A stretch of DNA of 64,000 bases from an uncultured Gemmatimonadales bacterium (GCA_963812035.1 CAWETG010000001.1:654987-718986), one strand, 5' to 3'; numbered from the stretch's first letter, positions 1 to 64,000 are shown. Numbers and translations are program-made. The notes: generated from the sequence alone by a model not told the origin.

Positions 1-1323
1 CAGCTCCTCGGCGGGATACGAGACGTAGGTCCCCTCGTGCAACGCGAAGCCGTGGGGAATCCAGTACAGTCGCGTCCACGCCATGATGTGGTCCACCCGG
101 AGCACGCCGGCGAGCCTCGCCTGGTGGGCGATGGACGCCGCCACGTACTGGTGTCCTTCGTGGCGGGAGGCGTCGGGGAGCACCGGCGAGAAGCCCCAGT
201 CCTGCCCACTCGGGAAGCCCAGGTCGGGAGGGGCACCCACCGACATCCCATCACCGAACAAGGCCTGCCGGGACCATGGATCGTACCCATCGGGGTGTCC
301 GCCCACCGCCAGGTCCAGCCCCAGGCGGAAGCCGTCGTGCTCCAGACGCTGGCGGAGGTCGTGGAGCTGCCGGCGTGCCAGCGTCTGGGCCACGAGGTGG
401 AAGCGCTCCTCCTCGGCATCGACGTGGTCGGGCTGCAGCGTTCCGGCGCGGGCGAGTGACGGCCAATCCCGCCAGTTCCTCCCGAGTCGAGCTTGGGCGC
501 CGCGGAACTGTGCGTAGCGGACCAGCTCCTCGTCCAGCAGCGACACGGGCGGAGCCGGGTGCCCTGCCAGGGCCGCCCGGACCTCGGCGTCCGCCCGGGT
601 CACGTCCAGGGTCGTTGGGCGGGCCGTCGGATGATGGGCGTCCCCCAGATCGAGGATCAGCTCGGACCAGAAGAGCCGGCTCACCGCGGAATACGGGCTG
701 GGCTCCGGCCACTCAGAGTTGAAGGTGGGAAGCAGGGGGAGGACCGTGACCAGGTCTCCACCCCGCGCGCCGATCCAGCGGCACAACGACTCCAAGTCCT
801 GGAGGTCGCCCATGGATCGGCTGCGCGCCGAGCGAAGAGCGGCGAGTTGGGTTCCGACCCCCCAGCTCCTGAGCGAGCCCGGGCGGCGCCACGCCTGGAC
901 GGGTGCGGCGATGACCGTACACGTCTCGCGCCGGTGCGAGTCTTCGACCGTGAGGCGGTGGTAGCCGAGGGGAAGCGGGCGAGTCGCCCGAAGCTCGCCG
1001 CCGGAGGTCGCGAGCTTGGCCCCGTCGCCGTCCTCGAGGCGCATCTCGGCATGCATCGGGCCGTCTTCGGCGATCACGACAGGAGGCAGGACTCCGTCCC
1101 AGGCGACCAGGACGGGGGGCACAAGGCCGCCTTTCCGGGTCGCGCGGTGTGCCCGCAGCGCTGCGGTGGCATCACCCGGGCGCTCGACGGGGGCGCCCAG
1201 TGCCGCGCAGACGCGGACGAGCGTCTCAGGGGGCACAATGACACGCTTGCCAAGGCCATCCTTGTAGCGGGTGTAGACACCCAGTGCCTTGGCGAGTGAT
1301 CGAAGAACCCTCAGTTCATCCAC
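1..1323 (-). CDS. malQ: 4-alpha-glucanotransferase (amylomaltase, GH77); 3' end cut by the window edge
   Basis: Absent from the ORF track because it has no stop in the window. My manual minus-strand translation is open from GTG 1323 (GGAGGA 9 nt upstream) to position 1. It reads ...LPLLPTFNSEWPEPSPYSAVSRLFWSE...GAPPDLGFPSGQDWGFSP...RVDHIMAWTRLYWIP, typical GH77 motifs. The plus-strand ORFs here are Arg/Gly-rich shadow frames. Confidence 0.85.
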   Translation of the reverse strand, partial: MDELRVLRSLAKALGVYTRYKDGLGKRVIVPPETLVRVCAALGAPVERPGDATAALRAHRATRKGGLVPPVLVAWDGVLPPVVIAEDGPMHAEMRLEDGDGAKLATSGGELRATRPLPLGYHRLTVEDSHRRETCTVIAAPVQAWRRPGSLRSWGVGTQLAALRSARSRSMGDLQDLESLCRWIGARGGDLVTVLPLLPTFNSEWPEPSPYSAVSRLFWSELILDLGDAHHPTARPTTLDVTRADAEVRAALAGHPAPPVSLLDEELVRYAQFRGAQARLGRNWRDWPSLARAGTLQPDHVDAEEERFHLVAQTLARRQLHDLRQRLEHDGFRLGLDLAVGGHPDGYDPWSRQALFGDGMSVGAPPDLGFPSGQDWGFSPVLPDASRHEGHQYVAASIAHQARLAGVLRVDHIMAWTRLYWIPHGFALHEGTYVSYPAEEL

Positions 1324-1337
1324 GCGCGGGAGTCCTC

Positions 1338-4238
1338 CTACCTGCTCGCGCTTCTCGGGTCCGGTCGCACCGTGAAGGTCTGCGTGTAGCTCTGCCCGTT
1401 GACGGTGAGCTTCGCCGTGAACGTGCCGGTGAGCAGCCGGACGGGGCCGCGGCGGAAGCCGCCCGCCCCACCTGCGCCCGGGCCACCCCGGGTCGGAGCC
1501 ACCGGGCGCCAGACCACGCGGTGCATGCCGGCCGCAACCGAGAACGGCTCGGGCACCGGCTGCCAGAGCGGCGAGACGCGCGGAATGCCGGCTGCCGCGC
1601 CGGGTCCGCGGCCGCCCGCCGGTGTCGACTCGCTCGCCGGCGCACTCGAGAAAATCCTGAGGCTCGCGCCGCTCGCGTCGAGGATCTCGAGCGTCACCGG
1701 TCCCGTTGCGGCGCTCTTGAGGTAGTAGTCGATGACGGCTCCGTCCGGCGGGTTCGGCGCCTGCGGCTCGTCCTTCTGCAGCGGCGTGCCGTCGTCTCCA
1801 CCCTGGATCACGTTGATCGCGTCGGCCGGCTTGAAGAGGTACGCGTCGGACGCGAGCACCGCGTCGCTGATCTGGCGGAGCGGGCTGATGTCGTCGATCA
1901 CCCAGAAGCCGCGGCCGTGCGTGGCGACGATCAGGTCGTTGTTGTAGATCGCGAAGTCGCGCGTCGAGTTGGGCGGCAGGTTGAGCTGCAGCGGCTGCCA
2001 GTGGTCGCCGTCGTCGAACGAGACGAACGCGCCGCGCTCCGTGCCGGCGAACAGGAGGCCGCGCCGCACGGGATCTTCCTTGATCGTGTGCACATACACC
2101 CCGGCCGGCAGCCCGCTGCTGATCTTCTCCCAGGTCCTGCCCAGGTCGCGGGTGCGATAGACGGACGGATCGAAGTCGTCGAGCTGGTGGCGGTCCACGC
2201 TGGCATACGCCGTGTTGAAGTCGAAGTGCGACGCCTCCACCATGGTGACCCTGCTCCACGCGCTCAGCGCCGGCGGTGTGACGTTCCGCCACGTCGCGCC
2301 ATCGTCCATCGTGAGCTGGATCAGGCCGTCGTCGGTGCCCACCCACAGCATCGGCACGAGGACCGGCGAGGGAGCGATCGTGTAGATCACGCCGCGCCGG
2401 CTGTTGCCGTTGTCGGCGGCGGCCGCCGCGTCCAGGTTCGGCGGGACGCCCGGATCGGGCCGCGTGAGGTCGGGACTGATCTGCTTCCAGGTCTGCGCGC
2501 CGTCGGTCGTCTTGAACAGGAACTGGTTCGCGTAGTACAGCGCGCGCGGATCGGCCGGCGAGAGCACCAGCGGCTGCGTCCAGTCGCTGCGCGCCGGCTC
2601 GGGGCTCTGCGGCGTGGTGGTACCGGGCACCGCGCTGTTGGTCTCGAGGTCCCAGCGGGCGCCCGCGCCGCCGTAGACGATCCCGGGATGCAGCGGGTCG
2701 CCCGCCGTGTAGCCGCTCTCGCCCCCCGCGCCGACCGGCTCCCAGTCGTGCTCCGAGATCTCCGCGAACTTGCCGCGCGACCGCACCGCCACGGTGCCGC
2801 TGTCCTGCTGTGCGCCCGTCACCCAGTACGGGAACCGATAATCGACCGAGACGTGGTAGATCTGCGCAGTCGGCTGGTTGAGCCAGGAACTCCAGGTCAC
2901 GTCCCTGGGATCGTCGGCCCTCGCGTTCCGGGTGATGATCGCGCCCTGGTCGCTCGCCGCGATCAGCGTGTCGGGATCGTCGGGCGAGATCCAGATCTGG
3001 TGATAGTCGTCGCCGCCCGGGGAACCGCGGAGCGCGACCCAGGTCTTCCCGCCGTCCTTGGTCCGGTTCACGGCGACGTTCGGCACGTAGACGATGTCGG
3101 GGTCACGCGGATCCACCGCGATCTTCTCGAAGTACCAGCCCCTTCCCCACAACGCGGGATCGGACGAGAGTCTGGCCCACGTGGCGCCACCGTCATCGGA
3201 GCGGAAGAACCCACCCTGCCCCGGAGGCGCCTGCGGACCGCCGCGCCCCTCGCCTGCCGGCGCCGCAGGTTGAGCGGCCGGCGCGCCCGCCGCCGGTGTC
3301 TCCGGCACGAGGCAGTCCACGACCGCGTATACTCGCCGCGGGTTGCTCGGCGACACCGCGATGCCGGTCCTTCCGATTCCCTCCTTCGGCAGCCCCGCCG
3401 TGAGCTGCTTCCACGTCGCGCCGCCGTCCGTCGACTTGTAGATGCCGCCCCCCGGCCCATTGGTCGGCGCGTAGGTGAACCACGGCGGACGGCGCGTATT
3501 CCACAGACCGGCGTACACCACGTGTGAATTGACCGGATCGATGACGACCTCGACGGCGCCGACGTCCTCGTTCTGGTAGAGGACCTGCTCCCAGCTCCGG
3601 CCGCCGTCCCGCGACCGGTACACCCCGCGCTCGCGGTTGGCCGAGTACAGCGAGCCCATCGCCGCAACGAAGACGACGTCTGCGTTCCGCGGGTCCACCG
3701 CGATCTTGCCGATGTGTTGCGTGCCCTCGAGGCCGAGATGCGTCCAAGTGCGGCCACCGTCGGCGGACTTGTAGAGACCGTTCCCGTAGCCGGTCGAATC
3801 GCGCGGCGTGGATTCCCCGCTGCCCACGTACAGCACGTCCGGCGCCGAGGGCGCCACCGCCATCGCACCGATGGAGGCGACGGGCTGCGAGTCGAAGATC
3901 GGCGTCCACACGCGGCCGCCGTCGATCGTCTTCCACAGGCCGCCGTTGACCGAGCCGAAGTAGAACTCGTTCGGCCGGCCCCTGACCCCGGCCACGGCGT
4001 CCACCCGTCCGCCGCGGAACGGGCCGAGCATGCGCCACTTCAAGCCGGAATAGAGATCGGCGGGCTGCTGCTCACGGGTCGCCGTCAGGAGACCGGGAGA
4101 CGGCTGCCGACCACCCGCTGGCGACGGGGCGGAGGTCAGGGCGTGGCCGAGCCACGGGCCGAGGGCGAACGCTCCCCATCCTGCCTGACCAACGAGGACG
4201 AGGAACTCGCGGCGCGGGAAACCGATCTCGCCGGGCAA
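1338..4238 (-). CDS. BNR/Asp-box repeat beta-propeller protein (sortilin/VPS10- or GH74-like), probable Tat-exported
   Basis: 966-aa ORF with at least 8 Asp-box motifs (SADGGRTW, SRDGGRSW, STDGGATW, SDDGGATW, TKDGGKTW, TTDGAQTW, TRDLGRTW...). N-terminal PRREFLVL twin-arginine-like signal. The stop lies 14 nt before the malQ start. Confidence 0.8.
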   Translation of the reverse strand: MPGEIGFPRREFLVLVGQAGWGAFALGPWLGHALTSAPSPAGGRQPSPGLLTATREQQPADLYSGLKWRMLGPFRGGRVDAVAGVRGRPNEFYFGSVNGGLWKTIDGGRVWTPIFDSQPVASIGAMAVAPSAPDVLYVGSGESTPRDSTGYGNGLYKSADGGRTWTHLGLEGTQHIGKIAVDPRNADVVFVAAMGSLYSANRERGVYRSRDGGRSWEQVLYQNEDVGAVEVVIDPVNSHVVYAGLWNTRRPPWFTYAPTNGPGGGIYKSTDGGATWKQLTAGLPKEGIGRTGIAVSPSNPRRVYAVVDCLVPETPAAGAPAAQPAAPAGEGRGGPQAPPGQGGFFRSDDGGATWARLSSDPALWGRGWYFEKIAVDPRDPDIVYVPNVAVNRTKDGGKTWVALRGSPGGDDYHQIWISPDDPDTLIAASDQGAIITRNARADDPRDVTWSSWLNQPTAQIYHVSVDYRFPYWVTGAQQDSGTVAVRSRGKFAEISEHDWEPVGAGGESGYTAGDPLHPGIVYGGAGARWDLETNSAVPGTTTPQSPEPARSDWTQPLVLSPADPRALYYANQFLFKTTDGAQTWKQISPDLTRPDPGVPPNLDAAAAADNGNSRRGVIYTIAPSPVLVPMLWVGTDDGLIQLTMDDGATWRNVTPPALSAWSRVTMVEASHFDFNTAYASVDRHQLDDFDPSVYRTRDLGRTWEKISSGLPAGVYVHTIKEDPVRRGLLFAGTERGAFVSFDDGDHWQPLQLNLPPNSTRDFAIYNNDLIVATHGRGFWVIDDISPLRQISDAVLASDAYLFKPADAINVIQGGDDGTPLQKDEPQAPNPPDGAVIDYYLKSAATGPVTLEILDASGASLRIFSSAPASESTPAGGRGPGAAAGIPRVSPLWQPVPEPFSVAAGMHRVVWRPVAPTRGGPGAGGAGGFRRGPVRLLTGTFTAKLTVNGQSYTQTFTVRPDPRSASR

Positions 4239-4246
4239 GGTCGCGC

Positions 4247-4471
4247 CTACGCCTTCGGTGCGGCCGGCTCTTCCTTGCCGCAGGTCGAGATGCCGAACAG
4301 CGTGTACAACGGGCAGAAGGACACCAGGCTGGTGAGGAGGAAGATCAAAGCGACTATCCCCAGGATCAGCGCCAGCGTGCCGCCGATCACATGCGCGAAG
4401 TAGAGCACCACCACCAGAATCGCCAGCACCGTGCGGATCGCGCGATCCGCGAACCCCATGTTCTTCTTCAT
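4247..4471 (-). CDS. small membrane protein, DUF2892/YgaP-like
   Basis: 74 aa with two hydrophobic helices. The N-terminal ..DRAIR.. and C-terminal FCPLYTLFGISTC match what I recall of the DUF2892 family. Confidence 0.65.
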   Translation of the reverse strand: MKKNMGFADRAIRTVLAILVVVLYFAHVIGGTLALILGIVALIFLLTSLVSFCPLYTLFGISTCGKEEPAAPKA

Positions 4472-4768
4472 CGTGTAGCCTCGCTAGAAGAGTCTCCGGA
4501 TCAGCAGTACCAGGCCCGCAATCACCGCCAGGCAGATCGCACAGGCGGCCGTCAGCTTCAGCGCTTTGGACGCCGTCCGATTCACGCGCCGAAGGTTACA
4601 GGTGGCAGCCTCGGTGCGATAGAGCGGCGCGACGCGGCCGTGGGTGGCGTGTGCGAGGGACCCCGCCGGGCCATCCAGGCGCTCTGGCCGAGCCCCTGGC
4701 GGAGAGGGGGCGGAGCGGGCGCTGGCGCGTGCTTGCGCCGTCCCGCCGCGGCGCCTACCGTAGGCCCC

Positions 4769-6337
4769 ATGCGCACCCTTCGACGCGCCGCGGTCCGCGC
4801 GGCACTGCTCGCGGCCCTGGTGGCTCCGGTGCCCCGGTCGCTGCACGCGCAGGCCTCGACCTACCAGCTGCTCCGGACCTTCTCCGACCTGCTCAACCAG
4901 ATCCGGGTCAACTACGTGGATTCCGTCACGACCGCGCGCCTGATGCGCGGCGCCATCGAGGGCATGCTCGCCTCGCTCGACCCCCACAGCTATTTCCTGG
5001 CACACGACCAGGCCGAGCAGCTCCATGCGTGGGATGAAGGCCGCCTCGCCGAGACGGGAATCCGGGTCGAGACGGTGGAAGGCGCCATCACGGTGGCTGC
5101 GGTGGTCCCCGGAAGCTCAGCCGAGCGGGCCCACGTGGCGCCCGGCGACCGGATCGTCACCTTGAACGATACGTCGGTGGCCGGCGTCGAGGCGCATGCG
5201 GTGCAGGCGCGCCTGGTGGGTGAGCGGGGGACCCGCGTGCGCGTGCGTATCGAGCGCGGGCCCCGCCTGGAGCCCGACACCATCTCGCTCACGCTCCGCA
5301 ACCAGGACGTCAAACCCCGAAGCGTCACCCGCGAGCGCACCCTCGCCGGGGGCATCGGCTACGTCCGTCTCGCGCAATTCAACGAGCACGCCGCCGACGA
5401 GGTGCGTGCCGCGATCGACCGCGTCGCCAAGGGTCCGGACCCGCGTCGGATCATCCTCGACCTGCGCGGGAATCCCGGCGGCTTCCTCGTGGCCGCGCAG
5501 GGGATCCTGTCCCTCTTCCTGTCCGAGGGTCAGGTGGCGTATCGGGAAAAGGGGCGGCATCCCGACGCCAACGCGACGACCGTGGTCGCTCGCAACGGCC
5601 GTTACCGGGACGCCCACCTGGCGGTGCTGATCGACGAGAACTCGGCCTCGGCCTCGGAGGCGGTCGCGGGCTCGCTCCAGGACCACGACCGGGCCGTGAT
5701 CCTCGGGCGCCGCAGCTTCGGCAAGGCCCTCGTCCAACTGCCGTTCTACATCCAGCCTGCCGGCGACGAGGTACGGCTCACGATCGCTCGCGTCACCACA
5801 CCGAGTGGCCGGGTGATCCAGCGCCGGTACGAGGGGTTGAGCCCCGAGCAGTACGAAGCGCTGGCGGGCAAGGGCGGCAGCGCCGCGGATACGTCCGATG
5901 TCTTCCGGACCGACGCCGGTCGGCCGGTGCGCGGGGGCGGCGGCATCACGCCTGATTCGATCCTCCCCGCGCCCGCCTCGCTGCCGCTCTGGTTCGTGGC
6001 CGCCTCGGACAGCAACCTCGACGACGCAGTTTCAGACAGCGTGGCGGCGAGTCTGCCGCCGGATGCAGCCGCCCGCGCCGCTTGGGTCGGCGACCCGACC
6101 GGGTGGGTGTCCCGTCTCCTGCCCCCGTTCCTCGACCGAGTGCATAAGCGGTTCGACATTGTCCCGCACCCCAACGCGGCGCAGGGTGCGCGCATCGCCC
6201 GGTACATGGCGGCACGCGTAGCCGAGGTGAGGTGGGGCCCAGATGCCTCCGAGGAGCTGCTCGTGGCCAGCGACCCGGAAATCGCCGCCGCGGCGGCGGC
6301 CCTGAACCGGCCGCAGCCCGAAGCCGCCCCCCGGTAG
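4769..6337 (+). CDS. S41 family C-terminal processing peptidase (PDZ-containing)
   Basis: I moved the start to ATG 4769 (MRTLRRAAVRAALLAALVAP signal peptide). PDZ-like VVPGSSAERAHVAPGDRIV, DLRGNPGG, IDENSASASE and SFGKA motifs are present. Confidence 0.85.
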   Translation: MRTLRRAAVRAALLAALVAPVPRSLHAQASTYQLLRTFSDLLNQIRVNYVDSVTTARLMRGAIEGMLASLDPHSYFLAHDQAEQLHAWDEGRLAETGIRVETVEGAITVAAVVPGSSAERAHVAPGDRIVTLNDTSVAGVEAHAVQARLVGERGTRVRVRIERGPRLEPDTISLTLRNQDVKPRSVTRERTLAGGIGYVRLAQFNEHAADEVRAAIDRVAKGPDPRRIILDLRGNPGGFLVAAQGILSLFLSEGQVAYREKGRHPDANATTVVARNGRYRDAHLAVLIDENSASASEAVAGSLQDHDRAVILGRRSFGKALVQLPFYIQPAGDEVRLTIARVTTPSGRVIQRRYEGLSPEQYEALAGKGGSAADTSDVFRTDAGRPVRGGGGITPDSILPAPASLPLWFVAASDSNLDDAVSDSVAASLPPDAAARAAWVGDPTGWVSRLLPPFLDRVHKRFDIVPHPNAAQGARIARYMAARVAEVRWGPDASEELLVASDPEIAAAAAALNRPQPEAAPR

Positions 6338-6368
6338 CGGCGCCGCTCTCGGCGGCGGCGCCCCGGCG

Positions 6369-7664
6369 TTACGGTGCTGGGGGCGCCAGCGCGGCGAGCC
6401 GCCGGCGCGCCGCAGCCACGTTCGGATCGGTCCGCGCGGCGAGAGCCAGGAAGCGTTGGTACTCAATCGCGGCGCCCTCCCGGTCGACGGCCTCCATTCG
6501 CACGTTCCCCAGCGCGAAGTGCGGGTACGCGACCCACGGCTCGATCTCCGCTGCGCGATGCAACTGCTGCGTCGCGGGCCCGAAGGCACGTCGGGCCGCG
6601 TTGACTTTCCCCAGCAGCAGCTGTGCGGAGAAGTCGTCATCCTTGATCGTGATGGCCCGCTCCAGTTCCGTCACCGCGGTCGCCGTATCGCCGGCGCGCA
6701 CGGCCACGTACGCGAGCCGGACGTGCGCCGGATAGAAGGACAGGTCCTCGACCAGGGCGCGCTGGTAGGCGTCCCGCGCCGCCGCCCAGTTGCCCTCCTG
6801 CTCGTGGATCCGCCCCAGCTCGTACACCCAGAGCACCTTCGAGTCGTACACATACCTCATCTTCTCGGCGTCGGAGCGGCGCGCCATCACGAGGGCCGCC
6901 TCCAGCTCGGCGCTCGCGCTGTCCAACTGGCCTAACAGAAACAGCGCCTGTGAGCGCCGGACCCGCAGGTCGGCGTCCCCGGGGTGGCGGAGCAGCTCGC
7001 CGGCCCAGTAGTCCGCCGCCTCGCGGTACTGGCCTCGGCCGAACGCGAGCCACGCACGAGTCGCCGGATCGGCGTTATCAATCTCGCTCCGGATGTAGTC
7101 CTCGATTTCCTGATCGCTCACCGCCGAGGTCTGCCACAGCTGCGAGCGAATCTGATTGCCGATGCGGTTCGTGAGGTACTTCACGATGAGGTCTTCGTCG
7201 AGGGGCTGAGGGAAGAAAGGGTCCAGGGTGATCGCCTGTACCTGGAGAGAATCAATCCAGCGCACCTTCGCTGACTGGAGGGTCCGGCGGTCCCCGTCCA
7301 CGTAGCCGCGGAGCAGACGCGGGTCCGCCATCAGGAGCGCCACGCGCTCCGAGTAGTACGCGAAGGGAGAACTCGGCGAGAGCCGCTGCGTCCAGTAGAA
7401 TGCGGCCGCCGCCACCGTGGGGTGCTCGCGCAGCTGCGACCGGCCGAACAGGTAGTAGGCGTATGCGTCGCACGTGTCGGCGTCCGGAGCAAGCGCCGGA
7501 CGAGGCAGGGCCATTTGGAGGCCGCCGCCCTGACCCGCGAGAGGCATAGCGGCCGAGGCAAGTTGGGGACCGCCACCGCTGCTGCAGGATGACGTGACGG
7601 CCACGAGCAGAGAGCCGCTGCCGAGCAGCAACAAGCGTCGACAGGCGTGCGCGGCGAAGAACAT
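6369..7664 (-). CDS. tetratricopeptide-repeat lipoprotein
   Basis: Start moved to ATG 7664, with GGAGGT 7 nt upstream. Signal plus lipobox-like LLVAVTSSC. Repeated TPR-like A/Y/L helices are visible (AAARDAYQRALVEDLSFYPAH...). Confidence 0.7.
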   Translation of the reverse strand: MFFAAHACRRLLLLGSGSLLVAVTSSCSSGGGPQLASAAMPLAGQGGGLQMALPRPALAPDADTCDAYAYYLFGRSQLREHPTVAAAAFYWTQRLSPSSPFAYYSERVALLMADPRLLRGYVDGDRRTLQSAKVRWIDSLQVQAITLDPFFPQPLDEDLIVKYLTNRIGNQIRSQLWQTSAVSDQEIEDYIRSEIDNADPATRAWLAFGRGQYREAADYWAGELLRHPGDADLRVRRSQALFLLGQLDSASAELEAALVMARRSDAEKMRYVYDSKVLWVYELGRIHEQEGNWAAARDAYQRALVEDLSFYPAHVRLAYVAVRAGDTATAVTELERAITIKDDDFSAQLLLGKVNAARRAFGPATQQLHRAAEIEPWVAYPHFALGNVRMEAVDREGAAIEYQRFLALAARTDPNVAAARRRLAALAPPAP

Positions 7665-7914
7665 CACCCACCTCCGGAATGTCGAGTCACGGCCCTCGAT
7701 GGCTGCCAAGGGCGGCTCAGGCTAACCAGGAGGCGTTAGGCCCCCGTCACTCGGGCACGGCGCTAAAGCCGAATGCGACAGAGGGAATTGAGGGAGCCGC
7801 GTCGCGCGGCAGGCTTGGCGACGGTCGCTTGCCGCGGACCCTCCCACGACGCTCTATCTATGGCTGGGGCCAGCCCGGCGCCGCCGGCCGAGACTGCATT
7901 CGACGGAGGGTCTG

Positions 7915-8994
7915 ATGCGACTGGTTCGCCGATCGACCGTTCTGGGCGCGCTCGCGCTCCAAGCCCTCGCAGGAGTTCCGAGCCGCGCAGGTGCTCGACA
8001 ACGCCCCGATGTCGTGCGGGGCGTCGTGCGGTCCAGCGGCGTGAGAATCCCCTACGCCGTCGTCGAGCTTGGCGCCCCGCGTGGCAAACAGTTCACCGAT
8101 GACAGCGGCGCTTTCCTCTTTGCCGGCATCCCATCCGGCCCCTACCGGCTGAGGGTGCGCCAGGTCGGCTTCCGACCCTTCGACTCCACGGTGGTGAAGA
8201 TCGAGGGAACGCCGCTCGTGGTTGCGGTCGACATGGAACCGCTGGTAGTCGAGCTCGCGGCCATCAACGTCGCCGTGCCACGAACCTGTGCGACGCCAGG
8301 CCGCCCGGACTCGGGGCTCGTACCCGAGCTGGCCGCCGTGTTCGATCAGCTGCGCCAGAACGCGGAGCGATACGCATTCCTGTCCGACTCATACCCATTC
8401 CACTACCGCCTGTCGCGAACTTTCGCGGCGTACGATCAGCAGGGCAAGATCGTCTGGTCCTCGACCGACACGGTTCGCTACCTCAGCAGCGCCCAGGTGC
8501 GTTACCGGCCCGGCCAGGTGCTGGCCCTTGGACTCGGCTCGGAGCACAGCCGCGCCAAGGTCATCCGGCTGCCCATGCTGTCGGACTTCGCCGACAGCGC
8601 GTTCCAGGCCCACCACTGCTTCTACTTCGCGGGGACGGTGCAGCGAGACACCAGCCGGTTAGTCCGGTTCGAGTTCGTCCCCGTCGATTCACTGCGCTTT
8701 CCCGATATCGAAGGGGAGGTGGACCTGGACGCACGCTCGTTCCAGATCCGGTACGCCACCGTCCGGCTCACCCGGGTCGGGCGAGCGATGCCGGGTCTGC
8801 TGTCGACCAGTTCGACAATCACCTACGGGGAGTTGTATCCGAACATTCTGGTGCCGATCAAGATGGAGGGTGAGCTCAAGCCGGAGCCGCGCCTCGACGT
8901 GCGCACGCCCATCGCTCGCTCGACGGAGACGCAGCAACTGCTGGACGTGCACTTCGAGCGTCCGCTCCCGGTGGCGGCTCCCGAGCACCGGTAA
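7915..8994 (+). CDS. carboxypeptidase-regulatory-like (CarboxypepD_reg) domain protein, secreted
   Basis: GGAGGG SD before ATG 7915, followed by a signal peptide. VRGVVRSSGVRIPYAVVEL...TDDSGAFLFAGIPSGPYRLRVRQVGFRP is typical of this beta-sandwich domain. Confidence 0.6.
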   Translation: MRLVRRSTVLGALALQALAGVPSRAGARQRPDVVRGVVRSSGVRIPYAVVELGAPRGKQFTDDSGAFLFAGIPSGPYRLRVRQVGFRPFDSTVVKIEGTPLVVAVDMEPLVVELAAINVAVPRTCATPGRPDSGLVPELAAVFDQLRQNAERYAFLSDSYPFHYRLSRTFAAYDQQGKIVWSSTDTVRYLSSAQVRYRPGQVLALGLGSEHSRAKVIRLPMLSDFADSAFQAHHCFYFAGTVQRDTSRLVRFEFVPVDSLRFPDIEGEVDLDARSFQIRYATVRLTRVGRAMPGLLSTSSTITYGELYPNILVPIKMEGELKPEPRLDVRTPIARSTETQQLLDVHFERPLPVAAPEHR

Positions 8995-9081
8995 ACGCAC
9001 GCGCTGGGGGTGGGAGGACGTGGCGCCCGATTGCGGTGGAGGTCTCCCGGCACCACGTTATGCATTCCACCAGAGGAACCC

Positions 9082-11526
9082 ATGACCGCACGACACAGCA
9101 CGCTGGCCCTGCTTGCCCTCGCGATCCTGGCCGCGACGCCCGCCCAAGCCCAGGACGGCCGCTTCACCTACCTCGGCAGTTACCGCGGCATGGGGCGCGT
9201 CACGGGCGGCGTGGTGGCGCGCGCGGAGAACGGGGCCGTCCGCATCGAGCAGATCGCCGGCGTCGGCTTTCGCATCCGCTACTCGTTCGGCGGCGCCTTC
9301 GACACCACCTCATCCTGGGCTACCATCCCCGACAGCATCGTGCTCGTCGATCCGCAGGTACGCGAAACGCCCGACGCGGTGGTGGTGCGCGGGGCGGCGC
9401 TGATCGTCACGGTGCGAAAGCGCCCGCTCCGTCTCGCCGTGGCCGACACCGCCGGAAACGAGCTGCTCTCGGAGTCCCTCGGCGCCGGCCACCAGGGCGC
9501 CCGGGTCGCCGAGATTGTCGCCCGCCCCGCGGACGCGCACTACTTCGGCCTCGGCGAGGAGCCGTTCCCGCTCGACCGCAGCGGCAGCATCCTCACGATG
9601 TGGAACACCGACGCTGGCTATCACGCCGGCCAGCCGACGCCGATCTACTCGTCAATACCCTTCTACGTCGCCGTGCACGGCGGCCGCGCGTACGGGGTCT
9701 TCTTCGACGACTCGTACAAGAGTGAGTTCGACTTCGGCGCCAGGCTGAGGAGCAACGTGGGCTTCACGGCCGACGGCGGCGAGCTGCGCCTCTACGTCTT
9801 TCCCGGCCCCTCGGTCGCGACGGTGCTCGCCGAGTACACCAGGCTCACCGGCCGGACGCCGCTCCCGCCCGAATGGGCGCTGGGCTTCCAGCAGAGCCGC
9901 TGGGGTTATTTCCCCGACAGCGAGCTGTACCGGATCACCAGCGAGTTCCGGAGCCGCGGCATCCCGTGCGACGTGCTGTACCTCGACATCGACTACATGG
10001 ACGGGTACCGCCTGTTCACCTGGAGCCCGCAGCGCTTCCCCGACCCGCGGCGCATGCTGGCCGACCTCAGGCGCCAGGGGATGAAGGTCACGACGATCGT
10101 GGACGTCGGGGTCAAGGTGGACAGCGGCTACGACGTGTACCGGCAGCTCCTGGCGTCGGGGAACTACGTGACGTGGCCCGACGGCTCGCCCTACGTGGGC
10201 GACGTGTGGCCCGGCAGGACCATCTTCCCCGACTTCACGCTCCAGCGCACGCGGACCTGGTGGGGCGAGATGAACAACCGGCTGTGGGACGCCGGTATCG
10301 CGGGCATCTGGAACGATATGAACGAGCCCGCCAACTTCTTCGGCGGCACGCTGCCCGACGTCACGATGTTCGGCAAGGGGGAGCACGAGGGCAGCCACCT
10401 CGAATACCACAACCTCTATGCGCTGCTGGAGGCGCGGTCCACCTACGAGGGCTGGCGGCGACTGCAGCCCGACCACCGGCCCTTCATCGTCACCCGCGCC
10501 GGCTTCTCCGGCCTGCAGCGCTATTCCAGCATCTGGACCGGCGACAACTCGGCCGACTGGGAGCACCTGCGGCTCGCGATCGGCATGACGCTCGGCCTGG
10601 GCATCAGCGGGGTACCGTTCGCCGGCGCCGACATCGGCGGCTTCGCCGGCGCGCCCGACGCCGAGCTGTTCTCGCGCTTCCTCGAGGCGGCCACGTTCTT
10701 CCCGTTCTACCGCACCCACAACGAATTCTCGGCGCCCGCCCGTGAGCCGTGGGCGTTCGGCCCGGTGCACACCGCGGCCAACCGCGAGATGATCCGGCTG
10801 CGCTACCGGCTGCTGCCGTATCTCTACACGGCGTTCTTTCAGCAGACCCACTCGGGCAGCCCCATCGCCCAGCCGCTGGTCCTGCAGTACCAGACCGACA
10901 CCGCCGTGTACGGCATCAACGACGAGTTCATGTTCGGCGACCATCTGCTCGTGGCGCCGGTGACCCGCCAGGGGCAGGACGCGCGGCCCGTCTACCTCCC
11001 CGCCGGACGCTGGTACCGGTACCCGTTCGACTCCATCTACGACGGCGGGCGCACCGTCACGGTGAGCGCTCCGCGCGTCGACCCGTGGGCGCGCGACGAC
11101 TCCAACTTCGTCAAGAGCGTGCCCCTGTTCGTCGCGGCCGGCGCCGTGATTCCGATGCAGGCCGTGGAGCAGTACGTCGGCGAGCGCCACATGGACACGC
11201 TCGAGCTGCACGTGTGGGACGGAGGCCCGGCGACGAGCGAGCTGTATGAGGACGCCGGCGACGGCTTCGAGTACCAGCAGGGGGCGTACCGGCTCACCCA
11301 GTTCGCGACGACGGCTGACGGTGCCACCCTCCAGATCGCGCTCACGCAGTCGGGCCGCTACGATGGTGCGGCGTCCCGCTTCCGCGTCGTGGTGCACGGG
11401 CTCAGCGCGAAGCCTGGTTCCGTCACCGTAGATGGCGCCCGGGAGGAACCGAGCTATGACGCGACGCGCAAGCTCGCGACGTTCGACGTGCCGGCCGCGT
11501 CCAAGGAGATCAGGATAGAGCGTTGA
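9082..11526 (+). CDS. GH31 alpha-glucosidase
   Basis: Start moved to ATG 9082 (MTARHSTLALLALAILAATPAQA signal). Contains GIWNDMNEP (catalytic Asp region) and GADIGGF motifs. Confidence 0.9.
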   Translation: MTARHSTLALLALAILAATPAQAQDGRFTYLGSYRGMGRVTGGVVARAENGAVRIEQIAGVGFRIRYSFGGAFDTTSSWATIPDSIVLVDPQVRETPDAVVVRGAALIVTVRKRPLRLAVADTAGNELLSESLGAGHQGARVAEIVARPADAHYFGLGEEPFPLDRSGSILTMWNTDAGYHAGQPTPIYSSIPFYVAVHGGRAYGVFFDDSYKSEFDFGARLRSNVGFTADGGELRLYVFPGPSVATVLAEYTRLTGRTPLPPEWALGFQQSRWGYFPDSELYRITSEFRSRGIPCDVLYLDIDYMDGYRLFTWSPQRFPDPRRMLADLRRQGMKVTTIVDVGVKVDSGYDVYRQLLASGNYVTWPDGSPYVGDVWPGRTIFPDFTLQRTRTWWGEMNNRLWDAGIAGIWNDMNEPANFFGGTLPDVTMFGKGEHEGSHLEYHNLYALLEARSTYEGWRRLQPDHRPFIVTRAGFSGLQRYSSIWTGDNSADWEHLRLAIGMTLGLGISGVPFAGADIGGFAGAPDAELFSRFLEAATFFPFYRTHNEFSAPAREPWAFGPVHTAANREMIRLRYRLLPYLYTAFFQQTHSGSPIAQPLVLQYQTDTAVYGINDEFMFGDHLLVAPVTRQGQDARPVYLPAGRWYRYPFDSIYDGGRTVTVSAPRVDPWARDDSNFVKSVPLFVAAGAVIPMQAVEQYVGERHMDTLELHVWDGGPATSELYEDAGDGFEYQQGAYRLTQFATTADGATLQIALTQSGRYDGAASRFRVVVHGLSAKPGSVTVDGAREEPSYDATRKLATFDVPAASKEIRIER

Positions 11527-11536
11527 GAGCGCCGAT

Positions 11537-11684
11537 CAGTTGTGAGACGCCGAGTTGCGAGTGGTGACGAGGCGTGAGCTTGGAGAACGCAGGCAAGTGT
11601 GGAAGCGGAAGCGGTGAGGACGAGCGCACTCTCTCCCCGTTTCTCCAAGCTCACAACCACCCGCAACTTGGCGTCTCGCAACTG
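11537..11684. repeat. 148-bp imperfect palindromic intergenic repeat (AGTTGCGAGA family), full copy
   Basis: The left arm cagttgtgagacgccgagttgcgagtggt...gtgagcttggagaa pairs with the right arm ttctccaagctcac..accacccgcaacttggcgtctcgcaactg. It begins 10 nt after the GH31 stop. Confidence 0.8.
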
Positions 11685-11728
11685 TTCCGCTAACTCCTAC
11701 CTTTCTCTTCTGATTACTTTTCGGCAGC

Positions 11729-13276
11729 ATGACCAAGCAGCAAGCTAACAAGTGGGTCGTCGCCAGCACGGTCCTGCTCGGCACGGTCATGGCCGTGCTC
11801 GACTCGAGCGTGGTGAACGTCGCGCTGCCCAACATGAGCGGCACGCTCGGCGCCACGATCGAGGAGATCACCTGGGTCGTCACCGGCTACATCCTGGCCC
11901 AGGTCATCATCATGCCCATCACCGCGCTGCTCGCTTCGCGGTTCGGGCGCAAGCACTTCTACATGGCGAGCGTGGTACTCTTCACCGTCGCCTCGATGGC
12001 CTGCGGCGCGGCGCGCAGCATGGAGTTGATGGTGATCTTCCGCGCGATCCAGGGAGCCGGCGGCGGCGTCATGATCACGGTCTCCCAGGCCATCCTCCGC
12101 GAGAGCTTCCCCCCCGAAGAACAGGGAACGGCGATGGGGCTCTTCGGGGTGGGCACCGTCCTGGCGCCCGCGTTCGGCCCGACGCTCGGCGGCTGGCTCA
12201 CCGACCAGTACTCCTGGCCATGGGTGTTCTACGTCAACGTCCCCGTCGGCGTGCTGTGCATCCTGCTGGTCAACCGCTTCATCGAGGACCCGCCCTACCT
12301 GGTGCGGCAGAAGGGCCGGATCGACTGGTCCGGGCTCTTCGCGATGGCGATCGGCCTCGGCTCCTTCCAGCTGATGCTCGAGAAGGGGCAGGACAAGGAC
12401 TGGTTCCAGTCCTCGTTCATCGTCTGGCTCGCCGTCGTCGCCCTGGTCGGGCTGGTGGTGTTTCTGTGGCGGGAGCTGCGAAGCGAGCGGCCCGCCGTGG
12501 ACCTGCGGCTGTTCGGCAACATCCCCTTCGCCTCGGCGACGTTCCTGGGCGGCGTGCTGGGGATGGGGCTCTACGGAGCCCTGTTCCTGCTGCCGCTGTT
12601 CCTCCAGGAGCTGCTGGGCTATCCCGCGATGAAGTCGGGGCTCGCGCTGATGCCGCGCAGCCTCGCGATGGCCGTCTGCATGCCGGTCGCCGGCCTGCTG
12701 TACAACCGCGTGGGCCCGCGGGTGCTGGTCGGGACGGGGCTGGTCGTGAGCGCCTTCTCGTTCTGGGACCTTGCGCACCTGACCAGCGACATCGGCATCT
12801 GGGACATCCTGCTTCCCCAGGTGTGGCAGGGCGTGGGATTCAGCCTGCTGTTCGTGTCGTTGAGCACGGCCGCGCTGTCCACCATCCCGAAGTCGAAGAT
12901 GACGGCTGCGTCCGGCCTCTACAACGTGGTGCGGCAGGTGATGGGAAGCGTCGGCATCGCGGCGGCGGCCACCGAGCTGGTGCGGAGCCAGACGCGCTAC
13001 CACGATGCGCTGGCGACGAACGTGACGATCTACGACGCGGCCACCCAGAGCTGGCTGCATGCCGCGACGGCGGGGATGGTGCACGCCGGCACCGACGCCT
13101 ACACAGCGCTGCAGCGCGCCCTGAACGTCCTGAACCTCACGGTGACCAAGCAGGCGATGGTGCTGGCCTACAACCACGTGCTCCTGCTGGTGGCCGTGCT
13201 GTTTCTGGTGTCAGTCCCGCTGGTGCTGCTGGTGCGGGGGCACCGCGACGTGAAGGTCGAGGTGGTCGCCGACTGA
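11729..13276 (+). CDS. MFS transporter, DHA2/EmrB-QacA drug:H+ antiporter type
   Basis: 515 aa with about 14 hydrophobic segments. The N-terminus VMAVLDSSVVNVALPNM...GRKHFYM...RAIQGAGGG is characteristic of EmrB-like DHA2. Confidence 0.85.
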   Translation: MTKQQANKWVVASTVLLGTVMAVLDSSVVNVALPNMSGTLGATIEEITWVVTGYILAQVIIMPITALLASRFGRKHFYMASVVLFTVASMACGAARSMELMVIFRAIQGAGGGVMITVSQAILRESFPPEEQGTAMGLFGVGTVLAPAFGPTLGGWLTDQYSWPWVFYVNVPVGVLCILLVNRFIEDPPYLVRQKGRIDWSGLFAMAIGLGSFQLMLEKGQDKDWFQSSFIVWLAVVALVGLVVFLWRELRSERPAVDLRLFGNIPFASATFLGGVLGMGLYGALFLLPLFLQELLGYPAMKSGLALMPRSLAMAVCMPVAGLLYNRVGPRVLVGTGLVVSAFSFWDLAHLTSDIGIWDILLPQVWQGVGFSLLFVSLSTAALSTIPKSKMTAASGLYNVVRQVMGSVGIAAAATELVRSQTRYHDALATNVTIYDAATQSWLHAATAGMVHAGTDAYTALQRALNVLNLTVTKQAMVLAYNHVLLLVAVLFLVSVPLVLLVRGHRDVKVEVVAD

Positions 13277-13277
13277 C

Positions 13278-14768
13278 CTACGGCGTGTCGGGCGCCTCCA
13301 CGATGGCCGACGCCACCCCTACCCGGCGCCACACGAAGTACACCGGGATCCCGATCATCACGATGATGAGGCCCGGCCAGGTGTAGAGCGGCTTCATCAC
13401 CAGCAGGTCCACCATGAGCAGGCCCATCGCCGCCAGGTAGAGCGCCGGCATCCACGGGTAGCCGATGACGCGGTAGGACCGCTCGGCCTCGGCCCGGATC
13501 CGCCGCAGCCGGAACAACGCGATGACGGTGAGGAAGTAGAAGAGCACCGCCGCGAAGATCACGTAGTCGAGCAGGTTCCCGTACGTCCCCGAGAGCGCCA
13601 GCAGGCAGGTCCACAGCGCCTGCACCCACAGCGCGATCCTGGGGGTGCGGTGCCGGGGGTCCACCCCCCCGACGCTGCGGAAGAACACGCCGTCGTGGCT
13701 CATCGCGTAGTAGACGCGCGCCCCCGCCAGGACCAGCCCGTTGGTGCAGCCGAAGGTGGAGACCATGATGGCGATGGCCATGATCGCCAGCCCCGCCCGG
13801 CCGAAGATGACCTGCATCGCGGCGGTGCCGACCCGGTCCTGCGCCGCGTTCTGGATCTGGCCGAGCGGCAGCACATTGAGGTACGCCACGTTGGCGAGCA
13901 GGTAGAGCGTGCATACCACGGCCGTCCCCAGCCCGAGGGCGAGGGGGAGGTTGCGCCGCGGGTTCTTCACCTCGGTGGCGGCGAACGCGACGTTGTTCCA
14001 GGCGTCGGAGGAGAACAGCGAGCCCACCATCGAGGCGCCGATCACCGGAAGGATGGCGAGCGTGAACGGCGCCGATCCCCAGAAACGCCCGGCACCGAAA
14101 TTGGCCGCGAGCGCGGCGGCATTGCGGCCGATGGCCAAGCCCAGCAGGACCAGCCCGCCGAGCGCGAGGACCTTGGCCGCGGTGAAGACGGTCTGGATCC
14201 AGGCGGCCGTCTTCACGCCCTGCGCATTGACCCAGGTGAGGAGCAGCACGATGCCGATCCCGAACAGGCGCTGCCACGACACGCCGATCTCGATCGCCTG
14301 CGGATGGGCCGAGGGGTGGCCGAACAGGGCAAACAGCGCGTCCCCGGGCGCGGGGATGTGCCCCAGCGACAGCCACACGTCCGGAGAGAGCGCCGGCCAC
14401 AGGACGGCCAGAAATCGCGAGAAGGCCACCACCACGGCGGCGATCGTTCCGGTCTGGATCACGAGGAAGAGCGTCCACCCGTACAGGAAGCCCCACAGCG
14501 GCGACAGCCCCTCGCGCAGGTAGGCGTACTGCCCGCCGGCCCGCGGGTACATCGCGGCCAGCTCGCCCTGGGTCAGCGCTCCCATCACCGTCACCACGCC
14601 GGTGACGGCCCAGACGACCAGCAGCAGGCCGGGCGAGCCGACCTGGCGGGCGATGTCGGCCGGGACGATGAAGATCCCGGACCCGATCATCGAGCCCATC
14701 ACGATGGCGACGGCCGCTGTCGGGCTGATGCCGCGCAGGAGGGTGGTGCTGCCGCTGGGTTGCGTCAC
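13278..14768 (-). CDS. APC family amino acid permease
   Basis: 496 aa and polytopic. GSMIGSGIFIVP and ELAAMYPRAGGQYAYL motifs are present. Confidence 0.85.
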   Translation of the reverse strand: MTQPSGSTTLLRGISPTAAVAIVMGSMIGSGIFIVPADIARQVGSPGLLLVVWAVTGVVTVMGALTQGELAAMYPRAGGQYAYLREGLSPLWGFLYGWTLFLVIQTGTIAAVVVAFSRFLAVLWPALSPDVWLSLGHIPAPGDALFALFGHPSAHPQAIEIGVSWQRLFGIGIVLLLTWVNAQGVKTAAWIQTVFTAAKVLALGGLVLLGLAIGRNAAALAANFGAGRFWGSAPFTLAILPVIGASMVGSLFSSDAWNNVAFAATEVKNPRRNLPLALGLGTAVVCTLYLLANVAYLNVLPLGQIQNAAQDRVGTAAMQVIFGRAGLAIMAIAIMVSTFGCTNGLVLAGARVYYAMSHDGVFFRSVGGVDPRHRTPRIALWVQALWTCLLALSGTYGNLLDYVIFAAVLFYFLTVIALFRLRRIRAEAERSYRVIGYPWMPALYLAAMGLLMVDLLVMKPLYTWPGLIIVMIGIPVYFVWRRVGVASAIVEAPDTP

Positions 14769-14856
14769 TGCCGTGGGCCCGCCGGTGAGTGGTCGCGAAA
14801 TCCTAGCTTTCCGGCCGCCCCCGAGTCAACGTCCATGGCGAGAGGAGGCGCGACGC

Positions 14857-15501
14857 ATGTACGTGCCCGGGCACTTCCGCGAGACCGACCAGTCACAGCT
14901 GGACGCCTTCATCCGGCAGCACGATTTCGCCACCCTGGTGGGTTGGGACGGCGAGCGCCCGGCGGCTTCGCACCTGCTCCTGGAGCTGGTGCGCGCGGCG
15001 GACGGGACCGCCTGGCTGTGCGGGCACATGGCCCGCGCCAACCCGCAATGGCGGAGCTTCGCGAGCGGGCGCGAGGTGCTGGCGATCTTCACGGGCCCCC
15101 ACAGCTACGTGTCGGCGGGCTGGTACGGCCACGCGAACGTGCCGACGTGGAACTACCTCGCCGCCCACGTCTACGGCGTGCCCGAGCTGATCACCGACGC
15201 CGAAACCCTCAGGGCAATGCTCAAGCGGCTGGTGGACACGCACGAGGCCGCGGGGGGCGCAACGCCGCCGTATCGCCTGGAAGCCCTGCCGGACGGCCAT
15301 CTGGGCGAGGCGCTGGAAGGCGTAGCGGCGTTCCGGATCCGCGTGACCCGCATCGAGGCCGGCTTCAAGCTCAGCCAGAACCGCAACCCGCGCGACTATG
15401 ACGCCGTGATCGCCGCGCTCGAGCAGCGCGGCGACGAGAACTCAGTGGCGATCGCGCGGGCCATGCGTGCGCGCGGCCCCACGAGCGACACGGGGAGCTA
15501 G
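14857..15501 (+). CDS. FMN-binding negative transcriptional regulator (PaiB family)
   Basis: Start moved to ATG 14857. MYVPGHFRETDQSQLDAFIRQHDFATLV...FKLSQNR is typical of PaiB. Confidence 0.75.
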   Translation: MYVPGHFRETDQSQLDAFIRQHDFATLVGWDGERPAASHLLLELVRAADGTAWLCGHMARANPQWRSFASGREVLAIFTGPHSYVSAGWYGHANVPTWNYLAAHVYGVPELITDAETLRAMLKRLVDTHEAAGGATPPYRLEALPDGHLGEALEGVAAFRIRVTRIEAGFKLSQNRNPRDYDAVIAALEQRGDENSVAIARAMRARGPTSDTGS

Positions 15502-17898
15502 GAGCGGCGACTTGGCCTGCGCGCGCGCCGCGCGCGGCTTCGGCAGGAGCGCCAGCCGCAACACCTCGTCCACCGTCTCCACCAGGTGGATCTTGAGCGC
15601 ACGCTGGATGCTCTCGGGCACGTCCCGGAGATCGGGCTGATTCGCGGCTGGAATGATGGCCGTGGTGATGCGCCCGCGGACCGCGGCGCCGAGTTTCTCC
15701 CTGAGTCCGCCGATCGCCAGCACCCGGCCCGCCAGCGTGATCTCGCCGGTCATCGCCACGTCGGAGCGGATCGGCCGGCCGGTGAACAGGCTGGCGAGCA
15801 CGGTCGCGATCGTGACGCCCGCCGACGGCCCGTCCTTGGGAATCGCCCCCTCCGGGAAGTGGACGTGCACGTCCTTCTCGCCGAAGCGCCGGCGCGGAAC
15901 GCCAAGGTCGTCGGCCCGGCTGCGCACCCACGACAGCGCCGCCTGCACCGACTCGATCATCACCGAGCCGAGCTGGCCCGTCACCTGGAACTGGCCGGTG
16001 CCCGGCATCGAGATCGCCTCGACCGGGAGCAGGTCGCCGCCGGTCGACGTCCAGGCGAGTCCGTTGGCGATGCCCACCGCCGGGACCGGCTGCGCGCGCT
16101 CGTCCACGTACCTAGGCTGGCCGAGTACCTCGTCGATCAGCTTCGCGTCCACCGTCCACGGCCCCGCCGCGCCGGCCGCCTTGCGCGTCGCGACGTGCCG
16201 GAGCAGCGCGGCGAGGTCTCGCTTGATGCCCCGCACGCCCGCCTCGCGCGCGTACCCCAGCACCAGGAGCGACAACTCGTCCTCGCCGATCGTGATCTCC
16301 GCGTCCGCCAGCCCATGCTCGGGCAGCAGCTGCGGGAGCAGGAACTTGCGCGCGATGGCCACCTTCTCCTCCGGCGTGTAGCCGGGGATCTCGATGACCT
16401 CCATCCGGTCCAGCAGCGGATCCGGGATCTGCGGCTCCGCGTTGGCCGTGGCGATGAACAGCACGTGCGAGAGATCGAACGGCACGTTCAGGTAGTGGTC
16501 CACGAAGGCGACGTTCTGCTCCGGGTCCAGGACCTCGAGCAGCGCGGCCGAGGGGCTTCCGTGACCGGGGCGGTCGGCGCCGAGCTTGTCGATCTCGTCG
16601 ATCATCAGGACCGGGTTCATCGCCCCTGCGCGGCTGATCTCCTGGACGATCTTCCCCGGCATCGCGCCGACGTAGGTGCGCCGGTGGCCGCGGATCACCG
16701 CCTCGTCGTCCACTCCGCCGAGGCTCATCCGGCCGAACGGGCGGCCCATCGCGTCGGCGATGGCGCGCCCGAGCGACGTCTTCCCCACGCCGGGCGGCCC
16801 CACGAAACAGAGGATCGGCGGCCGGGCCTGCGGCGCCAGGCGGCGCACGGCGAGGTATTCGACGATCCGGGTCTTCGCCTCCTCGAGCGCCAGGTGCCCG
16901 AGATCGAGGACCGCCCGCACCGCCGCCGGATCGGGACGCCGCTCCTCGACCTCGATGCCCCACGGCAGCGCGAGCATCCAGTCAACGTAGGTCCGGGAAA
17001 CCTGATACTCCGCCGACGCCGGCGTCAGCCGGCCGAGGCGATCCAGTTCGCGCAGCGCCTCGGCACGGGCCGTGTCCGGCATCTTCAGCCCTTCGAGCCG
17101 GCCCTTGAGCTCGCGCGCCTCGCGCAGCGCGTCGTCCTCCCCGAGCTCGGCGCGAATCGCCTCGAGCTGCTGCCGGAGCAGGTACTCCCGGCGCCCGCGC
17201 TCCACGTGCAGCGTGGTCAGCCGGTCCACCTCGCGCTGCACCTCGGCGCGCTCCACCGCCGCGGCGAGGAAGTCGGCCAGCATGTCGAGGCGCGCCGCCG
17301 CCGCCGGCTCCGCCACGATCCGGTCGCGCTGCACCAGTGAGAAGGGGAGCTGCTGCGCCACCAGGTCGGCGAAGTGGCTCGCGTCCTCGACGTTGGTCCG
17401 CAGGTTGTCCACCGACTCGACGTTGACCGCCGGATCCAGCGACGCCAGCGTCTCGGCCAGGCGCAGCACCGCGCCGATGCGGCGGTCCAGCTCCGGCCTC
17501 GACTCTTCGAGCGGCGGCACCGGGACCACCTCCGCCACCGGCCACGGCCCGTCGGTCGCGACGCTCGCGATCCGCACCCGGCGCTTGCCCTGGAAGGTGA
17601 CCTGCACCGCCTCGTCGGCGAGGTTCATCCGGTCGAGCACGCCGGCCGCCACGCCGATCTTGCCGACGAACGACGCCGGAGCCGCGCCGGCCGCCGCCTC
17701 GCCACGCACGACCGCCACGACGTTGTCGGTGCGGGACAGCGACCGGATGGCGGCGACGTTGGTGCCGCTGGTCACCTGCACCGCCGCCACGCCGAGCGGA
17801 AAGACGTGGGTCGAGCGCAGCGTCACGAGCGGCACGTGCCGCGGCACGTCCCAGGCGCGCAGGTCGTCCCGGGTCGTCGTAAGCAAATCGTCGGTCAT
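15442..17898 (-). CDS. lon: ATP-dependent Lon protease
   Basis: 818 aa with an LON substrate-binding N-domain, Walker A GPPGVGKTS, and the catalytic PKDGPSAGVT. Confidence 0.95.
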   Translation of the reverse strand: MTDDLLTTTRDDLRAWDVPRHVPLVTLRSTHVFPLGVAAVQVTSGTNVAAIRSLSRTDNVVAVVRGEAAAGAAPASFVGKIGVAAGVLDRMNLADEAVQVTFQGKRRVRIASVATDGPWPVAEVVPVPPLEESRPELDRRIGAVLRLAETLASLDPAVNVESVDNLRTNVEDASHFADLVAQQLPFSLVQRDRIVAEPAAAARLDMLADFLAAAVERAEVQREVDRLTTLHVERGRREYLLRQQLEAIRAELGEDDALREARELKGRLEGLKMPDTARAEALRELDRLGRLTPASAEYQVSRTYVDWMLALPWGIEVEERRPDPAAVRAVLDLGHLALEEAKTRIVEYLAVRRLAPQARPPILCFVGPPGVGKTSLGRAIADAMGRPFGRMSLGGVDDEAVIRGHRRTYVGAMPGKIVQEISRAGAMNPVLMIDEIDKLGADRPGHGSPSAALLEVLDPEQNVAFVDHYLNVPFDLSHVLFIATANAEPQIPDPLLDRMEVIEIPGYTPEEKVAIARKFLLPQLLPEHGLADAEITIGEDELSLLVLGYAREAGVRGIKRDLAALLRHVATRKAAGAAGPWTVDAKLIDEVLGQPRYVDERAQPVPAVGIANGLAWTSTGGDLLPVEAISMPGTGQFQVTGQLGSVMIESVQAALSWVRSRADDLGVPRRRFGEKDVHVHFPEGAIPKDGPSAGVTIATVLASLFTGRPIRSDVAMTGEITLAGRVLAIGGLREKLGAAVRGRITTAIIPAANQPDLRDVPESIQRALKIHLVETVDEVLRLALLPKPRAARAQAKSPLLAPRVARGAARTHGPRDRH

Positions 17899-17937
17899 CG
17901 AAAGGAGGCGCCGCGGGCGCAGACCAGCCCCGGCTGG

Positions 17938-18138
17938 CTACCCCGCGGCTCGGCTCGCGGCGAGCATCTCACGCATCCGGCGGGCGAGGCCCTCAATCTC
18001 CCGGAGCCCTTCGACCGTCTCGGCGTCGAGCGTCGCCTCGTTGAGGAGCAGCAGCTGCGTTTCGGCGAGAATGGCGGCCAGCGGGTTCGACAGATCGTGC
18101 CGCAGTTTACGGATGATGTCCAGATCCGGTGCCGCCAT
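17938..18138 (-). CDS. standalone DHp (HisKA-like) domain protein with no ATPase domain
   Basis: Start moved to ATG 18138, which is 8 nt after the upstream stop. The 66-aa product carries the H-box RKLRHDLSNPLAAILAETQLL followed by a second helix. It ends 39 nt before lon. Confidence 0.55.
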   Translation of the reverse strand: MAAPDLDIIRKLRHDLSNPLAAILAETQLLLLNEATLDAETVEGLREIEGLARRMREMLAASRAAG

Positions 18139-18146
18139 GGGCCCCG

Positions 18147-18434
18147 TCAGGTCGCGAGGGAACGGTAGAGATCGCGCAGGTGGTGTTCCCGGAGATCTCG
18201 CACCGCCTGCCACAGATCCTGCTCGGAGGTCGCGCAGAAGATCTCCGCCGTGACCCGCTCTTCCTCCCCGCCACTTTCGATGAAGTGCAGGCGGCCGCGC
18301 CAGATGCCGTCCTCACTGCGCCGCACGCCGAGCTGCACGGCGATGGCGACGCCCTCATAGCGGATCGGAGCCAGGTCGTGGAGCACCGGCTCGGATGGAT
18401 CGGGAACGCTCGGTCGGGGCTGCGGAAGCGGCAT
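18147..18434 (-). CDS. hypothetical protein
   Basis: Coding-like composition (YEGVAIAVQLGVRRSEDGIWRGRLHFIESGGEEERVTAEIFCATSEQDLWQAVRDL). I chose ATG 18434 because of a GGAG 7 nt upstream. ATG 18461 is also possible. Confidence 0.5.
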   Translation of the reverse strand: MPLPQPRPSVPDPSEPVLHDLAPIRYEGVAIAVQLGVRRSEDGIWRGRLHFIESGGEEERVTAEIFCATSEQDLWQAVRDLREHHLRDLYRSLAT

Positions 18435-18503
18435 CGGAAGCTCCGGTTCACAAGGGGGCATCCGAACCCGGACCAGGACCTTCGGAACGTCCGAGTTTGA
18501 AGC

Positions 18504-18531
18504 AATATAACGAGTTACGAGGCTCGCGCAA
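18504..18531 (-). promoter_or_regulatory. candidate sigma-70 promoter for the hypothetical/DHp/lon unit
   Basis: On the minus strand: TTGCGC, 16-nt spacer, TATATT. Confidence 0.4.
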
Positions 18532-18607
18532 TATTCCGGCGCTGCGGTTCGCCATCCGCGGGGGGCCGCGCCGCCCGCGGGGAGCACGCACCACTCCCAC
18601 GGTGCTC

Positions 18608-18636
18608 TTGACCAGCCTATGTGACTGATCTATAAT
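18608..18636 (+). promoter_or_regulatory. sigma-70 promoter of rho
   Basis: TTGACC (18608-18613), 17-nt spacer, consensus TATAAT (18631-18636). It lies about 145 nt upstream of the rho start. Confidence 0.7.
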
Positions 18637-18780
18637 CAGTTGCTCGCAAACCAACCCCATAACCGCATTGCTTCCTAAGCTGGCCACACTGCCGGCTTCG
18701 CGCTTCCACACAATGAGGGTACACCAGGTAGGGGGCTCAGCGCCCTCCACCTCCCGCACCACACTCGGAGTCTCCAACCC

Positions 18781-20031
18781 GTGGACATCGCCGAACTGAA
18801 GAAGAAGTCCGTCGCCGAACTGCATGCGATGGCCGAAGAACTCAACATCACGAACTACTCTGGGCTGCGGAAGCAGGACCTGATCTTCCGCATCGAGCAG
18901 AACCTGCTCGACTCCGACACGGTGCTGCGCGGCGAGGGCGTGCTGGAGATCCTCCCGGAGGGGTACGGCTTCCTGCGCAGCCAGGATTGGAACTACCTGT
19001 ACGGTCCCGACGACATCTACGTCTCGCCCAGCCAGATCAAGCGCTTCGACCTCAGGACCGGTGACACCGTGCTGGGCCAGGTGCGGCCGCCCAAAGAAGG
19101 GGAGCGCTATCTCGCGCTGCTCAAGGTCGAGACGGTCAACGGCGACGAGCCGGAGAAGGCCAAGCACCGCATCGCGTTCGACAACCTCCGCCCCCGCTAC
19201 CCCGACGAGCGGCTGCGGCTCGAACGGAAGGACAACGACCTGTCGATGCGGGTGATCGACATGCTCGCGCCGATCGGCAAGGGGCAGCGCGCGCTGATCT
19301 CCTCGCCGCCCAAGGCGGGCAAGACGATCCTGCTCCAGAAGCTCGCCAACTCGATCACCGAGAACCATCCGGAGTGCGTGCTGATCGTGCTGCTGATCGA
19401 CGAGCGGCCCGAGGAAGTGACGGACATGGAGGAGAACGTGAAGGCCGAGGTCATCTCCTCGACCTTCGACGAGCCGGCCGACCGGCACGTGCAGGTCTCC
19501 GACATGGTGCTGGAGAAGGCGAAGCGGCTGGTCGAGTCAGGGAAGGACGTGGTGATCCTGCTCGACTCGATCACCCGGCTGGCGCGGGCCCACAACGTGG
19601 TGGTCCCGCACTCGGGCAAGATCCTCTCGGGCGGTGTGGACGCCAACGCGCTGCACAAGCCGAAGCGGTTCTTCGGCGCAGCCCGCAACATCGAGGGCGG
19701 CGGCTCGCTCACCATCGTCGGGACGGCGCTGATCGAGACCGGGAGCCGGATGGACGAGGTGATCTTCGAGGAGTTCAAGGGCACCGGCAACATGGAGCTG
19801 GTGCTCGACCGGAAGATCAGCGAGCGGCGCATCTGGCCCGCGATCGACGTGCAGAAGAGCGCCACCCGGAAGGAGGAGCTGCTGCTGCCGCCGGACGAGC
19901 TGAACCGGATGTACCTGCTGCGGAAGTTCCTGGCCGACATGCCGCCGGTCGAGGCGATCGAGTTCCTGATCGAGCGGATGAAGCGGACCAAGAACAACAA
20001 GGACTTCTTCGCGACGATGGCCCAGGGTTAA
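18781..20031 (+). CDS. rho: transcription termination factor Rho
   Basis: [24 protein letters not shown]-terminal domain, an RNA-binding domain, and Walker [13 protein letters not shown] start. Confidence 0.95.
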
Positions 20032-20037
20032 CGGGCC

Positions 20038-20511
20038 GTGCAGCCCGGAGGAGGAGAGCCGGGAGGAGGCCCGGACGCCGGGCGCGTGCTCGCCGTGGAC
20101 TGGGGCGGCAAGCGGTTCGGCCTTGCGCTCTCGGACCCGACCCGGCTCATCGCCCAACCCCTCGTCACGCTGACTCGCCGCGCCAATCACCGCGCCCCCG
20201 TCACCGACATCGTCGCACTCATCGCACGCCACGAAGTCACGCAGGTGGTGGTGGGCCTGCCGCTCGATCTCGAGGGCGCCGAAGGCGAGGCGGCGCGCGA
20301 GGCGCGGGCCCTGGGCGAAGCGGTGGCCCGCCGCTCCGGCGTCCTGGTGACCTACTGGGACGAGCGGCTCTCGACGGCCGCGGCCCTGCGGTCGGCGCGC
20401 GCCGCCGGCGTCCGGGACCGCGACTCGCGCGGGCGCATCGACCAGATGGCGGCCGTGGCGATCCTGCAAGGCTGGCTGGACGCGCAACGAGCGGACGGCA
20501 CGGGGGCGTGA
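20038..20511 (+). CDS. ruvX: Holliday junction resolvase-like nuclease RuvX/YqgF
   Basis: RVLAVDWGGKRFGLALSD and VVGLPLDLEG motifs. The start could instead be the GTG at 20086. Confidence 0.85.
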   Translation: MQPGGGEPGGGPDAGRVLAVDWGGKRFGLALSDPTRLIAQPLVTLTRRANHRAPVTDIVALIARHEVTQVVVGLPLDLEGAEGEAAREARALGEAVARRSGVLVTYWDERLSTAAALRSARAAGVRDRDSRGRIDQMAAVAILQGWLDAQRADGTGA

Positions 20512-20636
20512 GGATGGCACGGAGGCCCAGGGGCACAGAGGCACGGGAAGGCACACGCACTCCGGTGCCCCCGTGCCCCCGTGCCCCTGTGCCCACCGGC
20601 CTTCGTGTTCTTGTGCCCCTGTGCCTCTGTGCCCTC
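20497..20636. repeat. imperfect palindrome built from GGCACNNN / GTGCCCNN octamer units
   Basis: The left half has 5 GGCAC-containing units. The right half runs gtgcccccgtgcccccgtgcccctgtgccc...gtgcccctgtgcctctgtgccc. It spans the ruvX stop and the mltG start region. Confidence 0.8.
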
Positions 20637-21728
20637 TTGTCGGCCTGCGGCCCCGCGGCGAACGCGCCGCACGAGCGCATCATCGTGCCCAAGCGGGCGT
20701 CGCTGAAGACGGTGGCCGATTCCCTGGCCGCCCACCGCATCATCGCCTCCACTGACCGGTTTCTGCTGTCCGCGCGCCTGCTGGGCTTCCTCGTCGCCCC
20801 GTACCGGGGGCTCGACCGCCACCTGCGTCCGGGCCGCTACGACTTCCCGGTCGGTGAGAAGACGCGGACCATCCTCAGCGCGATGATCACCGGCCGCACC
20901 GACGACGACTTGTTCACGGTGCCCGAGGGCTTCACCGTCGCAGAGATGGCCGAGGCCGCCGCGAAGCGGCTCGGGATGGACAGCGTGGCGTTCCTGGCGG
21001 CGACGCGCGACTCCGCCTTGCGCGCCCGGCTCGGCATCCCGCACAACGACCGCACGATCGAGGGATACCTCTTCCCCGAGACCTACCGGGTCGTGTTCGG
21101 CGCCTCGCCGGAGCAGCTGGTGGAGCAGATGGTGCAGCAGTTCCAGGCGCAATGGGACACGGCGTGGGACGGCCGCGCCCGGCAGCTCGGACTCAGCCGG
21201 CACCAGGTCATCACCCTGGCGAGCATCGTCGAGGCAGAGGCGCGGCGGCACTCCGAGCGCCAGGTGATCGCGGGCGTGTACTACAACCGTCTCAGCCGAC
21301 GCCACCCGATGAAGCTCGAGGCCGATCCCACCGTCATCTACGCGCTCGGCCGGCACGTGAATCGGGTGCTGATCCGGGACCTCAGGATCAAGTCTCCGTA
21401 CAACACCTATCTCCACACCGGACTGCCGCCGGGCCCGATCAATTCGCCGGGCCGCGCCAGCATCCTCGCGGCGCTGTGGCCGGCCAGGCACCCGTATCTG
21501 TTCTTCGTCGCGCGCCCTGACGGGAGCCACATGTTCAGCGCGACCGGGCAGGAGCATGCGGACTCGGTGAAGGTGGCGCGCCGCCTGCGGGCCGAAGCGC
21601 AGGCCGCCAAGCGGGACAGTATTCTGGCCGCGCGGCGGGAGAGCACGGCCGTCGCCCGGCAGGGCCACGCGGCGCGGCGGGCCGCAACGCCGGACAGTGC
21701 CACGCCGCCCCCGCCACCACTCCCGTGA
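20514..21728 (+). CDS. mltG: endolytic murein transglycosylase MltG (YceG-like)
   Basis: Start placed at ATG 20514 (GTG 20613 is an alternative). LASIVEAEA (catalytic Glu), YNTYLHTGLPPGPINSPG and YLFFVA motifs are present. Confidence 0.85.
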   Translation: MARRPRGTEAREGTRTPVPPCPRAPVPTGLRVLVPLCLCALLSACGPAANAPHERIIVPKRASLKTVADSLAAHRIIASTDRFLLSARLLGFLVAPYRGLDRHLRPGRYDFPVGEKTRTILSAMITGRTDDDLFTVPEGFTVAEMAEAAAKRLGMDSVAFLAATRDSALRARLGIPHNDRTIEGYLFPETYRVVFGASPEQLVEQMVQQFQAQWDTAWDGRARQLGLSRHQVITLASIVEAEARRHSERQVIAGVYYNRLSRRHPMKLEADPTVIYALGRHVNRVLIRDLRIKSPYNTYLHTGLPPGPINSPGRASILAALWPARHPYLFFVARPDGSHMFSATGQEHADSVKVARRLRAEAQAAKRDSILAARRESTAVARQGHAARRAATPDSATPPPPPLP

Positions 21729-22360
21729 GCGCGCCGGCGTCCCTGGAGGAGGCCGTGCGCCTGGTCGTGATTCTCGACGCCGGTGTCGCGGGGGGCCGTG
21801 ACCTGGCCGCGCTCGCCGCTCAGGCGGCACGGGGCGGCGCCACGATGGTGCAGGTGCGCGCCAAGGAGGCTGCGGCGCGGGACGTGGCCGACCTGGTGCG
21901 CCGCGTGATGGCGGCGACCGCGTTGCCGGTCGTGGTGAACGACCGCCTGGACGTCGCGCTGGCCACCGGGGCGGCCGGATGCCACCTCGGGCAGGACGAC
22001 TTCCCGATCCATGCCGCGCGCGCGATCGCCCCGGCCGGCTTCTGGCTCGGCGGCTCGGCCGGCGATCCCGACGAGGCGCGCCGCGCCGCAGGCGCCGGAG
22101 CGGATTACCTGGGCATCGGACCCATCGCCGTCACCGCCAGCAAGGCGGACGCCGGAGCGGCCATCGGGGTGGAGGGCTTCCGGCGCGTGCACGCCGCGGC
22201 GCCCGGCGTGCCCGCGGTCGCCATCGGCGGCATCACCGCCGCGCTCACCCCGGCCCTGATGGCCGCCGGCGCAGCCGGCGTGGCCGTGATCCGAGCGGTT
22301 CTCGACGCACCCGACCCGGAAGAAGCCACCCACGCGGTGCGCGCGGCCGTCGGCCGATGA
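21725..22360 (+). CDS. thiE: thiamine-phosphate synthase
   Basis: VQVRAKE, VVNDRLDVALA, CHLGQDD and IGGI motifs. GTGA overlap with the mltG stop. Confidence 0.85.
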   Translation: MSAPASLEEAVRLVVILDAGVAGGRDLAALAAQAARGGATMVQVRAKEAAARDVADLVRRVMAATALPVVVNDRLDVALATGAAGCHLGQDDFPIHAARAIAPAGFWLGGSAGDPDEARRAAGAGADYLGIGPIAVTASKADAGAAIGVEGFRRVHAAAPGVPAVAIGGITAALTPALMAAGAAGVAVIRAVLDAPDPEEATHAVRAAVGR

Positions 22361-23535
22361 CCGCGTCCGCCGCCAACCCGACCGTCGTCGTCGCCCCGCG
22401 AGGCGTGGGCCGGTTGCGGGCCGGGCACCCCTGGATCTTCCGCTCCGATATCCGCGACGCCGACAGCGACACCCCGGGACTCGCCCGTCTCGTGGACGAG
22501 CGCGGCAAGGGACTCGGCACGGCGCTCTACTCGCCTGCGTCCGAGATCCGCGCGCGCTGGCTGGCGCCCGAGAGCACGGCGGTGCGCGGCGCCTGGTGGA
22601 AGGCGATGGTGGCGGCGGCCCTGGAGCGCCGGCGAGGAATCAGCGACGGCGCCTTCCGGGTGGTCCACGCCGAAGGTGACGGGCTTCCGTCGCTGATCGT
22701 GGATCGCTACGGCGACTGCGCCGTCGCGCAACTGCTCTCGGCGGGACTCGAGGCCGTGCGGGACGACGTGATCGCCGCCATCCGCGACACGCTGGCCCCT
22801 GCCGGCCTGCTGCTCAGGAACGACGCCGCCGTGCGGGAGCGCGAACGGCTGCCGCGCGAAGTCACGCTCGCCTTCGGTGCGGTGCCGCAGGAGATCACGG
22901 TGGAGGAGGCGCCGGGGATCCGCTACGTGGCGACCCCGTGGACGGGCCAGAAGACCGGCGCGTTCCTCGACCAGCGCGAGAACCGCCGGTTGCTGGGGAC
23001 GATGGCCCGAGGCCGGTGTCTCGACGCCTTCGCGTATCACGGCGGCTTTGCGCTGCACCTCGCCGGCGGCGGCGCCCGGGAGGTGGTGGCCGTGGAGATC
23101 TCCGGAGAGGCCGCGGAGCGGCTCGGGCGCAACGCCGCGCTCAACCGCTTCGACGCCGTCCGAACGGTCGAGGCGAACGCGTTCGACTGGCTGAAGGAAG
23201 CTGCGGCGGCGGGTGAGCGCTTCGACGTCGTGGTGCTCGATCCGCCGGCGTTCGCGCGGGACCGGCGCTCGCTCCCGCGGGCGCTGGCGGGCTACAAGGA
23301 GGTGAACCTGCGGGCGATGCAGCTCCTCGCGCCCGGCGGCCTCCTGTTCACCGCCTCATGCTCGCACCACGTGCACCGCGGCGATTTCTTCACGATGCTC
23401 GCCGGAGCGGCGGCCGACAGCGGCCGCCCGCTCCAGCTGCTCGAGATCCGCGGCGCGGCCGCCGATCACCCCGAGATCGTCACCATTCCGGAGACCGGTT
23501 ACCTCAAGGGTGCGCTGCTCCGCGCCGTGGACTAG
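22357..23535 (+). CDS. class I SAM-dependent rRNA methyltransferase with N-terminal PUA-like domain (RlmI-like)
   Basis: Start at ATG 22357 (ATGA overlap with thiE). GHPWIFRSDI, KTGAFLDQRENR and VVLDPPAFAR motifs are present. Confidence 0.8.
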   Translation: MTASAANPTVVVAPRGVGRLRAGHPWIFRSDIRDADSDTPGLARLVDERGKGLGTALYSPASEIRARWLAPESTAVRGAWWKAMVAAALERRRGISDGAFRVVHAEGDGLPSLIVDRYGDCAVAQLLSAGLEAVRDDVIAAIRDTLAPAGLLLRNDAAVRERERLPREVTLAFGAVPQEITVEEAPGIRYVATPWTGQKTGAFLDQRENRRLLGTMARGRCLDAFAYHGGFALHLAGGGAREVVAVEISGEAAERLGRNAALNRFDAVRTVEANAFDWLKEAAAAGERFDVVVLDPPAFARDRRSLPRALAGYKEVNLRAMQLLAPGGLLFTASCSHHVHRGDFFTMLAGAAADSGRPLQLLEIRGAAADHPEIVTIPETGYLKGALLRAVD

Positions 23536-25094
23536 CGCGTCACCCGTTCGACGAACGCCACCACCAGCGACACCAGGTCAGGCACCAGCGGCAGCGACGG
23601 ATCGTTGTAGGTGACGAGCTGCGCGGCGCGATCCGTGGTCGCGATGTGCACGAAGAGGTGGTTCGCGTCCGGGAGGATGTGCACTTCCGCGTCGGCGCGC
23701 GCGGCGCGCAGCGCTTCCGCATCCGCCACGCTCACCTGGATGTCGGTCGCGCCCTGCACGACCAGCAGCGGCACCGTCAGGCGCCGCGCCTCGTCGGCGG
23801 GGTCGATGGCGCTCTCGGTCTGGATGAACCGGCGCACCGACGGGCGAAGCAGCGTGCTCAGATCCGCCGGGACATCCGGCATCGGCCCGGAGCCGAGGAA
23901 CAGGGCCATCAGGCTGTCGTATGCCGCGAGCCGGGCGCCGTCGAGCTGGCGCGCCATCTGCTCGTGCAGCACCGCCGTGAAACGGCGGCCCATGCCCGCC
24001 AGCATCACCACCCCCGAAACCGGGGCACCCCTATTCGCGGCGCGCTCGGCGAGCAACGCCCCCTCGCTGTGCCCGACCAGCACCACCTTCGAGAAGCGCG
24101 GGTCCGCGGCCAGGGCGCGGGCGCCCGCGGCGGCATCGTCGGTAAAATCGTCGAACGCCATCGTCGAGACGTCGCCTACGAAGGTCGAACCGTCGAGGCC
24201 CCGCTTGTCGTAGCGCACGCTCGCGATGCCGCGCTGGGCCAGCGCCCACGCGAGCTTCTTGTACACGTTCGAGGTGAGGCCCAGCCGCGAGTTGCCGTCG
24301 CGGTCGGTAGGTCCCGAGCCCGCGATGATCAGCACCGCCGGGGTCTTGCCCGTCGCCCGCTCCGGCCGGGTCAGCGTCCCGGCCAGCCGCTGCGACCCAT
24401 CGTTCCATCCGAACGGCTCCTCGACCACGCCGGGCGGCGGCGGCGCGGGCGGATGCACCACCAGCGGGCGCGACGCGGGCACGCTGTCAGCCGGGACGCG
24501 CTGAACGACCAGCCCTTGGCTGGGCACGGTGGCCGACTCGAGATCGCCGTCCGCCGCCGGCACCATCACGACCTCGGTGCCGGCCAGCGACGCCGTCACG
24601 TGGCCGCCATGCCGGGCGAGCGTCAGATCGAGGACGCCGCCGTTGTCCACCAGGAAGGTGTGCAGCACAACCGAGGTGTCGGTGCCCGGAGGGAGGCGGC
24701 GCGCCATCGCCGCCATCTGGCTCCACACCAGGTTCTGCATTACCGCCCGCGGCGCGGGCAACGCGCGGGCGCCTCCGGACGGTTGCCCGGCGACGCTCCA
24801 GCGCACCGAGTCCCCGACCGTCACGCTCACGGCACGCTGCTGCTCGCCGGTCGCCAGCGCCACCACCTTCAGCTCGTACCACAGCGGCTGCCAGGCGTCG
24901 TCGTACTGCATCCGCGTCACCAGGCGATAGCCCGATGCGTCCACCGTGGCCTCGAGCGCGTGCCCGGCCCAATGGAAGTACTCGACCGCGATCTCGCGAT
25001 CGCCCTGCAAGGTCCGGTAGCCCCCGGACTGCGCGGACAAGTCGAGTGGCAGCAAGGTCACCAGCGCCGCCACCACACAACCAGAGATGTGCAC
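23532..25094 (-). CDS. secreted alpha/beta hydrolase with N-terminal extra domain
   Basis: Signal peptide, GHSEGA nucleophile elbow, and a C-terminal D/H region (VQGATDIQV...DANHLF). Confidence 0.75.
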   Translation of the reverse strand: MHISGCVVAALVTLLPLDLSAQSGGYRTLQGDREIAVEYFHWAGHALEATVDASGYRLVTRMQYDDAWQPLWYELKVVALATGEQQRAVSVTVGDSVRWSVAGQPSGGARALPAPRAVMQNLVWSQMAAMARRLPPGTDTSVVLHTFLVDNGGVLDLTLARHGGHVTASLAGTEVVMVPAADGDLESATVPSQGLVVQRVPADSVPASRPLVVHPPAPPPPGVVEEPFGWNDGSQRLAGTLTRPERATGKTPAVLIIAGSGPTDRDGNSRLGLTSNVYKKLAWALAQRGIASVRYDKRGLDGSTFVGDVSTMAFDDFTDDAAAGARALAADPRFSKVVLVGHSEGALLAERAANRGAPVSGVVMLAGMGRRFTAVLHEQMARQLDGARLAAYDSLMALFLGSGPMPDVPADLSTLLRPSVRRFIQTESAIDPADEARRLTVPLLVVQGATDIQVSVADAEALRAARADAEVHILPDANHLFVHIATTDRAAQLVTYNDPSLPLVPDLVSLVVAFVERVTR

Positions 25095-25107
25095 GGTGTG
25101 ATCCTCA

Positions 25108-25923
25108 CTAGCGGACGGTGATGCCGAGGCGTTCCAGGAACGCCCCGACGTGGTGCTCGGTCACAAACCAGCTGCCCAGTGCGGGGCGCGTTGCGCCGTG
25201 CCAATCGGATCCGCCGGTCACCACGAGGCCGGCGGCCCGCGCCGCCTGCTCGAGCTCGACCGAGCCGTACGGATCCAGCGATGGGCGGAGCGCTTCCACG
25301 CCGGCGAGTCCACACTCCTTGAGACGCGCGAAGTGGCGTGCGTCCTCCAGGGCCGGATGCGCCCAGACCGCACAGCCACCGGCGGCGGTGATCACCGCGA
25401 TCGCGTCGGCAACCGCTTCGCCGCGGCTCGGCACGAAGCCCGGGGCCCCGTCCCCGATGAAACGGGCAAAAGCATCGGAGATGGAGCCAGCCCTGCCCAT
25501 CCGGACCAGGGTGCGCGCCAGGTGCAGGCGCCCGACGGAGGCGCACTCCGGCTCGGTCGTCACGTCCGCCGTGGTGATCGCGACGCCGATGGCCCGCAGC
25601 CGCTCGACCAGCGCGGCCATGCGCTCCCGGCGCGCCACGGCCGCGCGCGCCGCCAGCGCGGCGACGCCCGCGTCGTCGAGCCGGAATCCGTACCCCAGGA
25701 GATGCAACTCCTTCCCGTCCAGGCGGGAAGTGATCTCGATGCCGGCGATGACTCCGCACCCGGCCTCCGCCGCCGCTGCGCAGGCCGGCCCGAGACCGGC
25801 GGCCGTGTCGTGGTCGGCCAGCGCGATCATCCCCAGACCGGCCCGCCCGGCGGCGGCCACCACCGCCGCCGGCGCGAGCGCCCCGTCGGAACAGGTCGAA
25901 TGGACATGCAGATCCAGGTGCAT
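25108..25923 (-). CDS. PHP-domain phosphoesterase (TrpH/YciV-like)
   Basis: MHLDLHVHSTCSDG and ALADHDT motifs. Confidence 0.8.
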   Translation of the reverse strand: MHLDLHVHSTCSDGALAPAAVVAAAGRAGLGMIALADHDTAAGLGPACAAAAEAGCGVIAGIEITSRLDGKELHLLGYGFRLDDAGVAALAARAAVARRERMAALVERLRAIGVAITTADVTTEPECASVGRLHLARTLVRMGRAGSISDAFARFIGDGAPGFVPSRGEAVADAIAVITAAGGCAVWAHPALEDARHFARLKECGLAGVEALRPSLDPYGSVELEQAARAAGLVVTGGSDWHGATRPALGSWFVTEHHVGAFLERLGITVR

Positions 25924-26016
25924 CGCCCTCCCATCCTCGTGAAACCGAAGCTACGGAGCGGCGGAAGAGCGAACAAGGGAGTTGACAGCCGAGATTGGGT
26001 TCCTCAGCTTGCCCGC

Positions 26017-26895
26017 ATGGCAGTGGCCCGCACCGCCGGGCGCGACCGCACGGTTTCCATCCAGCGCGTTTTTCTCGGCCTCCTCGCCGCCAATCTGGTG
26101 GTGGTGGGGGCCAAGATCGTCGTCGGCGTCTCGGCGGGTTCGCTCTCGGTCATCAGCGACGCCGTCCACTCCTCGGTGGACGCGCTCAACAACATCCTGT
26201 TCATCATCCTGATGCGGTACGCCGGCGCCGAGGCGGACGCCAACCATCCGTACGGCCACGGCAAGTTCGAGGTGCTCGGCGCGCTCGGCATCGTGATCTT
26301 CCTCGCGGTCGCCTCGTTCGAGCTGCTCAAGAGCGCCGTGGGCCGCCTCGTGGCACAGGCGCCTTCACCGCGCCTCACCGGCCTCGACCTGTGGCTCCTC
26401 GCGGGCACGCTCGCCATCAACCTGTGGGTGGCGTGGCTCGAGTCCCGCAAGGGACGCGAATACTCGAGCGACCTGTTGCTGGCGGACGCGGCGCACACCC
26501 GCGTGGACGTGATGATCACCACCGGCGTGATCGCGGGCAGCGTGCTGTCGCGGGCCGGCGTGCGGCACGTGGACCCGATCGTGGCGCTCGCCGTCGTGCT
26601 GCTGATCGGGCGCGTCGCCTACCAGATCCTGCGGCGCGGCGTCCCCGTCCTCGTGGACCAGGCCGCCCAGGAACCGGAGGCGGTGCGCCGCTCCGCCGAG
26701 GGGGTGGACGGCGTGCACTCCGCCCACGACATCCGCTCGCGCCTCGCGGCCGGCGTCGCCTACGCCGAGCTCACCATCAAGGTCTCGGGCCAACTGCCGG
26801 TGGATGAGGCCCACGACATCGCTGACGCGGTCGAGCACCGCCTCAAGGAAGACCTCAAGCTCGACCGCGTCGTCGTGCACATCGAACCGTGCTGA
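26017..26895 (+). CDS. cation diffusion facilitator (CDF) metal efflux transporter
   Basis: Start moved to ATG 26017. HSSVDALNN, DANHPYGHGKFE, six TM segments and a C-terminal cytoplasmic domain are present. Confidence 0.85.
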   Translation: MAVARTAGRDRTVSIQRVFLGLLAANLVVVGAKIVVGVSAGSLSVISDAVHSSVDALNNILFIILMRYAGAEADANHPYGHGKFEVLGALGIVIFLAVASFELLKSAVGRLVAQAPSPRLTGLDLWLLAGTLAINLWVAWLESRKGREYSSDLLLADAAHTRVDVMITTGVIAGSVLSRAGVRHVDPIVALAVVLLIGRVAYQILRRGVPVLVDQAAQEPEAVRRSAEGVDGVHSAHDIRSRLAAGVAYAELTIKVSGQLPVDEAHDIADAVEHRLKEDLKLDRVVVHIEPC

Positions 26896-27746
26896 ACGCC
26901 GTGGAGCGCCGCGCCCGCCGGACCCCGCGCAGCCTGCGTTCGGAGTACGAGGAGTTCATCGAGCAGCGCATCGAGGAATACAAGGACGGCCTGCCGCGAG
27001 CGTCGATCCTCGGCATCGGCGACGAGGCCGTCCAGGAGTTGGCCCGCACCGAGCAGTACCAACTGACCGAGGTGCTCCTCCAGGAACAGGTGGATTCCAT
27101 CATCCGCCGGCGCCTCCGGCTGCCGTCGTACCGTCGCTGGCGCGAGCGCCACGTCGCCCTGCGCGCCGCGCAGGCACAGCCGTCGCACTGGGGGCTCGCC
27201 CCGAACGACCCGGTGGTCAGCCTGGCCGATCGCATCGAGGATCTGGACCTGATCGCGGTGGTGGGCGCCGCCGACGGCGCCTGCGCGCTGTTCCTCGCCG
27301 CGCGCGGCGCCTCCGTGCTGGTGGGCGACCCCGACCTCGCCGCCATCGAGGGGCTCGAGAACCGCGCCATCGCAGAGCAGCTCGGCAGCCGCGTCGAGTG
27401 CCGCGTCGTCCCGCTCGAAGCGTGGACGCCGGATCGCGCCATCGACGGCTGCGTTATCGAAACACCCGCGCTCGCGGGACTCGCCGCCGGCGACCGCGCC
27501 GAACTCATCCGGCGGTTCAAGGCGGTCACCACCGCCGGCGGCCACCACGTCGTGATGCCCGCGGTGAGTTCGGGCGGCAAGGCCGCGGCGGTCTCCAGCG
27601 ACGCGCTGCGCTCCCTCTACGCGGATTGGACCGTCGCGCGCGCGCAGCCGCCCGCCCCGAGCGCCCGTCGCTCGCGCAACGTCGGATTCATCGCAACCCA
27701 CCCCGGTCCGGGTCAGAGTGAAACGAGCCAGGCTGTGTCCAACTGA
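26889..27746 (+). CDS. hypothetical protein with a C-terminal Rossmann/methyltransferase-like fold
   Basis: GTG start overlaps the CDF stop by 7 nt. VVGAADGACALFLAARGASV resembles SAM-MTase motif I. The N-terminal half is a charged helical region. Confidence 0.5.
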   Translation: MLNAVERRARRTPRSLRSEYEEFIEQRIEEYKDGLPRASILGIGDEAVQELARTEQYQLTEVLLQEQVDSIIRRRLRLPSYRRWRERHVALRAAQAQPSHWGLAPNDPVVSLADRIEDLDLIAVVGAADGACALFLAARGASVLVGDPDLAAIEGLENRAIAEQLGSRVECRVVPLEAWTPDRAIDGCVIETPALAGLAAGDRAELIRRFKAVTTAGGHHVVMPAVSSGGKAAAVSSDALRSLYADWTVARAQPPAPSARRSRNVGFIATHPGPGQSETSQAVSN

Positions 27747-27906
27747 CACGGAATCTTGATTGCGGTTCCTGCAGTAGTGTGTAACAAGCAACAGGACAAT
27801 CACTTACAAACAAGAGTCCCAGGCACGGCGAATGCCATACGTAGAGGCAGCGGTTCGTGTGCGCGCCAGGCGCGCGGAGTCCTCTCCTCGGTGGCAGGAA
27901 GGTCGT

Positions 27907-28056
27907 ATGACGACAGCCGTATTGGCGGCCAATGAGCCCGTGGGAATCGTGATCCGCGACGGCGGCAACGTTCGCCGCGTGCCGCGCATCCTGATGTGGT
28001 TCTGGGCGAATGAGGAAGAGGCGAACGACGAGGAGGAGTGGCGGGAGCGGACTTAG
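27907..28056 (+). CDS. orphan small protein (49 aa), acidic C-terminus
   Basis: GGAAGG SD 5 nt before ATG 27907. A strong intrinsic terminator follows. The upstream region is AT-rich. Confidence 0.45.
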   Translation: MTTAVLAANEPVGIVIRDGGNVRRVPRILMWFWANEEEANDEEEWRERT

Positions 28057-28084
28057 CTCGCCCTGCCGCAGACGTCGGTGACCG

Positions 28085-28115
28085 GGGCCCGGCCGTGTGC
28101 CGGGCCCTTTCTATT
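28085..28115 (+). terminator. rho-independent terminator
   Basis: gggcccggc / cgtgt / gccgggccc gives a perfect 9-bp GC stem, followed by tttctatt. Confidence 0.75.
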
Positions 28116-28153
28116 CCCTTCCCTGGGTGGTCAGACTGGACGGCTACAGGACG

Positions 28154-28318
28154 CAGAACAGTTGCGAGACGCAGAGTTGCGATGTGGTCTGGAGTCTGGA
28201 ACTGTCAGTTGAGAGTGCCCTTCCTCCCACCCGCCAACTTGCCTGCACACTCACCGCCCCCACCTCGTAAGCTCTCGCAACTCGGCGTCTCGCAGCTCAA
28301 CTGACAGCCGCTGTTCTC
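28154..28318. repeat. compound/nested copy of the AGTTGCGAGA palindromic repeat family
   Basis: cagaacagttgcgagacgcagagttgcga on the left pairs with ctcgcaactcggcgtctcgcagctcaactgacagccgctgttctc on the right. An inner ctgtcagttgag pairs with ctcaactgacag. Confidence 0.75.
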
Positions 28319-28337
28319 ACTGCTCGCACCCCTGGGA

Positions 28338-30140
28338 TCAGATCCCCAGCTCCGCCCTGGCCTCCGCCGGCAGCCAGCGGCGCGCCCGGCCGATCGGGAT
28401 CGCGAAGCCGAGGGCGACCGGTGTGCTCTCGCCGGCCGGCGACGCGTACGCGCCGTAGTGGACGCCGATTACCGCGCCCTCGGCATCGAACACGGGGCTC
28501 CCGGACGAGCCGGCGTCGGTGGAGCCGGCGAACTGGATCCACTCGCTGGTGGCCTTGGCGATAACCCCGGCAAACATCGTCGTGCGCACAAAGCCGTTGG
28601 GGTCGAACGCCAGCTGCGTGCCGCGGGGGAAGCCGATCAGCGCCGCGGGCGCTCCCTGCCGGACACCGCGCCCCGTCCAGTCGATGGTCCGGACCACGGC
28701 GCCGTGGAAGTTGCGGATCTTGAGGACGGCGATGTCCTGGTCCTGCACGTTGCTGGCGGCGATCAGGTCGGCCACCAGCGGCGTGCGCGTATCGGCCATC
28801 ACCACCTCGATGGCGCGCGGCCGGCCGCGGCCCCGATCCTGGACCACGTGCCCATTGGTCAGCAGGTAGCCGGACGGCGTGATGACGAAGCCACTCCCCA
28901 TCACCGAATCGGACTGGTAGCGGACGATCACCAGCCCTACCGCCGCCTGGTTCTCGGCCGAGACGCGCGAGAAGTCCGCCACCGTCGAGGGGCCGACGGC
29001 GGAGCCGGCGCGGGATTCCGCGTCCCGCAGCTTGGCCTCGAGGCTCTCCACCACCTCGCGCGGCACGCTGGACTGCCGCGCCGCGGTGAGATCGCGGCGC
29101 AGCCGCACGATGACGGAATCCGCCCGGAGCTGCGCCTCGCTCGCCGACCGGAGCTGGGCGGCGAACGCGCGCTCCGCGCTGGCCAGCCGCAGCTCGGCCG
29201 CGGCCCGCTCGCGCGAGGCGCTCCGGTAGATCAGCGTCACGACCACCGCCAGCGCGACGATGGTCAGGATGACGCCCGCGCGGAAGGACGACGACGACTC
29301 CCGCGCCATCTGCCGCGCGAGCGATCGGACGAACACTCCCGCGCGGGCGCCCCGGGCCGCACCGGCCTCGCCGCGCGCCACCTGCACGATGCCGGCGAGC
29401 GTCTTGGGCGGCTGCAGTCGCGGACGGTACTCCGCTCCCTGGCCCTCCGGGAGGCTGGCCGCACCCAGCACCCGCACTTCGAACAGCGGGCCGTGCCAGC
29501 CGAGCATGACGCGGTCGCCCAGCTTCAACATGGCAGGCCCGCGGACCTGCTGGCCGTTGACGTAAGTGCCGTTCCGGCTGTCGAGGTCGGTGACGGTCGC
29601 CGCCCCCGCCTCGTCGAAGGCTACGGCCGCGTGCCGCTTGGAAACCACGCTGTCGGCGACCGTGCGCAGCGGGATCGTGCAGGTGGCCGAGCGCCCCAGC
29701 AGAATCTCGCGGCCGTGACCGAGCAGGTCCTCGCCGCCCGCGACCCGCCGCAGCCGCAGCAGCGGTGGCACGGCGTCGGCCACGGGCTCGGCGTGGGTGC
29801 GCGCCAGCTCGCCTGGCAGACTCACGCGCAGCGCCGGCCCGCGCTGGCCGAGGCTGAACCGGTCGCCGGATCGCAGCGGCTCCGCCGCGGCGATCCTCCG
29901 ACCGTTCAGCCAGGTGCCGTTGGTGCTCCCGAGGTCCTCCAGCCACCACGAGCCGCCGGCGTCGCGCCACACGCGCGCGTGCACGGCGCTGACGACAGCG
30001 TCGTCCTGGTCGAACGGGATGTCGAGGGTAGGGTCGCGGCCGAGGCGCGCGGACGCGCCGTCCACGGGCAGATCGAGATCGCGTCGCTCGTCGTGCAGGA
30101 TCACGCGGCGCAATATGGGGGAAATGCGCGGGGCCGGCAA
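28338..30140 (-). CDS. FHA-FHA-transmembrane-coiled coil-trypsin-like (S1C) serine protease
   Basis: Two FHA domains (..GRDPTLDIPF..VSAVHARV..DLGSTNGTWLNG and ..LGRSATCTIPL..VSKRHAAV..DLDSRNGTYVNG). One TM segment (GVILTIVALAVVVTLIY). Protease triad contexts TNGHVV, DIAVLKI and GSSGSPV. The start is uncertain: TTG 30140, TTG 30113 or GTG 30104. Confidence 0.8.
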   Translation of the reverse strand: MPAPRISPILRRVILHDERRDLDLPVDGASARLGRDPTLDIPFDQDDAVVSAVHARVWRDAGGSWWLEDLGSTNGTWLNGRRIAAAEPLRSGDRFSLGQRGPALRVSLPGELARTHAEPVADAVPPLLRLRRVAGGEDLLGHGREILLGRSATCTIPLRTVADSVVSKRHAAVAFDEAGAATVTDLDSRNGTYVNGQQVRGPAMLKLGDRVMLGWHGPLFEVRVLGAASLPEGQGAEYRPRLQPPKTLAGIVQVARGEAGAARGARAGVFVRSLARQMARESSSSFRAGVILTIVALAVVVTLIYRSASRERAAAELRLASAERAFAAQLRSASEAQLRADSVIVRLRRDLTAARQSSVPREVVESLEAKLRDAESRAGSAVGPSTVADFSRVSAENQAAVGLVIVRYQSDSVMGSGFVITPSGYLLTNGHVVQDRGRGRPRAIEVVMADTRTPLVADLIAASNVQDQDIAVLKIRNFHGAVVRTIDWTGRGVRQGAPAALIGFPRGTQLAFDPNGFVRTTMFAGVIAKATSEWIQFAGSTDAGSSGSPVFDAEGAVIGVHYGAYASPAGESTPVALGFAIPIGRARRWLPAEARAELGI

Positions 30141-30171
30141 AATCGCCGGCCCCTGTGCATCTCCGCGAAAA

Positions 30172-30237
30172 CTACTTCTTCTTCTTCGCGGTCTTCTTTG
30201 CCGTCTTCTTGGCGGCCTTCTTCTTCTTCATCGCCAT
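30172..30237 (-). CDS. candidate 21-aa lysine-rich micropeptide MAMKKKKAAKKTAKKTAKKKK
   Basis: Below the ORF-track size cutoff. ATG 30237 is preceded by GAGGAGG (4-nt spacing). 12 of 21 codons are AAG, in a GC-rich genome. TAG stop at 30172, then a GC hairpin 17 nt downstream. Confidence 0.45.
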   Translation of the reverse strand: MAMKKKKAAKKTAKKTAKKKK

Positions 30238-30512
30238 ACAGCCTCCTCGAAATGGTGAAACACTCCGGCGGCCGGAAGTGGCCGGCGGTCAAACACCATG
30301 AATAGTGCTGTAGGTGGTGGAAGAGCAGATGTCGGAGGGGATGCCGCACGAGCCGTGGAGGGACGCCACAACCGTCGCCACGGGCGCGACTGACTTTTTC
30401 GTCTCGAGAATCGTAAAGGTTGACTCCAACCAGGCGTCTCCGCGCAGTGCGCAAAGCCTTGAGTGCCAATATATAAGAGTCGCTGCGACGCGCAATAGCT
30501 CGGAGTGGTGAT

Positions 30513-30542
30513 TTGGCACGTCACGCCGCCGTGGTGTACAAT
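30513..30542 (+). promoter_or_regulatory. candidate sigma-70 promoter of the formate dehydrogenase gene
   Basis: TTGGCA (30513-30518), 18-nt spacer, TACAAT (30537-30542). It ends 25 nt before ATG 30567. Confidence 0.45.
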
Positions 30543-30566
30543 GACGTCGACCCTTCAGACACGCCG

Positions 30567-33497
30567 ATGATCACGCTGACGGTTGATGGCCGCCTCCTCC
30601 GTGTCGCCGACGGCACGACGATTCTCGAAGCCGCGCGTTCCGCCGGCATCGAGGTGCCGACGCTGTGCTGGTACCCGAAGCTGCCGGTCGTCGGCTCGTG
30701 CCGGATCTGCCTCGTGGGCGTGGCGGGATCGCCGAAGCTGGCGGCGGCGTGCGCCACCGCGGCGCAGGACGGCATGGTGGTCGAGACGGAGTCGCCCGCC
30801 GCCGTCGCCAACCGGAAGAGCGTGCTCGGCCTGCTGCTCGAGCGCTACCCCACCGAGCACCTGCGATCGGGCGGCAACCACCTGAACGAGTTCGAGCGGC
30901 TGGTGCGCCGCTACCACGTCCCGGTGCGCCCGGTCCGCGACCACGAGCTCGCCCTCCGCACCGGCGACGAGCGGCCCGGCGATCCGATGATCCGGCACGA
31001 CATGAGCACCTGCATCCTGTGCACCCGCTGCGTCCGGGCGTGTGCTGACCTCCAGGTCGTGGGGGTGCTCGACGTCGCGCGGCGGGGCGCCGCCGCCGAG
31101 ATCGTGGTCGGCGGCGACGGGGACCCCGATCACGCCGCCTGCACCTGGTGCGGCGAGTGCGTGCGGGTGTGCCCCACCGGCGCCATTCACGAGGTGCTGC
31201 CACGCGAGAAGTTCACGGCGCTCCAGATCGCCGAGCCCGACCGCGTGGTGCGCTCGGTCTGCCCGTACTGCGGCGTCGGGTGCCAGATCGATCTCCACGT
31301 CCGGGGCGACGCGGTAGCGCGCGTCACCAGTCCGTGGATCGAGGAGAACACGCCCAACCTCGGCTCCACCTGTGTGAAGGGCCGGTTCGGCTACGACTTC
31401 CCGCAGCACCGGGACCGCCTGACGATGCCCCTGATCCGGCGGGGCTGGGTGAAGCGCGACGGGCGGTGGGTATGGGAGGGGCCCGCCGAGGGGGAGCGCC
31501 GCCGCGGCCCGTGGCTCACCATCGAGGCCGAAGGCCGGCGCGGCAAGTCGCGCCCGCCCGCCCGCTCGGTGGGGAAGTCGCTCGGCGAGATCTCCCGGAC
31601 GCCCCGCGGCGTGGACGACGTGCGCGACCGCGTGGCGACGCCGGCCTCGTGGTACGAGCCGTTCCGCGAAGCCACCTGGGAGGAGGCGCTGGAGCTGGCC
31701 GCCCAGGAGCTGGTGCGCATCCACGCGGAACGCGGCTCCGACGCTCTCGCCGTCTTCTGCTCGGCCAAGTGCACCAACGAGGAGAACTACGTCCTGCAGC
31801 GCATCTTCCGCGGCCGCTTCGGGACCAACAATGTGGACCACTGCACCCGGCTGTGCCACTCCTCCTCGGTGGCCGCGATGCAGCGCGCCCTCAGCACGTC
31901 TGCGGCGTCCGGCTCGATGCGCGAGGTGGAGCAGGAGGCCGACGTGATCTTCGTGGCCGGCGCGAACGTGACGGAGGCGCACCCGGTTTTCGGCGCCGCC
32001 ATCAAGCGGGCCCAGCGCCGCGGCGCCACGCTGATCGTCGCCGAGCCGCGCGGGATCGAGCTGGCACGCCGCGCCGACATCCACCTGCAGCTGTCGCCCG
32101 GCACCGACGTCGTGTTGTTCAACGCGATGCTGCACCACGCCATCGCGCAGGGACTGGTCGACCGTCCGTTCATCGCGGCGCGCACCCAGGGCTTCGAGCA
32201 GGTCGCAGCAGCGGTGGCGCCGTACACCCTGGAGCGCGCCGAGGTCATCACCGGCGTCCCGGCGGCCGACATCGCGCGGGCCGCGGAGCTGTACGCCCGG
32301 GGGCCCCGGACGTCCACGCTGTGGGCGATGGGGCTGACTCAGCACTCGACCGGAACGGACATCGTCGCCTCGCTCCTCAACCTCGTCCTCGCAAGCGGCA
32401 TGATCGGGCGGTGGGGTGCGGCGATGATCCCGATCCGCGGGCAGAACAACGTGCAGGGGGCCTCGGATGTCGGAGGGATTCCGATGTCGTACACCGACTA
32501 CCAACCGGTGAACGACTCCACCGTCCGCCGCCGTTTCGCCGAGGCGTGGCAGGTGCCGGAGGAGGCGCTGTCCCTCAAGCCCGGGCTCAAGGTCACGGAG
32601 ATCGTCGGCGCCGACTCCCCGGTTACCGGGATGTACATCTTCGGCGAGAACCCGGTCATCTCCGATCCCAACGTCGCGCACGCGGAGGGCTGGTTTCTCG
32701 GCCTCGAGTTCCTGGCGGTGCAGGACCTGTTCCTCACCGACACGGCCCGGTTCGCCGACGTGGTGCTCCCTGGCACGTCGTTCGCCGAAAAGGACGGCAC
32801 TTTCGTCAACACCGAGCGCCGGATCCAGCGGGTGCGGGCGGCCTGCGCCCCTCCCGGCGGCGCGCGGCGCGACCTCGACATCCTGGTCGAGCTCTCGGAG
32901 CGGGTCGGCTTCCGCACGCCGTTCACGGACGCCGAGAGCGTGATGCGCGAGATCGCGGCGGTCACTCCCTCGTGGGCCGGCGTCACCTACCCGCGGCTCG
33001 ACATGGCGGGGCTCCAGTACCCGGTGCCCGACGCCGGGAGCCCCGGCACGGCCTTCCTGTTCGACGACCGCTTCCCGACCGCGGACGGCCGCGGGACGAT
33101 GGTCCCGGTGGAGTACCTGCCGCCGGCGGAACTGCCGGACGAGGAGTATCCGTTCGTGATGAACACGGGTCGGCAGCTCTACCACTGGCACACCGGCACG
33201 ATGACACGCCGGTCCAAGGGGCTCGACTCGCGGGAGCCCGTGCCCACGGTCGAAGTGAACCCCGCCGACGCCGCCGCTCTCGGCGTCCGCGACGGCGACC
33301 AGGTGCGCATTACTTCGCGCCGCAACTCGATGCTGATCGGCGCGCGGCTCTCGGACCGGGTGCGGCCGCGGCAGGTCTTCGTCCCGTTCCACTTCCGCGA
33401 GGCTGCCGCCAACCTCCTCACCAGCACGGCGCTCGACCCCTACGCCAAGATCCCCGAATTCAAGGTCACGGCCGTCCGCGTGGAGCGGACGGACTAG
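30567..33497 (+). CDS. fdhF: formate dehydrogenase alpha subunit, Cys-type, with N-terminal 2Fe-2S/4Fe-4S domains
   Basis: Start moved to ATG 30567 (MITLTVDGRLLRVADGTTILEAA). Cys clusters CRICLV and CILCTRCVRAC...CTWCGECVRVCP. Molybdopterin domain CPYCGVGC. The active-site region VDHCTRLCHSSSV has Cys where some homologues have Sec. Confidence 0.85.
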   Translation: MITLTVDGRLLRVADGTTILEAARSAGIEVPTLCWYPKLPVVGSCRICLVGVAGSPKLAAACATAAQDGMVVETESPAAVANRKSVLGLLLERYPTEHLRSGGNHLNEFERLVRRYHVPVRPVRDHELALRTGDERPGDPMIRHDMSTCILCTRCVRACADLQVVGVLDVARRGAAAEIVVGGDGDPDHAACTWCGECVRVCPTGAIHEVLPREKFTALQIAEPDRVVRSVCPYCGVGCQIDLHVRGDAVARVTSPWIEENTPNLGSTCVKGRFGYDFPQHRDRLTMPLIRRGWVKRDGRWVWEGPAEGERRRGPWLTIEAEGRRGKSRPPARSVGKSLGEISRTPRGVDDVRDRVATPASWYEPFREATWEEALELAAQELVRIHAERGSDALAVFCSAKCTNEENYVLQRIFRGRFGTNNVDHCTRLCHSSSVAAMQRALSTSAASGSMREVEQEADVIFVAGANVTEAHPVFGAAIKRAQRRGATLIVAEPRGIELARRADIHLQLSPGTDVVLFNAMLHHAIAQGLVDRPFIAARTQGFEQVAAAVAPYTLERAEVITGVPAADIARAAELYARGPRTSTLWAMGLTQHSTGTDIVASLLNLVLASGMIGRWGAAMIPIRGQNNVQGASDVGGIPMSYTDYQPVNDSTVRRRFAEAWQVPEEALSLKPGLKVTEIVGADSPVTGMYIFGENPVISDPNVAHAEGWFLGLEFLAVQDLFLTDTARFADVVLPGTSFAEKDGTFVNTERRIQRVRAACAPPGGARRDLDILVELSERVGFRTPFTDAESVMREIAAVTPSWAGVTYPRLDMAGLQYPVPDAGSPGTAFLFDDRFPTADGRGTMVPVEYLPPAELPDEEYPFVMNTGRQLYHWHTGTMTRRSKGLDSREPVPTVEVNPADAAALGVRDGDQVRITSRRNSMLIGARLSDRVRPRQVFVPFHFREAAANLLTSTALDPYAKIPEFKVTAVRVERTD

Positions 33498-33499
33498 CG

Positions 33500-34291
33500 A
33501 TGGACCTCGGGCTGGCGGGACGGGTGGCCCTGGTCGGCGGCTCGTCCGCAGGCCTCGGCAAGGCGATTGCGACGCGCCTCGCATCCGAGGGCGCGCGCGT
33601 CGCCGTGAACGGACGCGACGCCGCCCGGGCCGAGCGCACCGCAGCGCTCATCCGCTCCGAGACCGGCGGTGAGGCGGCGGCCTTCCCCGGCGACCTGAGC
33701 GATCCGCACCAGAGCGAGGCGGTGGTCGGCGCGGTCGCCGCGCGGTTCGGCCGGCTCGACGTCCTGGTGTGCAATGCCGGCGGCCCCCCGCCCACCACCT
33801 TCGCCGAGGCGCCGGCCGAGGCGTGGCAGCGCGCGCTGGACCTGAATCTCCTCTCGACCATCCACCTCTGCCGCGCCGCGGTGCCGCTGATGCGCCGTGC
33901 CGGGTGGGGCCGGGTCGTCTGCCTCACCTCACTGGCCGCCCGCCAGCCGCTGCCCAACCTGATTCTTTCCTCGACCGCGCGCGCCGGCGTCCTGGGCTTC
34001 GCCAAGTGCCTGGCCGACGAAGTCGCCCCCGATGGCGTGCTGGTGACGGTCGTCTGCCCGGGCTACTTTCGCACCGACCGCGTAACGGAGATGGCGGCCG
34101 CCCGCGCCCGGCGCGAGGGGAAGACGCCCGAAGCCATCCTGAGCGAACAGGTCGGGTCCACCCCGCTGGGCCGCATGGGAGAGCCCGAGGAACTGGCGTC
34201 GGTGGTCGCCTTTCTGGCCTCCGAACGCGCGTCGTATATTACCGGCGCCGTTCTTGCGGTAGACGGCGGGCGGCTCCGCAGCATCGACTGA
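33500..34291 (+). CDS. SDR family oxidoreductase
   Basis: GGSSAGLGKAIA (TGxxxGxG-like), NAGG, and an S...YxxxK-like region. Starts 2 nt after the fdh stop. Confidence 0.8.
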   Translation: MDLGLAGRVALVGGSSAGLGKAIATRLASEGARVAVNGRDAARAERTAALIRSETGGEAAAFPGDLSDPHQSEAVVGAVAARFGRLDVLVCNAGGPPPTTFAEAPAEAWQRALDLNLLSTIHLCRAAVPLMRRAGWGRVVCLTSLAARQPLPNLILSSTARAGVLGFAKCLADEVAPDGVLVTVVCPGYFRTDRVTEMAAARARREGKTPEAILSEQVGSTPLGRMGEPEELASVVAFLASERASYITGAVLAVDGGRLRSID

Positions 34292-34313
34292 CCTCTCTCC
34301 AGTTCGAGGGACC

Positions 34314-35348
34314 ATGAAAGCGATCGTCAAGACGACGCGTGGGCCGGGCCTCGCCGTGCGCGACGTCCCGAAGCCGGCGTGCGGGCCGTCGGACGTGCTC
34401 ATCCGGGTGCATCACGCGGGCGTGTGCGGCACCGACCTCCACATCGCCGACTGGAATCCGTGGGCCCAGGGCCGCTGCAAGCCCCCCTTCACGGTCGGCC
34501 ACGAGTTCGCGGGCGAAATCGTCGAGGTCGGCAGCGAGGTCCACGAGGACTTCAAGACAGGCCAGCTGGTGACCGCCGAGGGCCACATCATCTGCGGCCA
34601 CTGCCTGCAGTGCCGGACCGGGAACGGTCACGTGTGCAAGCGCACGCAGATCATCGGTGTGGACCGCAACGGGTGCTTCGCCGAGTACCACGCCATGCCG
34701 GCGAGCAACGTCATGATGCTGAGCGGCATTCCCACGGAGATCGGGGCCATCATGGACCCGATGGGAAACGCGTTCCACACGGTGCTGAGCACCGAAGTGT
34801 CCGGCAGCGTCGTGCTGATTCTGGGCTGCGGACCGATCGGCTGCTTCGCGGTGGGGATCGCCAAGGCCGCCGGCGCCGCCGCCGTGATCGCGGTGGACGT
34901 GAACCCGAAGCGGCTCGAGCTGGCCCGGAAAATGGGCGCCACCCGAGCGCTGAACCCGAAGACGGACGACGTGGAAGCCGCGGTACTCGAGCTGTCGAAG
35001 GGCGACGGCGCCGACCTGGTGTGCGAGATGTCGGGCGCCCCGAGCGCGCTGCACACCGGCTTCAAGGTGGTGCGCTACGGCGGGCGCGTGCACCTTCTGG
35101 GCATCCCGGACGGCGACGTGCCGATCGACTTCGCCAATGAGATCGTGTTCAAGGGCATCACCATCTATGGCGTGATCGGCCGCAAGATGTACGAGACCTG
35201 GCACCTGATGCAGCGCTTCCTGCGCTCGGGGCAGTTCGATCCGCGTCCGACGATCACGCATCGCTTTCCGCTCGAGAAGATCGACGACGCGATCGCCGCC
35301 ATCCGCAGCGGTGACGCGGGCAAGGTGATCCTCGACATCGGATCCTGA
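34314..35348 (+). CDS. tdh: L-threonine 3-dehydrogenase
   Basis: Zn-ADH motifs GVCGTDLH, GHEFAGEIVEVG and CGHCLQCRTG. Immediately followed by kbl. Confidence 0.9.
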   Translation: MKAIVKTTRGPGLAVRDVPKPACGPSDVLIRVHHAGVCGTDLHIADWNPWAQGRCKPPFTVGHEFAGEIVEVGSEVHEDFKTGQLVTAEGHIICGHCLQCRTGNGHVCKRTQIIGVDRNGCFAEYHAMPASNVMMLSGIPTEIGAIMDPMGNAFHTVLSTEVSGSVVLILGCGPIGCFAVGIAKAAGAAAVIAVDVNPKRLELARKMGATRALNPKTDDVEAAVLELSKGDGADLVCEMSGAPSALHTGFKVVRYGGRVHLLGIPDGDVPIDFANEIVFKGITIYGVIGRKMYETWHLMQRFLRSGQFDPRPTITHRFPLEKIDDAIAAIRSGDAGKVILDIGS

Positions 35349-35352
35349 GCCC

Positions 35353-36558
35353 TTGGCCGCCACCGCATTCACCGCCCGGCTGCAATCGGAGCTGGACGAA
35401 TTCAAGCGCACCGGCGTCTACAAGCGGCTCAACTACCTGGACGCCCCGCAGGGTGCCCGCACCGTGATGGAAGGGCGGGGCGACGTCGTCATCCTGTCGT
35501 CGAACAACTACCTGGGGCTGTGCGACCACCCGGACGTGGTCGCCGCCGGCAAGGCGGCGCTCGACCGGTACGGCGCCGGCACCGGCTCGGTGCGGTTCAT
35601 CTGCGGAACCTTCACGGTGCACCGCGAGCTGGAGGCGGCGCTGGCGGCGTTGGTCGGCACCGAGGCGTCGCTCAGCTACGTGTCGTGCTGGAACGCGAAC
35701 GAAGGCCTGTGCGCGACCATCCTCGGTGAGAACGACGTCGTCATCTCGGACCAGCTCAATCACGCTTCCATCATCGACGCGGTGCGCCTCGCCCGGCAGA
35801 TCACGAAGTGTCAGTCGCTGGTGTACCGGCACTCCGACATGGCGGACCTCAAGGAGAAGCTCGAGGCCGCCAGGGGAGCGCGGACCCGGCTGATCTTCAC
35901 CGACGGCGTGTTCTCGATGGAAGGCGACACGGCGAAGCTGGCCGACATCTGCGAGCTGGCCCGCCGGTACGACGCGGTGGTGGCGGTGGACGACTCGCAC
36001 GCCACCGGCGTGCTGGGCGCCACCGGGCGGGGTACGGCCGAACACGCAGGCCTGATGGAGCAGGTTGAGATCATCACCAGCACCCTGGGGAAGGCGCTGG
36101 GTGGCGCGGCCGGCGGGTTCACCGCCTCGTCCGCGGCGTTGTGCGACTACCTCACGCAGCGCTCGCGTCCGCAGCTCTTCTCCAACGCCCTGCCCCCCAC
36201 GGTCGCGGCCAGCGCGCTGGCTGCCGTCCGGGTGCTGAGCGCGCATCCCGAGCTGGTGACCCGTCTGCACGAGAGCGCGCGCTGGTTCCGCGCGGCGCTC
36301 CGGGAGGCGGGGTTCAAGCCGCTCGCGGGAGAGACGCCGATCATCCCGGTCATCCTCGGCGAGACGGCGCTGGCCATCAGGATGAGCGAGGCGCTGCTGG
36401 ATGAGGGCGTGTTCGTCACGGGTTTCGGCTACCCGGTGGTGCCGCAGGGCCAGGCACGGGTGCGCTGTCAGATCTCGGCTGCCCACACGCGGGAACACCT
36501 TGAGCAGGCCCTGGCGGCCTTCAAGAAGGTCGGCAAGAGCCTGGGAGTGCTGCAGTAG
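35353..36558 (+). CDS. kbl: glycine C-acetyltransferase (2-amino-3-ketobutyrate CoA ligase)
   Basis: Alpha-oxoamine synthase motifs. PLP-Lys context STLGKALGG. Follows tdh. Confidence 0.9.
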   Translation: MAATAFTARLQSELDEFKRTGVYKRLNYLDAPQGARTVMEGRGDVVILSSNNYLGLCDHPDVVAAGKAALDRYGAGTGSVRFICGTFTVHRELEAALAALVGTEASLSYVSCWNANEGLCATILGENDVVISDQLNHASIIDAVRLARQITKCQSLVYRHSDMADLKEKLEAARGARTRLIFTDGVFSMEGDTAKLADICELARRYDAVVAVDDSHATGVLGATGRGTAEHAGLMEQVEIITSTLGKALGGAAGGFTASSAALCDYLTQRSRPQLFSNALPPTVAASALAAVRVLSAHPELVTRLHESARWFRAALREAGFKPLAGETPIIPVILGETALAIRMSEALLDEGVFVTGFGYPVVPQGQARVRCQISAAHTREHLEQALAAFKKVGKSLGVLQ

Positions 36559-36585
36559 AGTTGCGAGACGCCGAGTCGGGAGTGG
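36557..36585 (+). repeat. half copy (left arm only) of the AGTTGCGAGA repeat family
   Basis: agagttgcgagacgccgagtcgggagtgg starts at the kbl stop codon. I found no inverted partner. Confidence 0.6.
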
Positions 36586-36691
36586 ATACGAGCGGGGAGC
36601 AGGAGGCCTCGAAGGGCTCCGCTCTCGCCTTTTGCTGCCCATCTTCCTATTATGTGCGGTCGGTAAGCCGTTTCCAACCGTGAGGTTAGTC

Positions 36692-37330
36692 ATGACGCGA
36701 CACCGCTCGCTGGCGCTCGCCGCACTGCTCGTCCTAGTCTCGGCTGCCCCGCTCGCCGCACAGATCCAGGACTGGCAAAACCAGTGGTACTGGGGGGCGA
36801 AGGGCGGCGTGTTCAGCTATACGCTGCCGTCGGGGACGGTCAACCAGCCGCAGGGTGGAGCGGAGTGGATGATCACCGCTAAACGCACCGCGCTGTACGT
36901 CGCGTACTCCACCACGTTCAAACAGACCGGTGACAACTTCACCTCGACCGCGGGAGTCGCCGTTCCGGCGACGTACAACGCGGTGCAGCGCGTCCAGGTC
37001 GCGATCCTGGTCCTGCCGTGGGGCGGCAACATTCAACCCTACGCCGGCGGCGGCTTCGTGATCGAGTCTCTCAGCAACGCCTCGGTCAACAGCGTGACGC
37101 CCTCCACGGCGCAGACGCAGTTCGTGGAGCAGAACTCATCGGGCGGATTCGCGCTGGCCATGGTCGGCCTGCAGCTCAGGGTGGGCAAGCTGGCCGTCTT
37201 CGGGCAGGCGCAGTTCAGCCCGCAGGGGCACGGCTTCATGCTGCAGAACGGGTCCACGTCGCTCGAGGCCGGGGTCCGGTACGCATTCCTCGGCTCACGC
37301 GAAACCGGGGACGTTTCGACCCAGCAGTGA
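36692..37330 (+). CDS. small outer-membrane beta-barrel protein
   Basis: Start moved to ATG 36692 with a signal peptide (ALAALLVLVSAAPLAAQ). Alternating hydrophobic strands and Gly/aromatic-rich segments. Confidence 0.6.
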   Translation: MTRHRSLALAALLVLVSAAPLAAQIQDWQNQWYWGAKGGVFSYTLPSGTVNQPQGGAEWMITAKRTALYVAYSTTFKQTGDNFTSTAGVAVPATYNAVQRVQVAILVLPWGGNIQPYAGGGFVIESLSNASVNSVTPSTAQTQFVEQNSSGGFALAMVGLQLRVGKLAVFGQAQFSPQGHGFMLQNGSTSLEAGVRYAFLGSRETGDVSTQQ

Positions 37331-37351
37331 CCGCATCGGCACCGGCGCGAG

Positions 37352-37393
37352 GCGAAGCGGCCAGCCGATTCCGGCTGGCCGCTTCGCTTTGGT
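37352..37393. terminator. strong hairpin terminator between convergent genes
   Basis: Perfect 16-bp stem gcgaagcggccagccg / attc / cggctggccgcttcgc, then tttggt. Confidence 0.75.
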
Positions 37394-37431
37394 CTGCGCG
37401 GCCTACCGGCGGGCGGGAGCGGCGGCTGGCG

Positions 37432-38025
37432 TCACGGACGGGGTCTGCTGACGAACGGATTGTCCCGGACGTAGAAGCGCAGCTTCCAGTCCGCCGCGAC
37501 GCGGATACCGACGCGCGGTCCCGCCACCACCTGTCGCGCCGGCGCCGCTTCGCCCGCCGCGATCCACAGCGGCCGTGACGCGAGGCGGTGCCCGTTGAGG
37601 CGCCGGTCGATGCCGAGCGCCTGGGTGAGCCGGGCCGGACCGGCGGCCAGCGCCAGGTCGGGCACCCGGCCGCGCCGCCGCCGCATCGTGGCGAGCCCTT
37701 CCAGCGGCTCGGCGGCGCGCAGCAGGACGGCGGCCGGGTAGCCCTCCGGCTCCGTGACGACGTTCACGCACCAATGCATGCCGTAGGTGAAGTAGACGTA
37801 GGCGAGGCCGGGCGGGCCGTAGAGCACCTCGTTGCGCGGCGTGCGCCGCCAGCCGGCGGCATGGCACGCCGGGTCGTGCGGCCCGACGTAGGCCTCCGTC
37901 TCCACGATGCGCGCGAGGCAGCGCCGGCCCCCGACGACGGACACCAGCAGCTGCCCCAGCAGCGCCTTCGCGACGACAACAGTGTCCCGCGCGTAGAACC
38001 CGGGCGGGAGCGGCCGCAGGTTCAC
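37432..38025 (-). CDS. DNA-3-methyladenine glycosylase (AAG/Mpg family)
   Basis: IVETEAYVGPHDPACHA...YVYFTYGMHWCVNVV motifs. GTGA overlap with the upstream gene. Confidence 0.85.
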   Translation of the reverse strand: MNLRPLPPGFYARDTVVVAKALLGQLLVSVVGGRRCLARIVETEAYVGPHDPACHAAGWRRTPRNEVLYGPPGLAYVYFTYGMHWCVNVVTEPEGYPAAVLLRAAEPLEGLATMRRRRGRVPDLALAAGPARLTQALGIDRRLNGHRLASRPLWIAAGEAAPARQVVAGPRVGIRVAADWKLRFYVRDNPFVSRPRP

Positions 38026-39647
38026 GACTCCGGGGACGGCTCCTCGGGCTTCTTCTTCGACCGGCTGCGCGCGGCCGGACGCCGCCCGGCGCCGCCCCGC
38101 GCGCGCCGGCGCGCCGGTGGCTTCGCCTTGTCCGGCGTCGCCGGCTCCGCGGCGTCAACTTCCACGATCCCCACCATGGGCACACCCGCGGCCGAAGCCG
38201 CCGGACGCACCGAGCCGCGGCGGTAGCGGATCCCGCGGGCCGGTCCGGCGTGGCCGGCTGAAGGCGACGGCGCGACCGGCGCCGAGGGCGTGGCGGGCAG
38301 CGCAGGTGCCGCCGTCGCCGTCGCAGGTTCCACGACCTTTTCCGCGTGGTCCGCGACCCTGCCCCTGCCGCGGCCCCGGCCGCGGCGCCCACCGCGCCCG
38401 CCATGGGCCTCGGGTTCCGCGGGCACGGGCGCGGGCGCCGCTTCACCCTTCAGCGCCACCTCGAAGCCGCGCTCGTTCTTGGCCAGATCCACCAGCTCGG
38501 CGTCGTGCGCCTGGCGGAGCAGACGGCCGAACCGGGGCCGGTGGAACAGCGGATCCTGGGCGTTCCCGTGCAGCGCCTCCATCCGCTCGCGCACGATGTC
38601 CTCGTCTACGACCGTGGGCGCGAACGCCCCCACCTCACGCAGTGCCCGCTTCAGCAACTCGAACGCCTCCGCCAGCGACAGCGGAGCCACTCCGGAAGCT
38701 CCCGTCGCCGGCTTCTCGTGGGCCGGCTCCGGCGCGGGTCCGCGACCGCGTCCGCCGCGCCGCCCGCGGCGCGCCCGTTCCCCTCCCGGCAGCGCCTGCT
38801 CCCGGTCGTGCTCGGCGCGCTCCTGCCCGCGCCGCTCGTCCGCCCCGCCGGGAATCGGCGGCAGCGCCCGCTCCCCGCCGGGGGCCGAAGAGCCCAGGTC
38901 GATCTCGTACTGCCCGTTGTCGAGCTTGGTCGCGGTCAGCAGTCCCCGGCGCTTCGCCTCGTCCACGAACTTCGAGAACCGGCTCATCCCGACGTTCTTC
39001 TCGTCGAACGATGCATCCAGCTCCTGCATCACCTGCTTGAGCCGGTCCGAGCGCATCACGTCGCCGCGCTTCTTCATTTCCAGCACGGCGTCCACCACCA
39101 GCTCCCACGGATCGCGCCGCACACCCTCGTCCTCGCCGGCGCGGGCCAGGCCGGCCAGCTCGTTGTACGAGAAGTACTCGTCGCAGTTCTGGATCAGCAG
39201 GTCAGACGCCGACTCGCGGATGCCCACCCCGATGATGTACTTGCCGTACTCCTTGAGCTTGATCACCAGAGACGAGAAATCGGAATCCCCCGACAGGAGG
39301 ATGATCGTCCCGATCTCAGGCCGAGTGAAGACCAGCTCGACGGCGTCGATGGCCAGCCGGATGTCGGTGGCGTTCTTCTTGTTGGAGCCGAAGGCCGGCG
39401 CGAAGATCAGGTCGATCGACGCTTCCGACAGCGGCACGATGTACTGCGGATAGCGGCGCCAGTCAGCATACGCCCGCTGGACGGCCACCTTCCCCCGGAT
39501 GACTTCCGAGTTCATCAGCTTCCGCAGCTCGACCTGGAGATCGGAGCGGATGCCCATCGTGACGTTGTCGAAATCGATCAACAGTGCGGCATTCGGCGCA
39601 TGCGCCGGCGGCTGTTTGCTCGCCGGACGCGGAGACGGAAAGGTCAT
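38022..39647 (-). CDS. NYN (LabA-like) nuclease domain + two OST-HTH/LOTUS-like domains + Arg/Gly-rich tails
   Basis: NYN: LIDFDNV...KNATDIRLAIDA...LLSGDSDFSSLV. LOTUS-like: RSDRLKQVMQELDASFDEKNVGMSRFSKFVDEA. Low-complexity tracts RRGRRGGRGRG and GGRGGRRGRGRGRGR. Confidence 0.75.
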   Translation of the reverse strand: MTFPSPRPASKQPPAHAPNAALLIDFDNVTMGIRSDLQVELRKLMNSEVIRGKVAVQRAYADWRRYPQYIVPLSEASIDLIFAPAFGSNKKNATDIRLAIDAVELVFTRPEIGTIILLSGDSDFSSLVIKLKEYGKYIIGVGIRESASDLLIQNCDEYFSYNELAGLARAGEDEGVRRDPWELVVDAVLEMKKRGDVMRSDRLKQVMQELDASFDEKNVGMSRFSKFVDEAKRRGLLTATKLDNGQYEIDLGSSAPGGERALPPIPGGADERRGQERAEHDREQALPGGERARRGRRGGRGRGPAPEPAHEKPATGASGVAPLSLAEAFELLKRALREVGAFAPTVVDEDIVRERMEALHGNAQDPLFHRPRFGRLLRQAHDAELVDLAKNERGFEVALKGEAAPAPVPAEPEAHGGRGGRRGRGRGRGRVADHAEKVVEPATATAAPALPATPSAPVAPSPSAGHAGPARGIRYRRGSVRPAASAAGVPMVGIVEVDAAEPATPDKAKPPARRRARGGAGRRPAARSRSKKKPEEPSPES

Positions 39648-39655
39648 GGACTCCT

Positions 39656-41224
39656 TCAGGAGGCTGTGTGTTCCAGCGCGACGACCTGCGCCAGTTCGCG
39701 ACGCTTTACCTTCCCGCTCGCCGTCAACGGGAGTGCGTCGAAGAACCGCACCAGGTCGGGCACCTTGTAGTCGGCCATCTGCTTCCGGGCGAAGTCCGTG
39801 ATGTCCTCGCCCCGGAGGATGGCGCCCTCAGTCGGTACGACACAGGCGCACACCATCTCACCGAGGATGTCGTGGGGGACGCCCACCACGCAGACCTCCT
39901 CGACGCCAGGATGCGCCCGCAGCACATCTTCCACTTCGCGCGGGTAAACGTTGTAGCCGCCCCGGATGATCATCTCCTTGCGGCGCCCGACGATCCGCAC
40001 GTAGCCGTCTGCTTCCAGCATCGCCAGGTCGCCGGTGAGGAAGAACCCCTCCGGCGTAAAGGAGCGCCGGGTCTCGGCCGGCATCCGGTGGTACCCAGAC
40101 ATCACGTTCGGCCCCTTGACCGCCAGCTCGCCCACGGCCTCGACGCCGTGCAGCTCGCCGGTGGTCACGTCCACGATCCGCAACTCCACGCCCGGCAGCG
40201 GCCGTCCCACTGTCTCCACCCGGCGGTCCGGCGGGTCGTCGGCCCGGGTGAGCGTGACCGTCGGCCCCGTCTCGGTCAGGCCGTAGGCGATCTCGACGTT
40301 GCACGTGCGCCGTACCTCCGTGACCAGGTCGGGCTGGACCGGGCTGCCGGCAATGATCCCCGTCCTGAGCTGCGGCAGCCGCGCCCGCGCGAAGCCGGGC
40401 TGCCGCACCAGAAGGTGGAACATCGTCGGCACCCCGTGACACACGGTCACCCGTTCCCGCACCATCAACTCGACCGTCGCGGCGGGGTCGAACCGCTCGT
40501 CGAGTGCCAGGGTCGCGCCGGCCGCGACCGCGCCCGCCATCACGCTGGTGCCGAAGATCGTGAAGAACGGCACCGCTGCCAGCACCACGTCGTCCGCCGT
40601 GACCCCCAGCGCCCCCGCCACCGCCACCGCTGTCCCCACCACGTTGCGGTGCGAGAGACACACGCCCTTGGGTTTGCCCATCGTGCCCGACGTGTACAGG
40701 ATCGCGAACGTCGCGTCAGGATCACGCGGGCCCGCCGGCGCCTCGAGCCGGGCCCCCTTCGATACCAGGTCCCGGTACGGGAAGACCCGGTCGTCGTACC
40801 AGTAGTCACCGCCGCCGACGGCGACGAGGTACTGGACGTCGGGCAGCTCGGCGATCAACTCGTCGAACAGCTCCACGAAGTCCCTTCCCCCGTGGCTCTC
40901 GGCGGTCACCACCACCGAAGCCTCGGCATGGCGCAACTGGTACGTGAGCTCGTGGTGCCCCAGCCCGGGATTGATGGGAACCAGCACCGCGCCGAGCCGC
41001 GCCGCGGCCAGGGCGGTGGTGAGCCACTCCGGCCAGTTGGGCAGGTTGACGGCGATCGTGTCGCCGGCCTCGATGCCAAGATCGGCGAGGGCTGCGGCGA
41101 AGGCGTCGGCATCACGGCTTGCTTGCGCGTAGGTTAGGCGCCGGTCCCCGCTGACGGTGAACGGCCGCTCAGGATACCGCGCCACGGCGGCGTCGAAAAC
41201 GTCGGCCAGATGAACCGATGGCAA
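39656..41224 (-). CDS. AMP-dependent acyl-CoA synthetase/ligase
   Basis: [17 protein letters not shown] and GKVKRREL motifs. There is no ATG near the N-terminus, so I placed the start at TTG 41224. The start is uncertain. Confidence 0.8.
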
Positions 41225-41337
41225 CGACCTGCCCCCACGCAACGCAAGCAGGGAATTGTACTCACCGCCGGGACCGCTGGCCAGCCGCCGACCTGGCGTC
41301 CCTTGAGGCGCCGGAGCGCCCGACCCCATATTGGCGC

Positions 41338-42624
41338 GTGGCCCTGGCCTTCCGCCGCAGCATTTTCGTCTGGCTCGTCGTGGTCGCGGCGATCCCCGCC
41401 GGCGTCGGCGTCGGGGTGACGCTGCTCGCCCCGCGGCTCGCGGTGCCGGTCGGCGGCGTCGCCGCCTGGGACCGGGCCGGCGCGACGTGGCGCAACGTCG
41501 ACAGCGCGCTCGCCCACCAGAATCTTCCGGCCGCTGCGCGCGCGGCACTGGCGCGCCACCGCGACGAGCTCAGCAACTCGGTGGGGCGCGCGCACCAAAG
41601 CCTGTTCATCCGCAACGCCGTGGCGGCCGCGCTCGGGGGAGTGGTCGCGGCCCTCGCCGCGCTCGTCGCCCTGGGCACCCTCCGCCTCGCCGGCCACCTG
41701 TCGCGTCAGTTGTCGCGTCCGATCGACGAGTTGATCGCCTGGACCGGGCGCCTGACGCGTGGCGAGCCGCTGCCGGACACGCCTCCGGCCAAGGGCGCGC
41801 CCGAGTTCGACGTGCTGCGCAACGCGTTCCGCACCATGGCCGCGGACCTGGCCGCGGCGCGCGCGCGCGACGTGGAGGCCGCGCAGCTCCGGGCCTTCCG
41901 CGACCTCGCCCGCCAGGTGGCCCACGAGCTCAAGAACCCGCTCACGCCGCTGCGCTTCGCCACGTCGCGCCTCACCCAGGAAGCGCGGCCCGACCAGCGC
42001 GAGCTGCTCGAGATCATCGACGGCGAGAGCGAGCGCATCGAGCAGATGGCGAGGGACTTCGCCACCCTGGGCCGGCTGCCCGAAGGACCGCCCGCGGCCG
42101 TCGACCTCGGTGAGCTAGTCGAGACCCTCGTCAAGGGCACTGTGCCTCCCGGCATCGCCGTGCGCATCGATCGGGCGCCGGACCTGCCGATGGTGAGTGC
42201 CCACTACGAGCCGCTGCGCCGGGCGCTGCACAATCTGGTGCTGAACGCATGCGACGCCTGCGAAGCGGCGGGCACGGGGGCACGGGGGCACGGGGGCACG
42301 GACGAGCCGGCGGGCACCGGGCCACGGGGGCACGGGGGCACGGAGGCGGCCACCGCGCCGGCGATCAACATCGCGCTCCGCGCAGTGGCCAACGGCGCCG
42401 CGCCCGCCGTGCAGGTCGTGATCGCGGACACGGGCGTCGGCATCCCGCCCGAGCAGCTGGGCCGGATCTTCGAGCCGTACTTCACCACCAAGGCGAAGGG
42501 AACCGGCCTGGGCCTGGCGCTGGTGCGCCAGACGATCCACGACCACGGGGGCTCGATCGGCGTGGCGAGCGAGCCGGGTCGCGGCACGACGTTCACCATC
42601 ACGCTGCCCTTGGCGCGCGCATGA
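41338..42624 (+). CDS. NtrY-like sensor histidine kinase (2 TM, HAMP, HisKA, HATPase)
   Basis: H-box [13 protein letters not shown]-box [11 protein letters not shown]-boxes DTGVGI and GTGLGLA. Start placed at GTG 41338 because ATG 41218 would overlap the divergent ligase start. Confidence 0.8.
42268..42343 (+). repeat. tandem GGGGCACG octamer tract, duplicated block, in frame inside the kinase gene
   Basis: gcgggcacgggggcacgggggcacgggggcacgg is followed after 8 nt by gcgggcaccgggccacgggggcacgggggcacgg. The tract encodes [25 protein letters not shown] between the N-box and G1-box. Confidence 0.85.
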
Positions 42625-43997
42625 CGCGGCACCCGCTCGTGCTCGTGGTCGACGACGAGGCCAACCTGCGCCGGATGCTGGGCGCGGTGCTCGCGGCCGA
42701 CGGCTACCGCACCGCCGAGGCGGCGTCGGGCACCGAGGCCATCGCCGCCGCCGGGCGCCGCCGGCCCGACGCCGTGTTCCTCGACCTGTCGATGCCGGGC
42801 GGCCCCGACGGGCTCGAGACGCTCGAGCGCCTCAGCGCCGAAGCGCCCGGCGTTCCGGTGATCATGATGAGCGGGCGCGCAGGGCTCTCCGACGCCGTGC
42901 GCGCCACCAAGCTCGGCGCCTACCACTTCCTCGAGAAGCCGCTGGCCCCGGAGGCGGTGCTGCTCACCCTGCACTCGGCGCTCGAGTTGGCGCGCGCCCG
43001 TGCCGAGGCGTCGGCGCTGCGCGAAGTGCTCGGCCCCACCGCCACCCTCGTGGGCTCCAGCCCGCAGATGGCCGAGCTGCGGTCGTTGATCGCCCGGGTC
43101 GCAGCCACCGAAGCACGGGTCCTCGTTTCCGGAGAGTCCGGCACCGGGAAGGAGCTGGTGGCCGGCGCGATTCACGCGGCGAGCCAGCGCGCCGACGGGC
43201 CGTTCGTCCGCGTCAACTGCGCGGCGATCCCGCGCGAGCTCGTGGAGTCGGAGATGTTCGGCCACGAGCGCGGCTCTTTCACCGGCGCGACGGAACGGCG
43301 CGCCGGGCGCTTCGAGCAGGCCGACGGCGGCACGCTGTTCCTCGACGAGGTGGGCGATCTGTCGTCCGAGGCCCAGGCCAAGTTGCTGCGCGCGCTCGAG
43401 GGCGGCGAAGTGGAGCGGGTCGGCGGCGACCGCCCGATCCCAGTCGACGTGCGCGTCGTCTCCGCGACGAACAAGGACCTGGAGCGCGCCGCGCGGGACG
43501 GCCGCTTCCGCGACGACCTGCTCTACCGGCTCAACGTCTTCCCGATCGCCATCCCGCCCCTGCGGGAGCGGCCCGGCGACATCCCGGAGCTGGTGAGCCA
43601 CTTCGCCACTTTGGTCACGCAGCGCATCGGCCGGCCCGCGGTGACCGTGACGGACGAAGCCATGGACGTGCTGGTGCGCCATCCGTGGCCAGGGAACGTG
43701 CGGGAGCTGGCCAACATCGTCGAGCGGCTGATCATCCTCTCGCCACGCTCGTCGATCGGCGCCGACGACGTGGCGGCCGCCCTTCCTGCCGGCGAGGGCC
43801 GGGAGGAGCGGCTCCCCAACCCCGCCGCGATGACGCTGTCGCTGAGCGATGAACTCGACCGCTTCGAGCGGGTGCTGATCGCGCGGGCGCTCTCCGCCGC
43901 CGGCGGCAGCGTGGCGGAAGCCGCGCGCCGCCTCTCGACGGACCGGGCCAACCTCTATCGGAGAATGAAGCGGCTGGGCATCGAGCAGCCGTCGTGA
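42621..43997 (+). CDS. NtrX/NtrC-like response regulator (REC + AAA+ + Fis-type HTH)
   Basis: ATGA overlap with the kinase. DAVFLDLSMPG, Walker A GESGTGKE, a GSFTGA variant of GAFTGA, and C-terminal AARRLSTDRANLYRRMKRLGI. Confidence 0.85.
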   Translation: MTRHPLVLVVDDEANLRRMLGAVLAADGYRTAEAASGTEAIAAAGRRRPDAVFLDLSMPGGPDGLETLERLSAEAPGVPVIMMSGRAGLSDAVRATKLGAYHFLEKPLAPEAVLLTLHSALELARARAEASALREVLGPTATLVGSSPQMAELRSLIARVAATEARVLVSGESGTGKELVAGAIHAASQRADGPFVRVNCAAIPRELVESEMFGHERGSFTGATERRAGRFEQADGGTLFLDEVGDLSSEAQAKLLRALEGGEVERVGGDRPIPVDVRVVSATNKDLERAARDGRFRDDLLYRLNVFPIAIPPLRERPGDIPELVSHFATLVTQRIGRPAVTVTDEAMDVLVRHPWPGNVRELANIVERLIILSPRSSIGADDVAAALPAGEGREERLPNPAAMTLSLSDELDRFERVLIARALSAAGGSVAEAARRLSTDRANLYRRMKRLGIEQPS

Positions 43998-44053
43998 CGT
44001 GTCGGAACGACACGGCGGCTCCGTTGCCAGGGAGACAGACCCCCGGCCGGTCG

Positions 44054-44080
44054 CAAGTTGCGAGAGTCCAAGTTGCGAGA
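44054..44080 (+). repeat. two tandem 15-nt units of the AGTTGCGAGA repeat core
   Basis: caagttgcgagagtc caagttgcgaga, which has the same 10-mer and 15-nt periodicity as the arms of the full copies. Confidence 0.6.
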
Positions 44081-44108
44081 TTCATTTGACTTGAGGAGAG
44101 CCGGGCCG

Positions 44109-44124
44109 CGGCATGAGCCGTGCC
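44109..44124 (+). promoter_or_regulatory. weak candidate sigma-54 (-24/-12) promoter
   Basis: cGGCATgagccgTGCc has correct GG-N10-GC spacing, 35 nt before ATG 44159. It departs from TGGCAC-N5-TTGC at several positions. Confidence 0.25.
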
Positions 44125-44158
44125 TTTGCACCACCCGGCACCCCTGCAGGAGCGTGGC

Positions 44159-45931
44159 ATGATCAAGGCAGTGATCGCAGCAGTTGTCCTCCTGAGCGTC
44201 GCCCGAGCGGCCTGGGCCCAAGACACTACCATCACGATCCGGCCGACGCAGCACGGAGCGGGCGCGCAGCCCGCGCGGCAGTTGCCGCGCGATGTGGCCG
44301 ACGACGTCATCCGGTTGTTCAACGCCGAGAGCACGATCCGGCTCACCGGCGCGACGCGCATCCCCGCGGGCCGGGGTGTCGACGGAGACCTCGCGGTGCT
44401 CGGTGGACCGGTAGTGGTGGGGGGCCGAGTGAGCGGCGCCCTGGTGGTCGTGAACGGCGACGTGATCTTCGACTCAGGCGCCGTCGTCGGCGGCCCCGTG
44501 CTGGTGGTGGGCGGCTCCGTCCGGGGTGCCGACCAGGCAAGCATCCAGGGCGAGGTCCGCTCCTACGCCGATCCACTGCGCTACCGGCGGCAGGGCGACC
44601 AGTTGGTGTACGCGCCGGAGCGCATCTTCCAGCCGCCGCGCTGGATCGAGCAGTACGGCTGGGGCGAGGACCAGACCAATCATGCCGGCATCCTGCTGGC
44701 GCTCGCCGGAACGTACAATCGCGTCGAGGGGCTGCCCATCCTGTTTGGCCCCCGCGCCGATCTCCGGGTCGCCGACCAGCTCCGCTTTCAGGCGGACGCG
44801 ACCGCCATCTTCCGCACCAGCGACATTTCCTTCGACAGCAACGACATCGGGTACCGCGCCCACGCGGAGTTTGTGCTGGGCAGCGCCGACCGGAACATCG
44901 GCCTCGGCGTGCGCGGCTACGACGTGGTGGCCCCGATCGAGCCCTGGCCGCTCAAGGACTTCGAGGTCGGCTGGGCGTCATTCCTGTTCCACCGCGACTA
45001 CCGCGACTACTACCGGCGCCACGGCGGAAGCCTCTTCGCCACGCTGCAGCTCTCCCCCGCGGTGTCGTTCACGGCCGAGGGCCGCGACGAGCGCGAGTCG
45101 TCGCTCGACGCCCGCACGCCGTGGACCCTGTTCAGGACCGACGAGACCTGGCGGGTGAACCCCGCCATCACGGACGGCAAGTATCGCTCGGCGGTCGCCT
45201 CCTTCCGCATCGACACGCGCAACGACCGGGGCACGCCGAGCGCCGGGTGGTTCGTGACCGGCGAGTACGAGCTCACACACGGAGGTGACGTCACCGGCGA
45301 CCTGGGGCTGCTGCAGTGCATCAACGCCGTGTGCGACGACCCGGCGCTGGCCAACGGCAATCTGGGGTACGAGCGGATCGCATTCGACGCGCGACGCTAC
45401 CTGCGGCTCTCGCCGACCGGCCGGCTCGATTTACGCCTGGCGGGCGGCGGCTGGGCCGGCGGTGGGCCGCTCCCCCTGCAGCAGCGTGCCTCGCTGGGCT
45501 ACCCCGACCCGCTGCCGGGCTATGGATTCCGTCAGTTCTCGTGCGGGGGGGACGAGCTGCCGGGCGATCCGGCGTTGTGCGATCGCGCGGTGGTGGCCCA
45601 GGCGGAGTTCCGGACCCACCTCGGTTTCGACTTCGGGCCCAAGTGGGCGAGCGACTGGGGCGACAACGGCGACGAGCACTATGAACCGTTCCACGTGAGC
45701 GGACCCGACCTGGTGTTCTTCGCCGACGCGGGCCGCGCCTGGTCGGTTTCGCGCGACGGAAGCGCGGGGCCGGACATCATTCCTGCCGACAAGCTGCCGG
45801 CGCTGAGCACCTTCCGCAGCGACGTGGGCGTGGGGCTCGACTTCGGCCCGCTCGGCTTCTACCTGGCAAAACCGCTCGACCAGGCCAATCTCGCGGTGAC
45901 CTTCACCGTGCGGATGGGCCGCCGCTTCTAG
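44159..45931 (+). CDS. Omp85-family outer-membrane beta-barrel with an N-terminal bactofilin-like beta-helix repeat region in place of POTRA
   Basis: Start at ATG 44159 (GGAG upstream) with signal MIKAVIAAVVLLSVARAAWA. Repeats GDLAVLGGPVVVGGRVSGALVVVNGDVIFDSGAVVGGPVLVVGGSV. C-terminus ...FFADAGRAW...DVGVGLDFGPLGFYLAKPL...VRMGRRF, with a terminal Phe. Confidence 0.65.
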   Translation: MIKAVIAAVVLLSVARAAWAQDTTITIRPTQHGAGAQPARQLPRDVADDVIRLFNAESTIRLTGATRIPAGRGVDGDLAVLGGPVVVGGRVSGALVVVNGDVIFDSGAVVGGPVLVVGGSVRGADQASIQGEVRSYADPLRYRRQGDQLVYAPERIFQPPRWIEQYGWGEDQTNHAGILLALAGTYNRVEGLPILFGPRADLRVADQLRFQADATAIFRTSDISFDSNDIGYRAHAEFVLGSADRNIGLGVRGYDVVAPIEPWPLKDFEVGWASFLFHRDYRDYYRRHGGSLFATLQLSPAVSFTAEGRDERESSLDARTPWTLFRTDETWRVNPAITDGKYRSAVASFRIDTRNDRGTPSAGWFVTGEYELTHGGDVTGDLGLLQCINAVCDDPALANGNLGYERIAFDARRYLRLSPTGRLDLRLAGGGWAGGGPLPLQQRASLGYPDPLPGYGFRQFSCGGDELPGDPALCDRAVVAQAEFRTHLGFDFGPKWASDWGDNGDEHYEPFHVSGPDLVFFADAGRAWSVSRDGSAGPDIIPADKLPALSTFRSDVGVGLDFGPLGFYLAKPLDQANLAVTFTVRMGRRF

Positions 45932-45935
45932 GAGG

Positions 45936-46604
45936 GTGAACCGGGCTGCGGGGCTCCTGCTCGCGCTGCTGGTGAGCGCCGGCCCCACGGCTCGCGCCCA
46001 GGAAGTGCGCGAGCGCGCCCCCCCTGTCCGGCCCCACCTGTCCATCGCACTGTCGCGCGACTCCGCGAACGGCATACGGCCGCCGGTGTTGCGCGCCGAG
46101 CACCTGCTCGACGACGGCGTCTTCGAAGGGGCGCTGCGGAACGGGTTTTCCGTCCGGTTTCACTTCCGCCTGGAGCTGTGGCGCAAGGCGGCGCTGTTCG
46201 ATCACCTGGAGCGCGACGTCGAGTGGGACGCGGTGGTCCGGCTGGATCCGCTCACGCGAGAGTTCGACCTGATCCGGACCGGCGGCGATGTGGAACACTA
46301 CACCGCGATGGAGGCGGTGAGCCGCGCGCTGGCCAGGTCGTTCACCGTCGAGTTGCTGCCGCCCTCGGCCGGGGCCGGCGCCCGTTACTACTACCTCGCC
46401 ACGCTTGAGATCGCGTCGCTGTCGCAGTCGGAGCTCGACGAGGTGGAACGCTGGCTGCGGGGCGACGTGGGCCCGGCGATCTCGAGCCACGGCGGCTTGA
46501 CGAACGCCCTCGCGGTCGGGGCGCGCCGCCTCCTCATTCGCCTGTCGGGGCTCCCGCACCTGCGACTGGAGGCGCGCACCGCGACCTTCCTCGCAGGACG
46601 CTAG
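45936..46604 (+). CDS. secreted hypothetical protein, possibly DUF4390-type
   Basis: GTG start 4 nt after the upstream stop, followed by a signal peptide. The family call is from memory only. Confidence 0.45.
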   Translation: MNRAAGLLLALLVSAGPTARAQEVRERAPPVRPHLSIALSRDSANGIRPPVLRAEHLLDDGVFEGALRNGFSVRFHFRLELWRKAALFDHLERDVEWDAVVRLDPLTREFDLIRTGGDVEHYTAMEAVSRALARSFTVELLPPSAGAGARYYYLATLEIASLSQSELDEVERWLRGDVGPAISSHGGLTNALAVGARRLLIRLSGLPHLRLEARTATFLAGR

Positions 46605-47005
46605 GTCTTGAAGCGCGCGTCGATGGCGCGGCGGATCTCCTCCAGCATGGCGCCCTGGCCGTGCAGCTGCGCCGCCATCGCCGCCTCATCCAGGCAGATG
46701 TCACACGACGCCGCGTGCTCGGACTCGTAGCACGTCAGCAGCGACACGTGCCCCATGTCCTCCTTGCAGTGGCAGTAGCAGTACAGCCCGTCAAACACCT
46801 CAGGCATCGTGCGCGCGGCCGTGTAGGCGCGCACCAGGCGCTCGTCCTCGCCGAACAGCGAGGCGGGCAGCACCTTCGCACCCGTAATGCCCGGCCGCGG
46901 CGTGGGATGTTGCCCCACGCCCGCCGCACGCGTCGCCAGCACGATCGCGACGATCGCGACGACGGCGGCGCCCGCCACCAGCCAGGGAAGCTTCGTTCTC
47001 GCCAT
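46601..47005 (-). CDS. membrane-anchored CYCxC (PCYCGC-like) motif protein
   Basis: N-terminal TM segment. GLYCYCHCKEDMGHVSLLTCYESEHAASCDIC is a Cys/His-rich putative metal site. Its stop overlaps the convergent DUF4390-like stop in the palindrome CTAG. Confidence 0.6.
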   Translation of the reverse strand: MARTKLPWLVAGAAVVAIVAIVLATRAAGVGQHPTPRPGITGAKVLPASLFGEDERLVRAYTAARTMPEVFDGLYCYCHCKEDMGHVSLLTCYESEHAASCDICLDEAAMAAQLHGQGAMLEEIRRAIDARFKT

Positions 47006-47025
47006 CGTGCTCCCCGCTGCGCCGC

Positions 47026-47433
47026 TCAGGCGTCCAGCGCGTCCGAGCGCTCGGCCAACTCTGATCCGTGCTCCGGCCGCAGCGTCTCCAGGATCGTGTT
47101 GTCCGGCTTGAGCAGGACGATCGTGGGCCGGTGAATCCGCGCCTCGTCCGGCGTCATCAGGGCGTACGCGATGATGATGACCGGGTCACCCACGTGCACC
47201 AGGCGGGCGGCGGCGCCATTCAGGCAGATGATCCGGGAGCCGCGCTGCCCCTCGACCGCGTAGGTTTCGAACCGCGCCCCGTTCGCAACATCCACCACCT
47301 GCACGCGCTCGAACGGCACGATGCCGGCAGCTTCCATGAGCGCGGCGTCGATCGTGATGCTCCCCACGTAGTGCAGATTGGCCTGCGTGACCGTGGCGCG
47401 GTGCAGCTTGGACTTGCAGAGCGTCAGCAGCAA
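47026..47433 (-). CDS. panD: aspartate 1-decarboxylase
   Basis: Start placed at TTG 47433 (GAGGA upstream). [23 protein letters not shown] contains the Gly-Ser self-cleavage site. Confidence 0.85.
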
Positions 47434-47605
47434 GGCGGTCGTCCTCGTGGCCCGGGAATGCCCGGAAGCTAACAACCCCGCCGCCCGGCCTGGTAGCGCC
47501 GGTCTACCAGCGGAGAGCCCGCCGGGCCCGGACCGGGGTGCCGAGCGCGGAGTTCCGGTGCCCGGCGGCTTGACAATCGCGACGCAGCCGTAAGGCTTCC
47601 TGTTC

Positions 47606-48283
47606 ATGTCCGGCTCCCGCCGCTTCGTCGTCATCCAGCACCAGGCTACCGAGGGTCCGGGCCTCATCGCCACGGTGGCCCACGACCACGGCTTTACCCT
47701 GGACGTGCGACGCATGGACCGGGGCGACTCCGTGCCCGCCGCCGACGCGCTCGAAGGCGTCGTCGTCCTCGGCGGCACGATGGGAGCGTACGACGTGGCG
47801 GGCCACCCGCATCTCGCCGCCGAGCAGCGCCTGCTCGCTGAGGCCTGCACCCGCGACATCCCGGTGCTCGGCATTTGCCTCGGCGCGCAACTCCTCGCCG
47901 CCGCACTCGGCGCGCGGGTGTTCAAAGGCCCGGCCGCAGAGATCGGATTCGGCGTCGTCACGCTGACGCCCGAGGGGACGCTCGATCCGATCCTCGGGCC
48001 ATCCGGCCCGGCATTCCCCGCCTTCCACTGGCACGCCGACACTTTCGACCTGCCGTCCGGCGCCGCGCACCTGGTCACCTCAGCCGCGTATCCCCGGCAG
48101 GCGTTCCGCGTCGGCGCGCGGGCCTATGGGCTCCAGTTCCACGTGGAGCTGGACCGGACGCTGGCCCACGACTGGGCCGCGGCGCTGCCGCCCGGCGTCA
48201 AGCTCGAGGAGAAACGCCGCGCGGCCGTGGAACAGACCGGCCGCGCGATCCTGCACCGCTTCTTCGCCGAGGTTCCGCGCTAG
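47606..48283 (+). CDS. class I glutamine amidotransferase-like protein
   Basis: [10 protein letters not shown] (nucleophile Cys) and LQFHVE (His-Glu). Confidence 0.75.
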
Positions 48284-48284
48284 A

Positions 48285-48803
48285 CTAGTGCTGGTGCCCC
48301 ATGCCGCCGTGCCGCATCGGCATCGGGTTCTTCGCCATCGAGTCCACCTGACTCCGCTGCGCATCCGTCAGCAACGCCCGCGCCTGGGCAGCCGCGCGCA
48401 ACATCGCCCACATCGCGTCGCCCATGAACTGGTGCGCTGCATCGAAGTGCGCCTTCACCGCCACGGTGTCCGGCGCCGCGGCCTGCATCGCCTGCTCCAG
48501 CTCCCCCAGGTGTTTCTGGGCCTGGTGCGCCGCCGCGTCGTGCGCCGCCTTCGCCGAATCGCCGAGCGCCGTGAGCTGCGTGACTTGATCGCTCGTGAGG
48601 TGCAGCGCGTCCTTCTGCCTCAGCAGGTGCTGCGGTGCGTCCGCCATGGCGCGCATCATCGGCGCCATCATCGAGTCCATCCCCGGCATCATGTCTCCGC
48701 GCATCGCCCCTCCATGCGCCATGCCTCGATGCGCAGAGGGTTGCTGCGCGGCGAGCGGCGTCGCCGCCGCTACCAGAACCGCCAACACCGCCATAGCCTT
48801 CAT
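48285..48803 (-). CDS. periplasmic LTXXQ (Spy/CpxP/ZraP-like) protein with Met/His-rich termini
   Basis: Start moved to ATG 48803 (AAGGACGGAG upstream) with a signal peptide. Two LTxxQ motifs (LTSDQ, LTDAQ). Met/His-rich tracts HRGMAHGGAMRGDMMPGMDSMMAPMMRAM and PMPMRHGGMGHQH. Confidence 0.65.
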   Translation of the reverse strand: MKAMAVLAVLVAAATPLAAQQPSAHRGMAHGGAMRGDMMPGMDSMMAPMMRAMADAPQHLLRQKDALHLTSDQVTQLTALGDSAKAAHDAAAHQAQKHLGELEQAMQAAAPDTVAVKAHFDAAHQFMGDAMWAMLRAAAQARALLTDAQRSQVDSMAKNPMPMRHGGMGHQH

Positions 48804-49003
48804 AAGCTCAACTCCGTCCTTGAGGTAGGACACAAGGGTAGTGCACTGAGCCGCTTGGTTGCAGTACCCAGCGGAGGAGGGCTGTCGCAATCTGTCCACG
48901 CGCTGTTTGTGAATTCGGACACAAGGGATGTTGTTTGCGTCTAACAACTGTTCGACAACGTCGTAACACAATGAGAGTCAAAGGCTTGCGCACACTTGGA
49001 CAG

Positions 49004-49019
49004 TGGCACAGGCTGTGCG
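49004..49019 (+). promoter_or_regulatory. sigma-54 (-24/-12) promoter candidate upstream of the first multihaem cytochrome
   Basis: TGGCACaggctGTGCg versus the consensus TGGCAC-N5-TTGC. GG-N10-GC spacing is exact, with one mismatch in the -12 box. It lies 80 nt before ATG 49099. Confidence 0.6.
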
Positions 49020-49098
49020 ATCGCATCCGTACGAGTACTTAGCCCTAGCCACGACCGCTACGGGCATTGAACGATTGGGAAGCGCGAGGAAGGGGCTC

Positions 49099-50580
49099 AT
49101 GGATCATCCCATCCAGGTCCGACATCTGCTGGTTGCTTCGGCGTTCGCGGTGCTGGCGACGGCATGCGTGAAGGACAACAATACGACCACGTCGCCGACA
49201 GGGGGCAGCAACCTCACCGCTGCGTTCGTCGGGTACAGCAACCCCACCACGAAGCAGACGACCTGCGGCAACTGCCACGTGTTGAAGCAGGAGACCTGGA
49301 TCCAGACCGGCCACTCTCACGCGTGGGCCGACCTGCAGGCGAGCGGGCACGCGGATACGACTTGCAGCCGGTGCCACTCGACGAATGGCACGAGCAACAC
49401 CGCCCCCGACACCGCCGGCTTCTTCAGCGCTTCGGCGGCGTCGCAGAAGTACTTCGTGGACGTCCAGTGCGAGGCCTGCCACGGTCCCGGGGCGCTGCAC
49501 GTGACGGTGCCTGACCAGACCGGCACGCAGCCAATCCCGTACTTCGTTTCCAAGGACACGACGCTCGGTGTCGGCTGCGGTATGTGCCACTACGGTGCGC
49601 CACACAACCCGTTCTATGAGGACTGGTCGCGCGGGGCCCACGGCATTCTGGAAGCCCCCGCCATCAGCAATGGCGGAACGTGCCTGCAGTGCCACGAGGG
49701 CAAGACGACGATGGAGCGGTTCGGCGGGAGCACCGTGTTCGTCGAGGCCGGCAACGCGACCGCCTACCCGATCGGGTGCACGACCTGCCACGCCCCGCAC
49801 GGCTCCACCAATACCCACGAGCTGCGCGAGTCCATCACCGTCCTCGACACGACGAACCTGTGCATCCAGTGTCACCATCGGAATGCGAATCCCGCCCTCT
49901 CGAACACCCGAGGACCGCACTCGCCGCAGGGGCCGACGTTCCTCGGCACCTCGGGGTGGCGGCCGGTGGGCTTCACCTGGGATTCGACCAACATGACGAC
50001 GCACTCGAACCCCGCTGCCAATCCACTCCTGTGCGCGACCTGTCACGTGGACACGCTCGACGTCAACAACAGCGCCGGCACCCTCGCGTGGCACTACACC
50101 GGGCACAGCTTTTACGCCATCCCCTGCGTGGATACCGCGGGGATCGACTCCACGAATTCGTGCGACGTCTCCGTGCGCAGCTTCGCGGCCTGCACCGCGA
50201 GCGGCTGCCACTCATCCCAAGCCGTGGTGCGGACTGACTTCCAGGCGCTGGGCGCGGAGCTGGCGTACTTCACCGGCGTCCTGTGGACCGACGTCAACGG
50301 CAACGGCAAGATCGACGCGGGCGACACGGGTCTCCTGACCCAGGTCCCGTCCACTGAATTCACGAATACCACGACCATCACGGTGGCGATGGGGGCGCTC
50401 TTCAACGTGCAGTTGGTGAGCGTGGACCAGTCGCACGGCGTGCACAATCCTCCGTACCTGCGGGCGCTGCTGGTCGCGACGATCCAGGCCGTCGAGCAGC
50501 AGTACAACCTGACACCGTCGCCGGCGGTGGACGCACGCGTCCATCAGTTGGCCGCCCAACTCGGCGTGCGCATCCGCTGA
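49099..50580 (+). CDS. multihaem c-type cytochrome, probable lipoprotein (8 CxxCH + 1 CX4CH)
   Basis: Start at ATG 49099 (GAGGAAGGGG upstream). Signal ending LATAC. Haem motifs CGNCH, CSRCH, CEACH, CGMCH, CLQCH, CTTCH, CIQCH, CATCH and CTASGCH. Confidence 0.85.
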   Translation: MDHPIQVRHLLVASAFAVLATACVKDNNTTTSPTGGSNLTAAFVGYSNPTTKQTTCGNCHVLKQETWIQTGHSHAWADLQASGHADTTCSRCHSTNGTSNTAPDTAGFFSASAASQKYFVDVQCEACHGPGALHVTVPDQTGTQPIPYFVSKDTTLGVGCGMCHYGAPHNPFYEDWSRGAHGILEAPAISNGGTCLQCHEGKTTMERFGGSTVFVEAGNATAYPIGCTTCHAPHGSTNTHELRESITVLDTTNLCIQCHHRNANPALSNTRGPHSPQGPTFLGTSGWRPVGFTWDSTNMTTHSNPAANPLLCATCHVDTLDVNNSAGTLAWHYTGHSFYAIPCVDTAGIDSTNSCDVSVRSFAACTASGCHSSQAVVRTDFQALGAELAYFTGVLWTDVNGNGKIDAGDTGLLTQVPSTEFTNTTTITVAMGALFNVQLVSVDQSHGVHNPPYLRALLVATIQAVEQQYNLTPSPAVDARVHQLAAQLGVRIR

Positions 50581-50647
50581 GGCGCGCGCGAGACGGGTAG
50601 GGACCGGCGCAGCAGCCTTCGGCGCTCGACGCCCGGTGGAACGCAGC

Positions 50648-50677
50648 GGGTCGGTCCTCTCCGGACCGGCCCGTTTT
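50648..50677 (+). terminator. intrinsic terminator/attenuator between the first two cytochrome genes
   Basis: gggtcggtcc / tctcc / ggaccggccc (one mismatch), followed by gtttt. Confidence 0.5.
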
Positions 50678-50712
50678 GCGTCTCCGCTCGAACGGTGAGA
50701 GAATAGGTTGCC

Positions 50713-52368
50713 ATGACGCGATACTACGTCTGGGTCTTGGAGCGATGGGCTCACCTGAGGCGCGGGTGGCGCATCGCTTTGGTGGCGGGGTTCACGCTCG
50801 CCCTGGGGAGCGCGTCGGTCGCCGGCTACCGCCAGTGGCACTACATGCAGCACGACAACCACTTCTGCACGTCGTGCCACCTCATGGTGGACCCGTTCCA
50901 GCGATTCAGCCGCAGCGCGCACGCGAAGCTCGAGTGCCACAACTGTCACGAGGGGCGGCTCCCGGAGCAGCTGCACCAGCTCTGGCTCACCGCCGTCACG
51001 AACCCTACGACCATCGGCCGGCACGCCCGGGTCCCGAACGAGGTCTGTGCCAGGTGTCACGTCAGCGGCGATTCCACCAAGTGGAAGATCATCGCCGCCA
51101 CCGCAGGCCACCGGATTCACCTGGAGTCGAAGGACCCGAGGCTCAAGGGAATGCGGTGCGTGGAGTGTCACGGCGTGTCGCTGCACGAGTTCGCGCCGGT
51201 AGACCGCACGTGCGGGCAGGCCGGATGCCACGACCACAATACGATCCAGCTCGGCCAGATGGGGCGGCTCAGCGAGTTGCATTGCACCACCTGCCACAAC
51301 TTCCTGGCCGAGGCGCGGGCGTTTGCGGTGGACTCCCTCGGCAAGCCCCTGACGCCGGCCGCCGCCCAGTGCCTCGCCTGCCACGCGATGCAGGAGAAGA
51401 TGCAGGCGATGGACATCGGCCGGGACCCGCACAACGGGGTCTGCGGCGATTGCCACAATCCGCATACGCAGACCAAGCCCCAGGACGTCAATTGCACCAA
51501 CGCCGGCTGCCATGCCGGCTGGCAGCGGGTGAGCTTCCACAACGGCGTGCCACACCCCGAGCGCTGTACCACCTGCCACCAGCCGCACAGCTGGCGGGTG
51601 GAAGGTCAGAACTGCGTCCGCTGCCACGCCAACATCCCACGGGAGGCCCCAAGCCACGCGCGCCGCGTCTCGCTGTCTCCGCGGTCGCACCTGACGGCCC
51701 CGACGGCGGTCGCCGACTTCGCGTCGGCCGCAGCCGCGTGGCTGCCGGACGCCGCGAGCCAGAACCCTCAGGCCAGCGGGGCGCCGGCTCTCGGGACTCC
51801 GCCGCGCTTCTCCCACGGCGATCACCGGGGGCAGATGTGCTCGAGCTGCCACTCGAGCCGGGTGCGGCACGGCGAGCTGCTGGTGAAGTCCAGCGCCGAC
51901 TGCCAACGCTGCCACCACAGCGGCCCCGAGCGGGCGGAGTGCTCGACCTGCCACGATGTCGCGGCGCTCGGCAAGGCCACGCTGCAGACCGAGCAGACGT
52001 TCCCGGTGGCGGCGAAGCACGCCACCGAGACCCGGCGCCTCCCGTTTGAGCACGCGCGACACCAGGGCTTCCCGTGCACGCAGTGCCACACGAACCCGCT
52101 GTCCCGTGCGCCGGAGGGCGCGGCGTGCGCCGCGTGCCACGCGAGCCATCACACGGCCTCGGCCAACTGCGTCGCCTGTCACGCTGGCACCAGGCCGATC
52201 GCCTTCCACAAGGCCGCCGATCACCCGAACTGCACTTCCTGTCACGGTGCGCGCGCGGCGAACTTGCCTGCCACGCGCGAGATGTGCCTGATGTGTCACA
52301 GCGCCCAGGCGCGGCACGTTCCGGGCGTGGTGTGCGAGCAGTGCCACAAAGTCCTGGCCCGGAGCTGA
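50713..52368 (+). CDS. membrane-anchored NapC/NirT-like cytochrome fused to a long multihaem extension (18 CxxCH + 2 CX4CH)
   Basis: N-terminal TM segment WRIALVAGFTLALGSASVAGY, followed by HFCTSCHLM (NapC/NirT-type first haem). I counted 20 haem motifs in 551 aa. Confidence 0.85.
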   Translation: MTRYYVWVLERWAHLRRGWRIALVAGFTLALGSASVAGYRQWHYMQHDNHFCTSCHLMVDPFQRFSRSAHAKLECHNCHEGRLPEQLHQLWLTAVTNPTTIGRHARVPNEVCARCHVSGDSTKWKIIAATAGHRIHLESKDPRLKGMRCVECHGVSLHEFAPVDRTCGQAGCHDHNTIQLGQMGRLSELHCTTCHNFLAEARAFAVDSLGKPLTPAAAQCLACHAMQEKMQAMDIGRDPHNGVCGDCHNPHTQTKPQDVNCTNAGCHAGWQRVSFHNGVPHPERCTTCHQPHSWRVEGQNCVRCHANIPREAPSHARRVSLSPRSHLTAPTAVADFASAAAAWLPDAASQNPQASGAPALGTPPRFSHGDHRGQMCSSCHSSRVRHGELLVKSSADCQRCHHSGPERAECSTCHDVAALGKATLQTEQTFPVAAKHATETRRLPFEHARHQGFPCTQCHTNPLSRAPEGAACAACHASHHTASANCVACHAGTRPIAFHKAADHPNCTSCHGARAANLPATREMCLMCHSAQARHVPGVVCEQCHKVLARS

Positions 52369-52370
52369 CG

Positions 52371-53768
52371 ATGCACTACCGCCTCCTCTCGACCTGTGCC
52401 CTGCTGCTCGGGCTCGCCGCGCCCGCAACGACACTACTTGCCCAGTCGGTGCGGCTGCACGGGACGACCACGACACAGTACATCCAACTGCGCCCCATCC
52501 AATACGATTCGTCAGCCGATTCGGGGGCCGGGGCCTACGTAGCGCTGCCGGTCGCGTACGCGGCGCCCTTCACCCAGGACCTGGAGCTGTCGGCGTGGGG
52601 GCTCGGGATGACGGGCCTGCGCGCTTACGCCCTGGTACGCGGGCGCGCGGCGCTGGGCTCCGAGTTGATCTGGCCGCAGTCCGACATGCACTTCGAGGCC
52701 CTGGATGCGTACCTGGAGCTGGAGCGGCCGCAGTACCTGCTGCGCCTCGGACGGCAGCAGCACTCGTCGGGGCTCGGATTCTACGGGTTCGATGGGCTGA
52801 CGGCCTTGTGGCGCCCGCTGGCCGCGCTGCACGTCGAGGGCTACGGCGGACGCGGCCTGGCGCGCGCCTCGGACGAGTCGTACAACAGCTCGGCCATCGC
52901 CTCGCTCGATCCGCTCCGCCCGGATCTGGGAACCATTCTGCTGGGGGCGTCGCTGTGGGCCGCCCCCACGGCGCGCTCGACTTTCTCGGCGATCTATCAA
53001 CGCGAGCTGCTGAGCGATGCCAGCGGCCTGGTGTCGGAGCGCGCCGCCTTCGACGGCCGCGTGGGGCTCGGCTCGCACCTGATCCTCTCGGCCTCGGCCG
53101 ACGCCGACATCGCGCGCGAGCAGTGGGGCAAGGCGAGCATCAGCGCGATGCTCCTCCTGCCGCGCGGCACCTCCCTCGAGATCGAAGCCTTCCAGTACCG
53201 GCCGACGCTCGATCTGTCGACCATCTGGGGGGTATTCACGCCGGAATCGCACTCCGGGTATTCGGCCACGGCCACCGTGGCGGCCGCCCGCGACCTGACG
53301 TTCTCCGGCGCCTTCACCTACCGGCACTGGCAGCCGCTCAGCTCCGGCTCGCCGTTCCTCGTGGACGTCGGCGACGACCAGAAGGAAGTTTCGCTCGGCG
53401 CGCACGCGCGCCGCGGAGTGTTCACCGTGGACGCCGGCTACCACCTGCAGCTCGGCTACGGCGGAGACCAGAGTGGCGGAGACCTCAGCGTCACCTACGC
53501 GATGCCGCGCGGGTGGCACCTCGGCGTCCAGACGACCGCGTTTCAGCAGACCGACATGTTCCGCGTCGCCGACGGCACCGTCTACGGGGTGGGGGGAAAC
53601 GTGAAGACCCCGCTCGGCCGGCGGCTGGGCCTGAGCGCTGAAGCCACGCGGTACTTCCACCGCCGCCTCACGGGCTCGACCAGCATCGACTGGAACCAGA
53701 CGCGGGCCTCGGTCAGCCTCGATTGGACCATCGGCGCCGACGCCGATCGCACCGGGAGCTATCGATGA
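52371..53768 (+). CDS. outer-membrane beta-barrel (porin-like) protein embedded between cytochrome genes
   Basis: ATG 2 nt after the upstream stop. Signal MHYRLLSTCALLLGLAAPATTLLAQ. No Cys-haem motifs. Alternating strand-like segments rich in Gly, Tyr and Ser (GYHLQLGYGGDQSGGDLSVTYAMP...). Confidence 0.65.
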   Translation: MHYRLLSTCALLLGLAAPATTLLAQSVRLHGTTTTQYIQLRPIQYDSSADSGAGAYVALPVAYAAPFTQDLELSAWGLGMTGLRAYALVRGRAALGSELIWPQSDMHFEALDAYLELERPQYLLRLGRQQHSSGLGFYGFDGLTALWRPLAALHVEGYGGRGLARASDESYNSSAIASLDPLRPDLGTILLGASLWAAPTARSTFSAIYQRELLSDASGLVSERAAFDGRVGLGSHLILSASADADIAREQWGKASISAMLLLPRGTSLEIEAFQYRPTLDLSTIWGVFTPESHSGYSATATVAAARDLTFSGAFTYRHWQPLSSGSPFLVDVGDDQKEVSLGAHARRGVFTVDAGYHLQLGYGGDQSGGDLSVTYAMPRGWHLGVQTTAFQQTDMFRVADGTVYGVGGNVKTPLGRRLGLSAEATRYFHRRLTGSTSIDWNQTRASVSLDWTIGADADRTGSYR

Positions 53769-55204
53769 TCGCCCGCGCGCTCACGGCCCTGCTCGCGCTG
53801 GTGGCCGCGCTGACCGGCACGCCGGCCCGTCACCGGGCGGGGCCTGCCCTCGCGGGCCAGGTGGCCACCGACACCTTCCCGCACGCACGCCACGCGAACC
53901 TGTTCACGACCTGCGCGTCGTGCCACGCCGGGATCTCGACCGGCGACACCGCCGCGCTGTGGCCGTCGCCGGAGCTGTGCGCCGGCTGTCACAACGGCGA
54001 TCTGGCGCGCCAGGTGAACTGGACGCCACGGCCACCGCGGGTCACCAATCTCAGCTTCGACCACGTGCCCCACGTCGCGATGTTCGAGTCGATGGACAGC
54101 GGAGGCGCCACCTGCCAGCGCTGCCATGCGCCGGCGGACTCCCTTCCCTTCATGGAGGTCGGCCGCGCGTCGCCGGAGCGGTGCGTGGGCTGCCACGGCC
54201 AGGGCGCGACGAGCCACCTGACGCAGACCAGCTGCGAGCCGTGCCACACCACGCTCCACGACGCCGCCGCGCTCGACACGGCGGCGATCCACGCGTTCCC
54301 CAGGCCCCCGTCGCACGACTCCGACTGGGTCCTGCACCACCAGAGCGCCGCCGCCGGCACGACCTGCGCGGTGTGCCACGCGCAGCCGTTCTGCGCCTCG
54401 TGCCACGTCAACGCGCGGATGGTGCAGGCCATCGAGAGCCTTCCGCCGGACGACCGCGTGGCCGCGATGGTGCGGGGACGGCAGGTCGCCTACCCGCGCC
54501 CGCCGTCCCACCTGGCGGCGGACTGGGACCGCGCTCACGGCGCCGTCGCCAAAGCCGGCGTGGCGGAGTGCGCCAACTGCCACGCCCAGGAGTCGTGCCT
54601 CGGCTGCCATCGCATCCAGGAGCGTGTGCCCGCGATCGCGGCGCTGCCGCGCCGCACCGCCGGCGCCGCGCCTGGCGTCAACCTCGCGGGCTTGAGGCCT
54701 GCCACCCATCTGCCCGACATGCAGCTGCGGCATCGCACGCTCGCTGCCGGCGGCGCCACGACCTGCAGCACGTGCCACCGGCCCTCGTACTGCGCGAGCT
54801 GCCACGACGCGGCCAAGGCGCCGAGCTTCCACGGCGCCAACTTCGTCCAGCGGCATGCGCAGCAGGCCTACGCCGCCGAGGCGGAGTGCACGGCCTGCCA
54901 CCAGACTCAGATCTTCTGCCGCGACTGTCACCAGAGGCTGGGGCGGGCCAACACCAACGCGCCGCTCGGCGGCGGCAGCTACCACGACAAGCAGCCCGGC
55001 TGGTTGTTCGGCCACGGCGGCGTGGCGCGCCGCTCCATCGAGACCTGCGCCAGCTGCCACGCCCAGGACTTCTGCGTGCGCTGCCACTCGGCGACGAGCG
55101 GCTGGCACATCAACCCGCACGGAGCCGGTTTCAACCCGAGCGTCGAGAGCAAGAACCCGGCGATGTGCCTCATCTGCCACACGACCGGCGTGCCCACCCA
55201 CTGA
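53765..55204 (+). CDS. 16-haem c-type cytochrome, secreted, with doubled-CxxCH pattern
   Basis: ATGA overlap with the barrel gene, then a signal peptide. 16 CxxCH motifs, many in close pairs (CAVCHAQPFCASCH, CANCHAQESCLGCH, CSTCHRPSYCASCH, CTACHQTQIFCRDCH, CASCHAQDFCVRCH). Confidence 0.85.
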   Translation: MIARALTALLALVAALTGTPARHRAGPALAGQVATDTFPHARHANLFTTCASCHAGISTGDTAALWPSPELCAGCHNGDLARQVNWTPRPPRVTNLSFDHVPHVAMFESMDSGGATCQRCHAPADSLPFMEVGRASPERCVGCHGQGATSHLTQTSCEPCHTTLHDAAALDTAAIHAFPRPPSHDSDWVLHHQSAAAGTTCAVCHAQPFCASCHVNARMVQAIESLPPDDRVAAMVRGRQVAYPRPPSHLAADWDRAHGAVAKAGVAECANCHAQESCLGCHRIQERVPAIAALPRRTAGAAPGVNLAGLRPATHLPDMQLRHRTLAAGGATTCSTCHRPSYCASCHDAAKAPSFHGANFVQRHAQQAYAAEAECTACHQTQIFCRDCHQRLGRANTNAPLGGGSYHDKQPGWLFGHGGVARRSIETCASCHAQDFCVRCHSATSGWHINPHGAGFNPSVESKNPAMCLICHTTGVPTH

Positions 55205-55236
55205 GGCGGGCGGCCGGCGCCGGTCACCGAAACGCC

Positions 55237-55267
55237 AGGAGGCCAGCCGGGCGTCGGCTGGCCTCCT
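55237..55267. terminator. hairpin between the convergent cytochrome operons (possible bidirectional terminator)
   Basis: aggaggccagcc / gggcgtc / ggctggcctcct gives a 12-bp perfect stem. No strong U-tract on either side. Confidence 0.45.
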
Positions 55268-55294
55268 CGTCATGCGGCGGTTGACCGGCGGGCC

Positions 55295-56554
55295 CTACCT
55301 TGGCGCGGCCCCGGGCGCGAGGAACCGCTCCCGCCGCCGACGCGCCTGGGCGTGGGCGGCCCAGCCAACAGCCACTGGCGCAATCACCGCGATGACCCAG
55401 AGCACCGGCACCGAGAGGCCCAGCTCTGCGCCGAAACCCGCCAGCGACAGCGCGAGGAAGAGCGTGATGGTGGCGAGCCCGAGGGCGAGCCGCAGCGGGC
55501 TCTCCAACGGGGGCTCCGTGTAGTAGAGCGACGACGGCCCCCGATCGAGCCACGGCACCAGCACGATCACCAGGGAGAGAATCCCGGGCACGAGCATCGC
55601 GCCGAAGACCTCCGACCCGATCGTCGCACCGAACAGCTTAAAGCTGAGCCCCCCGGGGATCAGGCGCAGCGCACCGTACACCCACAGCAGGTACCAGTCG
55701 GGTTTCACCTCCGGCGTCACCGGCTGCGGCGGCCCATAGAAGGCGGAGGGGTGCACCGGGAGGAACGCCGCCAGGGCCGCCAGCACGCCCAGCAGCACCA
55801 GGAACAGCACCCCCATCAGCGCGACCTGCTCCGGCCAGAGCGGAATCCCGCGGATGTAGGCACCCTCGGCCGCGTCGGGCCGGACCCCGGCGCGCCGCAT
55901 CTCGGTGTGCTTCTGCTTGAGCACGATGACGAGGTGCAGGGCGATCAGCCCGCTCAATGCCAGCGGCGCCCACACCACGTGGTAGGCGAAGAACCGCGGC
56001 ACGGTGGCGCTCGACGGGAACTGCCCGGCGAACACGAGATCCGCGAGGGTGGAGCCGACCCACGGCACCGAGCGCGCGATGCCGTACCCGATGGCGGTCG
56101 CCGTCACGGAGAACTGATCGAAGGGGAGCAGGTAGCCGGCGAACGACGCGCCGAGCGTGGCGCCGAGCAGCCCCAGGCCGAGCACCCAGTTCACCTCGCG
56201 CGGCTTGCGGTACGAGGCGGTGAAATAGATCCGGAGGAGGTGCAGGAGGACGGCCGCGATCATCAGATGGGCCGCCCAGTGGTGAATCCGCCGCATCAAC
56301 GCCCCGAACGGGTGGCTGTCGATGAGCAGCGTGCTCGCGTACGCCGCAGGCGCGGCGCCGTGCCCCGAGAGGAGCTGCGCCGAAGGCTCGTAGAACAGGG
56401 CCAGGTAGAGCCCCGTCGCCACCAGGATCACGAAGCAGAAGAGCGCGATCTCGCCCAAGAAGAATGTCGAGTGGACCGGGAAGGGCTTGCCGAGGTACTT
56501 GGCGCGGAAGCGTTCGAGCGCGAGCCGCTCGTCGAGCCAGCGTGGCACGGTCAT
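55295..56554 (-). CDS. cytochrome b (bc/b6f-type, N- and C-terminal domains fused)
   Basis: 419 aa and polytopic. RRIHHWAAHLMIAAVLLHLLRIYF and later His-bearing helices are present. Confidence 0.85.
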   Translation of the reverse strand: MTVPRWLDERLALERFRAKYLGKPFPVHSTFFLGEIALFCFVILVATGLYLALFYEPSAQLLSGHGAAPAAYASTLLIDSHPFGALMRRIHHWAAHLMIAAVLLHLLRIYFTASYRKPREVNWVLGLGLLGATLGASFAGYLLPFDQFSVTATAIGYGIARSVPWVGSTLADLVFAGQFPSSATVPRFFAYHVVWAPLALSGLIALHLVIVLKQKHTEMRRAGVRPDAAEGAYIRGIPLWPEQVALMGVLFLVLLGVLAALAAFLPVHPSAFYGPPQPVTPEVKPDWYLLWVYGALRLIPGGLSFKLFGATIGSEVFGAMLVPGILSLVIVLVPWLDRGPSSLYYTEPPLESPLRLALGLATITLFLALSLAGFGAELGLSVPVLWVIAVIAPVAVGWAAHAQARRRRERFLAPGAAPR

Positions 56555-56567
56555 CCGCGGGCCCCCC

Positions 56568-57140
56568 CTACGCCTTGACGCCGATCGGCGCGCTGAACGG
56601 CCCGGCGACGATCACCTCACCCTTGGCGTTCAACTTGACCGGCAGCTGCGGCAGCGGCCGCGGCGCGGGACCGCCCAGGACCGTGCACCCGTGCTGTGGG
56701 TCGAACATCGCGCCGTGGCACGGGCAATGGACATGCGGGAAGGGGGCCTGTTCCATCGGCTCCTCGGAGAACCGCACCGTACAACCCAGGTGCGTACAGA
56801 TCGCGCTGTAGGCCACGATGCCGTGGGCGGTGCCGGCGATGTCGGTCGGCGGCTGGACCTGCGCCGGATCGAGCTTGCAGACCATCGCCAGGTTCTCGTG
56901 GTTGTCGGACTTCCCCTCGGGATATGCGAGCACCGCTTCGTTCTGGGTGAAGCTCCCCTCCGTGATCGCCTCGCCCGCGTTGCCCCCCAGGGCGAAGACC
57001 AGCCGGTCCCCGGCCTCGACCCCGCGCGTGGCCGACGTGCGGGAGCGCCCCCGCAAGGTGATCACGCCCGGCAGGAGCGCCGCGATGGCGGCGACGATGC
57101 CCGTCTTCAGCGACCAGTTCGCGAAGCGTCGGCGATCCAC
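56568..57140 (-). CDS. Rieske 2Fe-2S subunit
   Basis: Twin-arginine signal MDRRRFANW. Cluster boxes CTHLGCTV and CPCHGAMF. GGGAGG SD upstream. Confidence 0.9.
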   Translation of the reverse strand: MDRRRFANWSLKTGIVAAIAALLPGVITLRGRSRTSATRGVEAGDRLVFALGGNAGEAITEGSFTQNEAVLAYPEGKSDNHENLAMVCKLDPAQVQPPTDIAGTAHGIVAYSAICTHLGCTVRFSEEPMEQAPFPHVHCPCHGAMFDPQHGCTVLGGPAPRPLPQLPVKLNAKGEVIVAGPFSAPIGVKA

Positions 57141-57153
57141 GCGTCCAACCTCC

Positions 57154-58159
57154 CTACCAGGGAATCCCGTCGTCGCGTTCCGTGCGGATGGACTCCCAGC
57201 GCACGAACGCGCGGCTGTACATCACGACGATGCCGGCCAGCGCGAGCAGCCCCACCGCCAGGCTCGACCCCAGCAGCCAGACCGGCTCCGCCCGCGCGAC
57301 GGCCACCGCGAAGGTCGCGAGGGACGCCACCTCCACCACCATGAAGACCGGGATCAGCGCCATCGCCACCCCCGTCCGCTCCGCGGAGGCGCCCTCGGCG
57401 GCGTGGGAGCCTTCGGCCCAACCCGCCACCACCCCATGCACGCCGACGATCAGGAGGACCGCCATCCACACGGTGATCATGATCTGGACGTCGGTGAGGT
57501 GATCCGGCAGCAGCGCCCCGCCCGCGGCCTCAGCCGGCGGCCCCGCGAACAGGTCGAGGAGCGCCACGGCCTTGTGCCCCCCGGCGTGGTACGCGGTGAA
57601 GTCCTTCGCGTCGGCGGACGCCATGAGCACGCGCGTCTGGCCCGCCATGATCGGCTGGTCCGTGCTGTCGTGCGCGGCCAGCGGCCGCTCGAACTCGATC
57701 GTCGTGCCGGCCGCGGTCGTGAGCCCCGCCGAGCCGAGGATGTCGTCGTGGCCGCCCAGGGCCGTGTCGGCCACGTGCGACACCGGAGTATTCGCGTAGT
57801 CGTCCTCCACGTGGGCGCCGCGCGCGTCTACGTAGCCGATCACGATGTCGGCGCCAAACATCAGCGGCCCCGCGCCCCCGAACCCTATGGCAACCCAACC
57901 CGTGTTCGGGCGTCGAAATCGCGCCGATCAGGCGGTCGCCGACGATGCTCCACTCGAAGGCAAGCTGGCTCGCCGGATCCACCCACCGGAATTGGTACTC
58001 CCCGGGGGTGATGCGGCCGTCGAGCTGGTGGGTGGCGTGGCCGGGCCGCGCCAGCGCGAGCAGCCGCTGCGGAAGCCGGAGCGTGAAGGCGAGGAGCAGC
58101 GCGAGCACCACGCCCGCGCCCAGCGCCACCAGCGGGAGGCGATCCCGGCCTGGCGTCAC
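57154..58159 (-). pseudogene. DOMON-domain membrane protein interrupted by a single-base frameshift (or a sequencing indel)
   Basis: GTG 58159 (GAGGAGGGG upstream, GTGA overlap with the upstream stop) opens ...ITPGEYQFRWVDPASQLAFEWSIVGDRLIGAISTPEHG. The frame then breaks at gggttgggttgcc (about 57897). Dropping one T restores ...HGWVAIGFGGAGPLMFGADIVIGYVD, which continues into ORF 57154..57861 with 3 C-terminal TM helices. The length of 1006 nt is not a multiple of 3. Confidence 0.7.
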
Positions 58160-58941
58160 TCGCCCCTCCTCGGATTGCGCGGCACCGCGCCGATGCCGCT
58201 CTCGCGCGGGGCCGGGTGCCCAAGAGCCTGCCAGGCCTCCACGAGGGCCTGCCTCGCTTCCCCAAGTCGCGCCGCCGCCGAGTCGAGGCGGAAGCTGTGC
58301 CAGACCTCGGCCGCCGCGCTCAGATGCCGCTCGGCATCCCCGAGCAGGATGGTGGCGCGCGCGCCGGCACGGGTGCCGCGCCGCCCCGCGGCGTCGGTCG
58401 AGACGACGTCGAAGAGAATGTTCTCGGTTCGGACCAGCGCCAGAACCCGGGAGGCCTCCCGCGCCTTCTCGGGCGGCGCGACCCCGCCCTCCACGTGGCA
58501 CGCCGAGCACGTCGTCAGCAGCCGCTCAGGGGTGAGGATCGACGTGGCCATCGAGCCGTGGCAAGTCACGCAGTTCGGGCCCCGGCCGTCGGACTCCAGC
58601 CGCGCGAAGTGCAGGCTCGTGCGGAAATACGCCGCTTCAGCGGCGTGGCACCGGCCGCAGGTGTCAGGGATGCGCGTGAAGAACACCGGGCTCGAAGGTT
58701 GACTCGACAACAGCACGCCCTGGTGTGCCGCGGCCGCGTTGGTGGCGGCGGGATTCCCTCCGTGACACGCCTCGCAGGTCACACCGGCCGCCGCGTGGGG
58801 GGACGCCTGCCATGCGGCGAAGCCGTGGCCCGCGCCGGAGGCCCCGCTCTGGCGGGCGTGGCAGGTCATGCATTCGCTGCGCGGCGGCCGCTGGCGAGCG
58901 TGGGCCGGCACCGCCGCGAGCGCCACGGCCAACGCTGCCAT
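58156..58941 (-). CDS. pentahaem c-type cytochrome
   Basis: CMTCH, CEACH, CGRCH, CVTCH and CSACH. Start placed at ATG 58941 (MAALAVALAAVPAHA). The longer ORF would overlap the upstream gene by 80 nt. Confidence 0.75.
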   Translation of the reverse strand: MAALAVALAAVPAHARQRPPRSECMTCHARQSGASGAGHGFAAWQASPHAAAGVTCEACHGGNPAATNAAAAHQGVLLSSQPSSPVFFTRIPDTCGRCHAAEAAYFRTSLHFARLESDGRGPNCVTCHGSMATSILTPERLLTTCSACHVEGGVAPPEKAREASRVLALVRTENILFDVVSTDAAGRRGTRAGARATILLGDAERHLSAAAEVWHSFRLDSAAARLGEARQALVEAWQALGHPAPRESGIGAVPRNPRRGE

Positions 58942-59002
58942 CGGCACCACACGCCAGCGGAGCAGCCCGCGCTCACGACCGACTTGACGACCGGGGCGCA
59001 GC

Positions 59003-59440
59003 TCAGCCACCGCCCGGGCCCGGAGCAGGTGCGGCCGCCACCTCGTGACACAGCTTGCACGTGGAGCCGTCGAAATTCGCATGCGACACGGGGGGCGACG
59101 GAGCGGCGCCCGGCACCGGGGCGGCGCCCGCTACCGCCTGCACGTGGCACTTCCGGCACTCCGCATGCACCTCGTCAGCGGCGTGCTTGATCGGGGTCGG
59201 CGTCTCCGCGATCGGCTTGTGGCACATCCCGCACGCGCCGTTGGCAAAGTGGTGCGTCGCCGGCACGCTGGTGATGTGCGCGTTGGCCCCGGCGCCGTGG
59301 CAGCTCAGACAGTCCTGCTTCCCTGCCGCCGGGTGCAGCATCCGCGGCGGCGTGTGCGGCGCCGCCTGCGCACGCAACGTGGACGCGCCCACCCAGGCCA
59401 CGAGGGCGGCGGACGCGAGCGCTGCACGTACCGCGCTCAT
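59003..59440 (-). CDS. tetrahaem c-type cytochrome
   Basis: Start at ATG 59440 with AGGAGG SD, then a signal peptide. CLSCH, CGMCH, CRKCH and CKLCH. Confidence 0.8.
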   Translation of the reverse strand: MSAVRAALASAALVAWVGASTLRAQAAPHTPPRMLHPAAGKQDCLSCHGAGANAHITSVPATHHFANGACGMCHKPIAETPTPIKHAADEVHAECRKCHVQAVAGAAPVPGAAPSPPVSHANFDGSTCKLCHEVAAAPAPGPGGG

Positions 59441-59492
59441 GCTCACCTCCTGCGCACAGCGCGCCGATGCCGGCCGCCGGCGGCTCGAGTCC

Positions 59493-59825
59493 CTAGTGTT
59501 TGCTGAACGTCCTGATGTAGCTGACGAGAGCGGCAATCTGCTCCGGCGTGAGCCGGCTCTTGTACGACGGCATCATACGACCCTTGCCGTTCATCACCGT
59601 CGCGCGCAGGACGCTGTCCGGCACCGATGCCAGCGTAGCCGCTACCCCGAAATCCGGCACACCCATCGAGGTCTTCATCGACGCAGTCGGCGTGCCTGCC
59701 GCGCCGTGGCACGAGGCACAAGTCTTCGCGAACAGCGTCGCTGCGCCGGCCGGCTGCTGGGCGCGCAGCGTCACCGCTGCAGCGAGTCCGAGCGCGACCG
59801 TCAGGAGAATTGCTTTCGTCGCCAT
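59493..59825 (-). CDS. monohaem class I cytochrome c
   Basis: GGAAGG SD and a signal peptide. CASCH plus a downstream Met (GKGRMMPSY). C-terminal LTPEQIAALVSYI is typical of c55x-type proteins. Confidence 0.85.
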   Translation of the reverse strand: MATKAILLTVALGLAAAVTLRAQQPAGAATLFAKTCASCHGAAGTPTASMKTSMGVPDFGVAATLASVPDSVLRATVMNGKGRMMPSYKSRLTPEQIAALVSYIRTFSKH

Positions 59826-60185
59826 GAAGCCTTCCGATCTCAGGAGTCCACTCGCCGCGGCGGAGTGCCGGCGGCACGAGCCACAACACGGACGAACGCC
59901 ACACCCGCAGGCCCTGGCCTCAGCTCATTGGCACACTGGCTCAGCGCCAAGCGCCGGGCTGCGGGGAGAGGAATCTATATGCCGCCTGTCGAAATGCCAT
60001 TTTCATCCTCAAAAAAAACCGACAGAATTCCGAATGATTGACTAGGAGACTTTGGCCGCTGGGCAACGAGCCCATTGGCCGAGCCTCGGTGCCGCAGGAT
60101 AACTACCTCCGGGAGGCCTCCAATTGGCCCCCAGGCAGCCCTTTGGTTGCTATCATGGCGCAACCTGACGAGCTTTCGGGACAGG

Positions 60186-61260
60186 ATGCCTCAGACCCTA
60201 TCCCAACCCGACCCCGCGCTCGTCGCTGCCATTCTCGACATGGCGGCCGACGCCATCATCTGCGTCGGCCCGGACGACCGCGTCCTCTCCTGCAACCGGG
60301 GGGCGGAGAAGATGCTCGGCTGGACCGCCCAGGAGTTGGTGGGCCAGCCGTTCGCGGTCCTGCTGCCGGAGGAGGAGCTGGCGCGCGGCGAGGTCGACTG
60401 GATGCGCCGCACGACGAACGCCCAGGGCGCGCTCCGCGACTACGAGACGCGGCGGAAGACCAAGGATGGCCACATCGTCGACGTGAGCATCACCCGGACG
60501 GTGGTGTACGACGAGTCCGGGAACCTCATCGGCTACTCGGCGATCCTGCGCGACATCTCCGACCGCAAGCGCATCGAGCGGCAACTGCTCACCGCCGAGC
60601 GGCTGGCCACGGCGGGCCAGGTGGCCGCGGGCGTCGCCCACGAAATCGGCGCGCCGCTCACCGCCATCTCGGTGGCGGTAGATCACATGCTCCAGTCCCG
60701 CTGCAACTTCTGCGGAGGCGGCGAGGAAATGCAGGTCCTGCTGTCGCAGACCGACCGCATCGCCAAGCTGGCCCGCCGCCTGGTGAACCTCGCCAAGCCG
60801 GCGGGGCTGGTGTTCACGCCGACCAGCGCCAACGAGACGGTGGAGCAGGCGACGAGCCTGGTGCAGCCGCAGCTCAGCCGGCACCGCATCCGACTCGAGC
60901 TCGATCTGGATCCGGAGCTTCCCGCCATTCACGCGGACGAGGCGCAGCTGCAGCAGGTGCTGATCAACCTGTTCCTCAACGCGCAGCGGGCGATGGCCGA
61001 CACAGGCGGCCTGCTGAAGGTCGCGACCGGCGCGAACGGAAGCGACATGGTCGAGATCATCGTCTCCGACAATGGTCCGGGCATCGCCGAAGCGGATCTC
61101 CCCCACATCTTCACGCCGTTCTTCTCGCGCTCCGGCGGCACCGGACTCGGCCTGGCACTCGCGGCACAGATTGTGAAATCGCACCGCGGGACCATCGACG
61201 TCGCCTCGCAGATTGGCCACGGCGCGACCTTCACCATCCGGATTCCCGCATCGGTGAGCC

Positions 61261-61268
<8 letters not shown>
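60186..61268 (+). CDS. cytoplasmic PAS-domain sensor histidine kinase
   Basis: Start moved to ATG 60186. PAS region (ILDMAADAIICVGPDDRVLSCNRGAEKMLGW...DGHIVDVSIT). H-box VAHEIGAPLTAI, N-box LFLNAQRAM, DNGPGI and GGTGLGLA. No TM segment. Confidence 0.85.
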
Positions 61269-62709
<1,441 letters not shown>

Positions 62710-62756
62710 ATACGCCGCCGCCCTCCCGGCGCGGACACGTTGTCTCATGGGACCCT

Positions 62757-62786
62757 GAGGCCCCGGCGGAAATCCGCCGGGGCCTC
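62757..62786 (+). terminator. hairpin terminator after the sigma-54 activator gene
   Basis: gaggccccggcgg / aaat / ccgccggggcctc gives a 13-bp perfect stem. The T-tract is weak (gttgt). Confidence 0.55.
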
Positions 62787-62869
62787 GTTGTAACTAACAA
62801 CCGGATAATGAGTTACGAAACCGGCACCGATTCGCTCCCGTGGTACGCGATGCGCAACTGAGAGGGAGT

Positions 62870-63598
62870 GTGATCGAGTCCCTGCTGATCGCCGTGGACG
62901 CCGCCGCTTTTGCGGATCGCGTGGCCGGATGGCTGCCCGATCTGGTGAGCGCGGGCGTGCGCCGGGCCACCCTGTTCCACGCTATCGAGGGTGTCGGCGA
63001 CGAGTGCGTGCGGGAACTCGACGAGCTTCGTCCGAGGCTCGACCGTCTCGCCGTGCAGCTGTCGGCACGCGAGGTGGAAACGGAGATCGCCCTCAAGCGC
63101 GGTGACCGGGTGCGGTGGCTGACGTCGCTCGCCGAGCTGCGCACGAGCCAGGTTGTCGTGCTGGGCGTGCGGTGCTCCATGGCCTCGAGTCAGCACACGA
63201 TCGGCACGACACTGCGGCTGATGCTCGAGGAGTCGCACGCTCCCTTGCTCGTGCTTCCCGCGCCCGTCGACCCAGCGGCTCCGCGGCTGTTCGATCAGCC
63301 GGTGCTGCTGTCGAACGGCCGCACCAACGCCGCGCTCGAATCCCGGGCGCGCGCCCTCATCCCGGTCCCGTTGCGCGCGGCCAAGTTCGACCCGGACGAC
63401 GCCGCTCCGCCGGAGGCCTCGCTGATCGTCGCCGGTCCCGAATTGTCGGGTCACGCGTTCGAACGCGTGATCACGACTGGAAGCTCCTGCCCGGTGCTCG
63501 TTTTCCCGGCCCCGTCCCTTTCGACCCATCCTGAGAAGGGCCCGAGTACCGTAGTCACCCCACCGTCGGAAGCATCGGGCACCGCGCGCAAGGGCTAA
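62870..63598 (+). CDS. tandem universal stress protein (UspA)-like protein
   Basis: Start placed at GTG 62870 (AGAGGGAG upstream). VIESLLIAVDAA... and ...VVVLGVR....IGTTLRLMLEESHAPLLVLP are USP-like. A second degenerate half follows. Confidence 0.55.
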   Translation: MIESLLIAVDAAAFADRVAGWLPDLVSAGVRRATLFHAIEGVGDECVRELDELRPRLDRLAVQLSAREVETEIALKRGDRVRWLTSLAELRTSQVVVLGVRCSMASSQHTIGTTLRLMLEESHAPLLVLPAPVDPAAPRLFDQPVLLSNGRTNAALESRARALIPVPLRAAKFDPDDAAPPEASLIVAGPELSGHAFERVITTGSSCPVLVFPAPSLSTHPEKGPSTVVTPPSEASGTARKG

Positions 63599-63627
63599 GT
63601 CAGCAATGACCGCGGCCCGCCGTGTGG

Positions 63628-63660
63628 TGCCCGACTTCCGAGTCGGGCATCATTTTTTTT
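63628..63660 (+). terminator. rho-independent terminator
   Basis: tgcccgact / tccg / agtcgggca, followed by a T8 run. Confidence 0.8.
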
Positions 63661-63704
63661 GAGGGGGAGGAGCAGACTGGCACCGGAGATTCCGGCGCCG
63701 CGGC

Positions 63705-64000
63705 TTAGAGGGCCGACAACTCCGCGAGAACTTCCGCCCCGTAGAAGAGGCGGATGTACTTGGCCTGCGTCGGCGTGAGCCGGCGCACCGCCCACGCCAG
63801 GTGGACGAAGTGCGGCTCGACCGGCGGCCGGAGCGGGTGCATGCCCAGCTCTTCCGGCAGGTGGCTGCCCTTGCGGGCGTTACAGGTCGAGCAGGCCGTC
63901 ACGACGTTGGTCCACGCGTTGGTGCCCCCGCGCGACAGCGGCACGAGGTGGTCGCGGGTGAGGCACTCGCGCGGGCGTAGCTGGTTCTGCGGCCGCGAGC
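63705..64000 (-). CDS. HNH endonuclease, 5' end beyond the window
   Basis: The frame stays open to the window edge. ...CLTRDHLVPLSRGGTNAWTNVVTACSTCNARKG is an HNH core. Confidence 0.7.
   Translation of the reverse strand, partial: SRPQNQLRPRECLTRDHLVPLSRGGTNAWTNVVTACSTCNARKGSHLPEELGMHPLRPPVEPHFVHLAWAVRRLTPTQAKYIRLFYGAEVLAELSAL

Follow-up and report, generated by a model that had tools for sequence, protein, structure and literature searches.

A Rieske/cytochrome b operon encoding a DOMON/three-helix membrane protein and three cytochromes c in a Gemmatimonadales bacterium

Described relatives and layout of the operon

The haloarchaeal Nar cluster contains no c-type cytochrome, and a periplasmic b-type cytochrome has been proposed as its electron exit in a bioinformatic scheme (PMC3509893). 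In this cluster, represented here by NarB/NarC of Haloferax mediterranei pHM300, a gene called ORF1 lies upstream of the Rieske gene; ORF1 carries no DOMON domain, and the b-type cytochrome is a separate EB_dh-type protein resembling the gamma subunit of ethylbenzene dehydrogenase (EBDH gamma). The actinobacterial bcc complex (QcrCAB), known from the supercomplexes of Mycobacterium and Corynebacterium, has a dihaem QcrC and a Rieske protein with three transmembrane (TM) helices.

Other replacements for cytochrome c1 have been proposed. In the archaeal SoxLN-CbsAB complex of Sulfolobus, CbsA, a membrane-anchored and outward-facing mono-haem b cytochrome, is thought to stand in for c1. The Rieske/cytochrome b complexes of anammox Planctomycetes use multihaem c cytochromes in its place, which are hexa- or octahaem and HAO-like and go with a different cytochrome b lineage. 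We know of no report of a DOMON/3-TM subunit in the anammox complexes.

Here, we analyzed 64 kb of DNA (64,000 nucleotides, hereafter the window) from a soil bacterium of the order Gemmatimonadales. Six minus-strand genes at 55295-59825 encode, in this order, a monohaem, a tetrahaem and a pentahaem cytochrome c, a DOMON/3-TM protein, a Rieske protein, and cytochrome b. All six assignments of the initial annotation held, as did its proposal of a single operon. Shine-Dalgarno sites of the AGGAGG/GGAGG type are located upstream of the gene starts, the pentahaem and DOMON genes overlap in GTGA, and both the DOMON-Rieske and the Rieske-cytochrome b gaps are 13 nt. The CXXCH counts (1 + 4 + 5) agree with the ten c-haems described at first, but just two of the cytochromes are multihaem and not three, the third being monohaem. 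A c1-type gene had been reported absent, and our searches agree: no operon protein reached the Pfam or NCBIfam models for c1, cytochrome f, or QcrC, and no Cytochrom_C1, cytochrome f, or equivalent was found anywhere within the 64-kb window. The third redox subunit of a canonical bc1 or b6f complex is therefore missing from both the operon and the window. See Table 1 for all features.

Table 1. Features of the operon and its surroundings in the window
Feature	Position	Strand	Details
Facing porin-cytochrome-like cluster	49099..55204	+	Convergent with the bc operon
8-9-haem putative lipoprotein	49099-50580	+	Haem counts
18-20-haem cytochrome, NrfH-like membrane head	50713-52368	+	TIGR03153 N-terminal match, E 8e-11
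Putative outer-membrane protein, 465 aa	52371-53768	+	Signal peptide; between multihaem cytochrome genes
16-haem periplasmic cytochrome	53765-55204	+	Haem counts
GC-rich hairpin, 13-bp core stem	55205..55294		90-nt gap between convergent cytochrome b and 16-haem cytochrome genes
Cytochrome b, unsplit	55295..56554	-	419 aa; Pfam Cytochrom_B_N_2, Cytochrome_B, Cytochrom_B_C
Rieske [2Fe-2S] protein	56568..57140	-	190 aa; Pfam Rieske
DOMON/3-TM protein	57154..58159	-	334 aa if intact; frameshifted in this assembly
Extra A (AA for A), DOMON frameshift site	57905..57906	-	Alignment with L001
Pentahaem cytochrome c	58156..59010	-	Five CXXCH; three-helix bundle at C-terminus
Tetrahaem cytochrome c	59003..59440	-	145 aa, signal peptide, four CXXCH; weak c7/c3 Pfam matches
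Monohaem class I cytochrome c	59493..59825	-	110 aa, signal peptide, one CASCH; Pfam Cytochrome_CBB3, Cytochrom_C
Upstream intergenic region	59826..60074	-	Shared with divergent two-component system; only AT-rich stretch of the neighborhood
PAS histidine kinase	60075-61268	+	Pfam PAS, HATPase_c
Sigma-54-dependent response regulator	61261-62709	+	Pfam Response_reg, Sigma54_activat, HTH_8

The hairpin beyond the cytochrome b gene folds as RNA at -63.4 kcal/mol (z = -5.9), none of 200 shuffled sequences was as stable, and it is likely a bidirectional terminator. At the other end, neither a sigma-70-like nor a sigma-54-like consensus was found within the upstream intergenic region. By position, the divergent kinase and response regulator are candidate regulators of the operon. 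PAS kinase and regulator pairs likewise flank the DOMON-type operons of two other loci (L020 and L024).

The Rieske/cytochrome b core and the DOMON/3-TM subunit

The core has the hallmarks of a bc-type complex. Cytochrome b contains the four haem-ligand histidines as pairs in helices B and D, those of helix D being spaced by 14 residues, and its Qo motif, at residue 285, is PDWY. The Rieske protein, encoded beside it, has a Tat signal (MDRRRF, an RRR motif), a single TM anchor, and the boxes CTHLGC and CPCHGAMF, the latter being of the Ala/Phe, low-potential type. Together, PDWY and an Ala/Phe Rieske box suggest that the quinol is menaquinol and that the cluster has a low potential (PMC4122944; PMC3509893). 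The best PDB matches of cytochrome b are actinobacterial QcrB (E 1e-57), which are its best solved relatives and share the PDWY motif and, presumably, menaquinol chemistry. However, neither protein reaches the NCBIfam cut-offs for the actinobacterial complex. Cytochrome b scores 282 bits against QcrB_actin (cut-off 500 bits), and the Rieske protein scores 88 bits against its best model, bc1_QcrA_actin (cut-off 275 bits). The NCBIfam SoxC and SoxL2 models of the Sulfolobus system match operon proteins weakly.

We then placed the core by phylogeny. In a neighbor-joining tree of 16 cytochrome b sequences, those of DOMON-type loci form one clade with 100% bootstrap support. Its sister group is haloarchaeal NarC (88%), with actinobacterial QcrB joining next (100%). 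Among the sequences sampled, the NarC-type cytochrome b is the closest outside the family, at 41-46% identity. The Rieske identities rank in the same order as the tree, at 39-48% between this protein and those of other DOMON-type loci but 29% with NarB of haloarchaea. The haloarchaeal system differs in its periplasmic NarGH acceptor and its Qo motif, PDWF.

The DOMON/3-TM protein begins with a signal or anchor, continues with a DOMON β-sandwich on the periplasmic side, and has three C-terminal helices found by TM scan before an invariant C-terminus, ...RDDGIPW. The intact protein matches Pfam DOMON (PF03351) with 48.7 bits (threshold 32.7), compared with 27 bits for the truncated ORF of the window. 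The AF2 model is moderate (pLDDT 69). A Foldseek search gave a probability of 1.00 to both the DOMON of dopamine beta-hydroxylase (DBH), the best match, and the cytochrome domains of cellobiose and pyranose dehydrogenases (CDH/PDH), which share the β-sandwich fold (E 3e-4 to 7e-4) at 9-17% identity. Residues M100, H191, and K196 are invariant, M100 and H191 being kept across 32 close relatives, and the methionine, which lies in a DOMON loop, does not vary in Gemmatimonadales. In the wider family (24-40% identity) and in Hippea, the histidine of the YH motif is invariant and the methionine nearly so, with a one-residue shift in one member. The two residues are 91 apart, a CDH-like spacing; the haem ligands of CDH are Met65 and His163. 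Many DOMON domains bind no haem. Judging from these sequence features, a single b-type haem is most likely bound by the domain in the manner of CDH, with Met100 and His191 as putative ligands, and the b-haem first suggested for it is compatible with the conservation of this pair. No sequence similarity was detectable between the domain and the haloarchaeal EB_dh-type cytochrome. Compared with the haem-b DOMON proteins (CDH/PDH, CYBDOM/AIR12, and EBDH gamma), this one is bacterial and carries a fused 3-TM module, and its gene belongs to a bc operon.

The membrane module is clearly homologous to haloarchaeal Nar ORF1 by sequence (hhalign 94-95%, E 4e-8). Its resemblance to the N-terminal helices of actinobacterial QcrA is borderline, covering about 40 residues at a consistent position with a best E of 0.003. 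In a PDB search, each of the top six matches was an actinobacterial QcrA, always over one and the same segment (E 0.003-0.85), and 8 of 15 family members matched positions 31-97 of NCBIfam QcrA_actin. In the DOMON protein, the final helices and the tail align with QcrA TM2 and with the "FIPEE..RHDG" segment before the QcrA Tat motif, so that DOMON and Rieske proteins together may correspond to a split QcrA. Unlike the actinobacterial complex, the operon has no QcrC, a one-TM Rieske protein, and two extra helices on the DOMON protein, with the DOMON domain and a pentahaem cytochrome present instead.

In the window, an extra A causes a +1 frameshift that breaks the DOMON gene in two. This base is the sole difference between the window and L001, an independent Logan assembly that is 99.994% identical over 16.7 kb (16,733 aligned bases) and carries an intact 334-aa gene. 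Because nothing else differs over that length, the extra A probably arose as an error of assembly. The gene is unbroken, with a product of about 334 aa, in more than 120 homologs. The public 1.2-Mb contig does have the extra A and is annotated there with a 235-aa fragment alone (P0070), as would be seen if the frameshift were real and this strain carried a DOMON pseudogene and an inactive complex. We consider such an inactivation improbable, as the base is absent from L001, which was assembled independently and represents essentially the same genome, the insertion is a doubled A typical of long-read errors, and codon bias and sequence conservation are fully kept in both halves of the gene.

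Conservation of the trio and variation of the cytochromes c

Next, we compared related loci. About 48 Gemmatimonadales loci all have the order pentahaem-DOMON-Rieske-cytochrome b, and the core was found in the 15 GTDB genomes wherever the contig was long enough. Among metagenome loci with room, the DOMON/3-TM gene is followed by a Rieske gene in 31 of 31 cases and then by cytochrome b in 26 of 26. At 43 loci with other DOMON proteins, neither gene followed in any case. The DOMON/3-TM-Rieske-cytochrome b arrangement is far beyond chance.

The same trio is found outside the order. In Bipolaricaulota, it lies beside cupredoxins or NirS. Individual loci show the trio with cupredoxins (L020), in Ca. 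Acetothermia (L024), with NirS and without a separate cytochrome c gene (L036), and with a monohaem c in clade II nos clusters (L022 and the nosZ cluster of the cultured Hippea jasoniae, L033). DOMON, Rieske, and cytochrome b are constant over three phyla while the c-type cytochromes vary. We found no earlier description in the literature of a DOMON subunit accompanying Rieske/cytochrome b complexes. The data support the DOMON protein as part of the complex rather than a bystander, in line with the initial annotation, given its coupling to the pentahaem gene, the short distance to the Rieske gene, the retention of the trio across phyla, and the resemblance of its membrane module to ORF1 and, at borderline E-values, to QcrA.

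The three cytochromes c differ in constancy. The monohaem cytochrome has weak NCBIfam matches to CcoP and c6, and a 23-bit partial match to QcrC, and it is 30% identical to the cytochrome c domain of one NirS; its gene is upstream in most related loci and downstream of cytochrome b in three (L010, L012, and L013). It is accessory and variable in position. The tetrahaem cytochrome, present in about half of related loci, is also accessory. Within Gemmatimonadales, the core is constantly accompanied by the pentahaem cytochrome and by no other c-type cytochrome as regularly; wherever a locus has room, the pentahaem gene lies upstream of DOMON. A distant locus (L021) has a pentahaem cytochrome with identical haem spacing. 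Translation probably starts at GTG 59010, which overlaps the tetrahaem stop and gives 284 aa, rather than at ATG 58941 (261 aa); most homologs have lengths of about 260-287 aa, and many fall at 270-287 aa. His62/72/96/134/238 and Met154 are invariant, and the AF2 model is confident in the helical bundle only. Ten c-haems and the DOMON domain had been envisaged as an unusual exit from the bc core. The place of the DOMON protein in the complex is supported, but one fixed exit of ten c-haems plus DOMON is not, since the tetrahaem gene is missing from about half of the loci, and the position of the monohaem gene shifts.

A proposed electron exit and alternative readings

With moderate confidence, we favor a menaquinol-oxidizing complex of a distinct lineage in which the DOMON protein, a probable haem-b relay, replaces c1, f, or QcrC and feeds lineage-specific acceptors. 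Menaquinol, presumably the quinol used, would be oxidized by the Rieske/cytochrome b core, as the PDWY motif and the low-potential Rieske suggest. The membrane-anchored DOMON protein would take the place of the missing cytochrome, and its two last helices and cytoplasmic tail, if equivalent to the two N-terminal helices of QcrA, would lie beside the Rieske anchor. Electrons may then move from the mobile Rieske head to the putative DOMON haem and, in Gemmatimonadales, on to the soluble pentahaem cytochrome and optionally to the tetrahaem and monohaem cytochromes. Multihaem cytochromes often lie below the Rieske cluster in potential, so a downhill carrier order is not assured. In other lineages, electrons would go to a cupredoxin, to NirS, or to a monohaem c that supplies NosZ. 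Gene content, synteny, the cytochrome b clade, the DOMON fold, and the ORF1 homology are direct results of the analysis; the DOMON haem, the sequence of carriers, the quinone used, and this organism's final acceptor are proposals.

Alternatively, the DOMON/3-TM protein may be a structural or docking subunit without a cofactor, with the pentahaem cytochrome (elsewhere NirS, cupredoxin, or monohaem c) taking electrons directly from Rieske as the true substitute for c1. We regard this as less likely. DOMON domains are often haem-free modules that bind ligands or proteins, and the DBH DOMON that matched best is itself haem-free, yet the Met and His are kept here at a CDH-like spacing over lineages at 24-40% identity. 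Likewise, the membrane module exists without a DOMON domain in haloarchaeal ORF1 and, by the weak match, at the actinobacterial QcrA N-terminus, but haloarchaea encode a separate EBDH-gamma-type b cytochrome. Translation of the pentahaem and DOMON genes is coupled, and all Gemmatimonadales loci with room have the pentahaem gene, which would suit a direct acceptor. Across lineages, however, the acceptors are wholly different while DOMON is constant, and because the acceptors change while DOMON stays, a common relay fits better than a dock for unrelated proteins.

The complex and the facing cluster could also form one extracellular electron pathway with the complex at its inner-membrane end, either an energy-conserving outlet to Fe(III) or humics or, in reverse, a route by which electrons from outside are pushed onto menaquinone, which we find unlikely. 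The 16-haem, porin-like, 18-20-haem, and 8-9-haem genes adjoin the operon in most Gemmatimonadales loci, although this synteny may just reflect close kinship of the genomes, and three loci (L008, L011, and L071) keep the bc operon without the facing cluster. Sources of the loci include peat, fen, and groundwater, and ten c-haems suggest a periplasmic wire. However, the two sets of genes are transcribed as separate units and divided by a strong hairpin, an NrfH-like quinol-dehydrogenase head is encoded within the facing cluster itself, and elsewhere NirS and NosZ are served by this bc type. Reverse operation is linked to the Qo motif APWY, whereas the motif here is PDWY. The 465-aa putative outer-membrane protein had no match in Pfam, NCBIfam, or the PDB. 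The operon does point toward the porin-cytochrome genes, as first noted, but support for a link goes no further than this orientation, and we treat the cluster as an associated neighbor.

The DOMON protein is not peculiar to this organism. An apparently undescribed DOMON subunit accompanies related Rieske/cytochrome b complexes in at least three bacterial phyla.

The DOMON-containing Rieske/cytochrome b operon

All six genes that the initial annotation had listed on the minus strand were found, in the order monohaem c, tetrahaem c, pentahaem c, DOMON protein, Rieske, and cytochrome b. Ribosome-binding sites of the AGGAGG or GGAGG type precede the gene starts in this window of ~70% G+C from a Gemmatimonadales metagenome-assembled genome, and the distal junctions are tight, with a GTGA overlap between the pentahaem and DOMON genes followed by 13-nt gaps at DOMON-Rieske and Rieske-cytochrome b. 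The pentahaem gene probably starts at GTG 59010, which overlaps the tetrahaem stop codon (GTGGCTGA, 59003-59010), rather than at the ATG of the automatic call, as the resulting 284-aa protein fits the many homologs of 270-287 aa. This protein carries an Arg-rich signal peptide, and the GTG start would couple the two genes translationally. The haem region of its AF2 model is unreliable (pLDDT 35-60), and its PDB sequence matches are generic haem-motif matches only.

The absence of a c1-type gene was borne out, as the operon proteins gave no match to cytochrome c1, cytochrome f, or QcrC of the actinobacterial bcc complex. No gene of these types, and no terminal oxidase, was found elsewhere within the 64-kb window. 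The only further redox enzyme observed across the window is a molybdopterin oxidoreductase (see the table).

The DOMON gene is split into two frames by one extra A. We compared the window with L001, an independent 18.7-kb Logan contig from a near-identical genome that also encodes the cytochrome b protein of the window. The two are 99.994% identical over 16,733 bases, and L001 encodes an intact DOMON protein of 334 aa. More than 120 DOMON homologs are ~332-336 aa long, and the public record of the source genome holds only a 235-aa fragment (P0070). As these two independent assemblies differ in nothing but the extra A across 16.7 kb, we read that base as a probable long-read indel left in the assembly and not the mark of a pseudogene.

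Features of the window and of the loci compared with it (DOMON/3-TM, DOMON protein with three C-terminal transmembrane helices)
Feature	Sequence	Position	Strand	Description
bc operon	window	59825-55295	minus	six genes
Monohaem c	window		minus	110 aa, class I
Tetrahaem c	window		minus	145 aa
DOMON/3-TM	window		minus	extra A, 57905/57906
Rieske	window		minus	MDRRRF Tat signal; CTHLGC and CPCHGAMF boxes
Cytochrome b	window		minus	unsplit, 419 aa
Hairpin	window	55205-55294		90-nt spacer between convergent cytochrome b and 16-haem genes
Facing cluster	window	49099-55204	+	four genes, ~42-45 c-haems, convergent with operon
8-9-haem protein	window, facing cluster		+	putative lipoprotein
18-20-haem protein	window, facing cluster		+	NrfH-like N-terminal membrane head
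Signal-peptide protein	window, facing cluster		+	465 aa, putative outer-membrane barrel
16-haem protein	window, facing cluster		+	
Sigma-54-like -24/-12 element	window	49004-49019	+	TGGCACAGGCTGTGCG, ~80 nt upstream of first gene of facing cluster
Sigma-54-dependent response regulator	window	42249-43997		
Sigma-54-dependent response regulator	window	61261-62709		
PAS histidine kinase and response regulator	window	60075-62709	+	divergent, upstream of operon
NuoG/FdhA-like molybdopterin oxidoreductase	window	30513-33497	+	994 aa; N-terminal 2Fe-2S and 4Fe-4S domains
ORF1	L025 (Haloferax mediterranei pHM300)	7713-8288		191 aa, annotated hypothetical
DOMON-type locus	L017			DOMON/3-TM, Rieske, probable cytochrome b (contig ends)
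DOMON-type locus	L020			two cupredoxins, DOMON/3-TM, Rieske, cytochrome b
Cupredoxin-like proteins	L020	7347-8368		upstream of operon
PAS kinase/regulator pair	L020	5215-7297		GerE type
DOMON-type locus	L024 (Ca. Acetothermia)			DOMON/3-TM, Rieske, cytochrome b
Cupredoxin-like proteins	L024	2397-3596		upstream of operon
PAS kinase/regulator pair	L024	259-2219		GerE type
DOMON-type locus	L036 (Ca. Bipolaricaulia)	884-5385		DOMON/3-TM, Rieske, cytochrome b, directly followed by NirS (cd1 nitrite reductase); no separate cytochrome c gene
Neighbourhood	L036	incl. 8375-9181		EB_dh-family (EBDH-gamma-like) protein, several Crp/Fnr regulators
nos cluster	L022	1-12316		clade II nosZ...nosD/G/H/F/Y (Fe-S nosG/H-like, ABC nosF/Y), ending in DOMON/3-TM, Rieske, cytochrome b, monohaem c
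nos cluster	L033 (Hippea jasoniae, cultured)	1-13317		same arrangement as L022
DOMON-type locus	L021			two pentahaem-like cytochromes, then DOMON/3-TM

Fold, membrane module, and relatives

The intact DOMON protein consists of an N-terminal hydrophobic segment, a beta-sandwich, three C-terminal transmembrane helices, and an invariant C-terminal ...RDDGIPW. It scores 48.7 bits against the Pfam DOMON model (threshold 32.7), and its periplasmic DOMON domain covers about residues 40-215. Its AF2 model (pLDDT 69) matches the DOMON domain of dopamine beta-hydroxylase and the haem-b cytochrome domains of two enzymes, cellobiose dehydrogenase and pyranose dehydrogenase, with a weaker match to the EBDH gamma subunit. 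Across 32 Gemmatimonadales sequences, M100, H191, and K196 never vary. The distant members of the family, at 24-40% identity, still keep the His of the YH motif and a second His, H123, without exception; the Met is nearly invariant, with a one-residue shift in a single member. The Met/His motifs are also present in the Hippea protein, WP_035587361.1. Met and His lie 91 residues apart, a spacing similar to that of the Met65/His163 pair of CDH. From these residues and the fold, we infer that the DOMON domain binds haem b. Outside Gemmatimonadales, a His of the first C-terminal helix is not conserved, so no membrane haem is expected.

A profile of the 3-TM module, meaning the three C-terminal helices and tail, was compared with all PDB sequences. 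The best six matches were all actinobacterial QcrA (E 0.003-0.85), aligned at the same place, over the second helix and the 'Y.KKFIPEE..VQ.RHDG' segment after it. Positions 31-97 of the NCBIfam model QcrA_actin were matched by 8 of 15 family members, and every other model by a single member. The QcrA link rests on these PDB and NCBIfam profile matches, as the actinobacterial loci reached through the plasmid-collection matches held orphan QcrB paralogues only. In QcrA this segment is followed by the Tat motif and the third helix. The DOMON protein terminates with the QcrA-like segment and the next gene, Rieske, opens with the Tat motif, so that the two look like a split QcrA. With borderline statistics, it is likely that they correspond to one, which would put the helices inside the complex beside the Rieske anchor and the DOMON domain on its periplasmic face. 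Sec/Tat dual insertion of QcrA-like proteins is the subject of PMC5449189.

The module also has a relative in the haloarchaeal Nar cluster. On plasmid pHM300 of Haloferax mediterranei the order is ORF1, Rieske, cytochrome b, a small ORF, narG, narH, an EBDH-like cytochrome b, and narJ, and ORF1 aligns with the 3-TM module by hhalign (94-95%, E 4e-8). By this homology, ORF1 is probably a membrane subunit of the Nar-linked bc module. Two other candidates were set aside: Orf7, the EBDH-like cytochrome b of haloarchaea, bears no sequence similarity to the DOMON profile, and an 82-aa protein encoded upstream of Rieske in Deinococcus bears none to the 3-TM module.

The best solved relatives of the cytochrome b are actinobacterial QcrB (E 1e-57). 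QcrB_actin and QcrA_actin are the best NCBIfam models, with scores far below both cut-offs. Within the plasmid collection, the closest cytochromes b are haloarchaeal and NarC-type (41-46% identity), followed by those of Actinobacteria (33-38%), Deinococcus (33-36%), and Proteobacteria (24-29%). In a small neighbour-joining tree of 16 sequences and 385 columns (200 bootstraps), all DOMON-linked cytochromes b group together at 100%, with haloarchaeal NarC as sister (88%) and Actinobacteria next (100%); Rieske identities follow the same order. All DOMON-type cytochromes b have PDWY, a motif linked with menaquinol and low-potential Rieske proteins, as APWY is with reverse operation (Kao and Hunte, PMC4122944). 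By the criterion that PMC3509893 quotes, the Ala/Phe of Rieske box II is consistent with a cluster of low potential.

Conservation and gene neighbourhoods

The pentahaem-DOMON-Rieske-cytochrome b core is present in 15 GTDB genomes wherever the contig reaches far enough, two of the loci ending inside the DOMON gene. Among 33 full-length metagenome loci, Rieske follows DOMON/3-TM in 31 of 31 and cytochrome b in 26 of 26 with downstream room, and the pentahaem gene precedes it in every locus with upstream room. As a control, the same scan found neither Rieske nor cytochrome b at 43 loci with other DOMON proteins, which lack the 3-TM module. The tetrahaem gene occurs in roughly half of the Gemmatimonadales loci, and the monohaem gene is upstream in most and downstream of cytochrome b in three (L010, L012, and L013). 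The constant unit is therefore four genes and not six, the tetrahaem and monohaem genes being variable additions.

To look outside Gemmatimonadales, a profile was run against 1.8 billion representatives. The DOMON domain proved common (2,098 matches), and the full-length DOMON/3-TM/...PW proteins formed a small family with distant members. Across these loci, the constant set is the DOMON protein, Rieske, and cytochrome b, and the soluble partners are interchangeable. One pentahaem-like cytochrome of L021 has exactly the haem spacing of the window pentahaem. The nos-linked genes are predicted to form a bc module dedicated to N2O reduction, and one of the organisms that carry it, Hippea jasoniae, is in culture. 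The L020 cupredoxin-like pair bears a C-terminal CFQPGHYEAGQK motif, which suggests a type-1 copper site with Gln rather than Met as axial ligand. PAS kinase/regulator pairs stand at the same position by the Acetothermia-like operons as in the window.

The annotation had also noted that the operon points toward the facing porin-cytochrome genes. A functional link is possible and went unsupported. The facing cluster adjoins the operon in most loci, and not in L008, L011, and L071. A hairpin (-63.4 kcal/mol, z -5.9; GC, T tract weak) lies between the two. Furthermore, the facing cluster has its own quinol-dehydrogenase-type head and so would have no need of the bc complex; it has the look of a porin-cytochrome conduit complete in itself. 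Its putative porin had no family match and no PDB relatives. The single sigma-54-like site lies ahead of this cluster, the number of such matches across the window is below the chance level, and a sigma-54 and sigma-70 consensus search upstream of the operon found nothing.

A proposed electron exit from the Rieske cluster

Most respiratory and photosynthetic chains have a Rieske/cytochrome b complex as their central proton-motive quinol oxidase, and what varies most from lineage to lineage is how the electron exits from the Rieske cluster. In the path we propose, menaquinol would be oxidised at Qo, sending one electron to bL/bH and the second to the Rieske cluster, which is of low potential. 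We infer that the Rieske head would then reduce the DOMON haem b, which would pass electrons to the pentahaem c and on through the tetrahaem and monohaem c to a terminal enzyme. Our main argument for placing the DOMON subunit, and not a c-type cytochrome, in the c1 position is that it is constant while the soluble partners swap.

At somewhat under even probability, we put forward a broader reading from these comparisons: the DOMON domain would be a b-type cytochrome that takes Rieske electrons directly, as a third independent solution beside c1 and f. DOMON/3-TM-Rieske-cytochrome b would be an old portable module that phyla plug into NirS, NosZ, cupredoxins, or multihaem wires, with the QcrA N-terminal helices and Nar ORF1 as remnants of the same subunit. 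For the proposed electron path itself, CbsA of Sulfolobus is a functional analogy. Its closest precedent is the haloarchaeal scheme, itself bioinformatic only, where a periplasmic b-cytochrome connects NarBC to NarGH (PMC3509893). We found no paper among the PMC/bioRxiv full texts searched tying a DOMON protein to a Rieske/cytochrome b complex, nos clusters, or Gemmatimonadota, though a closed-access mention is possible. Variable third subunits of Rieske/cytochrome b complexes are already a known theme.

With a conserved DOMON subunit, the known Rieske exits would gain a b-haem, or at the least a new protein. If true, the proposal would explain why actinobacterial QcrA has extra helices, what the unnamed ORF1 in haloarchaeal Nar clusters is, and why some clade II nosZ and nirS clusters carry a bc module of their own; this last point bears on N2O and nitrite turnover. 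The family has a cultured member in Hippea jasoniae, so the idea can be tested directly. Gemmatimonadales are abundant in soils and peat, and for them the operon is a candidate energy-conserving path from menaquinol to a periplasmic haem wire.
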